Assembly: GCA_965215505.1 (NCBI GenBank)
Contig: OZ244065.1
Location: forward strand, 3,392,001 to 3,456,000
Direction: 5' to 3'
Length of the DNA stretch: 64,000 nucleotides
DNA from: Capsulimonadaceae bacterium
GTDB lineage: Bacteria > Armatimonadota > Armatimonadia > Armatimonadales > Capsulimonadaceae
The stretch's first letter is position 1, and each line of letters starts with the position of its first letter. Of the stretch, positions 1 through 64,000 are shown piece after piece. Below the pieces are notes generated by a model, which made no database searches, was not told where the DNA came from, and was given only the letters and a program-made list of their open reading frames with translations. A program made the translations under genes and the position numbers.

Positions 1-224
1 TGCGGCGTGCAGATCTCCACCGCGTCTACCGTCGGGTCAGCCAGGACCTCCTCGAACGTGGCGACGCGGGCGTCCCCGGCCAACGCGGCGCGCGCGGCAG
101 CCGCCTCGGGGTCAATGTCGCAGCAGGCCGTGATCCGCGCCCGGTCCGCGTGTTTCTGGTAGGCCTTGATGTGGTTCTCGCTGATGAGGCCGCACCCGAG
201 CAGGGCGACGTTCAGGACTTTCAT
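1..224 (-). CDS. Gfo/Idh/MocA family oxidoreductase (N-terminal part; runs off window)
   Basis: Manual translation from ATG at 224: MKVLNVALLGCGLISENHIKAYQKH...CCDID...FEEVLADPTVDAVEICTP; GxGxI Rossmann motif and DxVxIxTP signature. Confidence 0.85.
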   Translation of the reverse strand, partial: MKVLNVALLGCGLISENHIKAYQKHADRARITACCDIDPEAAAARAALAGDARVATFEEVLADPTVDAVEICTP

Positions 225-245
225 GGCAGGACTTTCCGCGTTTTT

Positions 246-2375
246 TCATGCCTCGACTCGAAGCGTCATCTCCTGCCGGATGTCGGCGGAGGACGCGCCG
301 ACCAGGAGCTGGACCGCGCCGTCCTCCACGACGAACCCGTGCCGGGCCGCATCCCAATACGAAAGCAGCGAAGCCGGCAGCGGCAGCGTGACCGTCTTCA
401 TCTCCCCCGGCGCGAGCGTGACGCGGGCGAAGCCCTTTAGCGCCTTGGGCGGTCGTTCCACCGCCGAATCCAGGTGCTTCACATAAAGCTGGACCACCTC
501 GTCGCCCGCGCGTTCCCCCGTGTTCGTCACGTCCACGCTGACCTCGACCGCGCCGCCCGCCGTCACCGCGTCCGCACTCGTCCGCAGGTTCGCATAGCCG
601 AAGGTCGTGTAGCTGAGGCCGTACCCGAAGGGGTACAGCGGCTTGCCCTGGAAATACTGGTAGGTGCGGCCGTTTCGGATGTCGTAGTCCATCATTGGCG
701 GGAGCTGTTCCAGCGAGGCGGGCCAGGTCTGCACCAGCCGACCGCCGGGATTGTAGTCGCCGAACAGAACGTCCGCCAGGGCGTTCCCCTGCTCCTGGCT
801 GTTCTGCGTCAGGTGCAGGATAGCCGGGACGTTCTCCTGCGCCCAATTGATCGCATAGGGGAACGAGGACAGCAGCACGACGACCGTGCGCGGGTTCGCC
901 GCGTACACTTGTTTGATCAGCTCCTCCTGGCCCGGCTCAAGCGAAATGCTCTGGCGGTCTACGGCTTCGCGGCCCTCGTCCGGCGAGTTGACCTTGGCCC
1001 AGCCGCCCGCGCCGACCGGGTTGTTGCCGACGACGACGATGGCGACGTCGGACGACGCGGCTAGCGCCACGGCTGCTGCGGCATCGCCCCCGTCGGCATA
1101 CTGCACCGACGCGCCCGCCCCGACCGCCTCCCGGATGCCCGCCAATGGCGTGACCGCGTAGGGCGGCGAGCCGCTGTACCAGTCCAGCAGGACCGTGTCG
1201 GCGCGCGGGCCGAGGACGGCGAGCGACCTCCCCGCGCCCCGGTCCAGAGGCAGCAGGCCACCGCTGTTTTTCAGCAGCACGGCCGACTTCCGCGTCACCG
1301 AGCGGACGGCGGTCCGGCTCGTCTCGGACAGCCAGGGTTCCGCCTCGCCGTCCGCCCCGATCTTGCTGTAGGGGACACGGCCCGGCGGGTCCAGCAGGCC
1401 CAGCCGGAGCATAACCCGGAAGTCGCCGCGCAGGGCGGCATCCACTTCCGCCTCGGTCAGCAGGCCGGTTTCCAAAGCCTCGGTCGTCGGCGCGCTGTGG
1501 TCATCGAGGAACTGGCCGATGCCGGCCTTGACGATGGCGGCGCAGGCCTGCGCCTGGTCGGGGAAGGCTTTGTGGTCGGTGACCAATAGCTTCATCGCCC
1601 CGCCGTCGGTGCAGATGATGCCGTCGTTGCCCCACTCGGCGACCGTGATCTCTTTGAGCATCGGGTGGACGGCACAGGGGATGCCGTTGTACGAGTTATA
1701 CGCGGCCATGTAGGCACGCGACCCGGCCTCGATCCCCATGCGGAACGGGACCGAATAATACTCGCGGAACAGCCTCTCGTCGAAGTCAGACGACGAACTC
1801 TCGCGCCCGTCCTCGTTGGAGTTGGCTAGAAAGTGCTTCATCAGCGACGCGGATTGCCAGTAGACCGGGTGGTCGCCCTGAAGACCGCGCACGAAGGCCT
1901 GGGTCAAGGTGCCGTTGAGGAACGGGTCTTCGCCGTAGCACTCCTCCGTCCGCCCCCAGCGCGGGTCGCGGCCCAGGTCCGCGTTCGGGGCGCGGACGAC
2001 CAGCCCGCCCCGCTTGTAGCGGTCGCTCTGCGCCATGTAGCGGACCTCGTAGCCCTCAATGGCGGCGGCCTCCTGAACGGCGATCGGGTCCCAGGTCTGG
2101 CCCAGCCCGATCTCCTGCGGGAACGTCGTGGTGGCGACCGGCTGCTTGTCGCCGTCGAACTTGCCCCATCCGCCCGGCTCGCCCATCGCCAGCCCGTGCA
2201 GGCCCTCCACATGGCCGCTCCCCTTGATGCCCAGGCGCGGGATGCTGGGGTCGGTGCCCAGGCAGAACACTTTTTCTTCCAGTGTCAGGAGGCCGAGGAT
2301 GCTGTCAATGCGCTCCTCGGCGGGCAGATCCGGGTTCTGGAAGGGGTAATCGAAGGCTGTCGTCTCTGGTTCCAT
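246..2375 (-). CDS. GH3 beta-glucosidase/xylosidase, no signal peptide
   Basis: RDPRWGRTEECYGEDP, KHF, ICTDGG nucleophile region, YPFGYGLSYT, Fn3-like C-terminus; start MEPETT at 2375 (the longer ORF-track start lies in a repeat). Confidence 0.93.
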   Translation of the reverse strand: MEPETTAFDYPFQNPDLPAEERIDSILGLLTLEEKVFCLGTDPSIPRLGIKGSGHVEGLHGLAMGEPGGWGKFDGDKQPVATTTFPQEIGLGQTWDPIAVQEAAAIEGYEVRYMAQSDRYKRGGLVVRAPNADLGRDPRWGRTEECYGEDPFLNGTLTQAFVRGLQGDHPVYWQSASLMKHFLANSNEDGRESSSSDFDERLFREYYSVPFRMGIEAGSRAYMAAYNSYNGIPCAVHPMLKEITVAEWGNDGIICTDGGAMKLLVTDHKAFPDQAQACAAIVKAGIGQFLDDHSAPTTEALETGLLTEAEVDAALRGDFRVMLRLGLLDPPGRVPYSKIGADGEAEPWLSETSRTAVRSVTRKSAVLLKNSGGLLPLDRGAGRSLAVLGPRADTVLLDWYSGSPPYAVTPLAGIREAVGAGASVQYADGGDAAAAVALAASSDVAIVVVGNNPVGAGGWAKVNSPDEGREAVDRQSISLEPGQEELIKQVYAANPRTVVVLLSSFPYAINWAQENVPAILHLTQNSQEQGNALADVLFGDYNPGGRLVQTWPASLEQLPPMMDYDIRNGRTYQYFQGKPLYPFGYGLSYTTFGYANLRTSADAVTAGGAVEVSVDVTNTGERAGDEVVQLYVKHLDSAVERPPKALKGFARVTLAPGEMKTVTLPLPASLLSYWDAARHGFVVEDGAVQLLVGASSADIRQEMTLRVEA

Positions 2376-2420
2376 AGGTTCTTTCTGGTGACTGGTGCAG
2401 CGAAGACGCGAGAGAGTGGC

Positions 2421-2537
2421 CGAGTGGTTGAAAACCACTCGCTAGGAGAAGCGTCCTGCGGACGGGCAGAGGCGGCGCGCGGACTCCGTCTTGTGTCCGC
2501 AGGACACCTGGCCTAGCGAGTGGTTTTCAACCACTCG
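2421..2537. repeat. REPIN-like four-hairpin element, subfamily B
   Basis: CGAGTGGTTGAAAACCACTCG ... GTCCTGCGGAC ... GTCCGCAGGAC ... CGAGTGGTTTTCAACCACTCG. Confidence 0.9.
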
Positions 2538-2741
2538 GCGCGGCTTCTGGCGCGGCCACCCGGCGCGGCTTCTGGCGCGGCCACCCGGCGCGGCTTCTGG
2601 CGCGGCCACCCGGCGCGGCTTCTGGCGCGGCCACCCGGCGCGGCTTCTGGCGCGGCCACCCGGCGCGGCTTCTGGCGCGGCCACCCGGCGCGGCTTCTGG
2701 CGCGGCCACCCGGCGCGGCTTCTGGCGCGGCCACCCGGCGC
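2536..2741. repeat. Tandem repeat, 25-bp unit x8
   Basis: CGGCGCGGCTTCTGGCGCGGCCACC repeated without spacers, abutting the element end. Confidence 0.95.
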
Positions 2742-2808
2742 TTGCGGTTCGGCAGGAGAAGAGGGCGCGATAAATCGCGCCCCGCATCCGGCCTTACGCT
2801 CTGGGAGG

Positions 2809-5064
2809 CTACCGCGCCGCCGCCCGTGCCGGGGCGGGGTCGGCGTAGAAGATGCCCCGGCCGTTACTGCCCATGTAGACACGGCCGTAGACGCGCGGGT
2901 CGCCCGTCACCGCCTGGCCGCTGTAGCCGTACTGGTGGGCGTCGTCGTTGATCCGGAGCCACGTCTGCCCGGCGTCGTCCGAGCGGAAGCAGCCCGAGGC
3001 ACCGCCGCGCGTGTCGCCGGTCAGGTAGAGGGCCGGGTAGTCATGGCCCGGCGCGGCCTTGCCGAAGCCCAGCCGCTGCGCGTCGGCGGCGTCCCCGACA
3101 TGAGAAAAGGTCGCCCCGCCGTCCGTCGAGTGGAAGACGCCGCGACCGCCCGCCGTCACCCACAGGTCGCCCGCGTGGCCCGGCGTCGCCCCAACCTCGC
3201 GCGCCCCGTTCGGCAGTGTCCCCCGAGCGGTGAAGGTCGCGCCGCCGTCCGTGCTGGCCAGCAGGCTGCCGCCCGATCTCAGGTAGAACGTCCCCGCCGT
3301 CACGCGGTCTGAAACCACCGAGGCCCTGCCGCCGGTCACCCCGGCGCAGGGCTGCCAGGTCGCGCCCTTGTCGCGCGAGAAGGCCGGGGCCGCCCCCTGT
3401 GCTGCCCACACGAAGGATGCCCCGTCGGCGGAAACGGCGATGCTGCCCGAGCCGCGCCCGCCCGCCGGGGCGCTCACGAACGGCGTCCAGGTGACGCCGT
3501 TGTCGGTGGAGTACGCACCGCCCGTCCCGCGCCCGCCCCGGCCCACCCGGACCACGAGCATCGGGTCATTCTCGGCGAAGTCGATGCTGTCGGTGTTGTT
3601 GAAGGTCGGGTTGGTGAACATGCCGCCGGACGGCGAAGCGGCGAACGACTCATGCCGGAACCCGCCGATGTCGCCCAGGCCGCTGATCAGGTGCGCGCCC
3701 GCCGGGGGGCTGACCAGGGTGATCACCGCCGTCTCTTCCAGGCCCGCCGCCCCCACCTTCCAGTGCGTCGGCAGGCCGGCGTCGAGGGCCGTCATGTCCT
3801 CGGTGGCGAAGATCGTCGCGCCGGTCCCGTATAGGACGTGGCCGGGGTGGAACGGGTCCAGAGCCAGCGACCCCATCCACCAGCCCAGACGCGGCGCTTT
3901 GTCGCCGAAGGTCAGGTACGGGGTCAAGGACCAGTCGCGGACGGACTTTGCGGCGATGTCCCCCCAGGTCTTGCCGCCGTCGAGGCTGCGGAACAGGGTG
4001 TCGCCGGGGTTCCAGCGGTCCATCGTCGTCACCATCACCGTCTGCGGGTGCAGGAGGTCAATGGTCAGCCCGGCATAGCCGAAGCCGCCCTTTTGGGGCG
4101 AGATGTCGGTCCAGGCGGCCGTCTTGGTGTCGTACTTCCAGACCGCCCCGCCGCTCATCCCGTTCGGGCCGGGCGCGTTGCCATACGTCACATACAAGGT
4201 CCCGTCGCGGCCCAAAACTCCCTGGTGCGGCAGCAGGCCCGTCGGCTGGCCCGCGACGGGTGCCCAGGTCGCCCCGGCGTCGTCACTGCGGTACAGGCCC
4301 GGCCCGTCCTGCGAGACGGCGGCGTAGATGACGCGGCTGGCCATCCCGCGCGTGCTTGAAGTGCGGTCGAACAGCTCGAAGATGACTCCGATGCCATTAG
4401 TGCGGCCCGTCACGGGGAAGGAGTCCACCTTGGCCCAGGTCGCCCCGGTGTCCACGCTCCGCCACAGGCCGTCGTTGCGCGACCCCATATAGAGGACGCT
4501 GTTCTTGTTCGGGTCTACCGCCAGTCGCTCGCCCGCCGAGCGGCCGTCCTCGTTGCCGCCCATCTTGAACGGGACATCGGTGCGCTTGAAGGTGCGCCCG
4601 CCGTCCGATGTCCGCACGATGGCCCCGTTGCTGCTGCCGCCGTTGGTGTAGGTGCCGAGGGCGAGGTAGAAACGGTTCGCATCAACCGGGTCCACGCCGA
4701 TGCTCTCGCAGCCGAGCAGGTTGCCGTCGCGGCCCCCCGCCCAGTCGTTGAGCGGGACCCAGTGTGCGGCAGCCTTGTCCCAGCGGTAGGCCCCGCCGAT
4801 GTCGGTCCGGGCGAAGTACAGCCCCTCACGGACGGGGCTGAAGATCAGCCCGTCCACGAACCCGCCCGCGATGACGGGGACGTTGCGCCAGACGTAAGGC
4901 CGGCTGGCCTCGGTCGGGGTCGCTTTGGTTACGCCTGCCGGTGCCGTGGTCGGCACCGCCTGGGCCGTGGCCGTCTTCGGCAGGCCGCTCAGGAGGAACG
5001 CCGCGCCGCCGCCTAGCAGGCAGGCCGCGAGGCCCGCGCCCAATTTCGCTTCGATGGATTTCAT
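2809..5064 (-). CDS. GH74 xyloglucanase, secreted
   Basis: Signal peptide; WRNVPVIAGGFVDG, ARTDIGG and GLGDIGGF catalytic Asp motifs; multiple SxDxGxTW (BNR) repeats; AAAGGA RBS before ATG at 5064. Confidence 0.92.
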   Translation of the reverse strand: MKSIEAKLGAGLAACLLGGGAAFLLSGLPKTATAQAVPTTAPAGVTKATPTEASRPYVWRNVPVIAGGFVDGLIFSPVREGLYFARTDIGGAYRWDKAAAHWVPLNDWAGGRDGNLLGCESIGVDPVDANRFYLALGTYTNGGSSNGAIVRTSDGGRTFKRTDVPFKMGGNEDGRSAGERLAVDPNKNSVLYMGSRNDGLWRSVDTGATWAKVDSFPVTGRTNGIGVIFELFDRTSSTRGMASRVIYAAVSQDGPGLYRSDDAGATWAPVAGQPTGLLPHQGVLGRDGTLYVTYGNAPGPNGMSGGAVWKYDTKTAAWTDISPQKGGFGYAGLTIDLLHPQTVMVTTMDRWNPGDTLFRSLDGGKTWGDIAAKSVRDWSLTPYLTFGDKAPRLGWWMGSLALDPFHPGHVLYGTGATIFATEDMTALDAGLPTHWKVGAAGLEETAVITLVSPPAGAHLISGLGDIGGFRHESFAASPSGGMFTNPTFNNTDSIDFAENDPMLVVRVGRGGRGTGGAYSTDNGVTWTPFVSAPAGGRGSGSIAVSADGASFVWAAQGAAPAFSRDKGATWQPCAGVTGGRASVVSDRVTAGTFYLRSGGSLLASTDGGATFTARGTLPNGAREVGATPGHAGDLWVTAGGRGVFHSTDGGATFSHVGDAADAQRLGFGKAAPGHDYPALYLTGDTRGGASGCFRSDDAGQTWLRINDDAHQYGYSGQAVTGDPRVYGRVYMGSNGRGIFYADPAPARAAAR

Positions 5065-5102
5065 GTATCTATTTCCTTTCAGAAAGGGTGTCGTGTCTCT
5101 GA

Positions 5103-5220
5103 CGAGTGGTTGAAAACCACTCGCTAGGCCAGGTGTCCTGCGGACATGAGATTCGCCCACGCGCCGGCCGTATTCCCGTCCGCAGGACGCTTTTCCTAGC
5201 GAGTGGTTTTCAACCACTCG
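5103..5220. repeat. REPIN-like four-hairpin element, subfamily B (inverted relative to 2421 copy)
   Basis: Same terminal hairpins and arms as 2421-2537, in reverse-complement order. Confidence 0.9.
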
Positions 5221-5245
5221 ATTTGGCCCGGCAGAGGCTATTGTG

Positions 5246-7630
5246 CTATGGCGTCTCTGGCCCAGAGGATGACGGCGTCGGAGCCTCCGGCAGCCTCTCC
5301 AGCGTCGTCTTCGCCAGCCGGAACGGCCCTTGCAGCCGGATATCGCGCGAGGAGCTGCCGACGAGGACCGTGAAGCTCCCCTTCTCCGACAGCCACCCCT
5401 GCTTGGCCGGGTCGAAGAAAGCGAAGGCGCTCCGGTCAAGCGGGATGGAAACCGTCTGCGTCTTGCCCGGCTCCAGGAAGACCTTGCGGAAGCCCTTCAG
5501 CTCCTGGAAAGGCCGGGGCAGGCTCGGTTTCGCCTGATGCACATAAAGCTGGGCCACCTCGCCGCCCGCCCGCGCTCCGACATTCGTGACTTCGAACCGG
5601 GCGGTGACGACCGGCCCCTTGGCGTCCGCTCCCGGCACAAGCCGCAGCCCGGAATAGGCAAAGCGCGTGTAAGACAGGCCGTGCCCGAAGGGGAACAGCG
5701 GGGCGATCTGCTTGGTGTCGAACCAGCGGTAGCCGACCAGCAGCCCCTCCGTGTACGGCTCGACGCCGTTCACGCCTGGATAGGCGTTCAAAGCGTGGGC
5801 GGGCGAGTCCGCGAGCTGGCGAGGGAAGGTGCAGGGCAGCTTGCCGGACGGATTCACGTCGCCGAAGAGGATGCCCGCCAGGGCGTTGCCGCCCTCCATG
5901 CCCGGATACCAGGCCTGGACGACGGCGGGGACCTGGGCCAGCCACGAGTCCATCTCGACGGGACCGCCCGACATCAGGACGACGACCGTGCGCGGGTTTG
6001 CCTCCACAACGCGCCGGATCAGCTCATCCTGCCCGTAGGGCAGTTTCATATCCGGCCGGTCGCTCCCCTCCGAGTCGAACGAGTGGTTCAGCCCGGCGAT
6101 GATGACGGCGACGTCCGACGACCGCGCGGCCTGCACCGCCCGTTCCAGCAGGGTCGGGTCCGGCCCGGCGTCGGGCGGGACGTCCACGCGCCGCACCCCC
6201 GCCGCATCGGCGGCCGGGGCGGGTGTGGCAGCGCCGGGAGCAGGCGCGGCACCGGGGACAGGAGGAGCGGCGGGACGGCCCCCCGGCCCGTATCCGGGCC
6301 GACGCGGGCGGCGCGGCGGCTGATGGTAGCCCATGGAGAATGTCACATCCACCGACGGCCCGACGCGCTTCAGCAGCCCCGCCAGCGGCGTGACCTCGTA
6401 GAACGCCTTGACGCCCGCGCTCTGGCCGCCACTCGCAAACTGCTGCACGGCGTCCTCGCCAATCACGGCGATTGACTTGATCTTAGTTGCGTCCAGCGGC
6501 AGCGCATCCCCCTGGTTTTTCAGCAGCACGATCCCCGCCTCGGCGATGCGGCGGGCGGCGGCCTGATGGTCGGCGGTGTTCAGCGACCCCACCCCGCGCC
6601 CGTCAAAAGCGCCGACCGCAAACATTTCGCGCAGATTGCGGCGCACCTTGTCATCCAGCAGCGCGACCGGGTAGTACCCCTGCTGAATGCCCTCGCGGAA
6701 GGGGCGGGCGAGGTAGAAGTCGTCATACGGCCGCCCCGTCCCCATCTCCAGATCCATGCCGCCCAGGACCGCCCCGCGCGTGTCGTGGACGCCGCTCCAG
6801 TCGGACATGACCAGGCCCTGGAAGCCCCACTCGCCTTTCAAAATGGTATTCAGCAGCAGGTCGTTCTGGGAGCAGTACTGGCCCCGGAACTTGTTGTAGG
6901 CGGTCATCACCGCCAGCGCCCCGCCCTCCTGGACGGCGGCTTTGAAGGCGGGCAGGTAGATCTCGCGCATCGTCCGGTCGTCCATCTCAACGTCAATGGA
7001 GCCGCGCTGCCGCTCCTGGTTGTTGCCCGCGAAATGCTTCACGCAGGAGGCCACCCCCTGCGCCTGGACGCCCTGGACATAGCCGACCGCGATGCGCCCG
7101 GCGAGGTACGGGTCTTCGCTGAAATACTCATAGTTGCGGCCATTCAGGGGCGTCCGCATGATGTTGACGCCCGGCCCGAGCATGATCTGCTTGCCCCGCT
7201 CCAGGGCTTCCTGGCCGATGACGGTGCCGTAGGCCCACGCCATGTCCGGGTCCCAGGTGGCGGCCAGGTTGACCCCGACGGGCATCCAGGTGGCGAAGTC
7301 GTCGGTCCGCCCCGCCGCATCCCAGGTGTCCGGCCCAATGTCCTCGCGGACGCCGTGCGGCCCGTCGGACATCCAGCGCCTAGGGACGCCCAGCCGGGGG
7401 ATGGCGGCCGTGGTGAACTTCGAGTCGCCATGCACCAGGACGATCTTCTCGTCCAGCGTCATGCGCCCCAGCAGGTCCGTGACGCGCGCCTCGACGGGCC
7501 GGGTGCGGTCGAGGTAGAGGGGAGTGCCTATAGTGCGCGGCGTCAGGGGCGTGTCGGCGCGCAGCGGCCCGGCGGCCAGCAGGAGGACGGTGAGGGCGGC
7601 GAGTTTTCGGAAGGGGCGGGGGATGTTCAT
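5246..7630 (-). CDS. GH3 beta-glucosidase, secreted
   Basis: SDGPHGVR, GRNYEYFSEDP, VKHF, VMSDW nucleophile, FPFGHGLSYT; start MNIPRPF at 7630. Confidence 0.93.
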   Translation of the reverse strand: MNIPRPFRKLAALTVLLLAAGPLRADTPLTPRTIGTPLYLDRTRPVEARVTDLLGRMTLDEKIVLVHGDSKFTTAAIPRLGVPRRWMSDGPHGVREDIGPDTWDAAGRTDDFATWMPVGVNLAATWDPDMAWAYGTVIGQEALERGKQIMLGPGVNIMRTPLNGRNYEYFSEDPYLAGRIAVGYVQGVQAQGVASCVKHFAGNNQERQRGSIDVEMDDRTMREIYLPAFKAAVQEGGALAVMTAYNKFRGQYCSQNDLLLNTILKGEWGFQGLVMSDWSGVHDTRGAVLGGMDLEMGTGRPYDDFYLARPFREGIQQGYYPVALLDDKVRRNLREMFAVGAFDGRGVGSLNTADHQAAARRIAEAGIVLLKNQGDALPLDATKIKSIAVIGEDAVQQFASGGQSAGVKAFYEVTPLAGLLKRVGPSVDVTFSMGYHQPPRRPRRPGYGPGGRPAAPPVPGAAPAPGAATPAPAADAAGVRRVDVPPDAGPDPTLLERAVQAARSSDVAVIIAGLNHSFDSEGSDRPDMKLPYGQDELIRRVVEANPRTVVVLMSGGPVEMDSWLAQVPAVVQAWYPGMEGGNALAGILFGDVNPSGKLPCTFPRQLADSPAHALNAYPGVNGVEPYTEGLLVGYRWFDTKQIAPLFPFGHGLSYTRFAYSGLRLVPGADAKGPVVTARFEVTNVGARAGGEVAQLYVHQAKPSLPRPFQELKGFRKVFLEPGKTQTVSIPLDRSAFAFFDPAKQGWLSEKGSFTVLVGSSSRDIRLQGPFRLAKTTLERLPEAPTPSSSGPETP

Positions 7631-7691
7631 AATTGGGTCTTGCGAAAGGCTTTCCGGTGTGGCGGGATGCCGGGCCGGACGAGAATCAGGC

Positions 7692-7842
7692 CGAGTGATT
7701 GAAATCACTCGCTCCTATCAGACCTGTCCAGGGGACAGAAGAAGGGAACGTTCCTGCCCCCGCCGCGTCCCGTCTTACCGTACTCCTCTGTTATACTGTC
7801 CCCTGGACAGGTCCGGGGGCAGCGAGTGATTTCAATCACTCG
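7692..7842. repeat. REPIN-like four-hairpin element, subfamily A
   Basis: CGAGTGATTGAAATCACTCG ... CTGTCCAGGGGACAG - unique core - CTGTCCCCTGGACAG ... CGAGTGATTTCAATCACTCG. Confidence 0.92.
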
Positions 7843-7875
7843 GCCTGATTCTATCTCGTCCTGTTCGCCTGCCCC

Positions 7876-10851
7876 TCACAGCCGCACCGTCTCCGCCGCC
7901 CCCCGGTAAACCACGGTCCGGTCGGCGCGCGGCGCGAACGAGAACCCGGCGGGCCGGTCTTTGGACACCAGCACGATTTTGAACGTGCGCGTGGTCAGCA
8001 TTCCGGGGAATGCCCCCAGCCGCTTGCCCAGCGAGAGCGTTCTCGTGGCATCGTTCCACCGGATGGGAATGCGCGTGGACGCCCCCTTCTCATAGTCGTA
8101 AGTCAGGCCGTCGTCTTCATAGAGCGCGAACACGCCGTTTGCGCCCGCATAAACGGTCAGGGTGATCGGGTCGGCCTTCTTCTCGCCGACGTACTGCTGC
8201 TCCGGCCCGAAGGGGAGGATCGCCCCGGCGCGGACATGCAGCGGCAGCGAGTCGAAGGCGGCGGGGGCATTAACCGTCCGGCCGCCCATCATTGAAGCAC
8301 CCGTCCAGAAGTCGTACCAGCCGCCAACCGTCGGCGGCAGGTAGACGGGCCGGGAGCGGGCGCGGTAGGCCGTGATCGGGCTGACTAGCAGGGCTGGGCC
8401 GAACATGTACTGGTCCGCGACAGCCCGCGCCTTCGGGTCAGCCTGGAAGTCCATGACGAGGGGGCGCATCAGAGTCCCGCCCGCCCGCGTCACCGTGCCT
8501 GCCGCCGAATAGAGGTAGGGCAGCATTTGGTAGCGCAGGCGGTCGAACTTGAGTTCCGCCTTGTAGGCGGGCGAGTTGTCGCCGCCGAACTGCCACATCT
8601 CGCGGTACGGGGCCTCACCGTGGACGCGCAGCAGGGGGACGAACGTCCCGAACTCGAACCAGCGCGTGTTCATCTCCCGCCACTCTTCCACGTCTGCGGG
8701 CGTCGCGTTCCGGCCCGCGAACCGTGCCGGGACCGAGAAGCCGCCCGTGTCCATGGTCCAGTAGGGGACGCCCGACACGCTGAAGCCCAGCCCCGCCGCG
8801 ATCTGCTTTTGCAAAGCCGTCCAGGTGGAAGTGATGTCGCCCGACCAGGTCGCCGTGGCGTACCTCTGCTGCCCGGCGTAGCCCGAGCGGGTCAGGATGA
8901 AGACGCGCTGCCTGGGGGCGGCGGCGCGCTGGCCTTCGTAAATGCCCCGGCTGTTTTCTAACGCCCAGCCGTTCAGCACCCGTGCGGGCGTACCCCCCGC
9001 CGTCGGCGTCATGTGCGTCAGTGTCCCGGCAAGCTCCGGCGTCGCCAGCAGGTCCGGCTCGGAAGCGTCCATCCACCAGGCATCCACATGCTTCTGGAAC
9101 AGGGCGTCGTTGATCTGCGACCAGAAGAGCTGCCGCGCCGAGGGGTTAAAGGCGTCATAGAAGGTGAACGGGAAGCCCACCCAATCTTTCGCGCCTTCCG
9201 TTAGGTCCGGCTCATACAGGAAGCCGCGCGAGTGCATGGCCTCAAAGTTCTTGGTGCCGGGGTAGAACTTGCCCCAGACCGAGATCATCAGGTGGGAATG
9301 CTTGGCATGGGCGGCTGCCACCCAGCCTGCCGGGTCGGGGAAGCGCGCCGGGTCGAATTGGTGCGACCCCCAGGCGTCGCGCGGCCAGTAGAACCAGTCC
9401 TGGACGATGTTGTCAAAAGGGATGCCGCGCGACCGGAAGCCGTCTACAACGTCCAGGCTCTGCTGCTGCGTCTCGTACCGCTGCCGGGACTGCCACAGCC
9501 CGTAAGCCCAGCGCGGCATCAGGCGGGCCGGGCCGGTCAGCAGGCGGTAGCCCGCCACGACCGTGTCAAGCTTCGGGCCGTAGACGAAGTAGTAGTCGGT
9601 GCCGTCCCCCACCTGCGACCACAAGGACGTGGCGGGGTCCGAGGAGGGCGTCTTCCAAAACAGGCGCATCGTGTTCGCGCCCTGGTCTTTGGTCCAGTCT
9701 AAACGGAGGTGATAGCGATGCCCTGCCATTAGGCGGACGCGGGCCACGTCGTCATTCGGCAGCCAGCTCTGACGCCAGTGGTTCATCAGCATCTTGCCGT
9801 CCACCCAGAACTTGATGCCGCCGTTGGAGTAGGCTTGGAACGTGTACACCCCCGTCTGCGTCGGCGCGACATCGCCCTCCCAGCGGACGCCCGAGTCGCC
9901 GCGCCCCAGGCCCGGCAGCCGCGAGCCGTCCGGGAACAACCCGGCGCTGGACTCGCCCGGCTGCGTGAACGCCGCGTCAGTAAAGCGGGTGACGGTCAGC
10001 CCGCCAGGCTTGCCGTCCGCCCCGGACAGCAGGGCGGCCGGGACCGGCGCGAGCAGGCGCAGGTCGCCGAAGCGCGTGAACGAGTCGTTGTCCCACAAAA
10101 TGCCGTAGCCCCGGCTGGACACCAGGAACGGCACGATGACATTCGTGTTGTGCTGCCAGAGGTCCAGGTCGTAGCCCTTGATGTCCATCAATCCGAGCTG
10201 ATGCTGCCCCAGGCCGTAGAGCGATTCGTCTGCGTTCGGCTGCCATTCCTGACGCACATGGAAAGCGTTCTCGCCCTGCACTTGGGCTGGTTCCAGGCGG
10301 CGACCGGGCTTCTCGGCGGCGATGGGTTTCCCGGCGCTGTCCAGGAACGAGACGGCCCCCGTCTGGAGGTCCACGCGGGCCTGGAGGCTTTTGGTCACGA
10401 GTGTCGCCTGATGCGGTGCCTGCTCCAAGTGCCACGCGACCGGCGCGGGGGTGCCCGCCGTCACCATCAGGCTCGGGTGGCGGAAGAACGCGCGCTTCTT
10501 GGCATAGGCGACGCGGACGATGTTGTCCGCGCGCACTTGCAGGCTGAGGAAGCCGCCGCCCTGGGCGACGACGATCCCGTCCGCCTGCATCTCCACAGCG
10601 TCCGTCTTCGCCTGGGCAGGGCAAGCCGGCAGGAGGGCGACGGTCATCGCCGCCGCTAGGATGAGTTTAGACAGCGAAATCCTGGCGCTGCGTGTCCCCG
10701 GATTGAAATCCGGGTCTTTAGCCTTGCCAATGTCCGCCTGCGCGGACAGCCCACTTCGTGGGTTTCTTATGTCCACGCAGGTGGACAATCGCTCTACCAA
10801 AGACCCGGATTTCAATCCGGGTGACTCACGCGATGGATTAAGTAGGTTCAA
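7876..10851 (-). CDS. GH31 alpha-xylosidase with PA14 domain
   Basis: YGLGQHQ, IVQDWFYW, WWMDASEP nucleophile, WSGD, PA14-like insert (WEGDVAPTQTGVYTF...NGGIKFWVDG); TTG start overlaps the upstream TGA. Confidence 0.92.
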   Translation of the reverse strand: MNLLNPSRESPGLKSGSLVERLSTCVDIRNPRSGLSAQADIGKAKDPDFNPGTRSARISLSKLILAAAMTVALLPACPAQAKTDAVEMQADGIVVAQGGGFLSLQVRADNIVRVAYAKKRAFFRHPSLMVTAGTPAPVAWHLEQAPHQATLVTKSLQARVDLQTGAVSFLDSAGKPIAAEKPGRRLEPAQVQGENAFHVRQEWQPNADESLYGLGQHQLGLMDIKGYDLDLWQHNTNVIVPFLVSSRGYGILWDNDSFTRFGDLRLLAPVPAALLSGADGKPGGLTVTRFTDAAFTQPGESSAGLFPDGSRLPGLGRGDSGVRWEGDVAPTQTGVYTFQAYSNGGIKFWVDGKMLMNHWRQSWLPNDDVARVRLMAGHRYHLRLDWTKDQGANTMRLFWKTPSSDPATSLWSQVGDGTDYYFVYGPKLDTVVAGYRLLTGPARLMPRWAYGLWQSRQRYETQQQSLDVVDGFRSRGIPFDNIVQDWFYWPRDAWGSHQFDPARFPDPAGWVAAAHAKHSHLMISVWGKFYPGTKNFEAMHSRGFLYEPDLTEGAKDWVGFPFTFYDAFNPSARQLFWSQINDALFQKHVDAWWMDASEPDLLATPELAGTLTHMTPTAGGTPARVLNGWALENSRGIYEGQRAAAPRQRVFILTRSGYAGQQRYATATWSGDITSTWTALQKQIAAGLGFSVSGVPYWTMDTGGFSVPARFAGRNATPADVEEWREMNTRWFEFGTFVPLLRVHGEAPYREMWQFGGDNSPAYKAELKFDRLRYQMLPYLYSAAGTVTRAGGTLMRPLVMDFQADPKARAVADQYMFGPALLVSPITAYRARSRPVYLPPTVGGWYDFWTGASMMGGRTVNAPAAFDSLPLHVRAGAILPFGPEQQYVGEKKADPITLTVYAGANGVFALYEDDGLTYDYEKGASTRIPIRWNDATRTLSLGKRLGAFPGMLTTRTFKIVLVSKDRPAGFSFAPRADRTVVYRGAAETVRL
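10697..10821. repeat. REPIN-like four-hairpin element, subfamily C, inside the GH31 5' coding region
   Basis: CCCGGATTGAAATCCGGG ... TGTCCGCCTGCGCGGACA ... TGTCCACGCAGGTGGACA ... CCCGGATTTCAATCCGGG. Confidence 0.85.
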
Positions 10852-13169
10852 AGTGTCACCGGCACAGTCTTTCGCAGTCTGATGTCTTCCGCAGAGCGCC
10901 CGACCCGGATCTGCATCCAGTCGTTCTCCACATCGAACCGGTGCGCCTTGACGTCCCAGTACGCCGTCTGGTCCGCCCGCAGGGGGAGGGTGACGGTGCG
11001 CGTCTCGCCCGGCTTCAGAGTGACCCGCCGGAAGCCCGCGAGCTGTTCCAGGGGCCGCGCGACCGAGGAGCCGAGGTGGGTGACGTACATCTGCACGACC
11101 TCATCGCCGGCCCGTTGCCCCGTGTTCTTGACGTCCACGCTGACCTGCATCGGCCCGCTCGCGGACAGCGCGGGCGCGCTCGTCTTCAGATGGGAATAGG
11201 CGAACGTCGTGTAGCTGAGGCCGTACCCGAACGGGTACAGCGGCTTGCCGTTAAAGTATTGGTAGGTGCGCCCGTGCCGGATGTCGTAGTCCATCATCGG
11301 CGGCAGTTGGTCCAGCGAGGCGGGCCAGGTCTGCACCAGCCGACCGCCGGGGTTGTAGTCGCCGAACAGCACGTCGGCCAAGGCGTTCCCCGCCTCCTGG
11401 CTGCACTGCGTCATGTGGACGATGGCCGGGACATGCGCCTGCGTCCAGTTGATCGCATAGGGGAAGCTCGAAATCAAGGCCACGACCGTGCGCGGGTTGG
11501 CCGCGTAGACCTGCTTGATCAGCTCCTCCTGGCCCGACTCCAGCGAGATGCTCTGGCGGTCCACGGCCTCGCGGCCCTCGTCCGGCGAGTTGACCTTGGC
11601 CCAGCCCTGGTTGTCGCCGCCGGTCGGGTGGTTGCCGACGCACACGAGGGCGACATCGGACGACTTGGCGAGCCGGGCGGCTTCCGCCGGGTCACTGCCG
11701 TCGGAATAGCGGACGGTCACGCCCGGCCCGACTTTGGCCCGGATGCCCGCAAGCGGCGTGACGACATAGGGGGGCGCACCGCCGTACCAGTCCAGCAGCA
11801 CCCGGTCCGCGCGCGGCCCGAGGACGGCGATGGACTTCACTGTGCTCCTATTCAGTGGCAGCAGGCCGCCGTTCTTAAGAAGCACGATGGACTCGCGCGT
11901 CACCGCGCGGGCAAGTGCCTGGTGCGCGGGAGACAGCCACGGCTCCGGGCCGCCGTCCGTGCCGACACTGGCATAGGGGACGCGGGCGGGCGGGTCCAGC
12001 AGGCCCAGATGCAGGAGGATGCGGAAGTTTGGCCGGATGGCGCGGTCGATGTCCGCCTCGGTGATTAGATGCTGGTCCAGGGCCAGCGTCACCGACGGCC
12101 CCGCCCGTTCCAGATACTTGGTGATCCCGGCGTGCAGCGTCCCCGCCACGGCGTGGGGCAGGTCGGCGTAGTAGTGGTGCGACGTGACGAGCTGCCCCAT
12201 CGCGCCGCCGTCGGTGCAGATGATGCCGTCGTTGCCCCACTCCTTGACCGTGATGTCCTCTAAAATCGGGCTGACCCCCATCGGGATGCCGTTGTGGGAG
12301 TTGTAAGCGGCCATGTAGCCGCGCGCCCCGGCCTCGATGCCCATGCGGAACGGCACTGAGTAATACTCCCGCAGCAGCCGGTCGTCGAAGTCCGACGAGG
12401 TCTTGTCCCGGTCGTTCTCGTTGGAATTGGCTAAAAAGTGCTTGAGCAGGGCGGACGTCTGCCAGTAGTGCGGGTCGTCACCCTGAAGCCCATGTACCAT
12501 GGCAGAAACCAGAGTACCGTTGAAATAGGCGTCTTCCCCGTAGCACTCCTCCGTCCGACCCCAGCGCGGGTCGCGGCCCAGGTCCGAGTTCGGGGCCATG
12601 ACGATCAGGTCGGGCCGGCCGTACTTGGCGCTCTGGGAGATGTAGCGGGCCTCGTTCCCCTCCGCCGCGCCCATTTTACGGACCGCCTCGGGGTCCCACG
12701 TCTCCGCCATGCCGATGGCCTGCGGGAACGTCGTGGTCAGGAGCGGGGCCGGGCGCGGGCGGTTCGCGCCCGCTCCGCCCCCTGCTGCTCCGGCGGCGGG
12801 CGGCGGGGTGGGGCGTGGCACGACCGGCGGGCCGCCCGGCTGGGCCTGGCCGACGCGCGGCCCGGCCAGCGACAGCCCGTGCAGGCCCTCCGCGTGGTTG
12901 GTCCCGGCGATCCCCAGGCGCGGGACGCTGGTGCGCGTCGCGAGGCAGGCGATCTTCTCGTCCAGCGTCAGGAGCGAGATCAGGTTGGTGATCCGCTCCT
13001 CGGCGGGCTTGTCCGGGTCCTGGAAGGGGTACTGGTATGGGGCGGCGGGGGCCTGGGCGTGACCCGCCCGCGCGCCGAAGCCGAGGAGCGTGCCGAGGAG
13101 CAGCAGCGCCAAAATCCGCGTCCGTGTCGTCATTGACGTTGTCCTCATGGGATGCACTATGGATTGCAA
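10848..13169 (-). CDS. GH3 beta-glucosidase/xylosidase, secreted (start may be 13148 or 13133)
   Basis: Signal peptide; same GH3 motifs as 246-2375, of which it is a close paralog. Confidence 0.92.
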   Translation of the reverse strand: MQSIVHPMRTTSMTTRTRILALLLLGTLLGFGARAGHAQAPAAPYQYPFQDPDKPAEERITNLISLLTLDEKIACLATRTSVPRLGIAGTNHAEGLHGLSLAGPRVGQAQPGGPPVVPRPTPPPAAGAAGGGAGANRPRPAPLLTTTFPQAIGMAETWDPEAVRKMGAAEGNEARYISQSAKYGRPDLIVMAPNSDLGRDPRWGRTEECYGEDAYFNGTLVSAMVHGLQGDDPHYWQTSALLKHFLANSNENDRDKTSSDFDDRLLREYYSVPFRMGIEAGARGYMAAYNSHNGIPMGVSPILEDITVKEWGNDGIICTDGGAMGQLVTSHHYYADLPHAVAGTLHAGITKYLERAGPSVTLALDQHLITEADIDRAIRPNFRILLHLGLLDPPARVPYASVGTDGGPEPWLSPAHQALARAVTRESIVLLKNGGLLPLNRSTVKSIAVLGPRADRVLLDWYGGAPPYVVTPLAGIRAKVGPGVTVRYSDGSDPAEAARLAKSSDVALVCVGNHPTGGDNQGWAKVNSPDEGREAVDRQSISLESGQEELIKQVYAANPRTVVALISSFPYAINWTQAHVPAIVHMTQCSQEAGNALADVLFGDYNPGGRLVQTWPASLDQLPPMMDYDIRHGRTYQYFNGKPLYPFGYGLSYTTFAYSHLKTSAPALSASGPMQVSVDVKNTGQRAGDEVVQMYVTHLGSSVARPLEQLAGFRRVTLKPGETRTVTLPLRADQTAYWDVKAHRFDVENDWMQIRVGRSAEDIRLRKTVPVTL

Positions 13170-13250
13170 TGGGAGCGATAATCTTGTATACTAGGCCGGG
13201 CCGGTCCCCCTTGTGGGGATTTGATTGACCGGGTTCACCAAAGACAAGGT

Positions 13251-13279
13251 ATTATATCAGGATGAGGGCGGTACGTCAA
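13251..13279 (-). promoter_or_regulatory. Sigma70-type promoter for the minus-strand glycosidase genes
   Basis: TTGACG-17 nt-TATAAT on minus strand. Confidence 0.7.
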
Positions 13280-13339
13280 GCCACAGACGCTTTTCGGCTG
13301 CCCTTTTTTGCACGGCGGGCGTATGAAGACGGGATAAGA

Positions 13340-13484
13340 CGAGTGATTGAAATCACTCGCTGCGCGCGGACCTGTCCAGGGGACAGAAGACGAGGATGAA
13401 GAATAAGAGGCAGATGCCCGGTCTTAATGCTGTTCCCTTGTCCCCTGGACAAATCCTGCGTCAGCGAGTGATTTCAATCACTCG
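13340..13484. repeat. REPIN-like element, subfamily A
   Basis: Same four hairpins, unique core. Confidence 0.92.
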
Positions 13485-13606
13485 TCCTCATGTGTCCGCC
13501 AAAGACCCCGCGCCCGCGTGTAATCTCCTGGATACGCCCGCTGATAGAATGATGACCGCCGGGATACAACATCACCGGGATCGCACAGATCGAACAGGAT
13601 CATATC

Positions 13607-15295
13607 ATGCCATCTCTACAGACATCCCTCGCCCGCCGACGCCCCCGCGCCGCAACAAGTCGGTGGCTGGCGGCGGCCTGCCTCGCCGCCCTGCCTATTC
13701 TGCCCGCTGCCGCCGCCGCGCCCCCGAGCCACCCGCTGCCGCGACTCGTCGAAAAGGCCGGCCGCCACGCCCTGCTCGTGGACGGTGCCCCGTACCTCAT
13801 GCTCGGCGCGCAGGTCAACAACTCCAGCGCCTGGCCCGGCGAGCTGCCCAAGGTCTGGCCCGCCATGAGGACGCTCCACGTCAACACCGTCGAGATCCCC
13901 GTCTACTGGGAACAGATGGAACCCGAGCCGGGACGCTTCGACTTCTCGCTCGTGGACACCCTGCTGGTCCAGGCCCGGCAGCACCACGTCCACCTCGTCC
14001 TGCTCTGGTTCGGCACCTGGAAGAACGGCAGCGCCCACTATCTGCCCGAGTGGATGAAGCGGCAGCCCGCCCTCTACCCCAACATCGTCAACGCCCAGGG
14101 CAAGCCGGTGGACTCGCCCTCCCCGCACGCCCCCGCCACCCTGGCCGCCGACATCAGGGCGTTCAGCGCCCTGATGGGGCACCTCAAAGGCGCGGACCCG
14201 CAGCGGACGGTCCTCATGGTCCAGGTGGAGAACGAGCCGGGGACCTGGGGCGGCGTCCGGGACTTTTCGCCGGCCGCCCAAAAGCTGTTTAACGCCCCCG
14301 TCCCCGCCGCGCTGCTGACAGCCCTGGGCAAGACGGCCGCGCCCGGCGCGGACTGGAGCGCGGTCTTCGGGGAGGACGCCGACGAGTACTTCCACGCCTG
14401 GTCCATCGCCCGCTACATCGGCCAGGTCGCGGCGGCGGGCAAGGCGGTCTACCCAATTCCGCTCTATGTGAACGCCGCCCTGCGCGACCCTCTGGCCGCG
14501 CCCCAGCACCCGCCGCAGTATGAGAGCGGGGGGGCGACCGACAACGTCCTGAGCATCTGGAAGGCCGCCGCCCCCGCCGTGGACTTGCTGGCCCCCGACA
14601 TCTACCAGAATGATGAGGCTCGCTACCGCAAGGTCCTGGACCTGTACGCCCGGCCCGACAACGCCCTGCTCGTCCCCGAGACCGGCAGCAGGGCCGAGAA
14701 CGCCCGGTACTTCTACGCCGCCCTGGGCCACCAGGCCATCGGCTTCGCGCCGTTCGGGCTGGACTTCACTAACTACAGCAGCAGCGCCACGGCCACGCTC
14801 GGCTCCGCCGCACTGTCCCCCGACGTCCTGGCCGCCTTCGCCCTGGACTACGAGGCGGTCGGCCCGATGGCGCGCGAGGTGGCCCGGCTGAACTTTGAAG
14901 GCAAGCTACAGGCCGTCGCCGAGCAGGCCGGCACGCCCACCCCGCCCCTGGAATTCGGCAACTGGGAGGCCACGGTCACTTACGGCGGCGGGCGTCGCGG
15001 CAGCCCCCCGCCCGCCGCCGACCCGGCCCTCCCTCCCCCGCCGCCGCTTGGCCGCGCCCTGATCGGGCAGCTCGGCCCGGACGAGTTCCTGGTGACGGGG
15101 GCATTCTGCCACGTCCGGTTTGCTCCCGCCGGGGCGAACGCGGGCAAGACCTGGCAGTACATCCGCGTCGAGGAGGGCCAGTACCGGAACGGCGTGTTCC
15201 ACCCGCTCCGCATCTGGAACGGCGACCAGACCGATTACGGGCTGAACTTCTCCTCCGCCCCCCAGGTGCTGCGCGTCTCGCTGTACACGCGGTAG
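13607..15295 (+). CDS. GH35-like beta-galactosidase (DUF5597 C-terminal domain), secreted
   Basis: LLVDGAPY..LGAQVNNSSAW, LLWFGTWKNG, MVQVENE acid/base motif, VEEG..W...NGDQ C-terminus. Confidence 0.88.
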   Translation: MPSLQTSLARRRPRAATSRWLAAACLAALPILPAAAAAPPSHPLPRLVEKAGRHALLVDGAPYLMLGAQVNNSSAWPGELPKVWPAMRTLHVNTVEIPVYWEQMEPEPGRFDFSLVDTLLVQARQHHVHLVLLWFGTWKNGSAHYLPEWMKRQPALYPNIVNAQGKPVDSPSPHAPATLAADIRAFSALMGHLKGADPQRTVLMVQVENEPGTWGGVRDFSPAAQKLFNAPVPAALLTALGKTAAPGADWSAVFGEDADEYFHAWSIARYIGQVAAAGKAVYPIPLYVNAALRDPLAAPQHPPQYESGGATDNVLSIWKAAAPAVDLLAPDIYQNDEARYRKVLDLYARPDNALLVPETGSRAENARYFYAALGHQAIGFAPFGLDFTNYSSSATATLGSAALSPDVLAAFALDYEAVGPMAREVARLNFEGKLQAVAEQAGTPTPPLEFGNWEATVTYGGGRRGSPPPAADPALPPPPPLGRALIGQLGPDEFLVTGAFCHVRFAPAGANAGKTWQYIRVEEGQYRNGVFHPLRIWNGDQTDYGLNFSSAPQVLRVSLYTR

Positions 15296-15420
15296 GGGCG
15301 CCGCTTGCCGCGCCCTCCTGTCCTGCCGCGCCTTTACGAAAGAGGGCACAGATTCAGGAGGGCACAGATTCAGGAGGGCACAGATTCAGGAGAAGAGGGC
15401 GCGGCAAGCGGCGCCCCTAC
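15292..15420. repeat. GTAG-family REP inverted pair with internal 16-bp x3 tandem
   Basis: GTAGGGGCGCCGCTTGCCGCGCCCT ... AGGGCGCGGCAAGCGGCGCCCCTAC; GAGGGCACAGATTCAG x3 in between; the GTAG tag contains the GH35 stop codon. Confidence 0.85.
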
Positions 15421-15448
15421 AATACGGTCCGAAGCAAATTGTCCGAAG

Positions 15449-15521
15449 CCCCGAAGGGGCGGCCCACCGGCGAAGCCGGGAATACCCCAATAAAACCTTA
15501 GACCGGCCCTTCAGGGCCGGG
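15449..15521. repeat. REP family D
   Basis: CCCCGAAGGGGCGGCCCACCGGCGAAGCCGGGA...CCGGCCCTTCAGGGCCGG; recurs at about 46270 and 48195-48318. Confidence 0.8.
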
Positions 15522-15839
15522 GATTCCTCCTCCGGGAACCTCGGACACCCACACACTTTGCGGGCCAGCACCCCTCCCCAGCCCATCCTTATGCCGCCCA
15601 GCCTGCCGATTACCGGCTCTGCGGCACCATTTTCGCTTTTCTTCGCCGAAACCGCGCAGGAAAGGCCGTTCATGCTGTAGAATAGAGTGACTCTATTGCG
15701 CCAGTGACTTGACGGAGAACGTAGCACGAGACAGTATCGTCTGTTATCAAGATTTATCATTCAGATTTATTTGTCTTAGAGAACGAAGACCCGTCCGCTC
15801 AACCTCAAAGCAGAATACAATTTTGGGGGTGAGGGAACG

Positions 15840-17381
15840 ATGACCATGACCGCCTGGGCGCTCCTCGCCGTCGCGGCCCTGCTCGGGGCCGCACTGGGGG
15901 GGACGCTGCTCTTTTACTTAAAGCCGCAGCGCGAAGTTCTGCGCGAGAAAGCCGCCGTCTTGGACGGCGAGCGGGAACGACTGAAGGCGTCGGACGAGAC
16001 GCGCCGCAAGGAACTGCTGATCGAGGCCCGCGAGGAGGCACTGCGCTTCCGGGGCGAGGTCGAACAGGAACACAAAGACAAGCGCAACGAACTGCAACGG
16101 GTCGAGCGAAAACTGGCACAAAAAGAGGAAGCGCTGGACGAGAAACTCTCCAGCCTGGACGATCAGCGCGAGGCCCTGGCCCTCCAGGAGCGCGCCGCCC
16201 AAAAGCACTTGCAGGAGGCCTGGGACACCAAAGAAGAACAGAAAGCGGAACTCCGGCGCGTCGCCGGCCTGAGCGCGGACGACGCCCGCGCCCTGGTGAT
16301 GAAGGACGCCGAGGACCAGGCCCGCCATGACGTCGCCCGGCTCGTCATGCAGATCGAGGCCGAGGCGCGCGCCGAGGGCGAGAAGCGCGCCCGCGCCATC
16401 GTCACGACCGCCATCCAGCGCATCGCCGCCGACCACGTCTCCGAGACGACCGTGTCGGTCGTCCCGCTGCCGTCCGACGACGTCAAGGGCCGCATCATCG
16501 GCCGCGAGGGCCGCAACATCCGCGCCTTCGAGACCCTGACCGGCGTGGACGTCATCATTGACGATACGCCCGAGGCCGTCGTCCTGTCCTCGTTCGACCC
16601 CGTGCGGCGCGAGGTGGCGCGGCTCGCCCTGACCGCGCTCATCATGGACGGCCGCATCCATCCGGGCCGGATCGAGGAGATCGTCGCCAAGGCCCAGGAC
16701 GAGGTCGAGCAGTCGCTCAGGCTGGCCGGCGAGCGGGCCGTCATGGAGTCCGGCGTCACCGGCCTGCACCCGGAGATCGTCAAGCTGCTGGGCCGGATGC
16801 GCTACCGGACCTCCTACGGCCAGAACCTCCTGGACCACTCCATCGAGGTCTGCCACATCGGGTCGAGCATCGCCGCCGAACTCGGCGCGAACGTCACCGT
16901 CGCCAAGCGCGCCTCGCTGCTGCACGACCTGGGCAAAGTGGTCCCGGACTCCGACATGCCGCACGCCCTGCTCTCGCAGGAGCTGATGCTGCGCTGGGGG
17001 GAGAGTCCCGCCGCCGCCCACGCCGCCGGGTCCCATCACGAGGAGATCCCGATGGAGACGGTCGAGGACGTCATCGTCCAGCTCGCCGACGCCATCTCGG
17101 CGGCCCGGCCCGGCGCGCGCCGCGAGATGCTGGAAAGCTACATCAAGCGCCTCCAGAAGCTCGAAGCCCTGGCCGACTCGTTCCCCGGCGTCGAGAAGAC
17201 CTACGCCGTCCAGGCCGGCCGCGAGATCCGCCTGATGGTGCGCCCCGAGGTCGTGGACGACGCCGCCGCCCACAAGCTGGCGCACGACGCCGCAAAAAAG
17301 ATCGAAGAGGAGATGGACTATCCGGGTCAGATCAAGGTGACGGTCATCCGCGAGACGCGCGCGATAAATTACGCGAAATAG
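15840..17381 (+). CDS. rny: Ribonuclease Y
   Basis: N-terminal TM, coiled coil, KH (KGRIIGREGRNIR), HD domain (RTSYGQNLLDHS, LLHDLGK), C-terminal YPGQIKVTVIRETR. Confidence 0.97.
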   Translation: MTMTAWALLAVAALLGAALGGTLLFYLKPQREVLREKAAVLDGERERLKASDETRRKELLIEAREEALRFRGEVEQEHKDKRNELQRVERKLAQKEEALDEKLSSLDDQREALALQERAAQKHLQEAWDTKEEQKAELRRVAGLSADDARALVMKDAEDQARHDVARLVMQIEAEARAEGEKRARAIVTTAIQRIAADHVSETTVSVVPLPSDDVKGRIIGREGRNIRAFETLTGVDVIIDDTPEAVVLSSFDPVRREVARLALTALIMDGRIHPGRIEEIVAKAQDEVEQSLRLAGERAVMESGVTGLHPEIVKLLGRMRYRTSYGQNLLDHSIEVCHIGSSIAAELGANVTVAKRASLLHDLGKVVPDSDMPHALLSQELMLRWGESPAAAHAAGSHHEEIPMETVEDVIVQLADAISAARPGARREMLESYIKRLQKLEALADSFPGVEKTYAVQAGREIRLMVRPEVVDDAAAHKLAHDAAKKIEEEMDYPGQIKVTVIRETRAINYAK

Positions 17382-17406
17382 ACGTATAAGCTAGGACGAG
17401 CTAGGA

Positions 17407-17426
17407 TGAGTGATTGAAATCACTCG
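17407..17426. repeat. Solo subfamily-A terminal hairpin
   Basis: TGAGTGATTGAAATCACTCG preceded by duplicated GCTAGGA(C/T)GA. Confidence 0.8.
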
Positions 17427-17591
17427 TCCTGACCCGCCCTCGGTCGTCTTTGCCGGCCGCGACCGGCACGTCCGTGGGCGACCGGCGCATCCCGTCGGCG
17501 GGCAAGGAACGGCAGTAATCAACAGGGGGTGGGGGCCTCCCCTCTCAGCCGATACGAATCAGACGGCACTAGAAATGAGCGGCTAAACACC

Positions 17592-18380
17592 GTGCGAATA
17601 CTGATGCTCGGCGACCTCGTCGGGAAAAGCGGCCGGGACGCCGTCCACACGATGCTGCCGACGCTGCACGACCTGTACTCGCCGCACTTCATCATCGTCA
17701 ACGGTGAGAACGCGGCGGCGGGCCACGGGATCACCCCCGACATCGCCCGCCGCCTGCTGGAAGCGGGCGTGGACGTCATCACGCTGGGCAACCACACCTG
17801 GAGCAAGCGTGAGGTCGTGGACTACCTGGACCGGGAGCCGCGCCTGCTGCGCCCCGCCAACTACCCGGCGGGGACGCCCGGCAAGGGCTACGGCGTCTTC
17901 GCCTGCCGGGGCAGCATGAGCCGGGTGGGCGTCGTGAACCTCATGGGCCGCGCCTTCATGGACCCGCTCGACGACCCGTTCCGGTCCGCCGACACCATCC
18001 TGGAATCGTTCCGGGGCCAGACGCCGATCTCGTTCTTCGACTTCCACGCCGAGGCGACGTCCGAGAAGAACGCCATGGGCGTCTACCTCGACGGCCGGGC
18101 CAGCGTCGTGGTCGGCACGCACACCCATGTGCAGACCGCCGACGAGCGCCTGCTGCCGCGCGGCACCGCTTACATCACGGACGTCGGCATGGTCGGGCCG
18201 CAGGTCTCGATCCTTGGGATGAACTCGCACGAGAGCGTCCAGAAGTTCCTGACGCAGCTCCCGCACCGCTTCGAGGTGGCCCCCGGCCCCGTCATGCTGT
18301 GCGGCATCGTCGCCGACGTGGACGCGAAGACCGGACGCGCCACCCACATCGAGCGCGTCCAGATCCGGGACATCCATTAG
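17592..18380 (+). CDS. ymdB: YmdB/TIGR00282 metallophosphoesterase
   Basis: GDLVG, NGENAAAGHG, TLGNH, DFHAEATSEK, GTHTHVQTAD; conserved position after rny; GTG start at 17592. Confidence 0.93.
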   Translation: MRILMLGDLVGKSGRDAVHTMLPTLHDLYSPHFIIVNGENAAAGHGITPDIARRLLEAGVDVITLGNHTWSKREVVDYLDREPRLLRPANYPAGTPGKGYGVFACRGSMSRVGVVNLMGRAFMDPLDDPFRSADTILESFRGQTPISFFDFHAEATSEKNAMGVYLDGRASVVVGTHTHVQTADERLLPRGTAYITDVGMVGPQVSILGMNSHESVQKFLTQLPHRFEVAPGPVMLCGIVADVDAKTGRATHIERVQIRDIH

Positions 18381-18506
18381 GCCCGGGACATCCATTAGGC
18401 CCGCGACATCCATTAGGCCCGCGACATCCATTAGGCCCGCGACATCCATTAGGCCCGCGACATCCATTAGGCCCGCGACATCCATTAGGTCCGGGACACT
18501 CATTGA
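18365..18506. repeat. Tandem repeat, 18-bp unit x7 plus a degenerate 8th, duplicating the ymdB 3' end and stop codon
   Basis: CCG(G/C)GACATCCATTAGGC repeats. Confidence 0.95.
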
Positions 18507-18529
18507 CACAAGACCCAAGGGGTAACACG

Positions 18530-19816
18530 ATGACAAAAACAGTATCCACTCTGCTCCTCCTGGCGCTGGCCGGGACGGCGGCCCATGCGGCCCCGGCCGT
18601 CCTGGTGGCGACCGCGACCGCGCCCCCCGAGATCACGCTGTATGACGGCAAGGCCGCCGGCCCCGCCACGCCCAGCGTCTCCGACTGGGGCGGCGGCACC
18701 GGCGTGGACAGCACCGAGACCTACCTGTTCGGCGGCCACTCCCTGAAAGTGACCATGCTGGACATGTACCAGGGCGCGCGGATCACCTTCCCCGCCCCCG
18801 TCCCGCTGGCCGGCGACGCCCGCGTCTTCCAGATCACCCTGCGGCGCGGCGGGGCCACCCTGCACTATGATCCCCGGACGACCAGCCCCCTGCCGCCCGG
18901 CGACACCCCGGCCGACCCCACAGGCGGCTTTGGCGGCCGAGGCGGCGGCTTCGGCGGCCGAGGCGGCGGCGGGGGCGGCGGCTTCGGCGGCGGCGGCGGC
19001 GGCGGCGGCTTTGGCGGAGGCGGCGGCTTTGGCGGAGGCGGCTTCGGCGGCGGACGCGCGACGCGCGGCGGCGGACGCCGGGGCGGGCGGCAGGGCCGGG
19101 GCGGGGGCGGGCAGGATGCCCCGCTGATCCCGCCGATCACCGCGCTGCGGCTGCACTTCACTTTCGCCGACGGACGCCAGGCGGACATCCTGCGGCCCGT
19201 CCCCACCGAGTCCGACTCGGTGGCCGGACAGGGCTGGTACAGCATCAACATCCCCGTGACCGCCCTCAAGCTCGGGCCGGGCACGGCCCCGGCCCTGAAG
19301 AGCGTCACGCTCGGCAGCGACCACTACGGCGTCTTCTTCGTCGGGCGCATCAAGGTAGGCACCGACACCGCCGCCGGGGCGGTCACCATCACCGGCCTGG
19401 ACTCGGTCCTCCCCGGCCAGGCCGTCACCCTGACCGCGTCGGGCGGCAGCCCGTTCAGCGCCAACAAGTATGAGTGGGACCTGGACGAAGGCGGCGCCTC
19501 CGACCAGACCGGCGAAACCGTCACCGCCCGCTACTATGAGGGCGGCCAGGACCACACCGTCACCGTCACCGTCACCGACCTGGACGGCGTCCGGGCGCCC
19601 GTGACCGTCACCAAGGTCATCCACGTCAAAGAAGGCGCCGTACCCGGCTTCCCCGGTCCTGGCGGGCCAGGCGGATTCCCCGGCGGGCCGGGCGGCCCCG
19701 GCGGCTTCCCTGGTGGATTCCCCGGCGGCGGGCCGGGCGGATTCCCCGGCGGGCCTGGTGGGCGACAGCCCGCCCCGCCCCCGCCTGGAGTGCCCGGCGG
19801 GACGACCGCCGAGTAA
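18530..19816 (+). CDS. Secreted Gly-rich protein with PKD-like domain
   Basis: Signal peptide MTKTVSTLLLLALAGTAAHA; GGFGGRGG insert; YEWDLD...HTVTVTVTD PKD-like segment; GGPGGFP tail. Confidence 0.75.
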   Translation: MTKTVSTLLLLALAGTAAHAAPAVLVATATAPPEITLYDGKAAGPATPSVSDWGGGTGVDSTETYLFGGHSLKVTMLDMYQGARITFPAPVPLAGDARVFQITLRRGGATLHYDPRTTSPLPPGDTPADPTGGFGGRGGGFGGRGGGGGGGFGGGGGGGGFGGGGGFGGGGFGGGRATRGGGRRGGRQGRGGGGQDAPLIPPITALRLHFTFADGRQADILRPVPTESDSVAGQGWYSINIPVTALKLGPGTAPALKSVTLGSDHYGVFFVGRIKVGTDTAAGAVTITGLDSVLPGQAVTLTASGGSPFSANKYEWDLDEGGASDQTGETVTARYYEGGQDHTVTVTVTDLDGVRAPVTVTKVIHVKEGAVPGFPGPGGPGGFPGGPGGPGGFPGGFPGGGPGGFPGGPGGRQPAPPPPGVPGGTTAE

Positions 19817-19834
19817 GCTGGAGAAAGAGTAAAT

Positions 19835-20809
19835 ATGGCAATCTCGGCATTGCCGCCCGCGAGTGAGGCCCCCGCCGGCGCACCAGGGCCGCGCCGGCGG
19901 GGGCCGGTCCTGGCGCTCCTCGTCTCGTTGCGCCCCAAGCAGTGGACCAAGAACGTGCTGCTGTTCGCGGGCCTGCTGTTCACCCTGGACCAGCACCACA
20001 GCGCCCGGCAGTTCCAGCACGCCGCGCTGGGCTTCGTGTTCTTCGCGCTGCTGTCCAGCGTCGTCTACCTGGTCAACGACCTGGCCGACCGCGAGGGCGA
20101 CCGCCGGCACCCCAAGAAGTGCCGGCGGCCCATCGCGGCGGGCGAGCTGTCCCCAGCCCTAGCTCTAACCGCCGCCGCCGTGCTGGCGGTCGTCGGGCTT
20201 GCCGGCGCGTTCGCCCTCGGGCCGCGCTTCGGCGCGGTCGCGCTGGCTTACCTCCTGCTCACCTTCGCCTACTCGTTCCGGCTCAAGCACGTCGTCCTGG
20301 TGGATGTCCTCGTGCTGGCGGCCGGCTTCGTGTTCCGGGCCGTCGCGGGCGCGTTCGCCGTCGGCGTCAGCATCTCCAGTTGGCTGGTCCTGTGTACGCT
20401 CCTGCTGGCCCTGTTCCTCGGCCTGTCCAAGCGCCGGGCGGAGCTGCTCTCGGTCCGGCAGTCCGGCACGACCGGGACGCGGCGCATCCTGGAGGAGTAT
20501 TCGCCCGCCCTGCTGGACCAGATGATCGGCATCGTCACGTCGGCCTGCCTGATGTCGTATGCCCTGTACACCATCACTTCGCCCGCCGCCCAGGCCCATC
20601 ATTACCTGATGGCGACCATCCCGTTCGTCATCTATGGCATCTTCCGCTACCTCTACCTGATGCACCGGCACTCCCTGGGCGAGTCGCCCGACGCCGTGCT
20701 GCTGGAAGACCGGCCCATGCTGATCAACATCCTCCTGTGGGGGCTGACCACCGCCCTGATCGTCACCAATGTCGCCGGGAAACTGGTCGCCCTGCTGGAA
20801 CGCTTATGA
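19835..20809 (+). CDS. UbiA-family decaprenyl-phosphate phosphoribosyltransferase-like protein
   Basis: LRPKQWTKN, YLVNDLADREGDRRHPKK..RPIAAG, AYSFRLKH, KRRAEL; multi-TM. Confidence 0.88.
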   Translation: MAISALPPASEAPAGAPGPRRRGPVLALLVSLRPKQWTKNVLLFAGLLFTLDQHHSARQFQHAALGFVFFALLSSVVYLVNDLADREGDRRHPKKCRRPIAAGELSPALALTAAAVLAVVGLAGAFALGPRFGAVALAYLLLTFAYSFRLKHVVLVDVLVLAAGFVFRAVAGAFAVGVSISSWLVLCTLLLALFLGLSKRRAELLSVRQSGTTGTRRILEEYSPALLDQMIGIVTSACLMSYALYTITSPAAQAHHYLMATIPFVIYGIFRYLYLMHRHSLGESPDAVLLEDRPMLINILLWGLTTALIVTNVAGKLVALLERL

Positions 20810-20840
20810 GGCCGGACACGGGCCGCCGGAAGGAACGCCG

Positions 20841-21455
20841 ATGACGGAAAGAACGGCCGACGGATCGAAAGAAAACGGGCCGGAAAGCCTGGAACGACTG
20901 CAATGGGAGGACGAGGCGCGGACCAGCCGGACCGCCCTCCTCGTCCTGCTCGCCGTGGCCCTGCTGTCGCTCGCCGTGGTCGCCGCCGTCACCCTGGGCC
21001 GGCCCGGTCCCACCCCGACCGCCGCCGCCATGCCCTCGGACGTGCCCGCGCCCGCCACCTATTCCGCCCCTTCCTATGCCCCCGCCGAACGGCAATCCGC
21101 GCCGACATATTCGCCCGCCCCCACCCAGGCCGCGCCCGTAGCCACCCCGCCGCCGGAGACTCAGGCCCCGGCGGAGAACTCGGCCCCGGTCGTCGTCCCA
21201 CCCACGCAGGCCGCCCCGCTCGTCCCGCACGCGCCCGTCGCCCCGTCCGACGCCGCCCAGGCCCCTGCCGCCCAGGCCCCCGCCGGGGACAATGCCGCCG
21301 GCAGTCCCGCCCCCGGCGACACCTCCGCCGGCACACCTGCCCCGGCTCCCGGCAGTCCCGACGCGGCGGTCCGGGACAGCGGCGGGGCCGAAACGCCCAC
21401 CCCCCTCGTCCCGCGCGCCCCGGCCGCACCGCCCGCCGCGCCGGCCAGCCCATGA
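20841..21455 (+). CDS. Hypothetical single-TM Pro/Ala-rich protein
   Basis: GGAAGGA RBS, ATG at 20841, one hydrophobic helix then low-complexity tail. Confidence 0.65.
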   Translation: MTERTADGSKENGPESLERLQWEDEARTSRTALLVLLAVALLSLAVVAAVTLGRPGPTPTAAAMPSDVPAPATYSAPSYAPAERQSAPTYSPAPTQAAPVATPPPETQAPAENSAPVVVPPTQAAPLVPHAPVAPSDAAQAPAAQAPAGDNAAGSPAPGDTSAGTPAPAPGSPDAAVRDSGGAETPTPLVPRAPAAPPAAPASP

Positions 21456-21481
21456 TCTCAGGCCGGATCTCAGGCCGAGTT

Positions 21482-22279
21482 TCAGGCCAGCCGGGCCACT
21501 TCCGCTTCCCACGTCCCCGCGACTCGCACCCCGTATTCCCGGAGGCCCCCGGTCGCCTCCGGGCCGGAAAGGTACGGGTGCGTCCCGCCCTCCATCCCGT
21601 GCGCCGCATCGGCCGCTGACTCGGTGAGGAAGTGGAGGGCCATCCCCGCGCGCTCCCGGTCGGTTTCATTTGCCCCCGTCGCGTGGGCGACCCCGTAGGC
21701 GAAGAACAGCGCGCCGCCTGCGGGAAGCTCCACCAGGACCGCCTCCTCCTCGGGCGGGTAGCAGCGGATGTGGTGGTCGCTGTCCCCGTCGCGCGCGTGC
21801 TCATAGGGCGTGCGGAAGGAGCCGGGGATGACCCGCATCGTGCCGTTCGCCGCCGTCGCCTCGTGGACCGCCGTCCAGAGCGCGACGCCCTGCATGGGGT
21901 CGGGGATCTGGAAGTAGGCGTTGTCCTGATGCCAGTTCGTCCCCGCGCCGTGCCGGGCGGGCTTCAGGAAGATCTGGTCCAGGCGCAGCAGGACGGGGTC
22001 GCCGATGAGCCGGCCGACCGCCTCGACCACCTTGGGCGCGAACGGCATGGCCCGGAAGAACTCGCTCTTCGGAGAGACCGGGCAGATCTGGAGGTTCGCC
22101 CTCGACCGCGCCTGCGTCCTCCCGTCCCCCTCCGTCGCGACGTTCCGCAGCAGGCCCTCCCGCTTCAGCCGCTCCGTCTCCGCCTGCATCGCCGCCGCCT
22201 CGCGCGCCGTCCAGAAGTCCGGCACGGCGACGTACCCCTGTTCCTGGAAGTGCGCGACCTGTGCCCCGGTAAAGACCAT
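21482..22279 (-). CDS. Phytanoyl-CoA dioxygenase (PhyH) family protein
   Basis: FQEQGYV, FLKP...TNWHQD, NGTMRVIPGS, HATGAN..DRER. Confidence 0.9.
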   Translation of the reverse strand: MVFTGAQVAHFQEQGYVAVPDFWTAREAAAMQAETERLKREGLLRNVATEGDGRTQARSRANLQICPVSPKSEFFRAMPFAPKVVEAVGRLIGDPVLLRLDQIFLKPARHGAGTNWHQDNAYFQIPDPMQGVALWTAVHEATAANGTMRVIPGSFRTPYEHARDGDSDHHIRCYPPEEEAVLVELPAGGALFFAYGVAHATGANETDRERAGMALHFLTESAADAAHGMEGGTHPYLSGPEATGGLREYGVRVAGTWEAEVARLA

Positions 22280-22423
22280 CTGCGTGTTCCCCCTTCGCTG
22301 CCAAGGACATACCAAACTCCCCCAAGTATACGCCGGACTCGCGCGGGCGTCAACCGCGCGCCGACGCGCGATGCCTCAAAACAAGGTACAATGACTCCCA
22401 AACGACCGCCGAGGAGCGAACCC

Positions 22424-22696
22424 ATGGCCCTGCTGCTGAACCTGTCGCCGGAGGCGGAAGCCCGCCTGAACGAGATGGCCACCCTGCACGGGCAGGAGCC
22501 GGAAGAATACGCCACGCGCATGATAGATAAAATGTCACTCGCCGACAAGAATGAGTTCGACGCCGCCGTGGCGGGCATACGGCGCGGAATGGCGGACGCC
22601 GCCGGGCGAGAGATCAGCATGGAAGATTACCGTGCCCAGCTTGCATCGGAGTACCACTGGGAAGACGCCGCACGCTCTTCACCGGCAGCCGCGTGA
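22424..22696 (+). CDS. Putative antitoxin-like small protein (RHH-type), no toxin partner
   Basis: GAGGAG RBS; MALLLNLSPEAEARLNEMATLHGQEPEEYA...IRRGMADAAGREIS pattern typical of type II antitoxins. Confidence 0.6.
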   Translation: MALLLNLSPEAEARLNEMATLHGQEPEEYATRMIDKMSLADKNEFDAAVAGIRRGMADAAGREISMEDYRAQLASEYHWEDAARSSPAAA

Positions 22697-22716
22697 GACG
22701 CGCAGGAACACAGGAG

Positions 22717-22873
22717 CGAGTGATTGAAATCACTCGCTCCGTTCGGATTTGTCCAGGGGACAAGGGAACAGGACAAAGCCGCTCTGACCGTCTTCTGTCC
22801 TTCCCCTCTTCTGTCCTTCCCCTCTCCTGTCCCCTGGACAGGTCCAGAGTCAGCGAGTGATTTCAATCACTCG
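22717..22873. repeat. REPIN-like element, subfamily A
   Basis: Four hairpins; core contains an internal TCTTCTGTCCTTCCCC duplication. Confidence 0.92.
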
Positions 22874-23013
22874 TCCTAATTCTCACCCCGGCTTGTCCAG
22901 CGTTGCCGCAGAGGACCCAGCCGGAAAGTGGCCGGGAGTGGCCGGAAGATGGCCGGAATAGAGGCGATCGCTCTTCTCAGATCATCGCAAAGCACACATA
23001 GGGAGTATTTTAG

Positions 23014-24117
23014 TTGAAAGTCGGCCTCATCGGCTTGCCCAAATCCGGCAAGACCACCCTGTTTAACGCCCTCACGCGCGGCGATTCCAGCCCCGCAGGC
23101 GGCGGCTCGTCCGCCCTCGTCAGCGTAGTGCCCGTTCCGGACACACGCTATGACTTCGCCGTCGCCCTGTTCCACCCGAAGAAGCGCACCCAGGCGACCA
23201 TCGAATTCACCGACGGCGCGGCCCAGCTCTCCGGCGAAGGGGGGAAGTCCACGCAGAAGTTCGGCGCGGACTTCTTCGTCGGCATCCGCTCCGTGGACGC
23301 CCTCGTCCTGGTCGTCCGCGCCTTCGAGACGCCCTCCCTCCCCCCGCCGCCGGGGGGATTGGACCCGCTGAAGGAGTACCAGGCGATCACCGAGGAGTTG
23401 CTGCTGGGTGACCTGTCCGTCATCGAGACCCGGCTGGAGCGCATCGAGAAGCAGCTCAAGACCCGCAAGCAGGGCGTCCCCAGCCCCGAGGTCGCCGAGC
23501 GCGAGACGCTGCTCAAAATCAAAGCCGTCCTGGACGACTTCAAACCCGTCTCCAGCGTGGACCTCGACGACGACGAGCGCAAGATGGTCCGGAACTTCGA
23601 CTTCCTGACCGGCAAGCCGCTGATCGCCGTGGCGAACCTGGGGGAAGGCGACATCGCGCAGGCCGACACTTTGGCCCTGCTTCAGCCGCTGCGCGAGCAG
23701 TGCGGGCACGAGGGCGTCGCGCTCATCCCCCTGTGCGCCGCCGCCGAGGAGGAGGTCGCCATGCTCGACGAGGCCGACCAGCGCGAGTTCCTGGACGACC
23801 TGGGCATCCAGGAACCCGCCCGCGACCGGCTGATCCGGGCGGCCTACGAGGCTCTGGGCGTCCAGTCCTTCTTCACGGTTGGCGAGGACGAGGTGCGCGC
23901 CTGGACCGTACCCGTTGGGGCCTCCGCGCTGACGGCAGCGGGCCGCATCCACTCGGACCTCGCCCGCGGCTTCATCCGGGCCGAGGTGCTCGCCTTCGCC
24001 GACCTGATCGCGGCGGGGACCTGGGAGGCGGCCAAGGCCGCCGGCAAGCCGCGCCTGGAAGGCAAGGACTACCCCGTCAAGGACGGCGACATCCTGAACA
24101 TCCGGTTCAAGGTGTAG
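23014..24117 (+). CDS. ychF: Redox-regulated ATPase YchF
   Basis: GLPKSGKTTLFNALT, FFTVGEDEVRAW, AGRIHSDLARGFIRAEV, LEGKDY.VKDGD. Confidence 0.93.
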   Translation: MKVGLIGLPKSGKTTLFNALTRGDSSPAGGGSSALVSVVPVPDTRYDFAVALFHPKKRTQATIEFTDGAAQLSGEGGKSTQKFGADFFVGIRSVDALVLVVRAFETPSLPPPPGGLDPLKEYQAITEELLLGDLSVIETRLERIEKQLKTRKQGVPSPEVAERETLLKIKAVLDDFKPVSSVDLDDDERKMVRNFDFLTGKPLIAVANLGEGDIAQADTLALLQPLREQCGHEGVALIPLCAAAEEEVAMLDEADQREFLDDLGIQEPARDRLIRAAYEALGVQSFFTVGEDEVRAWTVPVGASALTAAGRIHSDLARGFIRAEVLAFADLIAAGTWEAAKAAGKPRLEGKDYPVKDGDILNIRFKV

Positions 24118-24143
24118 GCCCACGCGCCCTCTGATTGACACCC

Positions 24144-24167
24144 GTAGGGGCGGGGTCCCCCCGCCCT
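24144..24167 (+). repeat. GTAG-family REP
   Basis: GTAGGGGCGGGGTCCCCCCGCCCT; identical copies at 35868 and 44451. Confidence 0.85.
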
Positions 24168-24221
24168 CATGCCCGATCTCATTTCTCCCGCCCCTTTCCT
24201 GACCTTCCCGAAGGCTCACAC

Positions 24222-26750
24222 ATGAACAAATCCGAGTATTACGCCGTTGCCTATAAATCCGGCTCCAAGCCGAACAGCCCCTACGCCGGGACCGTCCGGC
24301 CCGTGATCGTTGAGTCGGTAGAGCGCGTCGAGGAGGCGAACCCCGAAGACTTCCCCAACAGCGGCGATATCTTTGTGATCGGCGGTTACGACACCTCCCT
24401 CAAGCGCTTCTCCGAGAGTGACCTGTTCCGCATCCCCTACCGCGTCAACACGCAGATGGGCCAGGACACCGGCCACCGGTACTACTGCGGGTGGGTCGCC
24501 CACGCCGACGACGCCGAAGGGTTGGAGCGGTACGAGTACCTGCACGTCGTGGACGCCGAGTTTGACGTGAACGACCGCCTGTTGAGCCTCCCCTACAAGC
24601 CCGAGCGATTGATCCTCCTCCGGTCCCACGCCGACGGCGCGCTGTACGGGCCGTTCGACTATGACACGCCGCTGCTCTCGGAGAGCGAGGCGTATGACGT
24701 CTTCCTGAAGCCCTACGGCGGCCTGGCCCGCTCGGGAGTGCCCGATTACCACGTCCTCCGCTTCCCCGCCTCCGAGTTCAACACCATCGAGTTCGGTCAG
24801 CAGGTCCTTCTGCTGGGGGAAGTCAAAGACATTTTAGAGTGCGACTACCAGGCGGTTGACTACATCCCCGAAGAGCAATTGCTGAAGATCGGGAACACAC
24901 TGCTCCAGGAAGACAAAAAGCTGAACAAGCAGCAGGTCCTCGCCTTCCGCACCGCCCTCGCCGAGTTCACCGAGACCAACAGCCAGTTCGACGGCCACCG
25001 CCGCGACCGCCTGCTCGGGCTGGTGGATCGGCTGGACTACTGGACCTCGCAAAGCTCCGGCCTGATCAACGACTTCCTCAAAACCGCCGAAGGGCAGGCC
25101 AAGGTCCAGCAGCACATCATGGACAACGAGGCCGACTTCCTGGGCATGGCCGAGCGGATTGCCCAGAAGGAGCTGAAGGAGCCGCGCCAGCGGCTGGAAG
25201 CCGACATCGCCCGGCTGGGCGAGCAGCGACTCCACCTTGAAGCCAGCGTCCGGGACCTCGAAGTCGAGGCCAAGAAGACCCGCGAGGAGCTTCGGAAGAA
25301 GCAGGAGGCCGAGCTGACCGAGGCCATTTCGGGCCTGCAAGCCGAACTGGCGGCCCAGCAGGCCCTGCTGGCGGCCAAGAAGGGCGAGGTCGCCGCCGTC
25401 CTGGCCTCGCTGGGCATCGCCACCGAGATCCAGGACTTGAAAGAAGAAAAGGAGCGCTGGGCCTCAGCCAACGAGCGCCAGCGCGAGGACAGCCGCCGGC
25501 TCGGCGCAGTCCGCGAGAAGCTGATTGAGGAGATCAAAGCCGGTGACGAGGCCCACCGCGAGACACTCCTGCGAGTCGCTTTAGAGAACAAGCCCTATCT
25601 TGACCTCCTGAACGGCATCGCCCCGGTCTTTGAAGAGAGCGCGCCGCCCGCACTCAGGGCCGTCCGAAAGCGCGAGGACCTGCCCACGGCGGTCGGGCTG
25701 GTCGAGGAGGTCCGCTGCAAGCTCCTGGCCCGCTACGGCCGCTCCTGCCGCTTTGAGGACATCGCGAACTTCCTGGTCTGCGTGGACCAGAACTTCCTCG
25801 TCGTCCTGGCCGGCCTGCCCGGCGTCGGCAAGACTTCCCTCGTCACCAGCCTCGCGTCCGTCCTGGGCCTGGGCGCGCAGGACCGGTTTTTGCTCATCCC
25901 GACCGCCCGAGGCTTCACCTCCCAGCGGGACGTGGTCGGCTTTTACAACCCCCTGTCGCAGAAGTTCCAGCCCGCCGCGACCGGCTTGTATGAGGTTTTA
26001 CGGGAGAATCAGGACGCGGGCCACGCCGCCTTTCCCTATTGGGTGTTGCTGGACGAGGCCAACCTCAGCCCGATGGAACACTACTTCTCGTCGTTCCTGG
26101 GCATGTGCGACCCCGAGGTGCCGCGCGAGATCAAGACCGGCGAGCCGGGCCACGCGGGGGTCCTGGCCGTTCCGGACTCGATGCGCTTCCTCGCCACGAT
26201 CAACTACGACAACACGACCGAGCCGCTTTCCCCGCGCATGATCGACCGCGTCCCGATCATCGGCATCCAGCCGCCCGACGAGATGGAGGCGATGCCCGCG
26301 CCCGCCCCGGCCGCCCCCGAGCCGCTGCTGTCCTACCGCGACCTGCGCGCCGCCCTGCTGCCCGCCGAGGGCGGCGACGTGACCGGCGACTTGTCGGACG
26401 AGGAGCATCGCATCCTGGCGAAGATCAAAGAGGCCCTGGGCGGACCCGACCCGGCCAAGGGCATCCCGACCCTCGTCAGCCCCCGCAAGACCAAAGCCAT
26501 CCGGTCATACTGCGCCGCCGCCCGCCGCCTGATGCGCGGCGCGGACGGGTCCGGCTTCGCGCTCACCGCCCTGGACTACGCCGTCTGCCAGAACATCCTG
26601 CCGCTCATCAACGGCTACGGCGAGAAGTACCGCCGCCGCCTGGAGGACCTCGCCGCCGCCGTCCGGCCCCTGGACCGCTCGCGCTCCCTGCTCGACTACA
26701 TCCTGCGGGCCGGCGACGACGAGCAGAAGTTCTACCGGTACTTCAGCTAG
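24222..26750 (+). CDS. McrB-like AAA+ GTPase with unassigned N-terminal domain and long coiled coil
   Basis: Walker A GLPGVGKT, Walker B LLDEANLS..EHYFS, TINYD.TT..LSPRMIDR; heptad-rich central region. Confidence 0.85.
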   Translation: MNKSEYYAVAYKSGSKPNSPYAGTVRPVIVESVERVEEANPEDFPNSGDIFVIGGYDTSLKRFSESDLFRIPYRVNTQMGQDTGHRYYCGWVAHADDAEGLERYEYLHVVDAEFDVNDRLLSLPYKPERLILLRSHADGALYGPFDYDTPLLSESEAYDVFLKPYGGLARSGVPDYHVLRFPASEFNTIEFGQQVLLLGEVKDILECDYQAVDYIPEEQLLKIGNTLLQEDKKLNKQQVLAFRTALAEFTETNSQFDGHRRDRLLGLVDRLDYWTSQSSGLINDFLKTAEGQAKVQQHIMDNEADFLGMAERIAQKELKEPRQRLEADIARLGEQRLHLEASVRDLEVEAKKTREELRKKQEAELTEAISGLQAELAAQQALLAAKKGEVAAVLASLGIATEIQDLKEEKERWASANERQREDSRRLGAVREKLIEEIKAGDEAHRETLLRVALENKPYLDLLNGIAPVFEESAPPALRAVRKREDLPTAVGLVEEVRCKLLARYGRSCRFEDIANFLVCVDQNFLVVLAGLPGVGKTSLVTSLASVLGLGAQDRFLLIPTARGFTSQRDVVGFYNPLSQKFQPAATGLYEVLRENQDAGHAAFPYWVLLDEANLSPMEHYFSSFLGMCDPEVPREIKTGEPGHAGVLAVPDSMRFLATINYDNTTEPLSPRMIDRVPIIGIQPPDEMEAMPAPAPAAPEPLLSYRDLRAALLPAEGGDVTGDLSDEEHRILAKIKEALGGPDPAKGIPTLVSPRKTKAIRSYCAAARRLMRGADGSGFALTALDYAVCQNILPLINGYGEKYRRRLEDLAAAVRPLDRSRSLLDYILRAGDDEQKFYRYFS

Positions 26751-26771
26751 AAGGGGAAGAGTAGAGGCGGA

Positions 26772-26905
26772 CGAGTGATTGAAATCACTCGCTTCGGCAA
26801 GATTTGTCCAAGGGACAAGCGGAGGGGACGGGTCGCTGCGGGCTATTCCTGTCCTTCTTCTGTCCCCTGGACAGGTCTTACTCAGCGAGTGATTTCAATC
26901 ACTCG
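26772..26905. repeat. REPIN-like element, subfamily A, between the mcrB-like and mcrC-like genes
   Basis: Four hairpins. Confidence 0.92.
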
Positions 26906-26965
26906 TCCGAACGCACGGCCACCCGCGCGACAGGCAACAGCGACCGACCCGCACACCAGACCACA

Positions 26966-28912
26966 ATGACCGAGTCACTAACATTATCGCTCGTCCGCCG
27001 CGCCCGCTCCGCCGACGGCCGTGACCCCGCCGAGCCGCTGGACCTCGCCGACGTGCCGGACACCGACCCGCCCGCCGTCCGCGTCACCGAGGACGAACCC
27101 GTCGAGTTCGTCCTGCGCTGCGCGGGGGACGTCCGGCCGCGCCTGTACGTCCAGGACGTGGAGCTTGACCCGCCCTTCCGGCAGATGCGCGGCGACACCT
27201 ACGAGTACTGGTGGGAGCCGCACCCCGGCGGGCCGGGCTGGTTCCTCAACCATTTCGGCTACTGCATCCTGACCGTCGAGTTCCAGGCCGGCCCCGACCG
27301 GGCCGAGTCCCTCTGCTATGCCGCCGTGGAGGTCTTCGCCCGCAAGCCCAACGCCGAGCGGGCCGAACGGATTCTGGACTACCTCGAAAGCCGCATGGAG
27401 GACGTCAGCCGCTCCTGCTTTGCTACCACTCATCCCGGTGCCGCCCACCCGGTCGCGGGCCAGGACGGCGAAGCCTTGCGGAGCGGCGACATCCCCGCCT
27501 CCGCCTTGCTCCAGGCCATCGCCGGCCACCTCGAAACCTTCGCCGCCCAGGCACCCCGGTTCCGCTACCGCAAGCGCTGCCGGCTCGCCCCGACCCCGAC
27601 GCGCATCAAGGCGTCGTCGGCCGCGAACCTCACCGAACACTCGGTCCACTGGGCTTTGACGCACCTGGACGCCCTGATGCCGGTCGGTGCCCCGACGCCG
27701 CACAGCATCGCCGTCGGGGGCCGGTTCTACGAGTTGGACGAGATCGAAACCTATGCGCTCTCCGAGGTGACGGACGTCTACGAGAACCAGGTCATCGCGG
27801 GCTACCTGGAGGGCATCGCCGCCCGCCTGTCCGACATCGAGACGTTCTGCCTCCGCCAGCTCCAGGCCCTGGAGAGCGAGGGCTTCATCGCCCAGGTCCC
27901 GCCCGGCTACGGCAGCATCTTCGACATCAAGCGCAAGGTGGGCCGTAGGCGCTTCGGCAAGCTGCTGGCCGAGTGCTACGCCTTGCAGCGCGAGGCCGCC
28001 GACCAGGCCGCCTTCTGGCGCAAGCACCTCCCGGTCACGCGGACGGTCCGGGAAATGCCCACCGTCACCCCCGGCTTCCTGGCCTCCCCCCACTACCACC
28101 AGGCCTTCCGCCGGGTCGTGGACTGGCACGGGCTGGGCCGGCTGAACCTCTCGGGCGAGCGGTTCCTGTACGGCCTGCGGACGATAGACCGGCTGTACGA
28201 GTTCTACTGCCTGTTCCGGCTGGTCGAAACCCTGCGCGAGTCCGGCTGGGAGCCGGCGGGCCAGCAGAGGCGGCCCCCCGCCGCCCACGCGCGCCCCGGC
28301 CTGGATTGGGACGCGCGCCCCGACGACATCTACGTCTTCTCCAACCGCGCGGGCGAGCGCATCACGCTCTTCTATGAGCCGCAGATCGAAAGGACTCTGA
28401 ACGGTGCGCTGGGCCTGGTCCGGACGATGGTGGGCGGGCCGGGCTTCCTGCCCGACTTCGTCCTCAAGTTCGAGCCGTCCGGGTCCGAGCCGTCCGGGCC
28501 TGGGTCGCCCTCGTACCTGATCTTGGACGCCAAATACGTCTCGCCCTACCTCGCCCTGAACTTCGAAGGGTCGCGCTCCGAGCTGTCCAAGATCACGATG
28601 AAGTACCTGCACGGCGTCGGTGCGGCCGGCGGCGGCCGGTCCCCCGTCCAGGGCATCTTCGTCCTGCACCCGCAGGACTTCCGCGCCGCCGCGCCCGGCT
28701 CCTCGTACCGCCCCTACCACGCACCCGGCTTCGGCCTCTTCTCCAAAACCCCCGCCCTCCCGATGCTGGCCGCCCTGGAGCTGACGCCGGGCGAGGGGGA
28801 ACAGGACGGGTACGGACCGGAGGGGGAGGGGCCGGAGGGGGAAGGGCCGGAGTCGGGCGACGCCGACCTGCGCCGCGTGCTGGGCCGCGCGTTGGAGTTG
28901 CTGCGTGGGTGA
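26966..28912 (+). CDS. McrC-like DUF2357 / PD-(D/E)XK nuclease
   Basis: FLNHFG N-terminal beta domain, DVYENQVI, LYEFYCL, PDFVL...ILDAKY catalytic motif; follows the McrB-like gene. Confidence 0.82.
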   Translation: MTESLTLSLVRRARSADGRDPAEPLDLADVPDTDPPAVRVTEDEPVEFVLRCAGDVRPRLYVQDVELDPPFRQMRGDTYEYWWEPHPGGPGWFLNHFGYCILTVEFQAGPDRAESLCYAAVEVFARKPNAERAERILDYLESRMEDVSRSCFATTHPGAAHPVAGQDGEALRSGDIPASALLQAIAGHLETFAAQAPRFRYRKRCRLAPTPTRIKASSAANLTEHSVHWALTHLDALMPVGAPTPHSIAVGGRFYELDEIETYALSEVTDVYENQVIAGYLEGIAARLSDIETFCLRQLQALESEGFIAQVPPGYGSIFDIKRKVGRRRFGKLLAECYALQREAADQAAFWRKHLPVTRTVREMPTVTPGFLASPHYHQAFRRVVDWHGLGRLNLSGERFLYGLRTIDRLYEFYCLFRLVETLRESGWEPAGQQRRPPAAHARPGLDWDARPDDIYVFSNRAGERITLFYEPQIERTLNGALGLVRTMVGGPGFLPDFVLKFEPSGSEPSGPGSPSYLILDAKYVSPYLALNFEGSRSELSKITMKYLHGVGAAGGGRSPVQGIFVLHPQDFRAAAPGSSYRPYHAPGFGLFSKTPALPMLAALELTPGEGEQDGYGPEGEGPEGEGPESGDADLRRVLGRALELLRG

Positions 28913-28933
28913 GGGCGGCTGGGACAAGTAGGA

Positions 28934-29082
28934 CGAGTCATTGGAAATCACTCGCTGAGGGGGACCTGTCCAGGGGACAGTAAACAGGCTTGCGCCACAG
29001 CAAACGGCAAACACGGCCGGGCCGTTCCCCTCTTCTGTCCCCTGGACAGGTCCGGCGGGAGCGAGTGATTTCCAATCACTCG
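28934..29082. repeat. REPIN-like element, subfamily A variant (TTGGAAA loop)
   Basis: CGAGTCATTGGAAATCACTCG ... CGAGTGATTTCCAATCACTCG with internal TGTCC/GGACA hairpins. Confidence 0.9.
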
Positions 29083-29171
29083 TCTTAATCCCGCTTTGTC
29101 CCCGCCCGCACATCTGTCACCCTCCCCCCATCCCGGCAGGACTCTCTCCATCCCGCGCCGAACAGTCCCCC

Positions 29172-31283
29172 ATGAGCCTCCCCGCACTCAACCCGTTCAC
29201 GGCGAGCCGGACCGCCGGCCCGGCCCTCCTGCCCGCCCTCATCGGCATCCTGCTGTTCTCACTCGTCAGCCTGCTGCTCACCGTCGTCCTGCCCACCCGC
29301 TCCACCCGCGCCGCCGTCATCCTGGACGTCTGCGCCACGATCATCGCCATCGTCATCGCCCCCTTCGTCATGCGGACCGTGGACCAGATGCAGCAGCGCG
29401 TCACGCGCCAGAACAACGAGCTGCGGTCACTCCACGCCATCGACCGCGCCATCAGCGGGACCCTGGAGCTTCAGACCATCCTCAGCGTCGCCGTCAAGGA
29501 GGTCACGCTGTCCGTGGACGGCGAGTTCGGCGCGCTCTGGCTGCTCGACGAGAATGGCGGCTGGGCCAAACCCGCCGCCTCCGCCTTCTACAACCTGACG
29601 CCCGGCATGCAGATCGCCCTCACCCAGCGGCTCGGCACCGGCATCCCCGACCTCACCCGACGCACCGGAGTCGTCCAGCGGCGGCACGGGCTGGACGAGA
29701 CCTGGAAGACCGACCGCGCCGCCGCCGCCCTCAAGATGCGGAGCGAGATCGTCGTCCCGATCACCCAGGGCGAGACCGTGCTGGGCTTGGTCCAGGTCGG
29801 CAACCGGGGCGGGTCCCTTTCGCCCCTGTCCGGCTTCACCGAGGACGACGAGAACCTGCTCGGCGACATCGGCGCGACCATCTCCGTCGCCGTCCAGCAC
29901 GCCCAGCTTTATCAGAAGACCCTCCAGCGCGACGCGGTCCTGCGCGGCCTCATCGCCCGGACGGGGGACGCCATCTCGGCCTCCTCCGACGCCCCCCTGC
30001 TCATGCAGATCCTGGCCGACGACGCCGCCCGCATCCTCGGCTGCCGCCGCGTTGCCGTTTACGCCTACGCCGAGGAACACGCGCGGTTTGACCCCCTTGC
30101 CGCGCACGAGGACGGGGCCGGGCACGACGAAACCGGCAAAAGCCGCGCCCTGCTCCAGTCCTTCCACGACCACCCCCTGCCCCTCGCCCTCGCCGCCCTG
30201 CCCGATGCGCTCACCGCCCCGCCCGCCGCCCCGGCGGGCGCCGCCGCAGGCCCCAATGCCGGCTCCAACACCGGCGACCTGCCTTCGCGCTACGTCCAGA
30301 ACGCCCCGACGGCCCTGGGCCTGGACGTAAAAGACGCGCCTTTCCTCAACAGCCCCGGCTACGTCTTCGTCCTGCGCGCGCGCGACCGGCGCGGCATCGG
30401 CCTGCTCTGCCTCCTGGATGCCGCCCCGCACCTGCGCCAGCCGGACGCCGCCGGGTTCGCCCGCGCCCTCGCCGCCCAGGCCGCCGTCACCCTGGAGAAC
30501 GCCCGCCTGTTCCGCGAACTGGAGGCTGCTTACCACCGTGAGCGGCTGATCGCCGGGCAGTTCCAGGAGAGCCTGCTCCCACTCGTCCCCGCCGGGGCCG
30601 AGGACTCCGTCGAGTTCGCCTGGAAGTACCAGGCCGCGCTCGACGAGTCGTTCATCGGGGGCGACTTCTACGACCTGTTCCCGCTGGGCGAACACCGGCG
30701 CGGCGTGGTCATGGCCGACGTGTCCGGCAAGGGCCTGAAAGCCGCCGTCCAGACCGCTATGCTCAAGTACACCCTGCGCGGCTTCGCCCTCGAGACCCCC
30801 GACGACCCCGCCCGCGTCCTCGCCCGCGTCAACGACGTTCTGTGCAGCCCCATGAGCAGCCACGACGGCTTCGTCACCCTCTTCTACGGCGTCCTGGACA
30901 CGCAGACCGGCGCACTGACCTACGCGAACGCCGGCCACGAGCCGCCCCTGCTGCGCGAAGCCGCCACGGGCACCGTCCGCCCGCTTCCCTCCTGCGATGG
31001 GCTGGCCTTCGGTGCCCTGGGCGGCGTCACCTACGAGGAGTGCCGCGCCGCCCTCGCGCCGGGCGATCTGCTGCTCCTGTACACCGACGGCCTGACCGAA
31101 GCCCGCGCCGAGGACGGCTCCTTCCTCGAACTCGAAGGCCTGGCCGCCCTCCTGCCCCGCGCCGATGTCTCCGCCGCCGAATGCATCCGCGCCGTCTATG
31201 CCGGCGTCTCCGCCTTCGCCGGCGACGTCCGCCGCGACGACGTCGCCATGCTCGCCCTGCACCGCCTGCCGACGCCTGCCTGA
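29172..31283 (+). CDS. Membrane GAF-GAF-SpoIIE/PP2C serine phosphatase (RsbU-like)
   Basis: Two TMs, GAF segments, IGGDFYD, ADVSGKG, NAGHEPP, LYTDGLTEAR, DDVAML. Confidence 0.92.
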   Translation: MSLPALNPFTASRTAGPALLPALIGILLFSLVSLLLTVVLPTRSTRAAVILDVCATIIAIVIAPFVMRTVDQMQQRVTRQNNELRSLHAIDRAISGTLELQTILSVAVKEVTLSVDGEFGALWLLDENGGWAKPAASAFYNLTPGMQIALTQRLGTGIPDLTRRTGVVQRRHGLDETWKTDRAAAALKMRSEIVVPITQGETVLGLVQVGNRGGSLSPLSGFTEDDENLLGDIGATISVAVQHAQLYQKTLQRDAVLRGLIARTGDAISASSDAPLLMQILADDAARILGCRRVAVYAYAEEHARFDPLAAHEDGAGHDETGKSRALLQSFHDHPLPLALAALPDALTAPPAAPAGAAAGPNAGSNTGDLPSRYVQNAPTALGLDVKDAPFLNSPGYVFVLRARDRRGIGLLCLLDAAPHLRQPDAAGFARALAAQAAVTLENARLFRELEAAYHRERLIAGQFQESLLPLVPAGAEDSVEFAWKYQAALDESFIGGDFYDLFPLGEHRRGVVMADVSGKGLKAAVQTAMLKYTLRGFALETPDDPARVLARVNDVLCSPMSSHDGFVTLFYGVLDTQTGALTYANAGHEPPLLREAATGTVRPLPSCDGLAFGALGGVTYEECRAALAPGDLLLLYTDGLTEARAEDGSFLELEGLAALLPRADVSAAECIRAVYAGVSAFAGDVRRDDVAMLALHRLPTPA

Positions 31284-31297
31284 CGCCGAGGAAAACT

Positions 31298-32686
31298 ATG
31301 TCTCTTTCTCGCAGCCCCTTTCCGCTCCTCCTGCTCGCCCTCGCCTTCGCGGCCCTCCTGCCCAACACCGCCCCCTGCCGCGCCGTCCCCCTCACCGTCC
31401 TGCACACGTTCGGCGACGGTGGGCCCATCCGGCCCAGGCGCGGCGATCACACAGCCCTGAACGGCGCGCGGCCGGTGGCCGCCCTCCTCCAGGGGGTGGA
31501 CGGCGCGCTCTACGGCACTTCCGTGAACGGGGGCGCGCACGGGCAGGGGGCGGTCTTCCGGATCAACACGGACGGGACCGGGTTCGCCGTCCTGCACTCG
31601 TTCGACTCGCTGGTCTTCAGCCTGTCCGGCCTGACCAACGAAGCCGGCCTGACCAACGAAGGCGGGGCCGCCGTCAGCGGCGCGCTCGTGCAGGCGGCGG
31701 GCGGGACGCTGTACGGGGTGGCGGGCCTCGGCGGGTCGGCGGGCGGCGGCGTCGTCTTCAAGCTCAGCCCCAACGGGGCAGGGTTCCGGGTCATCCACAA
31801 CTTCGGACACCTGGGCGAGAACTTCGGACGCCTGGGGGAGCCGGTGACGGGCCGCAACGGCGGCGGGGCCGGGCCGGCCGCCCTGACACTCGGGATGGAC
31901 GGCCTGCTGTACGGGGTCGCGCTCCTCGGGGGCGCGGACGGCGGGGGCGTGGTCTTCCGGCTGGGCCAGGACGGCAAGGACTTCAAGGTCCTGCACGCCT
32001 TCCAGGGCGTCGCCCACGCCACGGACACGAACGAGGACGGCGCGCATCCGGTGGCCGCGCCCGTGTTCGGGCGCGACGGCGCGCTCTACGGCACCACGGC
32101 CGGCGGCGGCCGGATCGGCTGCGGGGTCCTCTACCGCTTGACGCCCGACGGCGCGCGGTTCTCCGTCCTGCACCACTTCCAGCGCCGGGGCCTCGGGGCC
32201 GAGGGCGAGGCCGAAGCAGGCGGCGTCCTGCCGGAAGGGGCCTTGACCGCCTCCCCCGACGGTTTCCTCTACGGCAGCACAGGCCTGGGCGGGGCAAGCG
32301 GCGGCGGCACGCTCTTCCGCATCGGCCAGGACGGGGCCGGCTTCACCCTCCTGCGCGCCTTCCCCGGCCCGGACGACGACGGCGGCGACGGCCGCCTGCC
32401 CGCCGCGACGCCCCTGCTCGGACGCGACGGCCGCCTCTACGGGCTGACCGGGCGCGGCGGCGCGGGCGGGGTCGGGACGCTCTATTGGGCCAGTCCTGAC
32501 GGCGCAAAGTTCGTCGTCCTGCACGACTTCGCCGCCCCAGACGCCGCCTACCACAACGCCGACGGCGCGTACCCACGCGCGGGCTTGATCCAGGGCCGCG
32601 ACGGCGCGCTCTACGGCGTCGCGGCCGGCGGCGGGCCGGACGGCACCGGCACCGTCTTCCGGCTCGTGCCGCCCCAAGCCCGGTGA
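31298..32686 (+). CDS. Secreted tandem-repeat beta protein (GloVer-like repeats)
   Basis: Signal peptide; about 7 repeats of DGxLYGxxxxGGxxGxGxVF...FxVLHxF. Confidence 0.8.
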   Translation: MSLSRSPFPLLLLALAFAALLPNTAPCRAVPLTVLHTFGDGGPIRPRRGDHTALNGARPVAALLQGVDGALYGTSVNGGAHGQGAVFRINTDGTGFAVLHSFDSLVFSLSGLTNEAGLTNEGGAAVSGALVQAAGGTLYGVAGLGGSAGGGVVFKLSPNGAGFRVIHNFGHLGENFGRLGEPVTGRNGGGAGPAALTLGMDGLLYGVALLGGADGGGVVFRLGQDGKDFKVLHAFQGVAHATDTNEDGAHPVAAPVFGRDGALYGTTAGGGRIGCGVLYRLTPDGARFSVLHHFQRRGLGAEGEAEAGGVLPEGALTASPDGFLYGSTGLGGASGGGTLFRIGQDGAGFTLLRAFPGPDDDGGDGRLPAATPLLGRDGRLYGLTGRGGAGGVGTLYWASPDGAKFVVLHDFAAPDAAYHNADGAYPRAGLIQGRDGALYGVAAGGGPDGTGTVFRLVPPQAR

Positions 32687-32764
32687 CACGCCCCTGGTGG
32701 CCTGGAGTGTTCCGTTCTCGCATCCTGTATTTACTTACAAACGTAGTCAAATCGCGCCCTTCCC

Positions 32765-32793
32765 TTGCAACTTGGCCCAAAATAGAGTATCAT
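32765..32793 (+). promoter_or_regulatory. Sigma70-type promoter upstream of glyA
   Basis: TTGCAA-17 nt-TATCAT. Confidence 0.6.
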
Positions 32794-32796
32794 AGG

Positions 32797-32861
32797 GGCA
32801 TCGCGCGTCCTGCGTCCGTAGTCCTAGCTGCGGACGGCGGGAACAGGACAGACCGAGTGCC
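32797..32861 (+). ncRNA. Candidate structured 5' leader RNA (unassigned)
   Basis: Nested stems GGCA.TCG/CGA.TGCC, GTCCTG/CAGGAC, CGTCCGTAG/CTGCGGACG with GCGGGAA bulge, starting near the predicted TSS. Confidence 0.4.
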
Positions 32862-32875
32862 GGACAGTGGTGGGA

Positions 32876-33072
32876 CGAGTGATTGAAATCACTCGCTTCG
32901 GCAGGATTTGTCCAAGGGACAAGCGGAGGGAACGGGTTGACCCCAACCGGCCATGCTGTCCTTCTTCTGTCCCCTGGACAGGTCCCGAGCAGCGAGTGAT
33001 GTCAATCACTCGTCCTGCCGCTCGTCCTGCCGCTCGTCCTGCCGCTCGTCCTGCCGCTCGTCCTGCCGCTCG
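32876..33072. repeat. REPIN-like element A (32876-33012) plus 12-bp x5 terminal tandem (33009-33072)
   Basis: Four hairpins, then CTCGTCCTGCCG x5. Confidence 0.92.
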
Positions 33073-33155
33073 CGCTGCTTTTTTGCGAGAACGAACCCGA
33101 GTATCATAAACGACAGGCGACACCAGACCATGGAAATTAGACAAAGGAGCCTCCC

Positions 33156-34448
33156 TTGGCACTGATCGAGAAAGAACTGACGCGCGGCGAGAACGAAAAC
33201 GAGTTCCTGATCCGGCGCGACGCGCCGCTGTCCGAGTCCGACCCCGAGGTCTACGCCGCCATCCACAAAGAGGAGGGCCGGCAGAACGACAAGCTGGAGC
33301 TGATCGCCTCAGAAAACGTCGTCTCGCGCGCCGTCATGGAGGCCCAGGGGTCCGTCCTGACCAACAAGTACGCCGAGGGCTACCCCGGCAAGCGGTACTA
33401 CGGCGGCTGCGAGTATGTAGACATCGTGGAGCAGCTCGCCATCGACCGCGCCAGGAAGCTGTTCGGGGCGGACCACGTCAACGTCCAGCCCCACTCGGGC
33501 GCGTCCGCCAATATTGCCGTCTTCACCGCCTTCTTGCAGCCCGGCGATTCGATCCTCGGCATGCGGCTCGACCAGGGCGGGCACCTCACCCACGGCTCGC
33601 CGGTCAACTTCTCCGGCAAGTTTTATAACGCCCACTTTTATGGCGTTGATAAAGAGACGGGCCGGATTGACTACGACGAGTGCGCCCGGATCGCCCGCGA
33701 AGTCAAGCCCAAGATGATCACGTCGGGGGCTTCCGCCTACCCGCGCGAGATCGACTTCCCGCGCCTGCGCGCCATCGCCGACGAGGTGGGCGCGCTGCTG
33801 CTGGCCGACATCGCCCACATCGCGGGCCTGGTCGCGGCGGGCGAGCACCCCAGCCCGGTCGGCCACGCCCACATCGTCACGACGACCACACACAAGACCC
33901 TGCGCGGCCCGCGCGGCGGCCTCATCCTGTGCGGCGAGGAACACGCCAAGGCGATTGACTCCGCCGTCTTCCCCGGCACCCAGGGCGGGCCGCTGATGCA
34001 CGTCATCGCCGCCAAGGCCGTGGCCTTCCACGAGGCGCTCTCGCCCGGCTTCAACGCCTACCAGCGTCAGGTCAAGAAGAACGCCCGCGCCCTGGCGGGG
34101 GGCCTGATGGACCGCGGCTTCACCCTCTTCTCCGGCGGGACCGACAACCACCTGATGCTGGTTGACCTGCGCCCCCAGGGGATCACGGGCCGGACCGCCC
34201 AGGTGGAACTGGACAAGGTCAACCTGACCACCAACAAGAACGCCATCCCCTACGACACTGAGAAGCCCTGGGTGACGGGCGGCCTGCGGCTCGGCTCCCC
34301 CGCCACGACCAGCCGGGGCCTGACCGAACCGGAGATGGACGAGGTCGCCGCCTGCATCGCCCGCGCCCTGACCCACATCGGCGACCGGGAAGCCTACGAG
34401 CAGGTGCGCCGGGATGTCAAGTCCCTCTGCGACCGCTTCCCCGGCTGA
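33156..34448 (+). CDS. glyA: Serine hydroxymethyltransferase
   Basis: [46 protein letters not shown]. Confidence 0.98.
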
Positions 34449-34472
34449 GGGCGGCGGGGGGCAGGATAAGCC

Positions 34473-34605
34473 GATTGAAATCACTCGCTGCCACCGGACC
34501 TGTCCAGGGGACAGAAGAGGGGCGAGGCAGAAGAGGCCGGTCCTGTCCCTCTGCTCCCTTGTCCCCTGGACAAATCCTGACGTAGCGAGTGATTAAAATC
34601 ACTCG
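34473..34605. repeat. REPIN-like element A, left hairpin degenerate
   Basis: GATTGAAATCACTCG...CTGTCCAGGGGACAG...TGTCCCCTGGACA...CGAGTGATTAAAATCACTCG. Confidence 0.85.
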
Positions 34606-34666
34606 TCCCATCTCGTTCCGTCCTGATTTGCCGGAGCGCCGGAGTTTTTGAGGACGCCTTAACACC

Positions 34667-35779
34667 ATGCCCCAGTGGATCATGCCGCCGTGGAGACTGC
34701 CCTGGCTCGCCTTCGGGCTGGCCCTGGCCCTGAGCTACCTGCTGACGCCCCTCGTCAGCCGCCTGGCCGTCCGCTTCGGAGCGGTCGCCGTGCCGCGCGA
34801 GCGGGACGTCCATTCCAAGCCGCTCCCGCGCTGGGGCGGGCTGGCGATGTTCGGCGGCTTCCTGCTGACTTTGGGGGCGATCTACCTCTACATCGTCATG
34901 CACCGGCACGTCTTTCCCTGGTCGGCGTCCGAGTTGAACCACTTCACCGGCGTCCTGCTGGCGGCCACGCTCGTCGCCGTAGTCGGGACGCTGGACGACA
35001 AGTTCGAAGTCTCGGCCATTTTCCAGTCGCTGGCCCTGATCGCGGCGGGCGTCGTGCTGGTCCTGTTCGGCGTGCGGATCGAGGGCATCACGAACCCCTT
35101 CTACCATGGCCCGCCCGCCGCCCACTACCGGCCCGGCCAGTTCTACTCCTTCTGGCCGCCCTTCGCGGACTTCGCCACCGTCCTGTGGGTCTTCGGCGTC
35201 GCCAAGACCGTGGACTTTATTGACGGGCTGGACGGACTGGCGGCGGGCGTCTGCGCCATCTGTGCCGGGACGTTGGCCCTGATGTCCGCCCAGGTGCATC
35301 AGTACGAGGTGACGATCATCGCGGCCACCCTGGTCGGCGTCTGTTTGGGGTTCCTGCGCTACAACAAGCACCCCTCGTCCATCATTATGGGGACCGTCGG
35401 GGCGCAGTTCCTGGGGTTCACTTTAGCGGCCATCTCGATCATCGGCACCTTCAAGATCGCCGCCACCGTCTCGGTCGCCCTGCCGGTGCTTGTGCTGGGC
35501 GTGCCCATCTTCGACGGCATCCGGGTCGTCACGCAGCGGACCATCGCGCGCACCCCGGCCTATCTGCCCGACAAGACCTCGCACATCCACCACATCTTGC
35601 TGCGGAAGTATAACGGCTCCCAGCCCCGCGCCGTCTGGATGATCTACGCCCTGACCGCCTGCCTCTGCGCCGTCGCCTTCCTCCTGTTCCGCCTGTCCGG
35701 CCGCGTCACCGCCGCCCCGGTCGGCGGGCATGTCGGTGCTTCGCGCCCGCTCTCCGGCCCCGCGCGGGCGGGGGTCTGA
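34667..35779 (+). CDS. WecA/TagO-like undecaprenyl-phosphate GlcNAc-1-phosphate transferase (MraY family)
   Basis: PRWGGLA, GTLDDK, FIDGLDGLA, FLRYN.HP, PDK..HIHHIL; near wecB. Confidence 0.88.
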   Translation: MPQWIMPPWRLPWLAFGLALALSYLLTPLVSRLAVRFGAVAVPRERDVHSKPLPRWGGLAMFGGFLLTLGAIYLYIVMHRHVFPWSASELNHFTGVLLAATLVAVVGTLDDKFEVSAIFQSLALIAAGVVLVLFGVRIEGITNPFYHGPPAAHYRPGQFYSFWPPFADFATVLWVFGVAKTVDFIDGLDGLAAGVCAICAGTLALMSAQVHQYEVTIIAATLVGVCLGFLRYNKHPSSIIMGTVGAQFLGFTLAAISIIGTFKIAATVSVALPVLVLGVPIFDGIRVVTQRTIARTPAYLPDKTSHIHHILLRKYNGSQPRAVWMIYALTACLCAVAFLLFRLSGRVTAAPVGGHVGASRPLSGPARAGV

Positions 35780-35780
35780 T

Positions 35781-35963
35781 GAGCCACGGGTTGAAACCCG
35801 AGGCTGGGAAGTGCCCAGCGTCCTGGGGACGCAAGCAGGCAGATGCAAGGCCAAAAGGTATGATCGTGTAGGGGCGGGGTCCCCCCGCCCTCTGACCTTC
35901 CCGTCCTAGTCTCACGTCGCTTCGACGGTGGGATTTTCGGAGCCACGGGTTTCAACCCGTGGC
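35781..35963. repeat. Composite REP: TTGAAA/TTTCAA-loop pair with a nested GTAG REP
   Basis: GCCACGGGTTGAAACCCGAGGC ... GTAGGGGCGGGGTCCCCCCGCCCT ... GCCACGGGTTTCAACCCGTGGC. Confidence 0.8.
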
Positions 35964-35990
35964 AAATTTTAGTCACAGGAACGCCGACCG

Positions 35991-36266
35991 ATGGACCTGT
36001 ACCTATTGCTCTATCTTCCGCTCGCGGGCTTGACCGTGATGTGGTTCCTTGCGGGTCTGAAACTCGCAAAGGATCACCGAAAGCATTCGCGCGAGACTCT
36101 GCGAAGGAGTATTGGAGCCGAGGTCGCGGTCGCCTTGTTCATCGTCAGTTTCGCGGTGATGGTTGTCACTCACGCTCGCGGTTACAGGGTCGCCATGATG
36201 TTAGTCATGGCTATGGCTCTTGTCAACCTTTTTAGACTGAGGACAACGCCAAAACCAGAGGCTTGA
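35991..36266 (+). CDS. Small membrane protein, lower GC
   Basis: 91-aa ORF with three hydrophobic segments, AGGA RBS, visibly more T/A-rich codons than its neighbours. Confidence 0.6.
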   Translation: MDLYLLLYLPLAGLTVMWFLAGLKLAKDHRKHSRETLRRSIGAEVAVALFIVSFAVMVVTHARGYRVAMMLVMAMALVNLFRLRTTPKPEA

Positions 36267-36284
36267 CCCTCCCATTATCGCCCT

Positions 36285-37403
36285 ATGCAAAAAGTCCTCT
36301 GCGTGTTTGGAACCCGGCCCGACGCCATCAAAATGGCCCCCGTCGTCTTGGAGCTGAAGCGGCGTCCCGACCAGTTCACCGTCCACGTCGCCGTCACCGG
36401 GCAGCACCGGGAGATGCTGGACCAGGTGCTGTCCGTCTTCGCCATCGCCCCCGACTTCGACCTGGACATCATGACGCAGGGGCAGACCTTGGCGCAGGTG
36501 ACGACGCGCGCCCTCAGCGGCCTGGACCCCATCCTGGCCTCGGAGGAGCCTAATTGGGTGCTGGCCCAGGGGGACACCACGACCACTTTCGTCGCCGCCC
36601 TCGCCGCCTTCTACCACCGGGCCAAGTTCGGCCACGTCGAGGCCGGCCTGCGGACGGGCAACAAGTACGACCCGTTCCCCGAGGAGATGAACCGGCTGCT
36701 GACCACCCGGCTCGCCACCCTCCACTTCCCGCCGACGCCCGAGGCCGCCGCGAACCTGCGCACCGATGGGGTGGGGGAGGACCGAATCGTCCTGACCGGC
36801 AACACCGTCATTGACGCCCTGTTGCAGGTCGCCGCCCAGCCCTACACGCCCGACGACCCCGTCCTGCGCGAGATTTTGGACGACCCGCGCCGCATGATCC
36901 TCGTCACCACCCACCGGCGCGAGAACTGGGGCGAGCCGATGGCCCGCATCGGGCGGGCCGTGCTGCGGCTGGTGGATGACTTCCCCGACGCCGTCGCCGT
37001 CGTGCCCTGGCACCGGAACCCCATCGTGCGCGACGCCCTGCGTCCCCTGCTCGGCGATCACCCGCGCGTCCGCTTGATCGAGCCGCAGGATTATGTCCCG
37101 TTCGTCAAGCTGGAACAGAAGGCCGCGATCATCCTCACCGACTCGGGCGGCGTCCAGGAAGAGGCCCCCAGCCTCGGCAAGCCCGTCCTGGTCCTGCGTG
37201 AGACCACCGAGCGGCCCGAAGGCGTCGCGGCGGGCACGGCCAAACTCGTCGGCACCGACACGGACCTGATCGTCTCGGAGGCCGCGCGGCTTCTGTCCGA
37301 CCCGGACGCCTACGCCGCCCAGTCCCGCGCGGTGTCCCCCTACGGCGACGGGCAGGCCGCCCGGCGCATCGCCGAGGCTTTGGGCGCGGAGGAACCCGCA
37401 TGA
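36285..37403 (+). CDS. wecB: UDP-N-acetylglucosamine 2-epimerase (non-hydrolysing)
   Basis: FGTRPDAIKMAP, TGQHREML, QGDTTT, HVEAGLRT, TDSGGVQEEAP. Confidence 0.96.
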   Translation: MQKVLCVFGTRPDAIKMAPVVLELKRRPDQFTVHVAVTGQHREMLDQVLSVFAIAPDFDLDIMTQGQTLAQVTTRALSGLDPILASEEPNWVLAQGDTTTTFVAALAAFYHRAKFGHVEAGLRTGNKYDPFPEEMNRLLTTRLATLHFPPTPEAAANLRTDGVGEDRIVLTGNTVIDALLQVAAQPYTPDDPVLREILDDPRRMILVTTHRRENWGEPMARIGRAVLRLVDDFPDAVAVVPWHRNPIVRDALRPLLGDHPRVRLIEPQDYVPFVKLEQKAAIILTDSGGVQEEAPSLGKPVLVLRETTERPEGVAAGTAKLVGTDTDLIVSEAARLLSDPDAYAAQSRAVSPYGDGQAARRIAEALGAEEPA

Positions 37404-38563
37404 TCACCCTGCCCCGGCGCGACACCTCCCGCAGCGCCGAAGCCTGGTTCGGCCAGTTCTGGAAACTCCTGGTCCGGCTGGCCGTCCTCGCCTTCGCCGC
37501 CTACTTCACCTGGCGCGTCCGCACCATCCTGACCGACATCCTGGTCGCCTCCATCCTGGCCTTCGCGCTCATCGGCCCGGTCAACTGGCTCTGCCGGTTC
37601 CGCGTCCCCAAGATCGGGGCGCGGACGCACCGGCTCATCGCCTCCCTGCTTGTCTTCTTCGCCCTGGGCTACGCCCTGTTCGTGGCGGGCGCGCTGATGG
37701 TTTCGCCGTTCGCCGACCAGGTCCACGGCCTGGCTAACAACCTGCCCCTGTACCAGCGCAAGATCGCCCAGTACGCCGCCGAAGGGCAGGCGCTCTACAA
37801 CGGCCTGCCGCCCGACGTCCGCGCCCTGCTGCGCCGGCCCGAGGGGCAAGGCGCGGGGGGAGGCTTCTCGCCCGTCCCGTGGCTGCAAAGCGCCCTGCTC
37901 GCGACCGTCAGCGGCCTGGCCCGCATCGTGGACTTCATCCTGATCCCTGTGCTGGCCTTCTACTTCGTGCTGGACGGCCGCGCGCTCCGCAATGAGTTCC
38001 TGGCGCTCGTCCCGCCGCGCCGGGTGCGCGAGGCCCTGTCGCTGATGCGCGAGTCGTCGGGCATCATGCGGACCTACATCATCGCCCAGCTCTGGCTGTG
38101 CGTCATCGCGGGCGTCGTCGTGTACGCCGGCCTGTCGCTCATACACATGCCCTACGCCCTCGTTCTGGGCCTGCTGGCGGGCTTCACGCGCGCCATCCCG
38201 ATCATCGGGCCGATCCTGGGCGGCATCCCCATCGTCCTGCTGGCCGCCGTGCTGCCCCCTGAACACGGCGGCGGCATCGCGCTGGCCCTGAAGGTGCTGG
38301 TCTTCTTTTCGGCCCTGCACCTGTTCGAGAGCAAACTGCTAATGCCCAAGTTCATCGGCCACCGCATCCACCTCCACGCCGCCGTCGTCATCATCGTCCT
38401 GCTCATCGGGGCCGAGTTCTTCGGCCTGCTCGGCATGTTCCTCGCCGCGCCATTGGCCGCCATCGGGCGCATCCTGATCGCCTACTACGTCATCCGCCCG
38501 CGCCGCCAAGCCGCCCGCACCGTGGCCCACGCGCCGCCACTGCTGATTAAGACTGCTGATTGA
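37400..38563 (+). CDS. AI-2E family transporter
   Basis: Multi-TM; FYFVLDG, IPIIGPILG, FFGLLGMFLAAPLAA. Confidence 0.88.
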   Translation: MITLPRRDTSRSAEAWFGQFWKLLVRLAVLAFAAYFTWRVRTILTDILVASILAFALIGPVNWLCRFRVPKIGARTHRLIASLLVFFALGYALFVAGALMVSPFADQVHGLANNLPLYQRKIAQYAAEGQALYNGLPPDVRALLRRPEGQGAGGGFSPVPWLQSALLATVSGLARIVDFILIPVLAFYFVLDGRALRNEFLALVPPRRVREALSLMRESSGIMRTYIIAQLWLCVIAGVVVYAGLSLIHMPYALVLGLLAGFTRAIPIIGPILGGIPIVLLAAVLPPEHGGGIALALKVLVFFSALHLFESKLLMPKFIGHRIHLHAAVVIIVLLIGAEFFGLLGMFLAAPLAAIGRILIAYYVIRPRRQAARTVAHAPPLLIKTAD

Positions 38564-38618
38564 GACGCAGCGAGCCGATATGAAGGACAGAGACGCCAAT
38601 CCATAGGAGACACGCTTT

Positions 38619-39581
38619 TTGCCGCCGACCACGCCCGACAACTACACGCCCTACATCACCTACCTCCAGGCTTTCATCCTGGGGCTTGTCCAGGGCGTCA
38701 CCGAGTTCCTGCCCGTCTCCAGCACCGCCCACATGCGTATCCTGCCCGCGCTGCTCAACCACTACTACCCCTCCTGGCCCAATGACACCGGCGCGGCCTT
38801 CTCCGCCATCGCCCAGCTCGGCCCCATGGTCGGCATCATCGCCTACTTCCGCAAGGACCTGGCCCGCTACGTCGCCGGGCTGGCCCGGAGCGTCCAGAAG
38901 GGGCAGCTCTTCCCCAAGGGCGACCAGGATGCGCGGCTCGCCTGGTACGTCGTCTTCGCCACCGTCCCCATCATCGTCAGCGGCCTGGCTTTGGAGAAGC
39001 GCATTGACAACCAGTACCGCAACCTGTACTTCATCGCGGGCGCGATGATCGTCCTGGCTCTCCTCCTGCTGGCCGCCGAGCTGACCGGCAAGCGGACGCG
39101 GCGCTTGGAGAGCCTGACACTCGGCGAAGCCCTGGGAGTCGGCGTAGCGCAGGCATTGGCCGTCATCCCCGGCACGTCGCGGTCGGGCGTCACCATCACG
39201 ACCGGCCTGTTCCTCGGGCTGGACCGCGAGGAAGCCGCCCGCTTCTCGTTCCTGTTGTCCGTCCCGGCCATCACGCTGGCCGGCCTGTACAAGCTGCTCA
39301 AGACCCTCTTCCCGCAGACCTTCGGCGAGGGCGCGCATCAATGGATCGGCCCCCTTCCCCCGAATGCCCCGCCGACCCCGCATCTGAGCGAGGTGGCCGG
39401 TCCCTACGTCTTCGCCGCCGCCGTCGCGGGCGTCTTCGCCTACATCGTCGTCCGCTGGCTGCTGGGCTACCTCAGCGACGAGAAGAACTCCACCCTCCCG
39501 TTCATCGTCTACCGGATCGCCCTGGGCGTCGCCCTGATCCTGCTGGTGCATCTGGGGATCGCGGTGCCGCAGTCGCATTAG
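38619..39581 (+). CDS. uppP: Undecaprenyl-diphosphatase
   Basis: QGVTEFLPVSSTAH, PGTSRSG, AARFSFLLSVP. Confidence 0.95.
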   Translation: MPPTTPDNYTPYITYLQAFILGLVQGVTEFLPVSSTAHMRILPALLNHYYPSWPNDTGAAFSAIAQLGPMVGIIAYFRKDLARYVAGLARSVQKGQLFPKGDQDARLAWYVVFATVPIIVSGLALEKRIDNQYRNLYFIAGAMIVLALLLLAAELTGKRTRRLESLTLGEALGVGVAQALAVIPGTSRSGVTITTGLFLGLDREEAARFSFLLSVPAITLAGLYKLLKTLFPQTFGEGAHQWIGPLPPNAPPTPHLSEVAGPYVFAAAVAGVFAYIVVRWLLGYLSDEKNSTLPFIVYRIALGVALILLVHLGIAVPQSH

Positions 39582-39795
39582 GACGGGCACCAGGACGGGC
39601 ACCAGGACGGGCACCAGGACGGGCACCAGGACGGGCACCAGGACGGGCACCAGGACGAGCTAGAACGAGTGATTGAAATCACTCGCTACGCGCGGACCTG
39701 TCCAGGGGACAGAAGAGGGAAAGGAACCAGCCTTGTTACTCTGCTCGCTTGTCCCTTGGACAAATCTTACCGGAGCGAGTGATTTCAATCACTCG
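39580..39795. repeat. 12-bp x6 tandem (39580-39657) plus REPIN-like element A (39666-39795)
   Basis: AGGACGGGCACC x6 starting in the uppP stop codon, then four hairpins. Confidence 0.92.
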
Positions 39796-40066
39796 TCCTA
39801 AGCTCGTCCTGATACCCGCCTTTTCTCGGCATATTCGCGCCGTAACCCGCGCAGGAATCCTCACCTTCCCCGCCGAACTTTCCCCTGATTTCGCCGCCGA
39901 AATCTGCCGATGATTTCCGTTATCCCTCCGCCGGGCCTCCCGCCCCGCGCCGGGGCCGACCATCGCGGCAGCTTGAGCACAATGACGCGCTTCCTTTGTC
40001 CCTGTCGCACGACTTGACCCAGTGTACTTTCTGCCGGTCATCCAGCAACAACAAGGAGCCATATCC

Positions 40067-40630
40067 ATGTCATCCGAATCCTCTTTCGGCACGCCCTCCG
40101 CGCCCGATCCGACCCTGCGCCGCCTGTTCGGCGCACTCGTCGAGCGCGCCTTTATCCAGACCTTGGGCGTCTACGAGTCGCACGTCGCTGACTACCTCGC
40201 CGGCGTCCTGGCCGACTTCGCGCACATGCAGCAGGTCTACAAGATCAAGGACCTCAGCGGCAAACCTCTCCACGAGGTCGCCGACATGCTGCTCCACGCC
40301 GACGTCCGGCTGGAAGCGACCTCGTTCAACCGCGAGCGCGAGGTCCACAAGCACATCGGCGACTTCACCCTCTTCTGGGCCGGCGTCTACCCCGAGGCCC
40401 TGCCCCGCTTGCAGGCGCAGACCCGGCGCGACCACCTGCTCGATTATGTCCAGCAGGGCAAGAACAGCTACGCCATCGCCGCCTCCCACGACTACGGCGA
40501 CTACCGCCACCAGGCCCCGACCCTGCGGAAGCTCTCCGACGAGTTCGAGCTGTGCCTCTACGGCCTGCACTCCGTCCGCAGGCAGATAGACGGCCTGGGC
40601 AAGACCGGCGGCATGGCATGGGCCGCGTAG
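40067..40630 (+). CDS. Conserved hypothetical helical protein
   Basis: AAGGAG RBS, host-like codon usage; motif REVHKHIGDFTLFWAG. Confidence 0.75.
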   Translation: MSSESSFGTPSAPDPTLRRLFGALVERAFIQTLGVYESHVADYLAGVLADFAHMQQVYKIKDLSGKPLHEVADMLLHADVRLEATSFNREREVHKHIGDFTLFWAGVYPEALPRLQAQTRRDHLLDYVQQGKNSYAIAASHDYGDYRHQAPTLRKLSDEFELCLYGLHSVRRQIDGLGKTGGMAWAA

Positions 40631-40723
40631 ACGGTCTCTCCTAGGCAGGAATCCAGACCCGTAGGGGCGAACCTTGTGTTCGCCCTTATCCACTTACTGG
40701 AACCCGCTCACAGGAGACCTGCC

Positions 40724-41701
40724 ATGACCACACTCCCGACACAGCCGTTCGGACCCGACGCCACCCCCGTCTCGCGCATCGCCCTCGGGTGCATGGGCCT
40801 CGCGGGGACCTGGAACCCCGCCGAGGTCGGACCCGAACACCGCCGCAAGGCTATCGCCTCGTTCGAGGCCGCCCTGGAAGCCGGCATCACCTTCTACGAC
40901 CACGCCGACATCTACGGCGGCACGGCCTGCGAGTCGGTCTTCAAAGACTGCCTCGCCGCCGTGCCCGGTAGCCGCGAGAAGATCTTCATCGCCACCAAGG
41001 TCGGCATCCGGTCGGGCTACTACGACCACTCGCCCGACTACATCCGCCAGAGCCTGCGCGGGTCGCTCGGCCGCATGGGCATAGACTCCGTGGACCTGTA
41101 CCAGCTCCACCGGCCCGATCCGCTCACCCACGCCTCCGAAACCGCCGCCGCCTTGGACGAACTCGTGGATCAGGGCCTGATCAAGACCGTCGGCGTCTCC
41201 AACTACTACCCGCAGCAGACCCTGGCCTTGCAGAAGTACCTGAAGGCGCCCATCGTTTCCAACCAGATCGCCATCTCGCTCCTGCGGCTCGACCCCATCT
41301 ACGAGGGCGCGGCGGGCGGCAAGGCGACCAGCGAGGCCGCCACCTGTGATGCGGGCGACGGCGTCCTGGACCAGTGCGAGGAGCTAAACATCACGCCCCT
41401 GGCCTACAGCCCCCTGGGCGGCGGCTGGCTGTCCGGGCGGCGCGAGCCGGCCGCCGACACGAACCCCGCCGTCAAGCGCACCCTGGAAGCCCTGCGCGAG
41501 ATGGCCCCCGCCTACGGTGACGCCACGCCCGGCCAGCTCGCCCTCGCCTGGCTGCTAGCGCACCCCGCGAAGATCATCCCCCTCGTCGGCTCCAACGACC
41601 CCGCCCACATCCACGAGGCGGCAGGCGCAGCGGCGATCCAACTCTCGCGCACCGACTGGTACAAGCTCTGGACCGCCGCGCGCGGTGTCAGGGTCCCGTG
41701 A
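40724..41701 (+). CDS. Aldo/keto reductase
   Basis: LGCM, DHADIYG, ATKVG, DLYQLHRPD, GVSN, YSPLGGG; AGGAG RBS; GTAG REP at 40661-40686 upstream. Confidence 0.93.
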   Translation: MTTLPTQPFGPDATPVSRIALGCMGLAGTWNPAEVGPEHRRKAIASFEAALEAGITFYDHADIYGGTACESVFKDCLAAVPGSREKIFIATKVGIRSGYYDHSPDYIRQSLRGSLGRMGIDSVDLYQLHRPDPLTHASETAAALDELVDQGLIKTVGVSNYYPQQTLALQKYLKAPIVSNQIAISLLRLDPIYEGAAGGKATSEAATCDAGDGVLDQCEELNITPLAYSPLGGGWLSGRREPAADTNPAVKRTLEALREMAPAYGDATPGQLALAWLLAHPAKIIPLVGSNDPAHIHEAAGAAAIQLSRTDWYKLWTAARGVRVP

Positions 41702-41846
41702 GGATGCGATGGCCCTCACCCCCCGCCCCTCACCCGCTTGCGGGGGAGGGGCGGGGGCCTCTTATCATACACCTTGCCTCATGCAGATGACTCGCCGTTT
41801 ATGGGTATAGAGGTGTCATCGCTTTCTCTCGAAAGGAACGAACCCC

Positions 41847-42203
41847 ATGAGCAACGACACATCAGACATCGGGCGCGGCGAATGGGCCGCCTTCGCAGAA
41901 GACTTCAGCAAGCGGCACCAGGGGGCGACCGCCTCCCTGGAGTCGGTCGGCGCGGACGATGGCGACCAGTACGCCGCCGAGAACCTGCCCTTCGTCGGCA
42001 TGACCCTGGAGAGCAAGGGCAGCGCCGCCGGCTCGCTCGTCCTGATGCTCGGGGCGGAGGGGTCGGACCACATGGAGCGCCTGATCGCCGCCCCCCAGAG
42101 CCTGCGAACCCACGTCAGCCCTAACGGCGAGACGGTGCTGGAGATCAAGGCGGAGGGCGAGCCGACCCTGCTCCTGCACCTCCAGGCCCCGAAGGGGGCA
42201 TAG
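41847..42203 (+). CDS. DUF5335-like hypothetical protein
   Basis: I.RGEWAAFAEDFSKRHQG...LPFVGMT pattern; AAAGGA RBS. Confidence 0.6.
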   Translation: MSNDTSDIGRGEWAAFAEDFSKRHQGATASLESVGADDGDQYAAENLPFVGMTLESKGSAAGSLVLMLGAEGSDHMERLIAAPQSLRTHVSPNGETVLEIKAEGEPTLLLHLQAPKGA

Positions 42204-42211
42204 AGGGCGGC

Positions 42212-42240
42212 TTGACAAGCCGCGTCAGGGCGGGTATAAT
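42212..42240 (+). promoter_or_regulatory. Perfect sigma70 consensus promoter
   Basis: TTGACA-17 nt-TATAAT. Confidence 0.85.
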
Positions 42241-42287
42241 CCGCGCGTCCGGAACGGAGTCCGGGCGACTCGCACTAAGGACGGGCC

Positions 42288-42824
42288 ATGAGACAGCGGA
42301 TACTCGCCCTGCTCGCCGAGGGCAAGACGTACAGCCAGATCGTGGCCGAAGTCGGCTGCGCCAAGTCCACCGTGGCCTATCACGCCAAAAACGTGAAAGA
42401 ACCGCCGAACTACAAAGTCCACGACTGGGCCGAGGTGCAGAAGCATCACGATGTGGGGCATGGTGTTAACGACTGCCGCAGGCATTTCGGTATTTGCCGC
42501 TCCGTGTGGTATAATGCTGTTAAGTCCGGCAAACTCATCGCCCGCGCGGACTACCGGATACCGATGGATGTGCTGCTGTCGCCGGAGCGCAACACGCCCC
42601 GTTCTCATGTGCGGTGGCGTCTCATCGGGGATGGCGTGCTTGAAGAGAAATGCGCGAGATGTGGCATAACGGAGTGGATGGGCAAGCCGCTGTCCATGCA
42701 TCTGCACCACATCAATGGGGTAAAGACCGACAATAGGCTGGAAAACTTGCAGCTAATCTGCCCGCACTGCCATTGTCAGACCGACAACTTCGCAGGTAGG
42801 AACGTAAATAAGAATACAAAATAA
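42288..42824 (+). CDS. HTH-HNH endonuclease
   Basis: N-terminal HTH (GKTYSQIVAEVGCAKSTVAYH); CARCG...HLHHING..TDNRLENL.LICPHCH. Confidence 0.9.
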   Translation: MRQRILALLAEGKTYSQIVAEVGCAKSTVAYHAKNVKEPPNYKVHDWAEVQKHHDVGHGVNDCRRHFGICRSVWYNAVKSGKLIARADYRIPMDVLLSPERNTPRSHVRWRLIGDGVLEEKCARCGITEWMGKPLSMHLHHINGVKTDNRLENLQLICPHCHCQTDNFAGRNVNKNTK

Positions 42825-42827
42825 TGG

Positions 42828-42900
42828 TGCCGGATAGTTCAGTTGGCAGAACGACACACTCTGGATGTGTAGGTCCTAGGTTCGAGTCCTAGTCCGGCAG
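42828..42900 (+). tRNA. tRNA-Gln (CTG)
   Basis: Acceptor TGCCGGA/TCCGGCA, anticodon arm ACACA-CT CTG GA-TGTGT, T arm CTAGG-TTCGAGT-CCTAG; CCA not encoded. Confidence 0.93.
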
Positions 42901-42905
42901 CTCAC

Positions 42906-42948
42906 AAAACGCCCCCGCTTGAAACATCAAGCGGGGGCGTTTTTGTTT
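42906..42948. terminator. Intrinsic (likely bidirectional) terminator
   Basis: AAAACGCCCCCGCTTGA-AACA-TCAAGCGGGGGCGTTTTT. Confidence 0.85.
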
Positions 42949-43404
42949 TCACTCTTTGGGAAGCAGCCGCCACACCTGCACCAGCAGGACGAGCGCATGG
43001 CCGGTCCAGAAGGCCGTGCGGAGCCAGTTAGTGGCAACTAAGCGGGCGATGGCGGCCCCGTCATAGCCGCGCCCGAGGGCATCGTGGAGCGGGACGGAGA
43101 CGAAAAAGGTCACGGCCCAGGTCAGCACGGCGAACGCGAATCCGGCCCAGAGCAGGCCGGGCGCGAGCCAGGCGGGACGTGTCAGGGCGAGCAGGCCGGA
43201 CGTGCCAAGCTCCGTCACCATGGCGGGCAGGACGACCAGGGTCATCAGGCGGGTGTGGCCCGCATGGTAGTCTGCCCAGTGTTGGGGGCCGACGCGGGCG
43301 AACAGGGGGTAGTGGACGAGCTGGACGGTCCAAATGACGCCCCACATATAGAGGGTCGCGGCCAGATCCAGTAAAAACAGCGGCGCAAAAAGTGCTTTCG
43401 GCAT
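42949..43404 (-). CDS. Membrane protein (DUF1772-like)
   Basis: Four TMs; IWTVQLVHYPLF, SVPLH..L, NWLRT. Confidence 0.75.
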   Translation of the reverse strand: MPKALFAPLFLLDLAATLYMWGVIWTVQLVHYPLFARVGPQHWADYHAGHTRLMTLVVLPAMVTELGTSGLLALTRPAWLAPGLLWAGFAFAVLTWAVTFFVSVPLHDALGRGYDGAAIARLVATNWLRTAFWTGHALVLLVQVWRLLPKE

Positions 43405-43505
43405 GGCATACTATACCCCGTACCGGAAGCGCGTGGGAACCCGCGCGCCTCGGGGAACGTCAGTGAAGAGGCCGCAGAGACGCGGCGACCCAAGGAGAAG
43501 TACCC

Positions 43506-44411
43506 ATGCGCCCGTATCTCGTCCCCGCCGCCCTGCTGCTTTCGCTGTGCCTCAGCCCCCTCGCCGCCCAGACGCCGCCCCTCCCGGCGAATACACCCGT
43601 GAATGCCCCTGCCGATGCCCCGACCGCTGCCGACCTGAACCTGGGCGGCTACCCGGTCCTGCGCCTGCACGGGGCGGCGGGCGGCCTGACCCCCGAGCAG
43701 CGCATCAATGTCATCCTGAGCCGGGTGACGCCCCTGCTCGGCGACCCGGTCATCCTGCCCTCCGACGTCGTCGTCTATCTGCCGCCGCCCAAGAGCCGCA
43801 CGAACCGCTATCCGGTCATCTACGCCCTGGGGCGGCGGCTGATCACCGTGGACCCCGCGACGGTCAAGGCGGCGGGGGGCGGCAGGACGCCCCTGCAAGT
43901 GGCGACGCTGTGGGCCGCGCGGCTCCAGCAGGTCCTGCCGCGCGTCAACTGGCGGCCTTCCAATGCCCCCGAGCCGAAGATCCCCGCCCACCCGCCGCTC
44001 CTCGTGACGACCGACTTCACCATGGTCGGCGGCGGCAATGCCGCCGTGATGCTGCGCGGTAAGGTCATCCTGAGAGTGCGCGGCCCGCAGCAGGGCGGCC
44101 TGACGGCGGCCGAGCGGGCGGACATGCTCACGGCCCGGCTGCAACACCTGGCGAACCAGGCCGCCGCCACCGCCCCGGACGCGGTCACGGTGGCCTCGAC
44201 GCCCACGGGGGACGCCTCGCTCGCCCTCGCCGGGACGACATTGCTCTCCGTCACCGCCCAGGACGCGGCGGCGGCCAACGTCGCCCGGCCTGCCCTGCTC
44301 GCCGAGTCCTGGGCCAAAAACCTGCGTGCCGTCCTGACGCCGCCCGCGCCCGTCATACCCGCCCCTGTCGCTCCCGCCCCGGCGGCGGACGCACCGCTTG
44401 CGGGCGGGTGA
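43506..44411 (+). CDS. Hypothetical secreted protein with an internally repeated domain
   Basis: AAGGAG RBS, signal peptide, two GGLT(P/A).ER...W units. Confidence 0.7.
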   Translation: MRPYLVPAALLLSLCLSPLAAQTPPLPANTPVNAPADAPTAADLNLGGYPVLRLHGAAGGLTPEQRINVILSRVTPLLGDPVILPSDVVVYLPPPKSRTNRYPVIYALGRRLITVDPATVKAAGGGRTPLQVATLWAARLQQVLPRVNWRPSNAPEPKIPAHPPLLVTTDFTMVGGGNAAVMLRGKVILRVRGPQQGGLTAAERADMLTARLQHLANQAAATAPDAVTVASTPTGDASLALAGTTLLSVTAQDAAAANVARPALLAESWAKNLRAVLTPPAPVIPAPVAPAPAADAPLAGG

Positions 44412-44488
44412 CCCTCTTGGCCCTGCTCCCCCGCCCTACATCCTGAACCCGTAGGGGCGGGGTCCCCCCGCCCTCCTGCTACAGCCTC

Positions 44489-46146
44489 TTAAAGCGTGTG
44501 CTTCACCGGATCGTAGTTGATCTCGCCTACACCTGCTCTGGCGACGAAGTTGCTGGGGTTGTTGGGGTTGGGGAATCCCACCATCAGATCCATCTGCTTC
44601 TTGCCGTCCCTCTCATACAACCCGCCCCCAAGCGCAGATCATTGAACCGCGTGATCGTCTCAGGAGGAGTCGCTTCCACCCAGCTACCGAGTGCGTCCAG
44701 GGCGTCCACCATCAGTGTCACCGCGAATGCCCGCCCTTCCTGCTCCGACAGGGCGGACAGGGCTATGCGCCCGTCCCGAGACTTAACTTTCGGCTCCGCC
44801 GCCGTCCGTATCTGCTTGACGGCAGACACCAAAAGCGGGGAAAGGCCGGACGGGAACGGCGAGGCGGGGCCGGCAGGGGCGAAGCGGTTGTGCAGGCGGT
44901 AGGCGCGGACCAACGGGTCGGGCAGGGCCTGGAGGATCGAGTCGTGCAGGGCGATCAGGTTCAGCGGGACCCCCGCCGTCCGCCGGGTCAGGCGCAGGCG
45001 GTCGTGCCCCCCTTCCTTGTCGCCGGTGAAGACCCGCAGGCCGTACACCTCCGCCAGGGCTGCCAGCTCCTGCCTCGGCGTTGCCGCCTCCGCGCCGAAG
45101 ATGGTGGCGCGCTTGGGGGCTAGGTACGGTTCAACGGTCACCTTCAGGCCGTCGTCGGCGCGGGCGTTTAGCCGGGTGACAAGTTCCGCCAAAGAAGAGC
45201 TGACGGGCGGGGCAGGCTGTAGGGCGTTCGCCTGCACGGGATCGGGGTCGGTCGCGTCGGGCGCGGCGGTGAGCTGCATCATCGTGGCCGGCGTCGGCGG
45301 CGGCTCCCCCTCCCCCGCCACGGGGTGGATCACCAGACCGCCCCCCGGATGTACCTCCACCTGGTTGGGCTTGCTCAGGATCTGAAAGCCCTGATACGCG
45401 AGGGGGGCGTCATAGCCGAATAGCCGGGCACTCATCTGGGGGAAGTAGTGCCACCCGAACTGAGGGTCCGCAGGGCCACGGCTGATCGTCCCAAGGACAG
45501 TCGGCAGATCCTTGATTGCCCGCTGCACATAGAAGTGCATGACGAGCTGCTGCACCTCCTGCTGCTGGACCGGTGCCAGCGAGGCTACCGGCACACCCCC
45601 TTTGTTATCCGCCATCGCGCCAAGCTGCTCCGGCGTCAGTGAGTAGACGAGGTCTTTGATGGCGGGGCTGTTATCAATCTCGTCGTTCGGGAAGTTTGGG
45701 TTGAAGTTCTCGGCGTAGCGGCCGGCTTCTTCCAGGCCGAGCGCACATTCCTTGGCGGTGACGCTGGGTAGGTCCGCCGCATCCGTATAACGCTTCTTCA
45801 GCAGGAATACTCTACCGGAGGGCTGCACGTCGTAGTCGTAGGCTGCGGCCAGCCTGGGCAGCAGGGTGGACAGCGGCTCGCCGTTCGGGTTCAGCTCCAG
45901 CCCCGCCGCCTCCTGCGGCATCAGAGCCGGGTGCAAGGGCTGGTCCTCCGCGACGAGGGCGACGTGGGCTTGCTGTGCGAGGGCGGTGAATGCGGAGAAG
46001 AAGGTGGCGGCTTGGGCAGGGGTGATCTGGACGCGGGGATCGGGAGCGGCAGACTGCGCCCCGGCGAAACCGGGAACAGCAGAGGCGAAGCAAAAGACCA
46101 GCGGCAGTAGAGCCGCCATTGCGGCGCGATGCATTCTGTTCGGCAT
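44489..46146 (-). CDS. Hypothetical secreted protein, probably frameshifted near the 3' end
   Basis: Signal peptide; ORF stops at 44584, but one extra G in the G5 run (44625-44629) gives ...GGGLYERDGKKQMDLMVGFPNP...DPVKHTL* ending at 44489. Confidence 0.65.
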
Positions 46147-46206
46147 GTCAGCCTCCCCACCGGAATGCTCCGGTGGCTTCCGTACCAGGCAAAACTCTCG
46201 GGGAAC

Positions 46207-46371
46207 AGGGCGCGATGAGTTGCGCCCCTACGCGGCCCGGACCGCGCTGTCCAATGGCATTATCCGAAGCCCCGAAGCGGGCGGCCCACCGGCGAAGCCG
46301 GGAACAGACCGGCCGTTTATGGCCGGTCACTTTGGGCCGGTCACTTTGGGCCGGTCACTTTGGGCCGGTCA
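46207..46371. repeat. REP cluster (GTAG REP, family D REP, 14-bp tandem of about 4 copies)
   Basis: AGGGCGCGATGAGTTGCGCCCCTAC; CCCCGAAGCGGGCGGCCCACCGGCGAAGCCGGGAA; GGCCGGTCACTTTG repeats. Confidence 0.8.
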
Positions 46372-46391
46372 TGTTCGCCACCGCGACCGGC

Positions 46392-46943
46392 TCACGCCCG
46401 GTCGCCCCGTACCATCCCGTACACCACCAGGTCTTCATACGCGCCGTCCTTGAGGACGTGCCCGCGCAGCAGGCCCTCCCGCGTCATGCCGATCTTCTGC
46501 ATGACCCGTCCTGACGCGGGGTTGCGGGCGAAGTGCGAGGCCGTGATCTTGTGCAGGCTCAGGCCCCGGAAGCCGTAATCCACCAGGGCGGCGGCGGCCT
46601 CGGTGGCATAGCCCTGGCCCCAGAAGGGGACGCCCAGCCAGTAGCCGAGTTCCGCCCGGCTGTGCGGGGACATGATCCCCAGGCTCACGCAGCCGCACAG
46701 GCCGTCCTCTTCGGGCCGCGTGACCGCGTAGACGACGCCGGTCCGGTAGAGGAACTGGTCGGGGTGTCCGGCGATCCACGCTTCGGCCATGCCGTCCGCG
46801 TAGGGGTACGGCACGTTCAGGGTCGTGTCGGCCACCTCCGCCGCCCCCGCCAGCCTCTGGACCTCCGGGGCATCGGCTTGGGTGAACGGCCTGAGCAAAA
46901 GCCGCTTCGTTCGCAGTTCGGGCTGGTCCGGCGTCATCATCAC
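46392..46943 (-). CDS. RimJ/RimL-type GNAT acetyltransferase
   Basis: LRTKRLLLRPF, AELGYWLG..FWGQGYATEA, NPASGRVMQKIGM. Confidence 0.92.
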   Translation of the reverse strand: MMMTPDQPELRTKRLLLRPFTQADAPEVQRLAGAAEVADTTLNVPYPYADGMAEAWIAGHPDQFLYRTGVVYAVTRPEEDGLCGCVSLGIMSPHSRAELGYWLGVPFWGQGYATEAAAALVDYGFRGLSLHKITASHFARNPASGRVMQKIGMTREGLLRGHVLKDGAYEDLVVYGMVRGDRA

Positions 46944-46953
46944 ACCCCTCTAT

Positions 46954-48084
46954 TCAGCCGAGCGCCTTCAGGTTCTCCGGGTTCAGCGGCAGCAGGTCCT
47001 CGGGCACGAACAGGCCGTCTCGGCGGACCAGCACGTCGTCGAAGTAGACCTCCCCGCCGCCGAACTCGGGCCGCTGGATGAACACCATGTCCCAATGCAC
47101 CGTCGAGCGGTTGCCGTTGAAGGCCTCGTCATAGGCCCCGCCCGGCGTGAAGTGGAACGACCCGGCGATCTTCTCGTCGAACAGGATGTCCTTCATCGGC
47201 TGCATCACATACGGGTTGAAGCCCAAGGAGAACTCGCCGATGTAACGCGCGCCCTCGTCGCTGTCCAAGATCTGGTTCAGCATCGTTTCGGTCCCGCCCG
47301 ATGATGTGGCGTGGACGATCTTCCCCTGCTCGAAGTGCAGCGTGACGCCCTCAAAGACCGTCCCCTGGTAGATGGTCGGCGTGTTGAAGGCGATGGTGCC
47401 GTTCACCGAGTCGCGGACCGGGGCCGTGAAGATCTCCCCGTCGGGGATGTTCGCGTTGCCGGTGCAGGGGATCGTCGGGATGTCCTTGATGGAGAACCGC
47501 AGGTCCGTCCCCGGCCCGGTCAGCCGCACCTTGTCCGCCGCGTCCATGCGCTGCTTCAGGGGCGCGATGACCGGGGCGAGGCTGGCGTAGTCGAAGGTGC
47601 AGACGTCGAAGTAGAAGTCTTCAAACGCCTCCGTACTCATCCCGGCCTGCTGCGCCATCGAGGGCGTCGGCCAGCGCAGGACCACCCATTTCGTGTGCGG
47701 GACGCGCGTCTGGGAGTGGACGGGGTTCCACCAGAGCGACCGCTGGAGCTTCATGCGCTCGTCGGGCACGTCCGACAGTTCCGTGCTGTTCTCGGCCCCG
47801 CGCACGCCGATGTAGGCGTCCATCTCGGCCATACGCGCCTTCTCGAATTTGCCGGTCAGCCGCATCTGCTCTTCGGAGGCGTTCTTGTAGAGCGCGCGCA
47901 GGACGCTGTTGCGCTTGACGGTGACGAACGGCAGCCCGCCCGCCTCGGCGACGCGCTCCACGAGGGCGGTCACGACTTCATCGGGGACATCATAAGCCTC
48001 CACCAGCACCTTCTCTCCGGGCTGGACGTGGGTTGAGTAGCCGACGAGGACGTCGGCGAGCTTTGCGACACGGGGGTCTTTCAT
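46954..48084 (-). CDS. Aminopeptidase, peptidase M29 family
   Basis: NIPDGEIFTAP, ARYIGEFSLG, LFDEKIAGSFHFTPG, NRSTVHWDMV. Confidence 0.93.
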   Translation of the reverse strand: MKDPRVAKLADVLVGYSTHVQPGEKVLVEAYDVPDEVVTALVERVAEAGGLPFVTVKRNSVLRALYKNASEEQMRLTGKFEKARMAEMDAYIGVRGAENSTELSDVPDERMKLQRSLWWNPVHSQTRVPHTKWVVLRWPTPSMAQQAGMSTEAFEDFYFDVCTFDYASLAPVIAPLKQRMDAADKVRLTGPGTDLRFSIKDIPTIPCTGNANIPDGEIFTAPVRDSVNGTIAFNTPTIYQGTVFEGVTLHFEQGKIVHATSSGGTETMLNQILDSDEGARYIGEFSLGFNPYVMQPMKDILFDEKIAGSFHFTPGGAYDEAFNGNRSTVHWDMVFIQRPEFGGGEVYFDDVLVRRDGLFVPEDLLPLNPENLKALG

Positions 48085-48194
48085 GGGAGGCTCCTAAAGA
48101 AACGTAAGGGGTGTGTTGGGGAGAGTATACCCAGGATAACGGGGGCGCGTCGAACGGGGGCGTCGGACCCGGCGTTAAACCGCCGGTCTACACG

Positions 48195-48318
48195 GATGGG
48201 CCGCCCGCTTCGGGGCTTCGGATGGCGTGGGACCGAATGGGAACCTGATCTGTATCTGTAGCCCCGAAGGGGCGGCCCACCGGCGAAGCCGGGAGTAGAC
48301 TGGCCCTTCAGGGCCGGG
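48195..48318. repeat. REP family D inverted pair
   Basis: GGGCCGCCCGCTTCGGGGCT ... AGCCCCGAAGGGGCGGCCCACCGGCGAAGCCGGGA. Confidence 0.75.
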
Positions 48319-48356
48319 ACGCCTCACGCCCCGCCGCGCCTCACGCCCGACTGCAC

Positions 48357-48998
48357 CTACGCCCCGCCTTCCTTCCGCAGCGCCGCGAACCCCGCCACGC
48401 CCCAGGCGGCGGCGCGCGGCGTCCGGTGTTCCGAGGTCACGCGGTAGCCGTGCCGCGCATAAAACCGGCGCGCGGCGGCGTTGTCGAGTTCCGCGTGGAG
48501 GCACACCATCGGGCAGCCCGCCCCCGCCGCGTCCCGGTCCACCGCGGCGAGAAGTCGGCTGCCGATGCCCCGCCCGCGCCTATCGGGGCGGACGGCCAGG
48601 ATGCTGAGGTAGTAAGCCTCGCGCGGCGGGGGCGTCGTCGCGCTCCAGAAGGCGCGGACGACCGGCAGCAGGCGCAGGGGCGCCCACAGGCCCCGGTAGC
48701 GCGGCAGCAGGTACAGCATCCGCCATGAATTCTGGCGGCGTGCCCAGGCGGGCGCGGCCAGGGCCAGGCCGACCACTTCGCCCCCTTGAACGGCCACCAG
48801 GGCGGACTGGTAGCTGAACGGCACGTCGGACCGGGCGAACAGCCGCTCGAAGAAGCGCACGGCGTCAGCAGGGCGCGGCCCGAACACGCGGTCGAACAGG
48901 GCCGGCCCCGCCTCGCGGATCAGCGGCGCGGCCTCGCGGGCGTCGTCAGGGGTCGCGGGCCGCAGGGTGATCGCATCGGAAGGCGTGGAACCGGACAT
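48357..48998 (-). CDS. GNAT family acetyltransferase
   Basis: LAVRPDRRGRGIGSRLL, NAAARRFYARHGY. Confidence 0.9.
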   Translation of the reverse strand: MSGSTPSDAITLRPATPDDAREAAPLIREAGPALFDRVFGPRPADAVRFFERLFARSDVPFSYQSALVAVQGGEVVGLALAAPAWARRQNSWRMLYLLPRYRGLWAPLRLLPVVRAFWSATTPPPREAYYLSILAVRPDRRGRGIGSRLLAAVDRDAAGAGCPMVCLHAELDNAAARRFYARHGYRVTSEHRTPRAAAWGVAGFAALRKEGGA

Positions 48999-49102
48999 GG
49001 CATCAGTATACCGGACGGCGAAAAGAAACCGCGCCCCTGAAAGGCGTGGGCGCTCTGCTTTGGGTAAGAGGAAACCATCGTGATCTTCTCGCGGAGGTGG
49101 GT

Positions 49103-49987
49103 ATGGAAACCATGAATCACTCAGAGTTCCTGGCCGACGTCGGCCTCCCGGCGGTCCTCTCCAGCCGGCCGCAAGGCTGGCCGGGCGTCGTCCTGGAACA
49201 GCAGAAACAGCCGCCGAGTGAGTTTGAGGTGCCGCCGCTCTCCCAGCATCTCGTCGTCTTCCTGCTCGGAGGGGCGGTCCCTTTGGTTCAGGAACGGGGC
49301 GGCCAGACCCGGCGCGGGAAGCTCGTGCCGGGCGAGATATTGGTGATGCCGGCGGGCCAGCCGAGTCACTGGATCTCGGAGGGTGCCGTCAATGCGGTCC
49401 ACCTGCTGCTGTCGCCGGACTTCATCGCCCGGACCGCCGAAGCCGTCGGGATGACGCCCGACCGGGCGGAGGTGGTGGACAGCTTCGGGACGCTGGACCC
49501 CCGCCTGGAGCAGATCGGGCGAATGCTGCTCGACGAGGCACAGACGGCGGGGCTAGGCGGACGCCTCTACGCCGAGTCGCTGATCAACGTCCTGGCCGTG
49601 CATGTGCTCCGGCGCTACTCCGCGTCCGGCGAGGTCCCCTCCCGGCCCGCCGGCGGCCTCCCCCAGCTCGGCCTGGGCCGCGCCCTCGAGTACATCAACG
49701 ACAACCTGGACCTGGACCTGTCGCTCTCCGGAATCGCCCAGGCCGCCGAGATCAGCCCCAACTCCCTTGCCGCCCGGTTCAAGCAGTCTACGGGCCTCGC
49801 GCCCCACCAGTACGTCATCAAGCGAAGGGTGGAGCGGGCGCGGAGCCTGCTCCTGGGCGGCGGGCTGTCCATCGGCGAGGTCGCGGCACAGGTCGGGTTT
49901 TACGACCAGAGCCACCTGACCCGCCACTTCAAGCGCCTCACCGGCGTCACCCCCAGCCGCCTACTGTCGGAGCATGAGCGGGCGTAA
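49103..49987 (+). CDS. AraC family transcriptional regulator
   Basis: C-terminal double HTH (FKQSTGLAPHQYV, VGFYDQSHLTRHFKRLTGVTP); GGAGG RBS. Confidence 0.93.
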   Translation: METMNHSEFLADVGLPAVLSSRPQGWPGVVLEQQKQPPSEFEVPPLSQHLVVFLLGGAVPLVQERGGQTRRGKLVPGEILVMPAGQPSHWISEGAVNAVHLLLSPDFIARTAEAVGMTPDRAEVVDSFGTLDPRLEQIGRMLLDEAQTAGLGGRLYAESLINVLAVHVLRRYSASGEVPSRPAGGLPQLGLGRALEYINDNLDLDLSLSGIAQAAEISPNSLAARFKQSTGLAPHQYVIKRRVERARSLLLGGGLSIGEVAAQVGFYDQSHLTRHFKRLTGVTPSRLLSEHERA

Positions 49988-50045
49988 GAACGTCCCAAAG
50001 GCCGCCAGAACGTCCAAGACGCTGCAAAGCCGGTTCCAGTATAAT
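49987..50045 (+). promoter_or_regulatory. Putative AraC-activated promoter
   Basis: AGAACGTCC direct repeat 20 bp apart (49987, 50007), followed by TATAAT at 50040. Confidence 0.6.
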
Positions 50046-50078
50046 GGAGGCGCACAATCCGGCACGGGAGGAAAATCC

Positions 50079-50765
50079 ATGAAGATCGGCATCATCGGGA
50101 CGGGCAACATGGGCCGCTCCCTGGGCATCCTCTGGGCCGAACAGGGGCATGACGTGTTCTTCGGGGCGCGCGACGCCGGCAAGGCTGAGGCCGCCGCGCA
50201 TCTCGCCGGGCGCGGGGCGGGGCACGGCACGAACGACGAGGCGGCCTCCTTCGGCGAGGCCGTCTTTTACTCGGCGCGGGGCATAGACCCCGCCGAGGTG
50301 CTGACCGACGTGCGCGTCCTGGACGGGAAAACGGTCATTGACGCGAACAACGGCCCGATCCCGGACGGCTTCGCCTACGCGCCGATCACCGTCTCGCTGG
50401 CCGAGGCCTTGCAGGCGCAGATTCCCGCAGCCCGTGTGGTCAAGGCGTTCAACACCATGTCCCAGGAGACTTTCGAGCTGGCCCCGGAGCCGCTCCGCCG
50501 GCAGCACGTCTCCGTCTTCGTCGCGGGCGACGACGCGGCGGCGCGGCGGACGGTCATGGGGCTGGCGGAGCAGATCGGATTCGTGCCGGTGGACTGCGGC
50601 GGGCTGCGGAATGCGCGGCTGATCGAAGGGCTGGGCGACTTCATCCGGTTCGTGATGATCGGCCAGGGCCAGGGGGCGTACACCGCGCTCTCGGTCCACC
50701 CGCTCCCGCAGCCCCAGGGGGCGGCGCGGCTGGGCGGTCGGCAGTCATCCGGCCTGGACTCGTGA
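50079..50765 (+). CDS. NADP oxidoreductase, F420_oxidored family
   Basis: MKIGIIGTGNMG, GKTVIDANN, VVKAFNT, VAGDD. Confidence 0.88.
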   Translation: MKIGIIGTGNMGRSLGILWAEQGHDVFFGARDAGKAEAAAHLAGRGAGHGTNDEAASFGEAVFYSARGIDPAEVLTDVRVLDGKTVIDANNGPIPDGFAYAPITVSLAEALQAQIPAARVVKAFNTMSQETFELAPEPLRRQHVSVFVAGDDAAARRTVMGLAEQIGFVPVDCGGLRNARLIEGLGDFIRFVMIGQGQGAYTALSVHPLPQPQGAARLGGRQSSGLDS

Positions 50766-50790
50766 CACGGCCGGGTCAGAAAGAGGAGAA

Positions 50791-51615
50791 ATGAACGTCA
50801 GCGTGTATTCGGAGCCGGGCTTCGCCTCGGTGAACTCCTATGTGGTGGACGTCGGGGAAGGCTTATGCATCATTGACACCCAGCGCTCCCTTTCCTCGGC
50901 CCGGAAGCTGCTGGCGGTGGTGGAGGAGGCGGCGAAGCCCGTCCTGGGCGTCTTCATCACCCACCCGCACCCCGACCACATCGGCGGCCTGCCCGCAGTG
51001 GCGCGGGCCTATCCGCAGGCCCCGATTTACGCCCTACAGACGACCCGCGACAGCATCCGGTCGGACGCGGGCGGCTACATCACCCTCTCGAAGCAGGTAC
51101 TCGGCGACGACTTTGACGAGGACATCCCCGTCCCCGACCATGCCGTCTCCTCCGGGGACGAGCTGCGGGTGGGGGCCGTGGAGTGGCGGGTCGAAGACGC
51201 CGGGCCGGGCGAGGCCCCCTGCATGATGATGCTGCACGCGCCTGAAGCCGGGACGCTGTTCTGCGCCGACGTTGTGCAGCACGGGATGACGGCCTTTCTC
51301 CTGGAAGGCCGCTCGGAAGCCTGGCTCCGGCAGGTGGAGGCGGTCGCCGGCAGATACGGCTCCGTCCCCGTGGTCTATCCGGGGCACGGCGTCCACGGTG
51401 CCGGCGGCGCGCTGTTCGCCTTCCAGAGAGAGTATCTGGGCCGGTTCCAGAGGCTGGTGGCGCAGAACAGGACCGGGGGCGGCTCGGTTTCCGCCGAAGG
51501 CAAGCAGAAGATCGTGGCGGAGATGGGGCGTCTCTACCCCGGCTACCAGCCCGTGGCGGCCATCCCCGATCTGTTGGAGCAGGACGTGGATGCCTTGCAG
51601 AAAGAGATGAGTTGA
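50791..51615 (+). CDS. MBL-fold metallo-hydrolase
   Basis: THPHPDHIGG, PGHG. Confidence 0.9.
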   Translation: MNVSVYSEPGFASVNSYVVDVGEGLCIIDTQRSLSSARKLLAVVEEAAKPVLGVFITHPHPDHIGGLPAVARAYPQAPIYALQTTRDSIRSDAGGYITLSKQVLGDDFDEDIPVPDHAVSSGDELRVGAVEWRVEDAGPGEAPCMMMLHAPEAGTLFCADVVQHGMTAFLLEGRSEAWLRQVEAVAGRYGSVPVVYPGHGVHGAGGALFAFQREYLGRFQRLVAQNRTGGGSVSAEGKQKIVAEMGRLYPGYQPVAAIPDLLEQDVDALQKEMS

Positions 51616-51643
51616 GGCATGGCCTCAGAATCCGTGCCGCGCC

Positions 51644-52438
51644 TCAGAATCCGTGCCGCCTCAGCCACGCCGCGCAGTGTACGGGCCACGTTCCAAGTAT
51701 GGGGTCGCCTGGAGCGAGACCAAACCCATGTGGGCCGCTCTCGTACAGGTGCATCTCCACCGGCACACCCGCGCCGCGCAGGGCAAGGGCCAGCAGCAGG
51801 CTGTTCTCGGCGGGGACGCCCGCGTCGTCAGCCGTATGCACCAGAAAGGTCGGCGGCGTGTCCGGCGTGACGTGCAGGTGGTTGGACAGCGAGGCGGCCA
51901 GCTCTTCGGTCGCGTCCGCGCCGAGCAGGTTGTGGCGCGACCCGCCATGTCCGTGCGGCTCTTGCAGGCTGATGACCGGGTAGACCAGGACAGCCAGATC
52001 GGGCCGTGACGAGAAACGGCCCAGCGGCTCCGGCGCGTGGGGGTCGCCCGCCTCAAAGTGCGTCGCCAGCGTGGAAGCCAAATGCCCGCCCGCCGAGAAG
52101 CCCAGGATGCCGATGCGGGCCGGGTCCAGGCCGTCGGCCAGGGCGCGGACCGTCCGGATGGCGCGGGCGGCGTCGTCGAGCATGGCCGGGTGGCGCGAGT
52201 GCGGCCCCAGCCGGTAGTGCAGCACAAACGCCGTAATGCCTAATGTGTTCAGCCACTCGGCGACGTCTTTCCCCTCATGGCCCGCGTGCATCCCGTACCC
52301 CCCGCCGGGGCAGACGACCACCGAGGCCCCCGTCTTCCCCTCAAGCGGGTCGTAGCGGGTCAGGGTCTGCGGGGTGACGTTCTCACCGAAAGCGGCCGAT
52401 TGCGGCCAGAGCGGCCGGGGCGTGGGCGTCATGCTCAT
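51644..52438 (-). CDS. Alpha/beta hydrolase (esterase)
   Basis: CPGGGY, GFSAGG, PPTFLVH..DD..V, HGFG. Confidence 0.9.
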   Translation of the reverse strand: MSMTPTPRPLWPQSAAFGENVTPQTLTRYDPLEGKTGASVVVCPGGGYGMHAGHEGKDVAEWLNTLGITAFVLHYRLGPHSRHPAMLDDAARAIRTVRALADGLDPARIGILGFSAGGHLASTLATHFEAGDPHAPEPLGRFSSRPDLAVLVYPVISLQEPHGHGGSRHNLLGADATEELAASLSNHLHVTPDTPPTFLVHTADDAGVPAENSLLLALALRGAGVPVEMHLYESGPHGFGLAPGDPILGTWPVHCAAWLRRHGF

Positions 52439-52449
52439 ATCCACCGCGC

Positions 52450-53448
52450 TCATATCCACCGCGCGTTCGGCCCGAAGTCCGCCGAATAGTAGTTGCTGAC
52501 GTGTGTGCCGGGCGGGAAGATCGCATCCAGAGCCTTGTTGTCTTCCTCCGTCACCGTGATCTCCATGGCTTTCAGATAGTCCTCCATCTGCTCCGCCGTG
52601 CGCGGCCCGATGATCGGGCTTGTGACGCCCGGCTGAGCCAAACACCAAGCCAACGCCATCCGCACCGGGGTCACACCGCGCGCCTCGCAGAAAGGCAAAT
52701 ACTGCTCAACGGCGGCCAAAGCGGCGTCGTTGTCCCGGTTGTTGAACGCGCCCTTCTCGTACCGCGCCCCCGCAGGCCGCGTCTGCCCCAGCCGGTACTT
52801 GCCGGACAGCAGCCCGCCCGCGATGGGTGCCCAGGGGATGACGCCGACGCCGTAGGTGCGGCAGAACGGCAGTAATTCGCGCTCGATGCGCCGGTCCAGC
52901 AGGTTGTACGGCGGCTGCTCGCAGACGAAGCGGTTCAGGTGCAGCTCCTTGGAGGCCCAAAGCGACTCCACGAGCTGCCACGCGGCGAACGTGCTGGTCC
53001 CGATGTAGCGCACCTTGCCCGACTTCACCAGGTCATCGAGCGCCCGCAAAGTCTCGTCAATCGGGATGGACGACTTGGGCCGGTGGATCTGATACAAGTC
53101 TATGTGGTCCGTCCCCAGCCGCCGCAGCGAGTCCTCGCAGGCTTTAATCAAGTGGAACCGGTGGCTGCCCCAGGCGTTCGGGTCAGTGTCGTCCATCTTG
53201 TTGTAGCCCTTGGTCGCGAGGAACACTTGATCCCGCTTCCCGTCCCGCGCCAAGGCTTTTCCGACGATGGTTTCCGAGACGCCCCGGCTGTAGACGTCGG
53301 CGGTGTCCAGGAAGTTGACGCCCGCCGCCATCGCCTGGTCAATGATGCCGAACGACTCCTGCTCGTCCGCGCCGTCCCCGAAGTTCATGCAGCCCAGGCA
53401 GAGCGGGCTGACCTGAACCCCCGTCCGCCCTAAAGTCCGATAGTCCAT
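52450..53448 (-). CDS. Aldo/keto reductase
   Basis: MDYRTLGRTG..VSPLCLGCM, DTADVYS, DLYQIHRP, EQPPYN. Confidence 0.93.
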   Translation of the reverse strand: MDYRTLGRTGVQVSPLCLGCMNFGDGADEQESFGIIDQAMAAGVNFLDTADVYSRGVSETIVGKALARDGKRDQVFLATKGYNKMDDTDPNAWGSHRFHLIKACEDSLRRLGTDHIDLYQIHRPKSSIPIDETLRALDDLVKSGKVRYIGTSTFAAWQLVESLWASKELHLNRFVCEQPPYNLLDRRIERELLPFCRTYGVGVIPWAPIAGGLLSGKYRLGQTRPAGARYEKGAFNNRDNDAALAAVEQYLPFCEARGVTPVRMALAWCLAQPGVTSPIIGPRTAEQMEDYLKAMEITVTEEDNKALDAIFPPGTHVSNYYSADFGPNARWI

Positions 53449-53494
53449 GTGTGTCTCCTCATGTTGGCCCCCCGCCCGCGCGGGGGTCATAACC

Positions 53495-53625
53495 GTAGGG
53501 GCGCGATTCATCGCGCCCTCTTCTCCATTCGCCCTCTTCTGGAAAGGGCGAACACCCTGGAAGGGCGAACACAAGGTTCGCCCCTACGACACCGGGCTGT
53601 AGGGCGCGAACCTTGTGTTCGCCCT
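53495..53625. repeat. Cluster of three GTAG-family REPs
   Basis: GTAGGGGCGCGATTCATCGCGCCCT; AGGGCGAACACAAGGTTCGCCCCTAC; GTAGGGCGCGAACCTTGTGTTCGCCCT. Confidence 0.85.
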
Positions 53626-53865
53626 TTCGTTCTCAGGCAGGGCGCGCACCGGCATGTCCTCCTGTGCTGAGGCCGCCGCAAAGGTGATTACCGCACGCAC
53701 GTCTCCTTCCGTAATCGTCGGGAAGTCCCCCAATATCTCCGCCACCGTCGCCCCTTCCCGCAGGCTCGCGAGGACAGTCCGCAGGGTGACACGGGTTCCC
53801 CTGATTACTGCTTCGCCGCCGCAGACTTTCGGGTCTCGGCTAAAGTGCTGTTGATAGTCCATCAT
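53584..53865 (-). CDS. DUF433 family protein (antitoxin-type)
   Basis: DPKVCGGEAVIRGTRV...GATVAEILGDFPTITEGDVRA; C-terminus runs into a REP. Confidence 0.88.
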   Translation of the reverse strand: MMDYQQHFSRDPKVCGGEAVIRGTRVTLRTVLASLREGATVAEILGDFPTITEGDVRAVITFAAASAQEDMPVRALPENERANTRFAPYSPVS

Positions 53866-54178
53866 AAATCCTCACTCCTCGCTCCAAGATCTCGCTCTCC
53901 AGCGAGGCATAGACACGGCTGGCCCTGTCCACCTCCGCCTGTGTCTCTACTAGAACGTCTTTGGGCATGTTCAAGTCGCGTAGACAGCGACGTGCCCGGA
54001 AGTCCCTTTCCCCCCGTGACAGTTGGCTTTGCGGGAGGATGATGAACAAATCCACGTCGCTGTTTTCATTCGGCTGCCCCCACGCATAGGAGCCGAACAA
54101 GTATATCTGGTGCGGCTGGAACTCCGCCACCAGCCGCCGGGTCATTTCTTTGAGTATGCTTTCCACTTCTGCGACCAT
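53840..54178 (-). CDS. Minimal nucleotidyltransferase (MNT)
   Basis: IYLFGSYAWG.P...SDVDL, EILERGVRIY. Confidence 0.88.
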   Translation of the reverse strand: MVAEVESILKEMTRRLVAEFQPHQIYLFGSYAWGQPNENSDVDLFIILPQSQLSRGERDFRARRCLRDLNMPKDVLVETQAEVDRASRVYASLESEILERGVRIYDGLSTAL

Positions 54179-54196
54179 TTGAGTTGCTCCTAACGC

Positions 54197-54835
54197 CTAC
54201 TCCTGCTGCAAGTCCCGCACCTGGCCTGTGTACAATCCCTGGTGCCGGTGCTGCGCGTCCACCCACGAGACAGGGAAGGTTTCGCGCCCCAGCACGACCG
54301 CGTCGATCGCCGCCCGCATCTGCCGGGCGCAGGTGTTCGGGCCGACCCGCCCGACGCCCGTGCCCAGGCCGGGGAAGGCGAGGCTGTCCACGAAGTCCGC
54401 AATTCGTTCTCCCGCGTAGGTCCCCCGCGTAAACGTGCCGTGCGTCACCAGCAGCAGGGCCGCCCGCGCGGCGAGGTACGGGTTCACGCTGTCGCGCAGG
54501 ATGGTCGGGACGCGCATGGTCGGCGCGGCGACAAGGAACGGCAGGGCGGGGTCGCCCGTCTCGACGATCTCCGCCGCCCCCACCAGCAGTTCCCCGTGGT
54601 GGCTCTCGCGGATGGCCTCTTGCAGACGCTCCTGCACGCCCCAGCCGAAGTGCTGCGTGTAGAGCATGTCGATCCCGCCGTCCATGAACCCGAAGGAATT
54701 GGCCGGGCTGACCACGGCGTCACACGAAAGGTCAAAGACTGAGCCGCGATGCACAGTGACAAACGGCAGGTCGCCGCAGAATCGCTCCCAGGCGTCGGCC
54801 AGGGCGTCTTCCACCGAGGTCAGGATGATGTTCAT
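54197..54835 (-). CDS. Macro-domain protein
   Basis: DAVVSPANSFGFMDGGID, APTMRVP, PGLGTGVG. Confidence 0.9.
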   Translation of the reverse strand: MNIILTSVEDALADAWERFCGDLPFVTVHRGSVFDLSCDAVVSPANSFGFMDGGIDMLYTQHFGWGVQERLQEAIRESHHGELLVGAAEIVETGDPALPFLVAAPTMRVPTILRDSVNPYLAARAALLLVTHGTFTRGTYAGERIADFVDSLAFPGLGTGVGRVGPNTCARQMRAAIDAVVLGRETFPVSWVDAQHRHQGLYTGQVRDLQQE

Positions 54836-55158
54836 TTTTGCGCCTCTACTCCCGTCACAACACCGTAGATGTCGCTCCGGTCAACCCAACCGTCCACGCG
54901 CCCCTGATGGCTGCCGATCAGGAACCGTTCGCCCTTCACGGAGAGGATGCCATGCAGGACGACATGCGCGAACCGCTTGCCCTGGATGCGGACCAGCACG
55001 ATGTCACCCACCGTCAGTTCTCCCGCCCGGCACGGCGTCAGCGTGACCAGGTCGCCGTCACTGATGCGCCCGGTCATCGAGTGCCCGCGCGGCCTCACCT
55101 CTACCGTCCGGCCTTCCTGCAAGGCTACTCCCGCTTCTGTTGACCAGTCAATAGCCAC
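54832..55158 (-). CDS. S24/S26 peptidase-like protein
   Basis: PRGHSM..RI.DGDLVT, GDIVLV; ATGA overlap with the macro gene. Confidence 0.75.
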   Translation of the reverse strand: MAIDWSTEAGVALQEGRTVEVRPRGHSMTGRISDGDLVTLTPCRAGELTVGDIVLVRIQGKRFAHVVLHGILSVKGERFLIGSHQGRVDGWVDRSDIYGVVTGVEAQK

Positions 55159-55170
55159 CTCAGAATAAAG

Positions 55171-55326
55171 TCATCGCCCGGTGGCCTGTTCGAGTTCGTA
55201 CCGCATTTCTTCCTCCGTCCACTCCTCATCTTCCAGGGGAGGCAGCGCGGCATCTAGGTCACACGCCGCATCCTGCTGGACCAACACTAGCTGCCCTTCC
55301 TCGATTACGCCGGTCATTTCAGTCAT
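55171..55326 (-). CDS. Small acidic protein (51 aa), not in ORF track
   Basis: MTEMTGVIEEGQLVLVQQDAACDLDAALPPLEDEEWTEEEMRYELEQATGR; GGGGA RBS; fills the gap in the operon. Confidence 0.55.
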   Translation of the reverse strand: MTEMTGVIEEGQLVLVQQDAACDLDAALPPLEDEEWTEEEMRYELEQATGR

Positions 55327-55344
55327 GTACTATCCCCATGCTGG

Positions 55345-55698
55345 TTACGGCTGGTACTCCACCGTCAGCGCGAATGCCCTTGCAATCTGTGCGAGCGTTT
55401 CCTCCGACAGAATGCCCAGCCTGTTCCCGAAGCGCTCCAGGGACGCGCCGCGCATCTGGAACGCATCGGCGGCAGAGAGCTTGGTCAGGCCGCTGGCAGG
55501 CGTCGCTTCCACGCGCGCCATCCAGAAATAGCGCCGGTAGGTTTCACTCCACCCGGTCAGCGGCACGATCAAGCGGAGCGGCATACGGCCTGCGGCGTCA
55601 GAATTAAGGACAACTGCTGGCCTCGTTTTTTGCAGTTCCGCGCCCCGCGTCGGTTCCAGGTTCACCCACCAGATTTCACCACGAACGGGGTTGATCAC
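55345..55698 (-). CDS. MazF/PemK family toxin
   Basis: RGEIWWVNLEPTRGAELQKTRPAVVL, IVPLT. Confidence 0.92.
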   Translation of the reverse strand: MINPVRGEIWWVNLEPTRGAELQKTRPAVVLNSDAAGRMPLRLIVPLTGWSETYRRYFWMARVEATPASGLTKLSAADAFQMRGASLERFGNRLGILSEETLAQIARAFALTVEYQP

Positions 55699-56029
55699 TG
55701 TGGTGCTCCTCCATGACGGGATCGCCATCAAGGGCCGTGAATGCGGTCAGCTCTCGCTGTTCCATGGGAAGCGCCAAGTCCGCCGCATAAAGGGGCGCCG
55801 CCTCGTCGAACTGCGCTGCCATGATGCGCCGCCTTTCTTCCAGGGGTAGGGACAGCAGGTAGGCGGGGTCGGACTCGCGGGGCCGCCCGGTGTCCCCCGC
55901 AGGCTCGTGTCGCTCGCCGTTGCCACCCGGCTCGCCAAGAATCTGCCTTAAATAGTCAGTCACGTCCTGCCCGTGGCGGGCCGCTCTCTCGCGCAGGCCG
56001 TCCTCAATGTCCGCCGGTAGTTCTAACAT
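55676..56029 (-). CDS. Putative cognate antitoxin
   Basis: MLELPADIEDGLRERAARHGQDVTDYL (RHH-like), LLSLPLEERRRIM; overlaps the toxin start; AAGGAG RBS. Confidence 0.75.
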   Translation of the reverse strand: MLELPADIEDGLRERAARHGQDVTDYLRQILGEPGGNGERHEPAGDTGRPRESDPAYLLSLPLEERRRIMAAQFDEAAPLYAADLALPMEQRELTAFTALDGDPVMEEHHSDQPRSW

Positions 56030-56049
56030 CTGCTTCTCCTTTTCGGTGC

Positions 56050-59000
56050 TTATGCCTTCTCCAGCTTCGCGAACCCCAAGTCCAGCTTCTTCATGCCGAC
56101 CGCGCCCATGAACTGGACTTTGACGACGGTGTCGCTCTCGTAGCCGACCACGAAGCCGACGCCGAAGACGGCGTGGCTGACCTTGGTGCCCATCTCGAAG
56201 GGCAGGGCACTGGCCTTGGGCGCGGGCGGGGCCTTCTGGGCGGAGGCGCGGGCCAGGTCGTCCCACTTGGGCGCGTACTGCGACTCGGGCCGGCGGCTGC
56301 CTTCGGTCAGTGTCGGCGTGTAGGTCTCGGCCGTCCCACGGCGGGAGGACTTGGCGAGGAACAGGTTCATGGGGATCTCGCCGACGAAGCGCGAGACGGG
56401 GTTGCGCTGCACGTTGCCGAAGAGCATCCGCGACCCGGCATAGGACATGAACAACTCTTCCTGGGCGCGCGTGATGCCGACATAGCACAAGCGCCGCTCT
56501 TCTTCGAGTTCGACCTGGTTGCCCATCGCCCGGAAGTGCGGGAAGATGCCTTCCTCCAACCCCGTCAGGAAGACGACCGAGAATTCTAACCCCTTGGCGG
56601 CGTGCAGGGTCATCATCGTGACCGAGTTCGCCGCGTCCTCCAGGCTGTCCGCGTCGGAGACGAGCGAGACGTTCTCCAGGAACTTGCCTAAAGAGGCGTC
56701 GCCGTCCTCGCCCTCCGCCTTGGCCGCCCGGTCCTCGAACTCCTTGGCGACCGACAGCAGCTCGCCGACGTTCTCAACGCGCGACTCGGCCTCGGGCGTC
56801 TTGTCTCGCTTTAAGTCTTCGATGTACCCCGTCGTGTCCAGGACGTTCTGGAGCAGCACCGACACCGATTGCGTGTCCCGCTTGGTCGTCAGATACTCGA
56901 TGATCTTGACGAAGCCTTGAATGCTGTTCTTGGCCCGCGCGGGCAATTCTATCTCATGCACCCGGCGGCAGGCGTCCCAGAAGGCGATCTCGGAGCGGGA
57001 GGCGAAGCTGTTGACCTTCTCCACCGTGGTCGTCCCGATGGCCCGCGCGGGGACATTGATGATGCGCCGCATGCTCACGCCGTCATAGGGGTTCAGCAGG
57101 ACACGCAAATAGGCGATCAGGTCCTTGATCTCGCGCCGCTCGTAGAACCGGACCCCGCCGACGATCTTGTACGGGATGCGGTAGTTGATGAACTGCTCTT
57201 CCAGGGCGCGCGACTGCGAGTTGGCGCGGTACAGCACGGCGAAGTCGGAGTAGCGCCGGTCGCCCGTCACGCTCTCCTCGCGGACCACGCCGACGATGGC
57301 GGCGGCCTCCTCGACTTCGTTGGGCGCTTCGATGAGCGTGATGCTCTCGCCCTCCACCTTGTCCGTCCACAGCCGCTTGTCCGCCCGCCCCCGATTGTTG
57401 CGGACGACGTGGTAGGCGGCGTCCAGGATGTTCTTGGTGCTCCGGTAGTTCTGCTCCAATTTGATGATGGAGGCGTCGGGAAAGTCCCGCTCGAAGTTCA
57501 GGATGATCTGGACGTTCGCGCCCCGGAAGGCGTAGATGGAGTTGTGGACGACGATGCCGCCCGCGACGTAGTTGCGGAGGTTTGCGACGGACAGGTCGTA
57601 AACCTTGCCGGTGTACGGCTCGTCGGTGATGGATGCAATCTTACTTTCGAGGACAACATCACGCAAGTTTGCCAGAATTGAGTGACGGCGGTCCACGAGT
57701 GCTTTATCTAAGACTGGCAGCATCCGATGCTCTGTCAATTCCATGGCGGCTGAAGCTATTCGGTTGTAGCCGCCGAGCGAGGCTTTCGTTACGATTTCAG
57801 GGAAATCATACTGCCCTTGAAGCCGTTTGGCAAAGACCCAAGCATCATCAAAAGTGCTGAAAGTGGCCTTCGTGCTTTTTTTGTATGTTCCTGCTTCAAC
57901 CGTGAACGCTGGCTCTCTGTTGCCATAATCGATCTCGTCGTAACCCAACCAATTTGCTGAGAACATTGTCAGCTCGACGGCATTTTTGAGGAACACGTTA
58001 CCCGTGTCATACGAGACCGAGTAATGACCGTCCGCATCTATCGAGTCATGCCCATCTGCATCTTTGTAGCCGCTGCGTGGGTCACGGTCGGATTTTGAGC
58101 TGAACATGACATGATTGGGCGTCACGCACACCGAATCACCTTGATCAGTACGGATGTCACGGACCGGCCCGGTGTAGTCATTGACCATCACTTTTTCAAC
58201 TACTGCCGCCGCTACACCTGCCGCACCGCAGGCCGCCAGAACTGTGTCGCCCTCTTTAATCTGCTCCACCGGCACATACCCGGACGGCGTCAGGATCGGC
58301 GTGCCCTCGACCACGCACTGGTCGTCGTCGCCGACGACGCAGATGTTCTTGTACTTGCCCGCGAACAGCGTCAGAAGCTGGTACTGGCTGTCGTTCACGT
58401 CCTGGAACTCGTCGCAGTGGACGAAATGGAAGCGGTTCTGGTAGTGCTCCCGCGCCTTCTCCGACTCGCGCAAAAGCTGCACCGTCTTCATGATGAGGTC
58501 ATCGAAGTCCAGGGCGTTCGACAATGTCAGCTTGCTCTGATAGAGCTGGTACGCCTTGCCCACCGCCCGCTCGAACGGCGAGGCCGAGAAGTCGTTCAGG
58601 ATGTCCTCGGGCGTCTGCAACGTCTCCTTGGCCTTGGAAATGAGGGACAGGATGGCGCGCGGGGCGAACTGCTTGTCGTCCATGTTCAGCTCGCGCACGG
58701 CCTCTTTCACCAGCGAAAGCTGATCGCCGTCGTCGTAGATGACGAAGTTCTTGTCCAGCCCGATCATGGTTCCGCGCTCGCGCAGGCAGCGCGCGCAGAG
58801 CGAATGGAACGTCCCCGCCCACAAATCCCGCATGGCGAGGTCGCCCACGAGGTTTGCGATCCGCTCCTTCATCCCCGCCGCCGCCTTGTTGGTAAAGGTA
58901 ACGGCCAGAATATTGTAGGGGCGGACGTACCGCTCCCGGATGAGGTACGCGATGCGCTTGGTCAGGGCGTTGGTCTTGCCCGACCCGGCCCCGGCGAAGA

Positions 59001-59175
59001 TGAGGACCGGCCCGTTCTCGTGCAGGACGGCGGCCCGCTGCGGCTCGTTCAGCCCGGCCAGGAGGGGCGAGTTCAGGTTGGGCGCGTCGGCGGGCCGGTT
59101 ACCGGCGGGCGTGTTGGGTTCAGAGCGCGGGACGGCGTCCCAATCGGGTTCCGCGTTGGGGTCAAAAGAGGGCAT
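56050..59175 (-). CDS. pcrA: PcrA/UvrD DNA helicase containing an intein
   Basis: AGAGSGKT, TFTNKAA, DEFQD, VVGDDDQ|SIYAFRGA, LEQNYRST, TLHAAKGLEF, EERRLCYVGITRA; start MPSFDP at 59175. Confidence 0.93.
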   Translation of the reverse strand: MPSFDPNAEPDWDAVPRSEPNTPAGNRPADAPNLNSPLLAGLNEPQRAAVLHENGPVLIFAGAGSGKTNALTKRIAYLIRERYVRPYNILAVTFTNKAAAGMKERIANLVGDLAMRDLWAGTFHSLCARCLRERGTMIGLDKNFVIYDDGDQLSLVKEAVRELNMDDKQFAPRAILSLISKAKETLQTPEDILNDFSASPFERAVGKAYQLYQSKLTLSNALDFDDLIMKTVQLLRESEKAREHYQNRFHFVHCDEFQDVNDSQYQLLTLFAGKYKNICVVGDDDQCVVEGTPILTPSGYVPVEQIKEGDTVLAACGAAGVAAAVVEKVMVNDYTGPVRDIRTDQGDSVCVTPNHVMFSSKSDRDPRSGYKDADGHDSIDADGHYSVSYDTGNVFLKNAVELTMFSANWLGYDEIDYGNREPAFTVEAGTYKKSTKATFSTFDDAWVFAKRLQGQYDFPEIVTKASLGGYNRIASAAMELTEHRMLPVLDKALVDRRHSILANLRDVVLESKIASITDEPYTGKVYDLSVANLRNYVAGGIVVHNSIYAFRGANVQIILNFERDFPDASIIKLEQNYRSTKNILDAAYHVVRNNRGRADKRLWTDKVEGESITLIEAPNEVEEAAAIVGVVREESVTGDRRYSDFAVLYRANSQSRALEEQFINYRIPYKIVGGVRFYERREIKDLIAYLRVLLNPYDGVSMRRIINVPARAIGTTTVEKVNSFASRSEIAFWDACRRVHEIELPARAKNSIQGFVKIIEYLTTKRDTQSVSVLLQNVLDTTGYIEDLKRDKTPEAESRVENVGELLSVAKEFEDRAAKAEGEDGDASLGKFLENVSLVSDADSLEDAANSVTMMTLHAAKGLEFSVVFLTGLEEGIFPHFRAMGNQVELEEERRLCYVGITRAQEELFMSYAGSRMLFGNVQRNPVSRFVGEIPMNLFLAKSSRRGTAETYTPTLTEGSRRPESQYAPKWDDLARASAQKAPPAPKASALPFEMGTKVSHAVFGVGFVVGYESDTVVKVQFMGAVGMKKLDLGFAKLEKA
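57541..58317 (-). mobile_element. Intein (259 aa) in helicase motif III
   Basis: Splits GDDDQ/SIY; begins CVVEGTPILT, block B VTPNH, ends VYDLSV...NYVAGGIVVHN with +1 Ser. Confidence 0.93.
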
Positions 59176-59248
59176 GGGGAGATTATACCTGGAAGCAAGC
59201 GCCCCCGGCCATTCATGGCCGGTCCAAACGCGCCCCCGCAAAAAACCC

Positions 59249-59277
59249 TTGCGCTTTTCCCACACTTATGGTAAAAT
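59249..59277 (+). promoter_or_regulatory. tRNA promoter
   Basis: TTGCGC-17 nt-TAAAAT with TGn extension. Confidence 0.65.
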
Positions 59278-59304
59278 ATCCAGGTCAACATCACCGGCCC
59301 GTGG

Positions 59305-59394
59305 GGGAAGGTGGCTGAGTGGTCGAAAGCGGCTCACTGCTAATGAGTTATACGGGGTAAACCCGTATCGCAGGTTCGAATCCTGTCCTTCCCG
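59305..59394 (+). tRNA. tRNA-Ser (GCT)
   Basis: Acceptor GGGAAGG/CCTTCCC, anticodon arm GCTCA-CT GCT AA-TGAGT, long variable arm, GGTTCGAATCC. Confidence 0.94.
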
Positions 59395-59418
59395 CTCGTT
59401 AGGATGTCTGACAAGGAG

Positions 59419-59453
59419 GCGGCCCCGGTTTCTCAGGAGACCGGGGCTGTTTC
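59419..59453 (+). terminator. Intrinsic terminator after tRNA-Ser
   Basis: GGCGGCCCCGGTTTC-TCAG-GAGACCGGGGCTGTTT. Confidence 0.65.
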
Positions 59454-59486
59454 CGTCTGTCGCAAGGAAGAAGCGAAAGAAAGTCA

Positions 59487-59885
59487 ATGCAAGACGATGT
59501 GCCCGACCTGGGGCCGATCCCCTGGCGGAACCTGCTCCACTTCGATGCCAAAGCCATCGCGGCCTTCGCCACCTGCGCCCTGATGCTGGTCGGCCTGCTG
59601 GTCCTCCTCCCGGCCTGGCTGCGCGGGCAGGAGCGGGCGGACTTCGCGGGGACATCGGCACGGACCGCGCCGGGCATCGTGACCATCTGCGAGATTTCGC
59701 CCGTGACCCAGGGCGGGGGCGGGCTGTTCAACGCCGTCACGGTCGCCTTCGCCAATCGGCAGAGCTACTACGCCATCCCCCCGACCTCCAAGTGGGTGCC
59801 CAAGTTCCACCAGAACGTGCGCGTGACCTACCGCGTCGGGCGACAGACGGGGGCCGTGCGCGTGGATGCGGTGACGCCGGAGTAG
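59487..59885 (+). CDS. Hypothetical membrane-anchored protein
   Basis: One TM followed by a beta-rich segment; host-like codons. Confidence 0.6.
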   Translation: MQDDVPDLGPIPWRNLLHFDAKAIAAFATCALMLVGLLVLLPAWLRGQERADFAGTSARTAPGIVTICEISPVTQGGGGLFNAVTVAFANRQSYYAIPPTSKWVPKFHQNVRVTYRVGRQTGAVRVDAVTPE

Positions 59886-59983
59886 GCCGCGCGGAGATAA
59901 GAGTCTTCTAATCCGCGTCTCACGTCCTTCTAATGTCCGACCCGTATACTGAGGGGGACGCATAGGGAGGAAAGACAAACGCC

Positions 59984-60406
59984 ATGACAAGCAACAGAAT
60001 GACCGGAATCAGACTCTCGCCCGTCCTGCTGATGAGCCTCGGGGCCTTCGCCGTGATCGCCGCCGCCCAGGCCGCCCCGCCCAAGGCCAAGGTCTCCCCG
60101 GCGCAGGCGAAAATGGCCGCCGTCAAGAAGATCGCCGGCCACGCGACCGGGGCCGTGTACGAACTCGAGGACGGGCACTGGCAGTACGCCGTTACCATCG
60201 TCAACAAGGCCGGCCAGATGTACGAGGTCGCAGTCAACTCGACCACGGGCAAGGTGATGAGCACGGAAAAGACTTCGGCCGCCTCGGAGAAGACCGAAGC
60301 CGCCGCCGACGCGAAGGCCGCCGCGAAGGCGAAGATGACGGGCCATGCCGCCGCCAAGGCCCCCGCCAAGCCGGAAGCCGACGAGAAAGGCGAGAAGCCC
60401 GACTAG
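59984..60406 (+). CDS. PepSY-domain secreted protein
   Basis: Signal peptide, VSPAQA..AA...ELEDGHWQYAV...EVAVNSTTGKV; GGAGG RBS. Confidence 0.8.
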   Translation: MTSNRMTGIRLSPVLLMSLGAFAVIAAAQAAPPKAKVSPAQAKMAAVKKIAGHATGAVYELEDGHWQYAVTIVNKAGQMYEVAVNSTTGKVMSTEKTSAASEKTEAAADAKAAAKAKMTGHAAAKAPAKPEADEKGEKPD

Positions 60407-60488
60407 GGCCTCACTTGCCCATACCTATCCGAAGAAGCAGCCTGCGGCCAGACCCGGTCGGCAGGCTGTTTCCGTCTCGGGCTGCTCC

Positions 60489-61265
60489 CTACGGCAGCCA
60501 CCGGTGCAGCCCCCAGATCAGCCCCGCCGTCACCGCGAAGGCCAGGCCGCCGCTGGCGAAGAAGGGGACCGACGGCCCCTCGGCCTTCGCTCCGCGCGGG
60601 CGCGTGGACAGGCCCAGCGTGGTGGTGACCAGGTACACGAAGCCGCCGCCGACGTGCGCGAACAGCAGCCCTAATGACGACAGGGGCAGGCCGCGCAAGG
60701 CGAAGACGGCCAGAAATGCCCCCAGTTCCGTCGTGGACTCGATGCCCAGAGTCCACAGCAGGGCCGTCCGCCGCGAGTAGCCCGCCCCCAGCAGCAGCAG
60801 GGCCAGGGCCAACCCTTCGGGGAACTTGTGGAACGACACGGCCAGCAGCACGGCCAGGTTCGGGCGGCCCGTGATCTCGTCGCCCACCACGACCGCCACG
60901 CCGTCCATCGCGCTGTGGACGCCCAGGGCCAGCATCAAGAGGACGACGGTCTGCCCCAGCCTCTCCGTCGTCGCCCGGTCGAACGCCCCCACCGAGCAGG
61001 CCGGGCACAGATGGTAGACGTACTTCCCCAAGGCCCAGAACAGGGCGTAGCCGCTCGCGCCCGCCAGCCCAAAGGCGGGCCAGGACAGCAGGGATTTGGC
61101 GTCCGGCAGGACGTCGAACAGCGTGACGGCCAGCAGCGCGCCCATGGCGGCATAGACCAGCACGTTCAGGCGGCGCGGCGCGAGGCGGCCTAGAGAGATG
61201 CCGAGCGCGCCGCCGCCGAAGGCGATCAGGGTGGCGAGGGTCGCGCGCAGAAGAAGAAGCGTCAT
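60489..61265 (-). CDS. ZIP family metal transporter
   Basis: GALLAVTLFDVLPDA, HSAMDG, FHKFPEG, GGFVY; loop HLCPAC. Confidence 0.88.
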   Translation of the reverse strand: MTLLLLRATLATLIAFGGGALGISLGRLAPRRLNVLVYAAMGALLAVTLFDVLPDAKSLLSWPAFGLAGASGYALFWALGKYVYHLCPACSVGAFDRATTERLGQTVVLLMLALGVHSAMDGVAVVVGDEITGRPNLAVLLAVSFHKFPEGLALALLLLGAGYSRRTALLWTLGIESTTELGAFLAVFALRGLPLSSLGLLFAHVGGGFVYLVTTTLGLSTRPRGAKAEGPSVPFFASGGLAFAVTAGLIWGLHRWLP

Positions 61266-61307
61266 GGTGGAAACGTCATGGTGTGAGATGTGGTCATGGG
61301 CGCGGCG

Positions 61308-61476
61308 GGATCAGGACGGATCAGGACGGATCAGGACGGGATCAGGACGAGTGATTGAAATCACTCGCTGACGAGGACCTGTCCAGGGGACAGAAGAAGG
61401 AGAGAACGCTGCCGTCTAGGTCCCTTCCCTTGTCCCCTGGACAAAGCCTGTCGTAGCGAGTGATTTCAATCACTCG
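61308..61476. repeat. 10-bp tandem of about 4 copies plus REPIN-like element A (61348-61476)
   Basis: ATCAGGACGG repeats running into AGGACGAGTGATTGAAATCACTCG. Confidence 0.92.
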
Positions 61477-61573
61477 CCCGTCTCGCCCCGGCTCGCGGCC
61501 TGGTTCCGGCTCGCGGCCTGGTTCTTGTGACAGCCGGCGCGGGCCGACACGCCTATAATTCATACGGGCGCTC

Positions 61574-61602
61574 TTGCGTTCCGCGCGAAGGCGTGGTACA
61601 AT
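61574..61602 (+). promoter_or_regulatory. Promoter giving a leaderless transcript of the DUF2946-like ORF
   Basis: TTGCGT-17 nt-TACAAT with TGn extension; GTG start 6 nt downstream. Confidence 0.65.
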
Positions 61603-61608
61603 GCCCGC

Positions 61609-61965
61609 GTGAACCGAACGCGGACAACCTGGCTGACGCGGGCACTCAGAAGGACGGCGCTGCTCCTGGCGCTGATCTGCCTGGGGGTCAGCGGCGGCAC
61701 GACACTCGTCCACACGGAAGACCTCGGCCCCCTGCGGACGTTCCAGGCGGGCCACACCGTTCTGGCACACGCCTCCCCGGTCGGCTCCGGCGACTCCTGC
61801 CTGGCCTGCCAGTGGGAGGCTTCGGCCTACAACCCGCAGATCCCCACCGTCCCCGCCGTCCGCCCGCGATGCGTCCTGATGCCGCTCCCGGCCACGCTCT
61901 CCGCCTCCGTCGCCCCGCCACCGTTCGTTCACACGTCCCCCCGCGCGCCCCCGCGCCTCTCCTGA
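61609..61965 (+). CDS. DUF2946-like leader peptide (CxxC ... RAPP)
   Basis: Export signal, central CLAC, Pro-rich linker, C-terminal SPRAPP; upstream of a TonB-dependent receptor. Confidence 0.8.
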   Translation: MNRTRTTWLTRALRRTALLLALICLGVSGGTTLVHTEDLGPLRTFQAGHTVLAHASPVGSGDSCLACQWEASAYNPQIPTVPAVRPRCVLMPLPATLSASVAPPPFVHTSPRAPPRLS

Positions 61966-62033
61966 CTCGTCCCGACCCGCTTTGCGGGCCTTGTTCCGAG
62001 TCTCATCTCATCACACGACCCTGTTTGGGGCCG

Positions 62034-62122
62034 AAAAAAAGGCGCGGAGGTGCTGGTAACACCCCCACGCCCGGCGAGCGCGATCCCGTCACGAGTGACT
62101 TTCTGAGTCACGCCCAGTGCCA
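62034..62122 (-). ncRNA. Candidate antisense sRNA (about 90 nt)
   Basis: Minus-strand TAGACG-17 nt-TACAAT (TGn-extended) at 62129-62157; terminator GGCGTGGGGGTGTTACCAGCACCTCCGCGCC followed by T7. Confidence 0.55.
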
Positions 62123-62193
62123 ACGGTGATTGTATCACGTCTTCGTCCTTTCGTCTACCCCACACGCCCTACCCGGAAGCACCCGTTCCCCTG

Positions 62194-62307
62194 CGGGCGG
62201 TTGAAACCGCGGCAACAAAGGCACGAAGTCGCCCTTCGGCGACTCAGACCATTCTGAACCTGCGAAGGCAGGTTTCGTGAACTCGTTGCCGCGACTTCAG
62301 TCGCCCG
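62194..62307. repeat. REPIN-like four-hairpin element, subfamily E
   Basis: CGGGCGGTTGAAACCGCGGCAAC ... AGTCGCCCTTCGGCGACT ... AACCTGCGAAGGCAGGTT ... GTTGCCGCGACTTCAGTCGCCCG. Confidence 0.8.
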
Positions 62308-62361
62308 AAAGGTGCCTGGCGCTTCCGGGAACTCCCCCAGACACTGGAGAAGAACCATATC

Positions 62362-64000
62362 ATGATCACCCACGCACGCCCCCGGCGGCGCACGGCGGGC
62401 TGCCTACTGGCCGCCGCCTCCCTCTGCCTCCTCGCGGCACCCGCCGCCCGCGCCGACGTCTTCGGACGCCTCCGCGTCGTCGCCCGTGACTCGGCCGGCA
62501 GGCCGCTCCCCGGCGCGACCGTCGTCTTCCACGACCCCGCCGGCGTCCGCCCGGACCTGTCGGTCACGGCGGACGCGCAGGGCGTCGCCCTCAGCCCGCC
62601 CCTGGAGATCCGCGCCTGGCAGGTGACGACCCAGGCCCCCGGCTTCGAGGCCGACACGCGCCTGGTCGCCGTCATCGCCGACACCAGCACGGACGTCGGC
62701 GAGGGCCTGACCCGCCGCATCATCAATACGGGCACCACCAGCATCATCGGGACCAACGCGCCCAACAGGAACCAGACCGCCGTCGTCAACCGCATCGACC
62801 AGAGCCGCCTGAAGTTCGGCTCCACCGTCGGCAACCCGCAGAGCCTGCGGAACCTGCTCATCACCAACCCCGGCTTCGTCCAGGACTCCGTCAACCAGGC
62901 CCACCCGCGCGGCGAACACTCCGCCACCTCCATCTACCTCAACGGCTTCAAGCTGCCCAGCGCCTTCCAGGGGCGGGCCGGCCAGGTGCTGGTGCCCGAA
63001 ACCATCCAGAGCGTGGACGTGCAGACCGGCGGCTACGCCCCCGAGTACGGCGGCGAGACGGCCGCCGCCCTGAACGTCAACCTGCGGGCGGGCACCATCA
63101 CCCCCTTCCAGTCGCTGTCGGTGGACGGCGGATCGTATTCTACCTACGACCAGTCGCTCTCCTTCGGCGGGCAGGGGGGGGCGCCCCTTGTCGCCGACCC
63201 GTCCGGCACCGGCCCGGTGGCGCGGAAGTTCGGCTACTTCGTCAACGTCAGTGGGCGCAGCACCACGAACGCCCTGGAGCCGCCCCAGCCGGACAACCAG
63301 GACGCCCACAACGGAGGCAAATCGCAGTCATTCTTCGGCAACTTCGGCTACGCCCTGAGTAACAACGACCAGTTCACCCTGAGCCTCGAAGACGCCCCCG
63401 CCCAGACCCAGATCGCCAACCGGACCGGCCTGCCGGGCAAGTACGCCTCGGTCGGCCAGGGCTACGGCTTCGGCGGCGCGCGCAACCCCGACGGCAGCAT
63501 CGGCGCAGGCGTCACGCCCAATGCCGACGGCACGACGCCCCTGGGCGGCGACCCGCTCGTCCTCGCGAGCCAGCAGGACGCCGGTCAGGACATCACCCAG
63601 AACGACGAGAACCAGTTCAGCGTCCTCAACTACCGCCACAACTTCAGCGGCGGCCTGACGGGCTTGGTTTCCTACGGCGCGACCCGCTCGCGCCTGGACA
63701 TCCGCAACAAGAACCGCGTCACGCCGGACCTCGCCGCCCTGCCGATAGACAGCTCGGTCGAGTTCAGCCCGAACATCCTGAAGCGGTCCAGCGACTCCCA
63801 GGTCGCCGCCAGCCTGACGCAGTCGGCGGGCGTCCACACCTACAAGGGCGGCTTCCTCGTGGACGCGCAGAGCGGCGACGAGTCCTACCTGCTCCAGCCC
63901 GGCAGCCAGTTCGCACTCGACGCCCTGTACGCCAACGACCCCGACCTCGCCCCCGCCGGCACGGCCCAGACGGACGCCGGCGGCAGCCCGGTCGTGGACG
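62362..64000 (+). CDS. TonB-dependent receptor (N-terminal part; runs off window)
   Basis: Manual translation: signal peptide, carboxypeptidase-regulatory-like domain (DSAGRPLPGATV), plug (HPRGEH, IQSVDVQTGGYAPEYGG), beta-barrel strands; GGAG RBS. Confidence 0.88.
   Translation, partial: MITHARPRRRTAGCLLAAASLCLLAAPAARADVFGRLRVVARDSAGRPLPGATVVFHDPAGVRPDLSVTADAQGVALSPPLEIRAWQVTTQAPGFEADTRLVAVIADTSTDVGEGLTRRIINTGTTSIIGTNAPNRNQTAVVNRIDQSRLKFGSTVGNPQSLRNLLITNPGFVQDSVNQAHPRGEHSATSIYLNGFKLPSAFQGRAGQVLVPETIQSVDVQTGGYAPEYGGETAAALNVNLRAGTITPFQSLSVDGGSYSTYDQSLSFGGQGGAPLVADPSGTGPVARKFGYFVNVSGRSTTNALEPPQPDNQDAHNGGKSQSFFGNFGYALSNNDQFTLSLEDAPAQTQIANRTGLPGKYASVGQGYGFGGARNPDGSIGAGVTPNADGTTPLGGDPLVLASQQDAGQDITQNDENQFSVLNYRHNFSGGLTGLVSYGATRSRLDIRNKNRVTPDLAALPIDSSVEFSPNILKRSSDSQVAASLTQSAGVHTYKGGFLVDAQSGDESYLLQPGSQFALDALYANDPDLAPAGTAQTDAGGSPVVD

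Follow-up and report, generated by a model that had tools for sequence, protein, structure and literature searches.

Phages such as T4 (SegB) and T5 (the F-Tfl enzymes) are known to carry free-standing homing endonucleases within their tRNA clusters. SegB is described, in the available part of the source, as encoded between tRNA genes by a free-standing gene, and with a recognition site of 27 bp in which the conserved T-psi-C motif of tRNAs forms the 11-bp core; the enzyme cuts the tRNA genes of segB-less relatives, and its gene is inherited at nearly 100% together with the flanking tRNA genes (PMC2330249). The same portion of that source presents the F-Tfl enzymes as site-specific endonucleases and suggests that tRNA processing limits the expression of the endonucleases of the T5 tRNA region (PMC2330249). 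For bacteria, the accessible part of a study in Anabaena describes all8564, an HNH homing-endonuclease gene that precedes the tRNA L-array operon, is co-induced with it and was proposed to spread the array (PMC8421152). Our literature searches found no paper describing a chromosomal HNH family linked to tRNA-Gln.

Here we analysed such a gene in a Capsulimonadaceae bacterium (assembly GCA_965215505.1, contig OZ244065.1, positions 3,392,001-3,456,000, forward strand); the window is this whole stretch of 64,000 nt. The host is a soil bacterium. On the evidence below, the open reading frame (ORF) is probably an intron-less, free-standing HNH homing endonuclease gene, belonging to a chromosomal family addressed to tRNA-Gln genes. 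The locus and its left flank comprise the following features.

40676..41701, plus strand: aldo/keto reductase gene (Pfam E 1.3e-61), the left-flank marker, outside the element
41847..42203, plus strand: DUF5335 gene (Pfam E 2.9e-12), between the reductase gene and the promoter, outside the element
42212..42240, plus strand: sigma-70-type promoter TTGACA-17-TATAAT, matching the consensus at 12/12 positions (TTGACA 42212-42217, TATAAT 42235-42240)
42241..42287, plus strand: leader with ribosome-binding site (RBS) AAGGA (42277-42281), containing the left insertion junction (sequence reading and allele alignment)
42288..42824, plus strand: HTH-HTH-HNH endonuclease gene, 178 amino acids plus stop (ORF, Pfam domains)
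42828..42901 (ARAGORN) or 42828-42900 (Rfam RF00005, 66.7 bits), plus strand: tRNA-Gln(CTG)
42906..42950, plus strand: intrinsic terminator with a perfect 17-bp stem (hairpin 42906-42943), a 4-nt loop and a T-run

A sequence-only reading of the window had reported a perfect promoter, an HTH-HNH gene whose stop lies 3 nt before tRNA-Gln(CTG) and a terminator after it, and we found all three in place, with the stop codon TAA at 42822-42824, the tRNA starting at 42828 and the hairpin at 42906-42943. The hairpin and T-run 3' of the tRNA are present in every orthologous and empty locus printed. The promoter at 42212 was the sole promoter-like site that our scan returned on either strand of 41700-43100, shuffled sequences giving a mean of 0.4 sites. 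The gene is also more AT-rich than its host, as had been noted, with a GC content of 0.564 against 0.665 for the genome and 0.696 for the upstream flank; across 14/14 loci, HNH genes were 7-14 GC points below their flanks. ARAGORN identified 63 tRNAs in the genome, two of them tRNA-Gln (CTG and TTG), and tRNA-Gln(CTG) is single copy.

The protein combines a predicted DNA-binding N-terminus with a nuclease core. Residues 1-37 matched Pfam HTH_7, HTH_23, HTH_28 and GerE, and residues 122-164 matched HNH (PF01844, 23.6 bits, cut-off 21.4) and HNH_3 (PF13392, 26.0 bits, cut-off 24.8). H141, N153 and H162, together with the CxxC...CxxC zinc site (C122, C125, C158 and C161), were invariant in 17 sequences. 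With scores above the curated cut-offs and the catalytic residues in place, the protein belongs to the HNH/His-Me finger endonuclease superfamily. An AlphaFold2 model (pLDDT 86) contained two three-helix HTH units and a beta-beta-alpha core, with strands at 138-141 and 154-157, a helix at 159-162 and pLDDT >90 in that region. A search of PDB with this fold returned no match at E <= 0.001, the top rows being generic HNH domains (Cap5, McrA, PacI) and generic HTH domains; a sequence-profile search of PDB returned HTH proteins only and no solved close relative. Further profile matches were to PADLOC 'HEase' (E 6.6e-14) and to PHROG 10822 'HNH endonuclease' (E 9.5e-27), in which residues 93-177 aligned with profile positions 75-159 of 245, meaning that the nuclease core is common to both and the N-terminus is not. 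Orthologues gave omega of ~0.13 with dS >= 0.7 between them, indicating an old gene under purifying selection; because the catalytic residues are invariant and omega is this low, the protein is predicted to be functional.

Several more specific labels were rejected. Zorya ZorE scored 28.3 bits in NCBIfam against a cut-off of 600, and there were no Zor partners among the neighbours. For an IscB or OMEGA RNA-guided nuclease the score was 14.7 bits, short of the cut-off of 175, and the protein has no RuvC domain. The McrA label was dropped on score or architecture. As for the GIY-YIG Seg endonucleases (SegB), there was no GIY-YIG family among the Pfam matches, and the likeness is functional only.

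Alleles without the HNH gene, which the sequence-only reading had asked to be sought, occur between the same flanks in one congener (G018) and in two sister genera (G024 and G211). Each consists of the reductase gene, TTGACA-17-TAnnnT, a leader of ~25-35 nt and tRNA-Gln(CTG), and the reductase flank is common to occupied and empty alleles by BLASTN and TBLASTN synteny with loci L052, L054 and L055. Alignments of occupied and empty alleles split ~10-15 nt past the -10 hexamer. The difference is an indel of ~0.6 kb, consisting of the RBS and the ORF with no other cargo, located downstream of the native tRNA promoter and upstream of the mature tRNA 5' end. Because the congener and both sister genera retain the same flanks with promoter, leader and tRNA only, we place this indel within the tRNA leader, and these alleles show the promoter upstream of the HNH ORF to be the ancestral tRNA-Gln(CTG) promoter. 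The DUF5335 gene is a separate indel: G015 (L023) and G018 (L052) lack it in the reductase-promoter gap, and little of it is present in G008 (L014). These comparisons support the proposed minimal chromosomal element. Its reported lack of integrase, transposase, intron and att duplication also stood: neither integrase nor transposase domains turned up in the large neighbouring ORFs scanned, the HNH locus had no noteworthy direct repeats at its flanks, and no intron RNA family matched the HNH/tRNA-Gln(CTG) locus, where ARAGORN and Rfam both gave an uninterrupted tRNA.

The genome's only other tRNA-Gln gene carries a paralogue. This second copy is 45% identical and starts 37 nt past tRNA-Gln(TTG), on the 3' side. 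All five congeners tested were empty at this site, with 22-58 nt unmatched between the tRNA and the downstream-gene matches versus 608 nt here. Presence and absence at a collinear locus, as expected of a free-standing homing endonuclease gene, was therefore found at both the CTG and the TTG locus, and the ORF is the sole cargo and lies in neither an intron nor an intein. We looked for an immunity-type tRNA sequence difference between occupied and empty CTG alleles and found none. The tRNA of the empty G018 allele differs from those of several occupied alleles at one base, so immunity of occupied alleles would call for a site that extends across the junction, or else for tolerance of self-cutting. 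Occupied and empty TTG loci do differ in tRNA sequence, a difference that may simply follow phylogeny.

Promoter architecture is conserved across orthologous loci, with TTGACA-17/18-TAnnnT located 55-80 nt upstream of the HNH start in 17/17. Weaker promoter-like sites occur inside the ORF in 7/17 loci, so use of one promoter by both the HNH gene and the tRNA is putative. In the window, an extended -10-like TGGTATAAT lies within the HNH ORF at 42507-42515, and it is possible that tRNA-Gln(CTG) is transcribed from a start internal to the ORF via this site. The window's own sequence appeared in none of the RNA runs searched. Metatranscriptome contigs from relatives (80-95% alike) were present in four runs of one study, some extending from the end of DUF5335 through the promoter into the ORF and others from mid-ORF to exactly 42900, the tRNA 3' end. 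These contigs are a weak hint of ORF-tRNA co-expression, as contigs cannot reveal a single transcript, its start or its end, DNA carry-over is possible, and the uncovered middle of the ORF is uninformative.

Adjacency to tRNA genes is a property of the family. Homologues abut tRNA genes, as the sequence-only reading had suggested checking: a tRNA lies within 150 nt in 34/50 Armatimonadota loci and within 500 nt in 7 more (null expectations 0.8% and 1.3%); gene and tRNA share a strand in 39 of these loci and differ in 2. At all 19 CTG-type loci with flank available, the tRNA lies -10 to +22 nt from the HNH stop codon. Among the best 80 of at least 577 relatives in genome contigs, the nearest tRNA was tRNA-Gln in 78, at distances of 6-730 nt, on either side and either strand; the family also has 755 cluster representatives at E <= 1e-30. 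These 80 loci span at least five phyla (Armatimonadota, Actinomycetota, Chloroflexota, Myxococcota and Vulcanimicrobiota), with the caveat that the Limnocylindria and Kofleriaceae placements are contigs of ~2 kb and may be binning errors. Copies in Actinomycetota are mostly divergent, lying 39-443 nt from the tRNA and on the other strand, and two actinobacterial genomes have family members on both sides of one tRNA-Gln. Sister subfamilies each keep their own, different tRNA. The other eight Pfam-HNH matches in the host genome are not near tRNAs, and the plasmid collection gave one weak actinobacterial match only (tblastn). Homing to tRNA 5' leaders, as originally proposed, thus held for its tRNA association and not for its leader specificity; the conserved association is with the tRNA-Gln gene itself. 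Such near-constant adjacency in several phyla suggests a selfish gene targeting chromosomal tRNA genes.

tRNA genes are common integration sites, and the locus could in principle reflect chance synteny or descent from a larger island, inserted at a tRNA gene and since reduced. Recurrence across phyla, in 78 of the best 80 loci where the null is ~1%, and an indel of ORF and RBS only make this barely credible, and we discarded an island or integrase remnant for want of any integrase, transposase, att-like repeat or other cargo. The strict pairing with a single tRNA identity could instead mean that the tRNA is an RNA cofactor or substrate, the protein binding or processing tRNA-Gln or its precursor, or using it as a guide, and adjacency serving co-expression. 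The Armatimonadota ORFs, co-oriented with the tRNA and abutting it, agree with this, as do the metatranscriptome contigs running from the ORF into the tRNA, but the divergent, opposite-strand copies at 39-443 nt in Actinomycetota show that co-transcription is not conserved. The IscB score and missing RuvC domain also weigh against it, as do HNH domains of the same clade that are DNases in phages (F-Tfl, in the available part of PMC2330249), and we regard the RNA-cofactor reading as very improbable.

The HNH protein matched 217 phage records. Of 12 phage contexts inspected, 10 have a tRNA within 30 nt, among them the T5 tRNA region and that of a TflIV-like gene. The T5 match covers residues 111-178 at 35% identity (tblastn E 8e-10); T5p073 is annotated as a LuxR-type HTH plus HNH protein and sits 24 nt past tRNA-Ile, and a homologue in a Serratia phage carries the annotation TflIV-like. 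That the closest non-cellular relatives are phage genes within tRNA clusters is also what one would expect of a defence or interference nuclease that cuts foreign tRNA-bearing DNA, such as phages and integrative elements, with tRNA adjacency a by-product of acquisition from phage clusters. The HNH domain does match ZorE profiles at E 1e-9 to 1e-11 and resembles the Cap5 HNH domain in fold. However, the ZorE score of 28.3 bits is far from its cut-off of 600, the neighbourhood contains no partner from Zorya, CBASS or another defence system, and a defence role leaves unexplained both the single tRNA identity of each subfamily across phyla and the precise ORF-only indels at two tRNA-Gln loci. We consider it improbable.

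The distribution of the gene is patchy, with 34/401 genomes of the phylum and 55/151 genomes of an actinobacterial order carrying it. Within the genus it is near fixation, present at the same place in 22/23 congeners, and it is absent from the majority of sister genera. The HNH tree disagrees with that of a neighbouring gene ~0.6 kb away (AU p 0.014 and 0.002), the groups for the AU test having been named after the trees had been seen. Among the 22 CTG-type loci listed in the genus, 17 are intact and 5 are pseudogenes, and 3/5 TTG-type copies are pseudogenes. Patchiness, broken copies, the low GC of the HNH genes and the tree conflict are marks of a mobile element; of these, patchiness and tree conflict also hint indirectly at biased inheritance.

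Because of this near fixation, the old orthologues and the purifying selection, a host-useful protein fits as well as an active selfish one. The gene could be a former homing endonuclease that was domesticated as a nuclease or DNA binder with a host function at the tRNA-Gln locus, for example regulating or protecting it, and that is now vertically inherited and no longer mobile. Occupancy in 22/23 congeners, omega of ~0.13 at dS >= 0.7 with 17/22 CTG-type loci intact (indicating long residence), and a consensus promoter common to the gene and a single-copy tRNA all agree with domestication; two HTH modules could act as a site-specific DNA binder, and in the accessible part of PMC8421152 the Anabaena HNH gene is co-induced with the tRNA array downstream of it. 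Yet G018, nested in the occupied clade on the flanking-gene tree (support 98/95), does well without the gene, with a precise empty allele in a genome that is 91% complete. The gene is missing from most sister genera, about a quarter of CTG copies and three of the five TTG copies are broken, and a pure DNA binder would not need invariant HNH catalytic residues. Side, strand and distance to the tRNA vary by lineage, which argues against a fixed regulatory or co-transcriptional role. Taken together, we judge domestication rather unlikely.

We propose the following route for a homing endonuclease at this locus. The two HTH modules would read conserved tRNA-Gln gene sequence, the HNH domain would nick or cut alleles that lack the HNH gene, within the tRNA gene or close to it, and recombinational repair from the occupied allele would copy the ORF in. 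The ORF in this lineage would have no promoter of its own and be transcribed from the strong tRNA promoter, and RNase P would free the tRNA and leave an mRNA ending 3 nt past the stop codon or, in some relatives, an mRNA without any stop codon. Such processing would keep the nuclease level low. A wider generalization is tentative, and we hold it with less than even confidence: these genes may form an old, cross-phylum set of gene-drive-like chromosomal HNH nucleases in which a single core is combined with interchangeable DNA-binding heads, each head fitting one tRNA gene (double-HTH with Gln; Cys-rich with Thr, Ala, Trp and Val; a third head with Leu). Members would be housed in or against essential single-copy tRNA units and borrow the tRNA promoter; in several lineages they would also borrow tRNA U8-A9-G10 as a stop that RNase P maturation removes, throttling the nuclease. 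They would then be natural, protein-only, tRNA-gene-addressed nucleases that could drive tRNA allele exchange between species.

If the homing reading is correct, ordinary bacterial chromosomes are also subject to the phage tRNA-cluster strategy, which there acts on core single-copy tRNA genes, with a nuclease ORF as sole cargo placed between a tRNA and its promoter and with one-family, one-tRNA specificity across at least five phyla. The family would be a tractable natural system for studying the persistence of selfish nucleases in cellular genomes, the ways in which they spare an essential target, including through possible coupling of expression to tRNA processing, and whether they move tRNA alleles between species. 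It may also offer compact nucleases with predictable DNA targets, and annotators should expect 'HNH/McrA-like' ORFs that abut tRNA genes to be such elements.

Among described systems, the T5 HNH endonucleases of the tRNA gene region (F-TflI, F-TflII, F-TflIV; T5p073 in record AY734508) have an HNH core homologous to that of the cellular family, and their genes, like the chromosomal gene, are free-standing within a tRNA transcription unit. The T5 genes belong to a lytic phage and a multi-tRNA accessory cluster, whereas the family described here occupies single-copy tRNA-Gln genes of bacterial chromosomes; alignment between phage relatives and the cellular family is confined to the C-terminal 70-105 residues, and the double-HTH N-terminus and strict tRNA-Gln pairing are specific to the latter. 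T4 SegB, on the available description, has the same mode of action as proposed here, but is a GIY-YIG enzyme of a phage that cuts many tRNA genes, where this family is HNH, chromosomal and directed at one tRNA identity. Anabaena all8564 is likewise a bacterial HNH gene conserved beside tRNA genes, a likeness drawn from its description in part of the source; it accompanies long accessory arrays that are horizontally mobile and comprise as many as 43 tRNA genes, and here a single core tRNA gene is involved and the ORF alone is the indel. Homing endonucleases encoded by group I introns in bacterial tRNA genes are also selfish nucleases housed in conserved tRNA genes, but the present locus has no intron: the tRNA is uninterrupted and matched no intron RNA family.

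An open reading frame (ORF) for a double helix-turn-helix (HTH) and HNH protein lies between a promoter and tRNA-Gln(CTG), and promoter, HNH gene, tRNA and terminator all stand where the sequence-only reading had put them.

Features around the HNH gene, in window coordinates
40676-41701, + strand: aldo/keto reductase gene of the left flank
41847-42203, + strand: DUF5335 gene, an indel of its own that follows the reductase gene and precedes the tRNA promoter
42212-42217 and 42235-42240, + strand: promoter, TTGACA, 17 nt spacer and TATAAT, read from sequence
42277-42281, + strand: ribosome-binding site (RBS), AAGGA, read from sequence
42288-42824, + strand: HNH ORF, 178 aa
42828-42901, + strand: tRNA-Gln(CTG), 3 nt past the TAA stop codon of the HNH ORF
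42906-42950, + strand: terminator, a perfect 17-bp hairpin and then a T-run

The TTGACA-17-TATAAT promoter scored 12/12 and was the sole promoter-like site in a scan of both strands within 41700-43100, for which shuffles averaged 0.4 sites. In the protein, HTH (residues 1-37) and HNH (residues 122-164) matches both pass their Pfam cut-offs; the AF2 model (pLDDT 86) has a pair of HTH units of three helices each, at residues 2-34 and 47-79, besides linker helices and a core of the beta-beta-alpha-metal type. As first noted, the ORF is more AT-rich than its host (56.4% GC versus 66.5% for the genome), with no integrase or transposase near it, no att duplication or other direct repeats flanking it and no match to an intron RNA family at the HNH-tRNA-Gln(CTG) locus.

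Most congeners have a DUF5335 gene at this place, G015 and G018 are without it, and in G008 it is largely deleted. Most congeners also have tRNA-Ser(GCT) ~1 kb past tRNA-Gln(CTG) and on the other strand; in the window genome the two tRNAs share a strand and are 16.4 kb apart (region 42949-59395), and congener synteny stops right past a 151-aa ORF (42949-43404). Together these suggest that DNA downstream of the locus was rearranged or received an insertion. Beside this tRNA-Ser(GCT) (59305-59395) is a 1071-aa UvrD/REP-type helicase ORF (56053-59265, - strand) whose helicase halves are separated by an intein splicing domain (residues 338-575, Pfam E 1.1e-12), a possible second selfish element of the window.

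An orthologue of the window gene was found in 22 of 23 congeners, and all 19 CTG-type loci (family copies at tRNA-Gln(CTG)) with flank available had that tRNA on the same strand, from a 10-nt overlap to a 22-nt gap past the stop codon. HNH-less alleles with kept flanks also exist, in one genome of the same genus (G018) and two of sister genera (G024 and G211), each comprising the reductase gene, a TTGACA-17-TAnnnT promoter, a ~25-35 nt leader and tRNA-Gln(CTG); G018 retains downstream synteny as well. All 17 occupied loci have the same promoter, 55-80 nt ahead of the HNH start, and occupied and empty sequences part ~10-15 nt past the -10 hexamer. Given the kept promoter and this divergence point, the indel consists of RBS and ORF, ~0.6 kb, between the tRNA's own promoter and its mature 5' end, and the empty alleles thus show the HNH ORF to be an insertion within the tRNA-Gln(CTG) transcription unit. 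The reductase tree nests G018 in the occupied clade (support 98/95), so its empty state is best read as precise loss or replacement by an empty allele.

The window genome (G000; 6.18 Mb, single contig) has two tRNA-Gln genes among its 63 tRNAs, each with a family gene beside it. A protein search of this genome led to three places, the window gene and two others.

Other tRNA-linked HNH genes of the window genome
G000:C1:1169914-1170581 (fetched locus L002, 1364-2031): HTH-HNH paralogue, 186 codons, 45% identity over the full length
G000:C1:900311-900913 (fetched locus L003, 1432-2034), - strand: more distant HNH gene, 200 aa, with a Cys-rich N-terminus and an HNH core common to the window gene

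The paralogue's ATG is 37 nt past the only tRNA-Gln(TTG) of the genome, whose TTGACA-17-TATAAT promoter ends 8 nt ahead of the tRNA. This locus was empty in five of five congeners tested, with 22-58 nt between the tRNA match and the downstream-gene match versus 608 nt in the window genome, and a terminator-like T-run comes after tRNA-Gln(TTG) in the empty alleles and, where the site is occupied, after the HNH stop codon. Copies at tRNA-Gln(TTG) occur in 5 of 23 genomes of the genus, three of them broken. The Cys-rich ORF and the 5' end of tRNA-Val(TAC) share 15 nt, and the nearest relatives of its protein in congeners are at tRNA-Thr or tRNA-Ala instead. Pfam HNH matches fell in nine places of the window genome, with a tRNA nearby at the window gene only, so tRNA adjacency is a trait of this gene's clade rather than of HNH genes generally.

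Homologues adjoin tRNA genes far beyond the genus. Among all 50 fetched Armatimonadota loci, 34 had a tRNA no more than 150 nt from the match, against 0.8% for a 534-nt segment placed randomly in the window genome; seven more, whose matches cover part of the ORF only, had one within 500 nt (1.3% in the same null), and nine had none in range, two being at contig ends and one having a tRNA at 506 nt. These tRNAs were on the same strand as the match in 39 cases and opposite in 2. Scanning one genome per species gave at least 577 relatives, and for the best 80, from Armatimonadota, Actinomycetota (~60, mostly Solirubrobacterales and Thermoleophilia), Chloroflexota, Myxococcota and Vulcanimicrobiota, the nearest tRNA was tRNA-Gln in 78, at 6-730 nt; of the remaining two, one was beside tRNA-Trp and one at a contig end. 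In Actinomycetota the tRNA is upstream of the HNH start and more commonly on the opposite than on the same strand, so the conserved trait is nearness to a tRNA-Gln gene, not co-transcription. Two actinobacterial genomes (L163, G535:C69; L164, G505:C1) have one tRNA-Gln(CTG) between two family members, the upstream one divergent from and the downstream one co-oriented with the tRNA. Relatives whose N-terminal domain is of another kind have tRNA partners of their own: a Cys-rich head is found at tRNA-Thr (3 loci), tRNA-Ala (2), tRNA-Trp (3) and tRNA-Val (1), and a 'GGNY...IDTSHF' head at tRNA-Leu (3) or no tRNA (6). A profile run against 1.84 billion cluster representatives matched 755 of them at E <= 1e-30 and, at E <= 1e-10, 16,138.

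From the comparison with empty alleles, we read the HNH ORF as transcribed from the tRNA-Gln(CTG) promoter. The stop codon, 3 nt from the tRNA in the window genome, is 0-1 nt away in several orthologues; elsewhere, across several subfamilies and two phages, the ORF extends exactly 10 nt into the tRNA that follows, its stop being a TAG from tRNA nucleotides 8-10 (G011, a broken G020 copy and relatives beside tRNA-Leu and tRNA-Thr; loci L012, L015, L039, L047 and L048, and phage loci L152 (GodonK) and L160 (Slocum), the last two by annotated coordinates). An RNase P cut would leave the mRNAs of these copies without a stop codon, which suggests that nuclease synthesis may be limited by tRNA maturation. 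A weaker promoter-like site occurs inside the ORF in 7 of 17 orthologous loci, in six at one homologous place, scoring 9-10/12 there; its window counterpart, an extended -10-like TGGTATAAT (42507-42515, + strand), encodes a conserved Trp-Tyr-Asn ~315 nt before the tRNA and may be no more than a by-product of coding, or may serve the tRNA as an internal promoter. RNA contigs of relatives span the HNH ORF and tRNA, which counts as a weak hint only.

We consider it probable that the window gene encodes an HNH endonuclease that would home without an intron, its double-HTH head presumably reading the tRNA-Gln gene. The minimal chromosomal selfish element first proposed gains support from the ORF-only indel and the tRNA-Gln linkage; the 5' leader as its target was too narrow, and the address supported is the tRNA-Gln gene itself. 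Several signs of a mobile element favour homing: a patchy spread (34 of the phylum's 401 genomes at E <= 1e-10, 16 of 17 in the window's genus versus 1 of 11 elsewhere in the family, and 55 of 151 in an actinobacterial order, a tally that takes in one unpublished genome, G466), broken copies (5 of 22 CTG-type loci listed in the genus, in G004, G020, G019, G015 and G010, and another in G354 of a different genus), HNH GC 7-14 points under flank GC in all 14 intact orthologues, and an HNH tree that conflicts with that of the reductase gene ~0.6 kb upstream (AU test p 0.014 for the reductase clade forced on HNH data and 0.002 for the reverse, values that are optimistic because the groups were picked after inspection of the trees). 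Near fixation in the genus, dS >= 0.7 between HNH orthologues and omega ~0.13 (median over 43 of 91 pairs, those with dS < 2.5) count against a purely selfish reading, and the main rival is a domesticated descendant of a homing endonuclease; these three features would be expected alike of a selfish nuclease that is active and of a protein useful to the host, and we regard domestication as unlikely.

Homing endonucleases among tRNA genes are a kind already known from phages. Residues 93-177, the region homologous to phage HNH homing endonucleases, match PHROG 10822 'HNH endonuclease' (E 9.5e-27) and the PADLOC 'homing endonuclease' model (E 6.6e-14), and the two other tRNA-linked genes of the window genome match PHROG 10822 and PADLOC homing endonuclease models too. 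A tblastn search gave 217 phage records, and 10 of 12 phage contexts examined had the HNH gene within 30 nt of a tRNA gene: an Erwinia jumbo phage, Gordonia GodonK, T5 (T5p073, annotated LuxR-HTH plus HNH), a T4-like phage, cyanophage S-CRM01, a crAss-like phage, Rhizobium, Klebsiella and Aeromonas phages, and Serratia Slocum (annotated TflIV-like). The nearest tRNA is ~870 nt from the gene in Streptomyces Cursive, and Staphylococcus phiSA012 has none within 700 nt of it. As described in PMC2330249, T4 SegB, located in a tRNA cluster, has a 27-bp recognition site centred on the tRNA T-psi-C motif, cuts tRNA genes of segB-less relatives and is inherited at nearly 100%; in cyanobacteria, according to PMC8421152, mobile tRNA arrays have a conserved HNH gene upstream. 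The window family shares with the phage HNH enzymes both its life among tRNA genes and the homologous residues; new to the literature searched is a chromosomal, ORF-only form inside a single-copy tRNA's transcription unit, with one tRNA identity across phyla.
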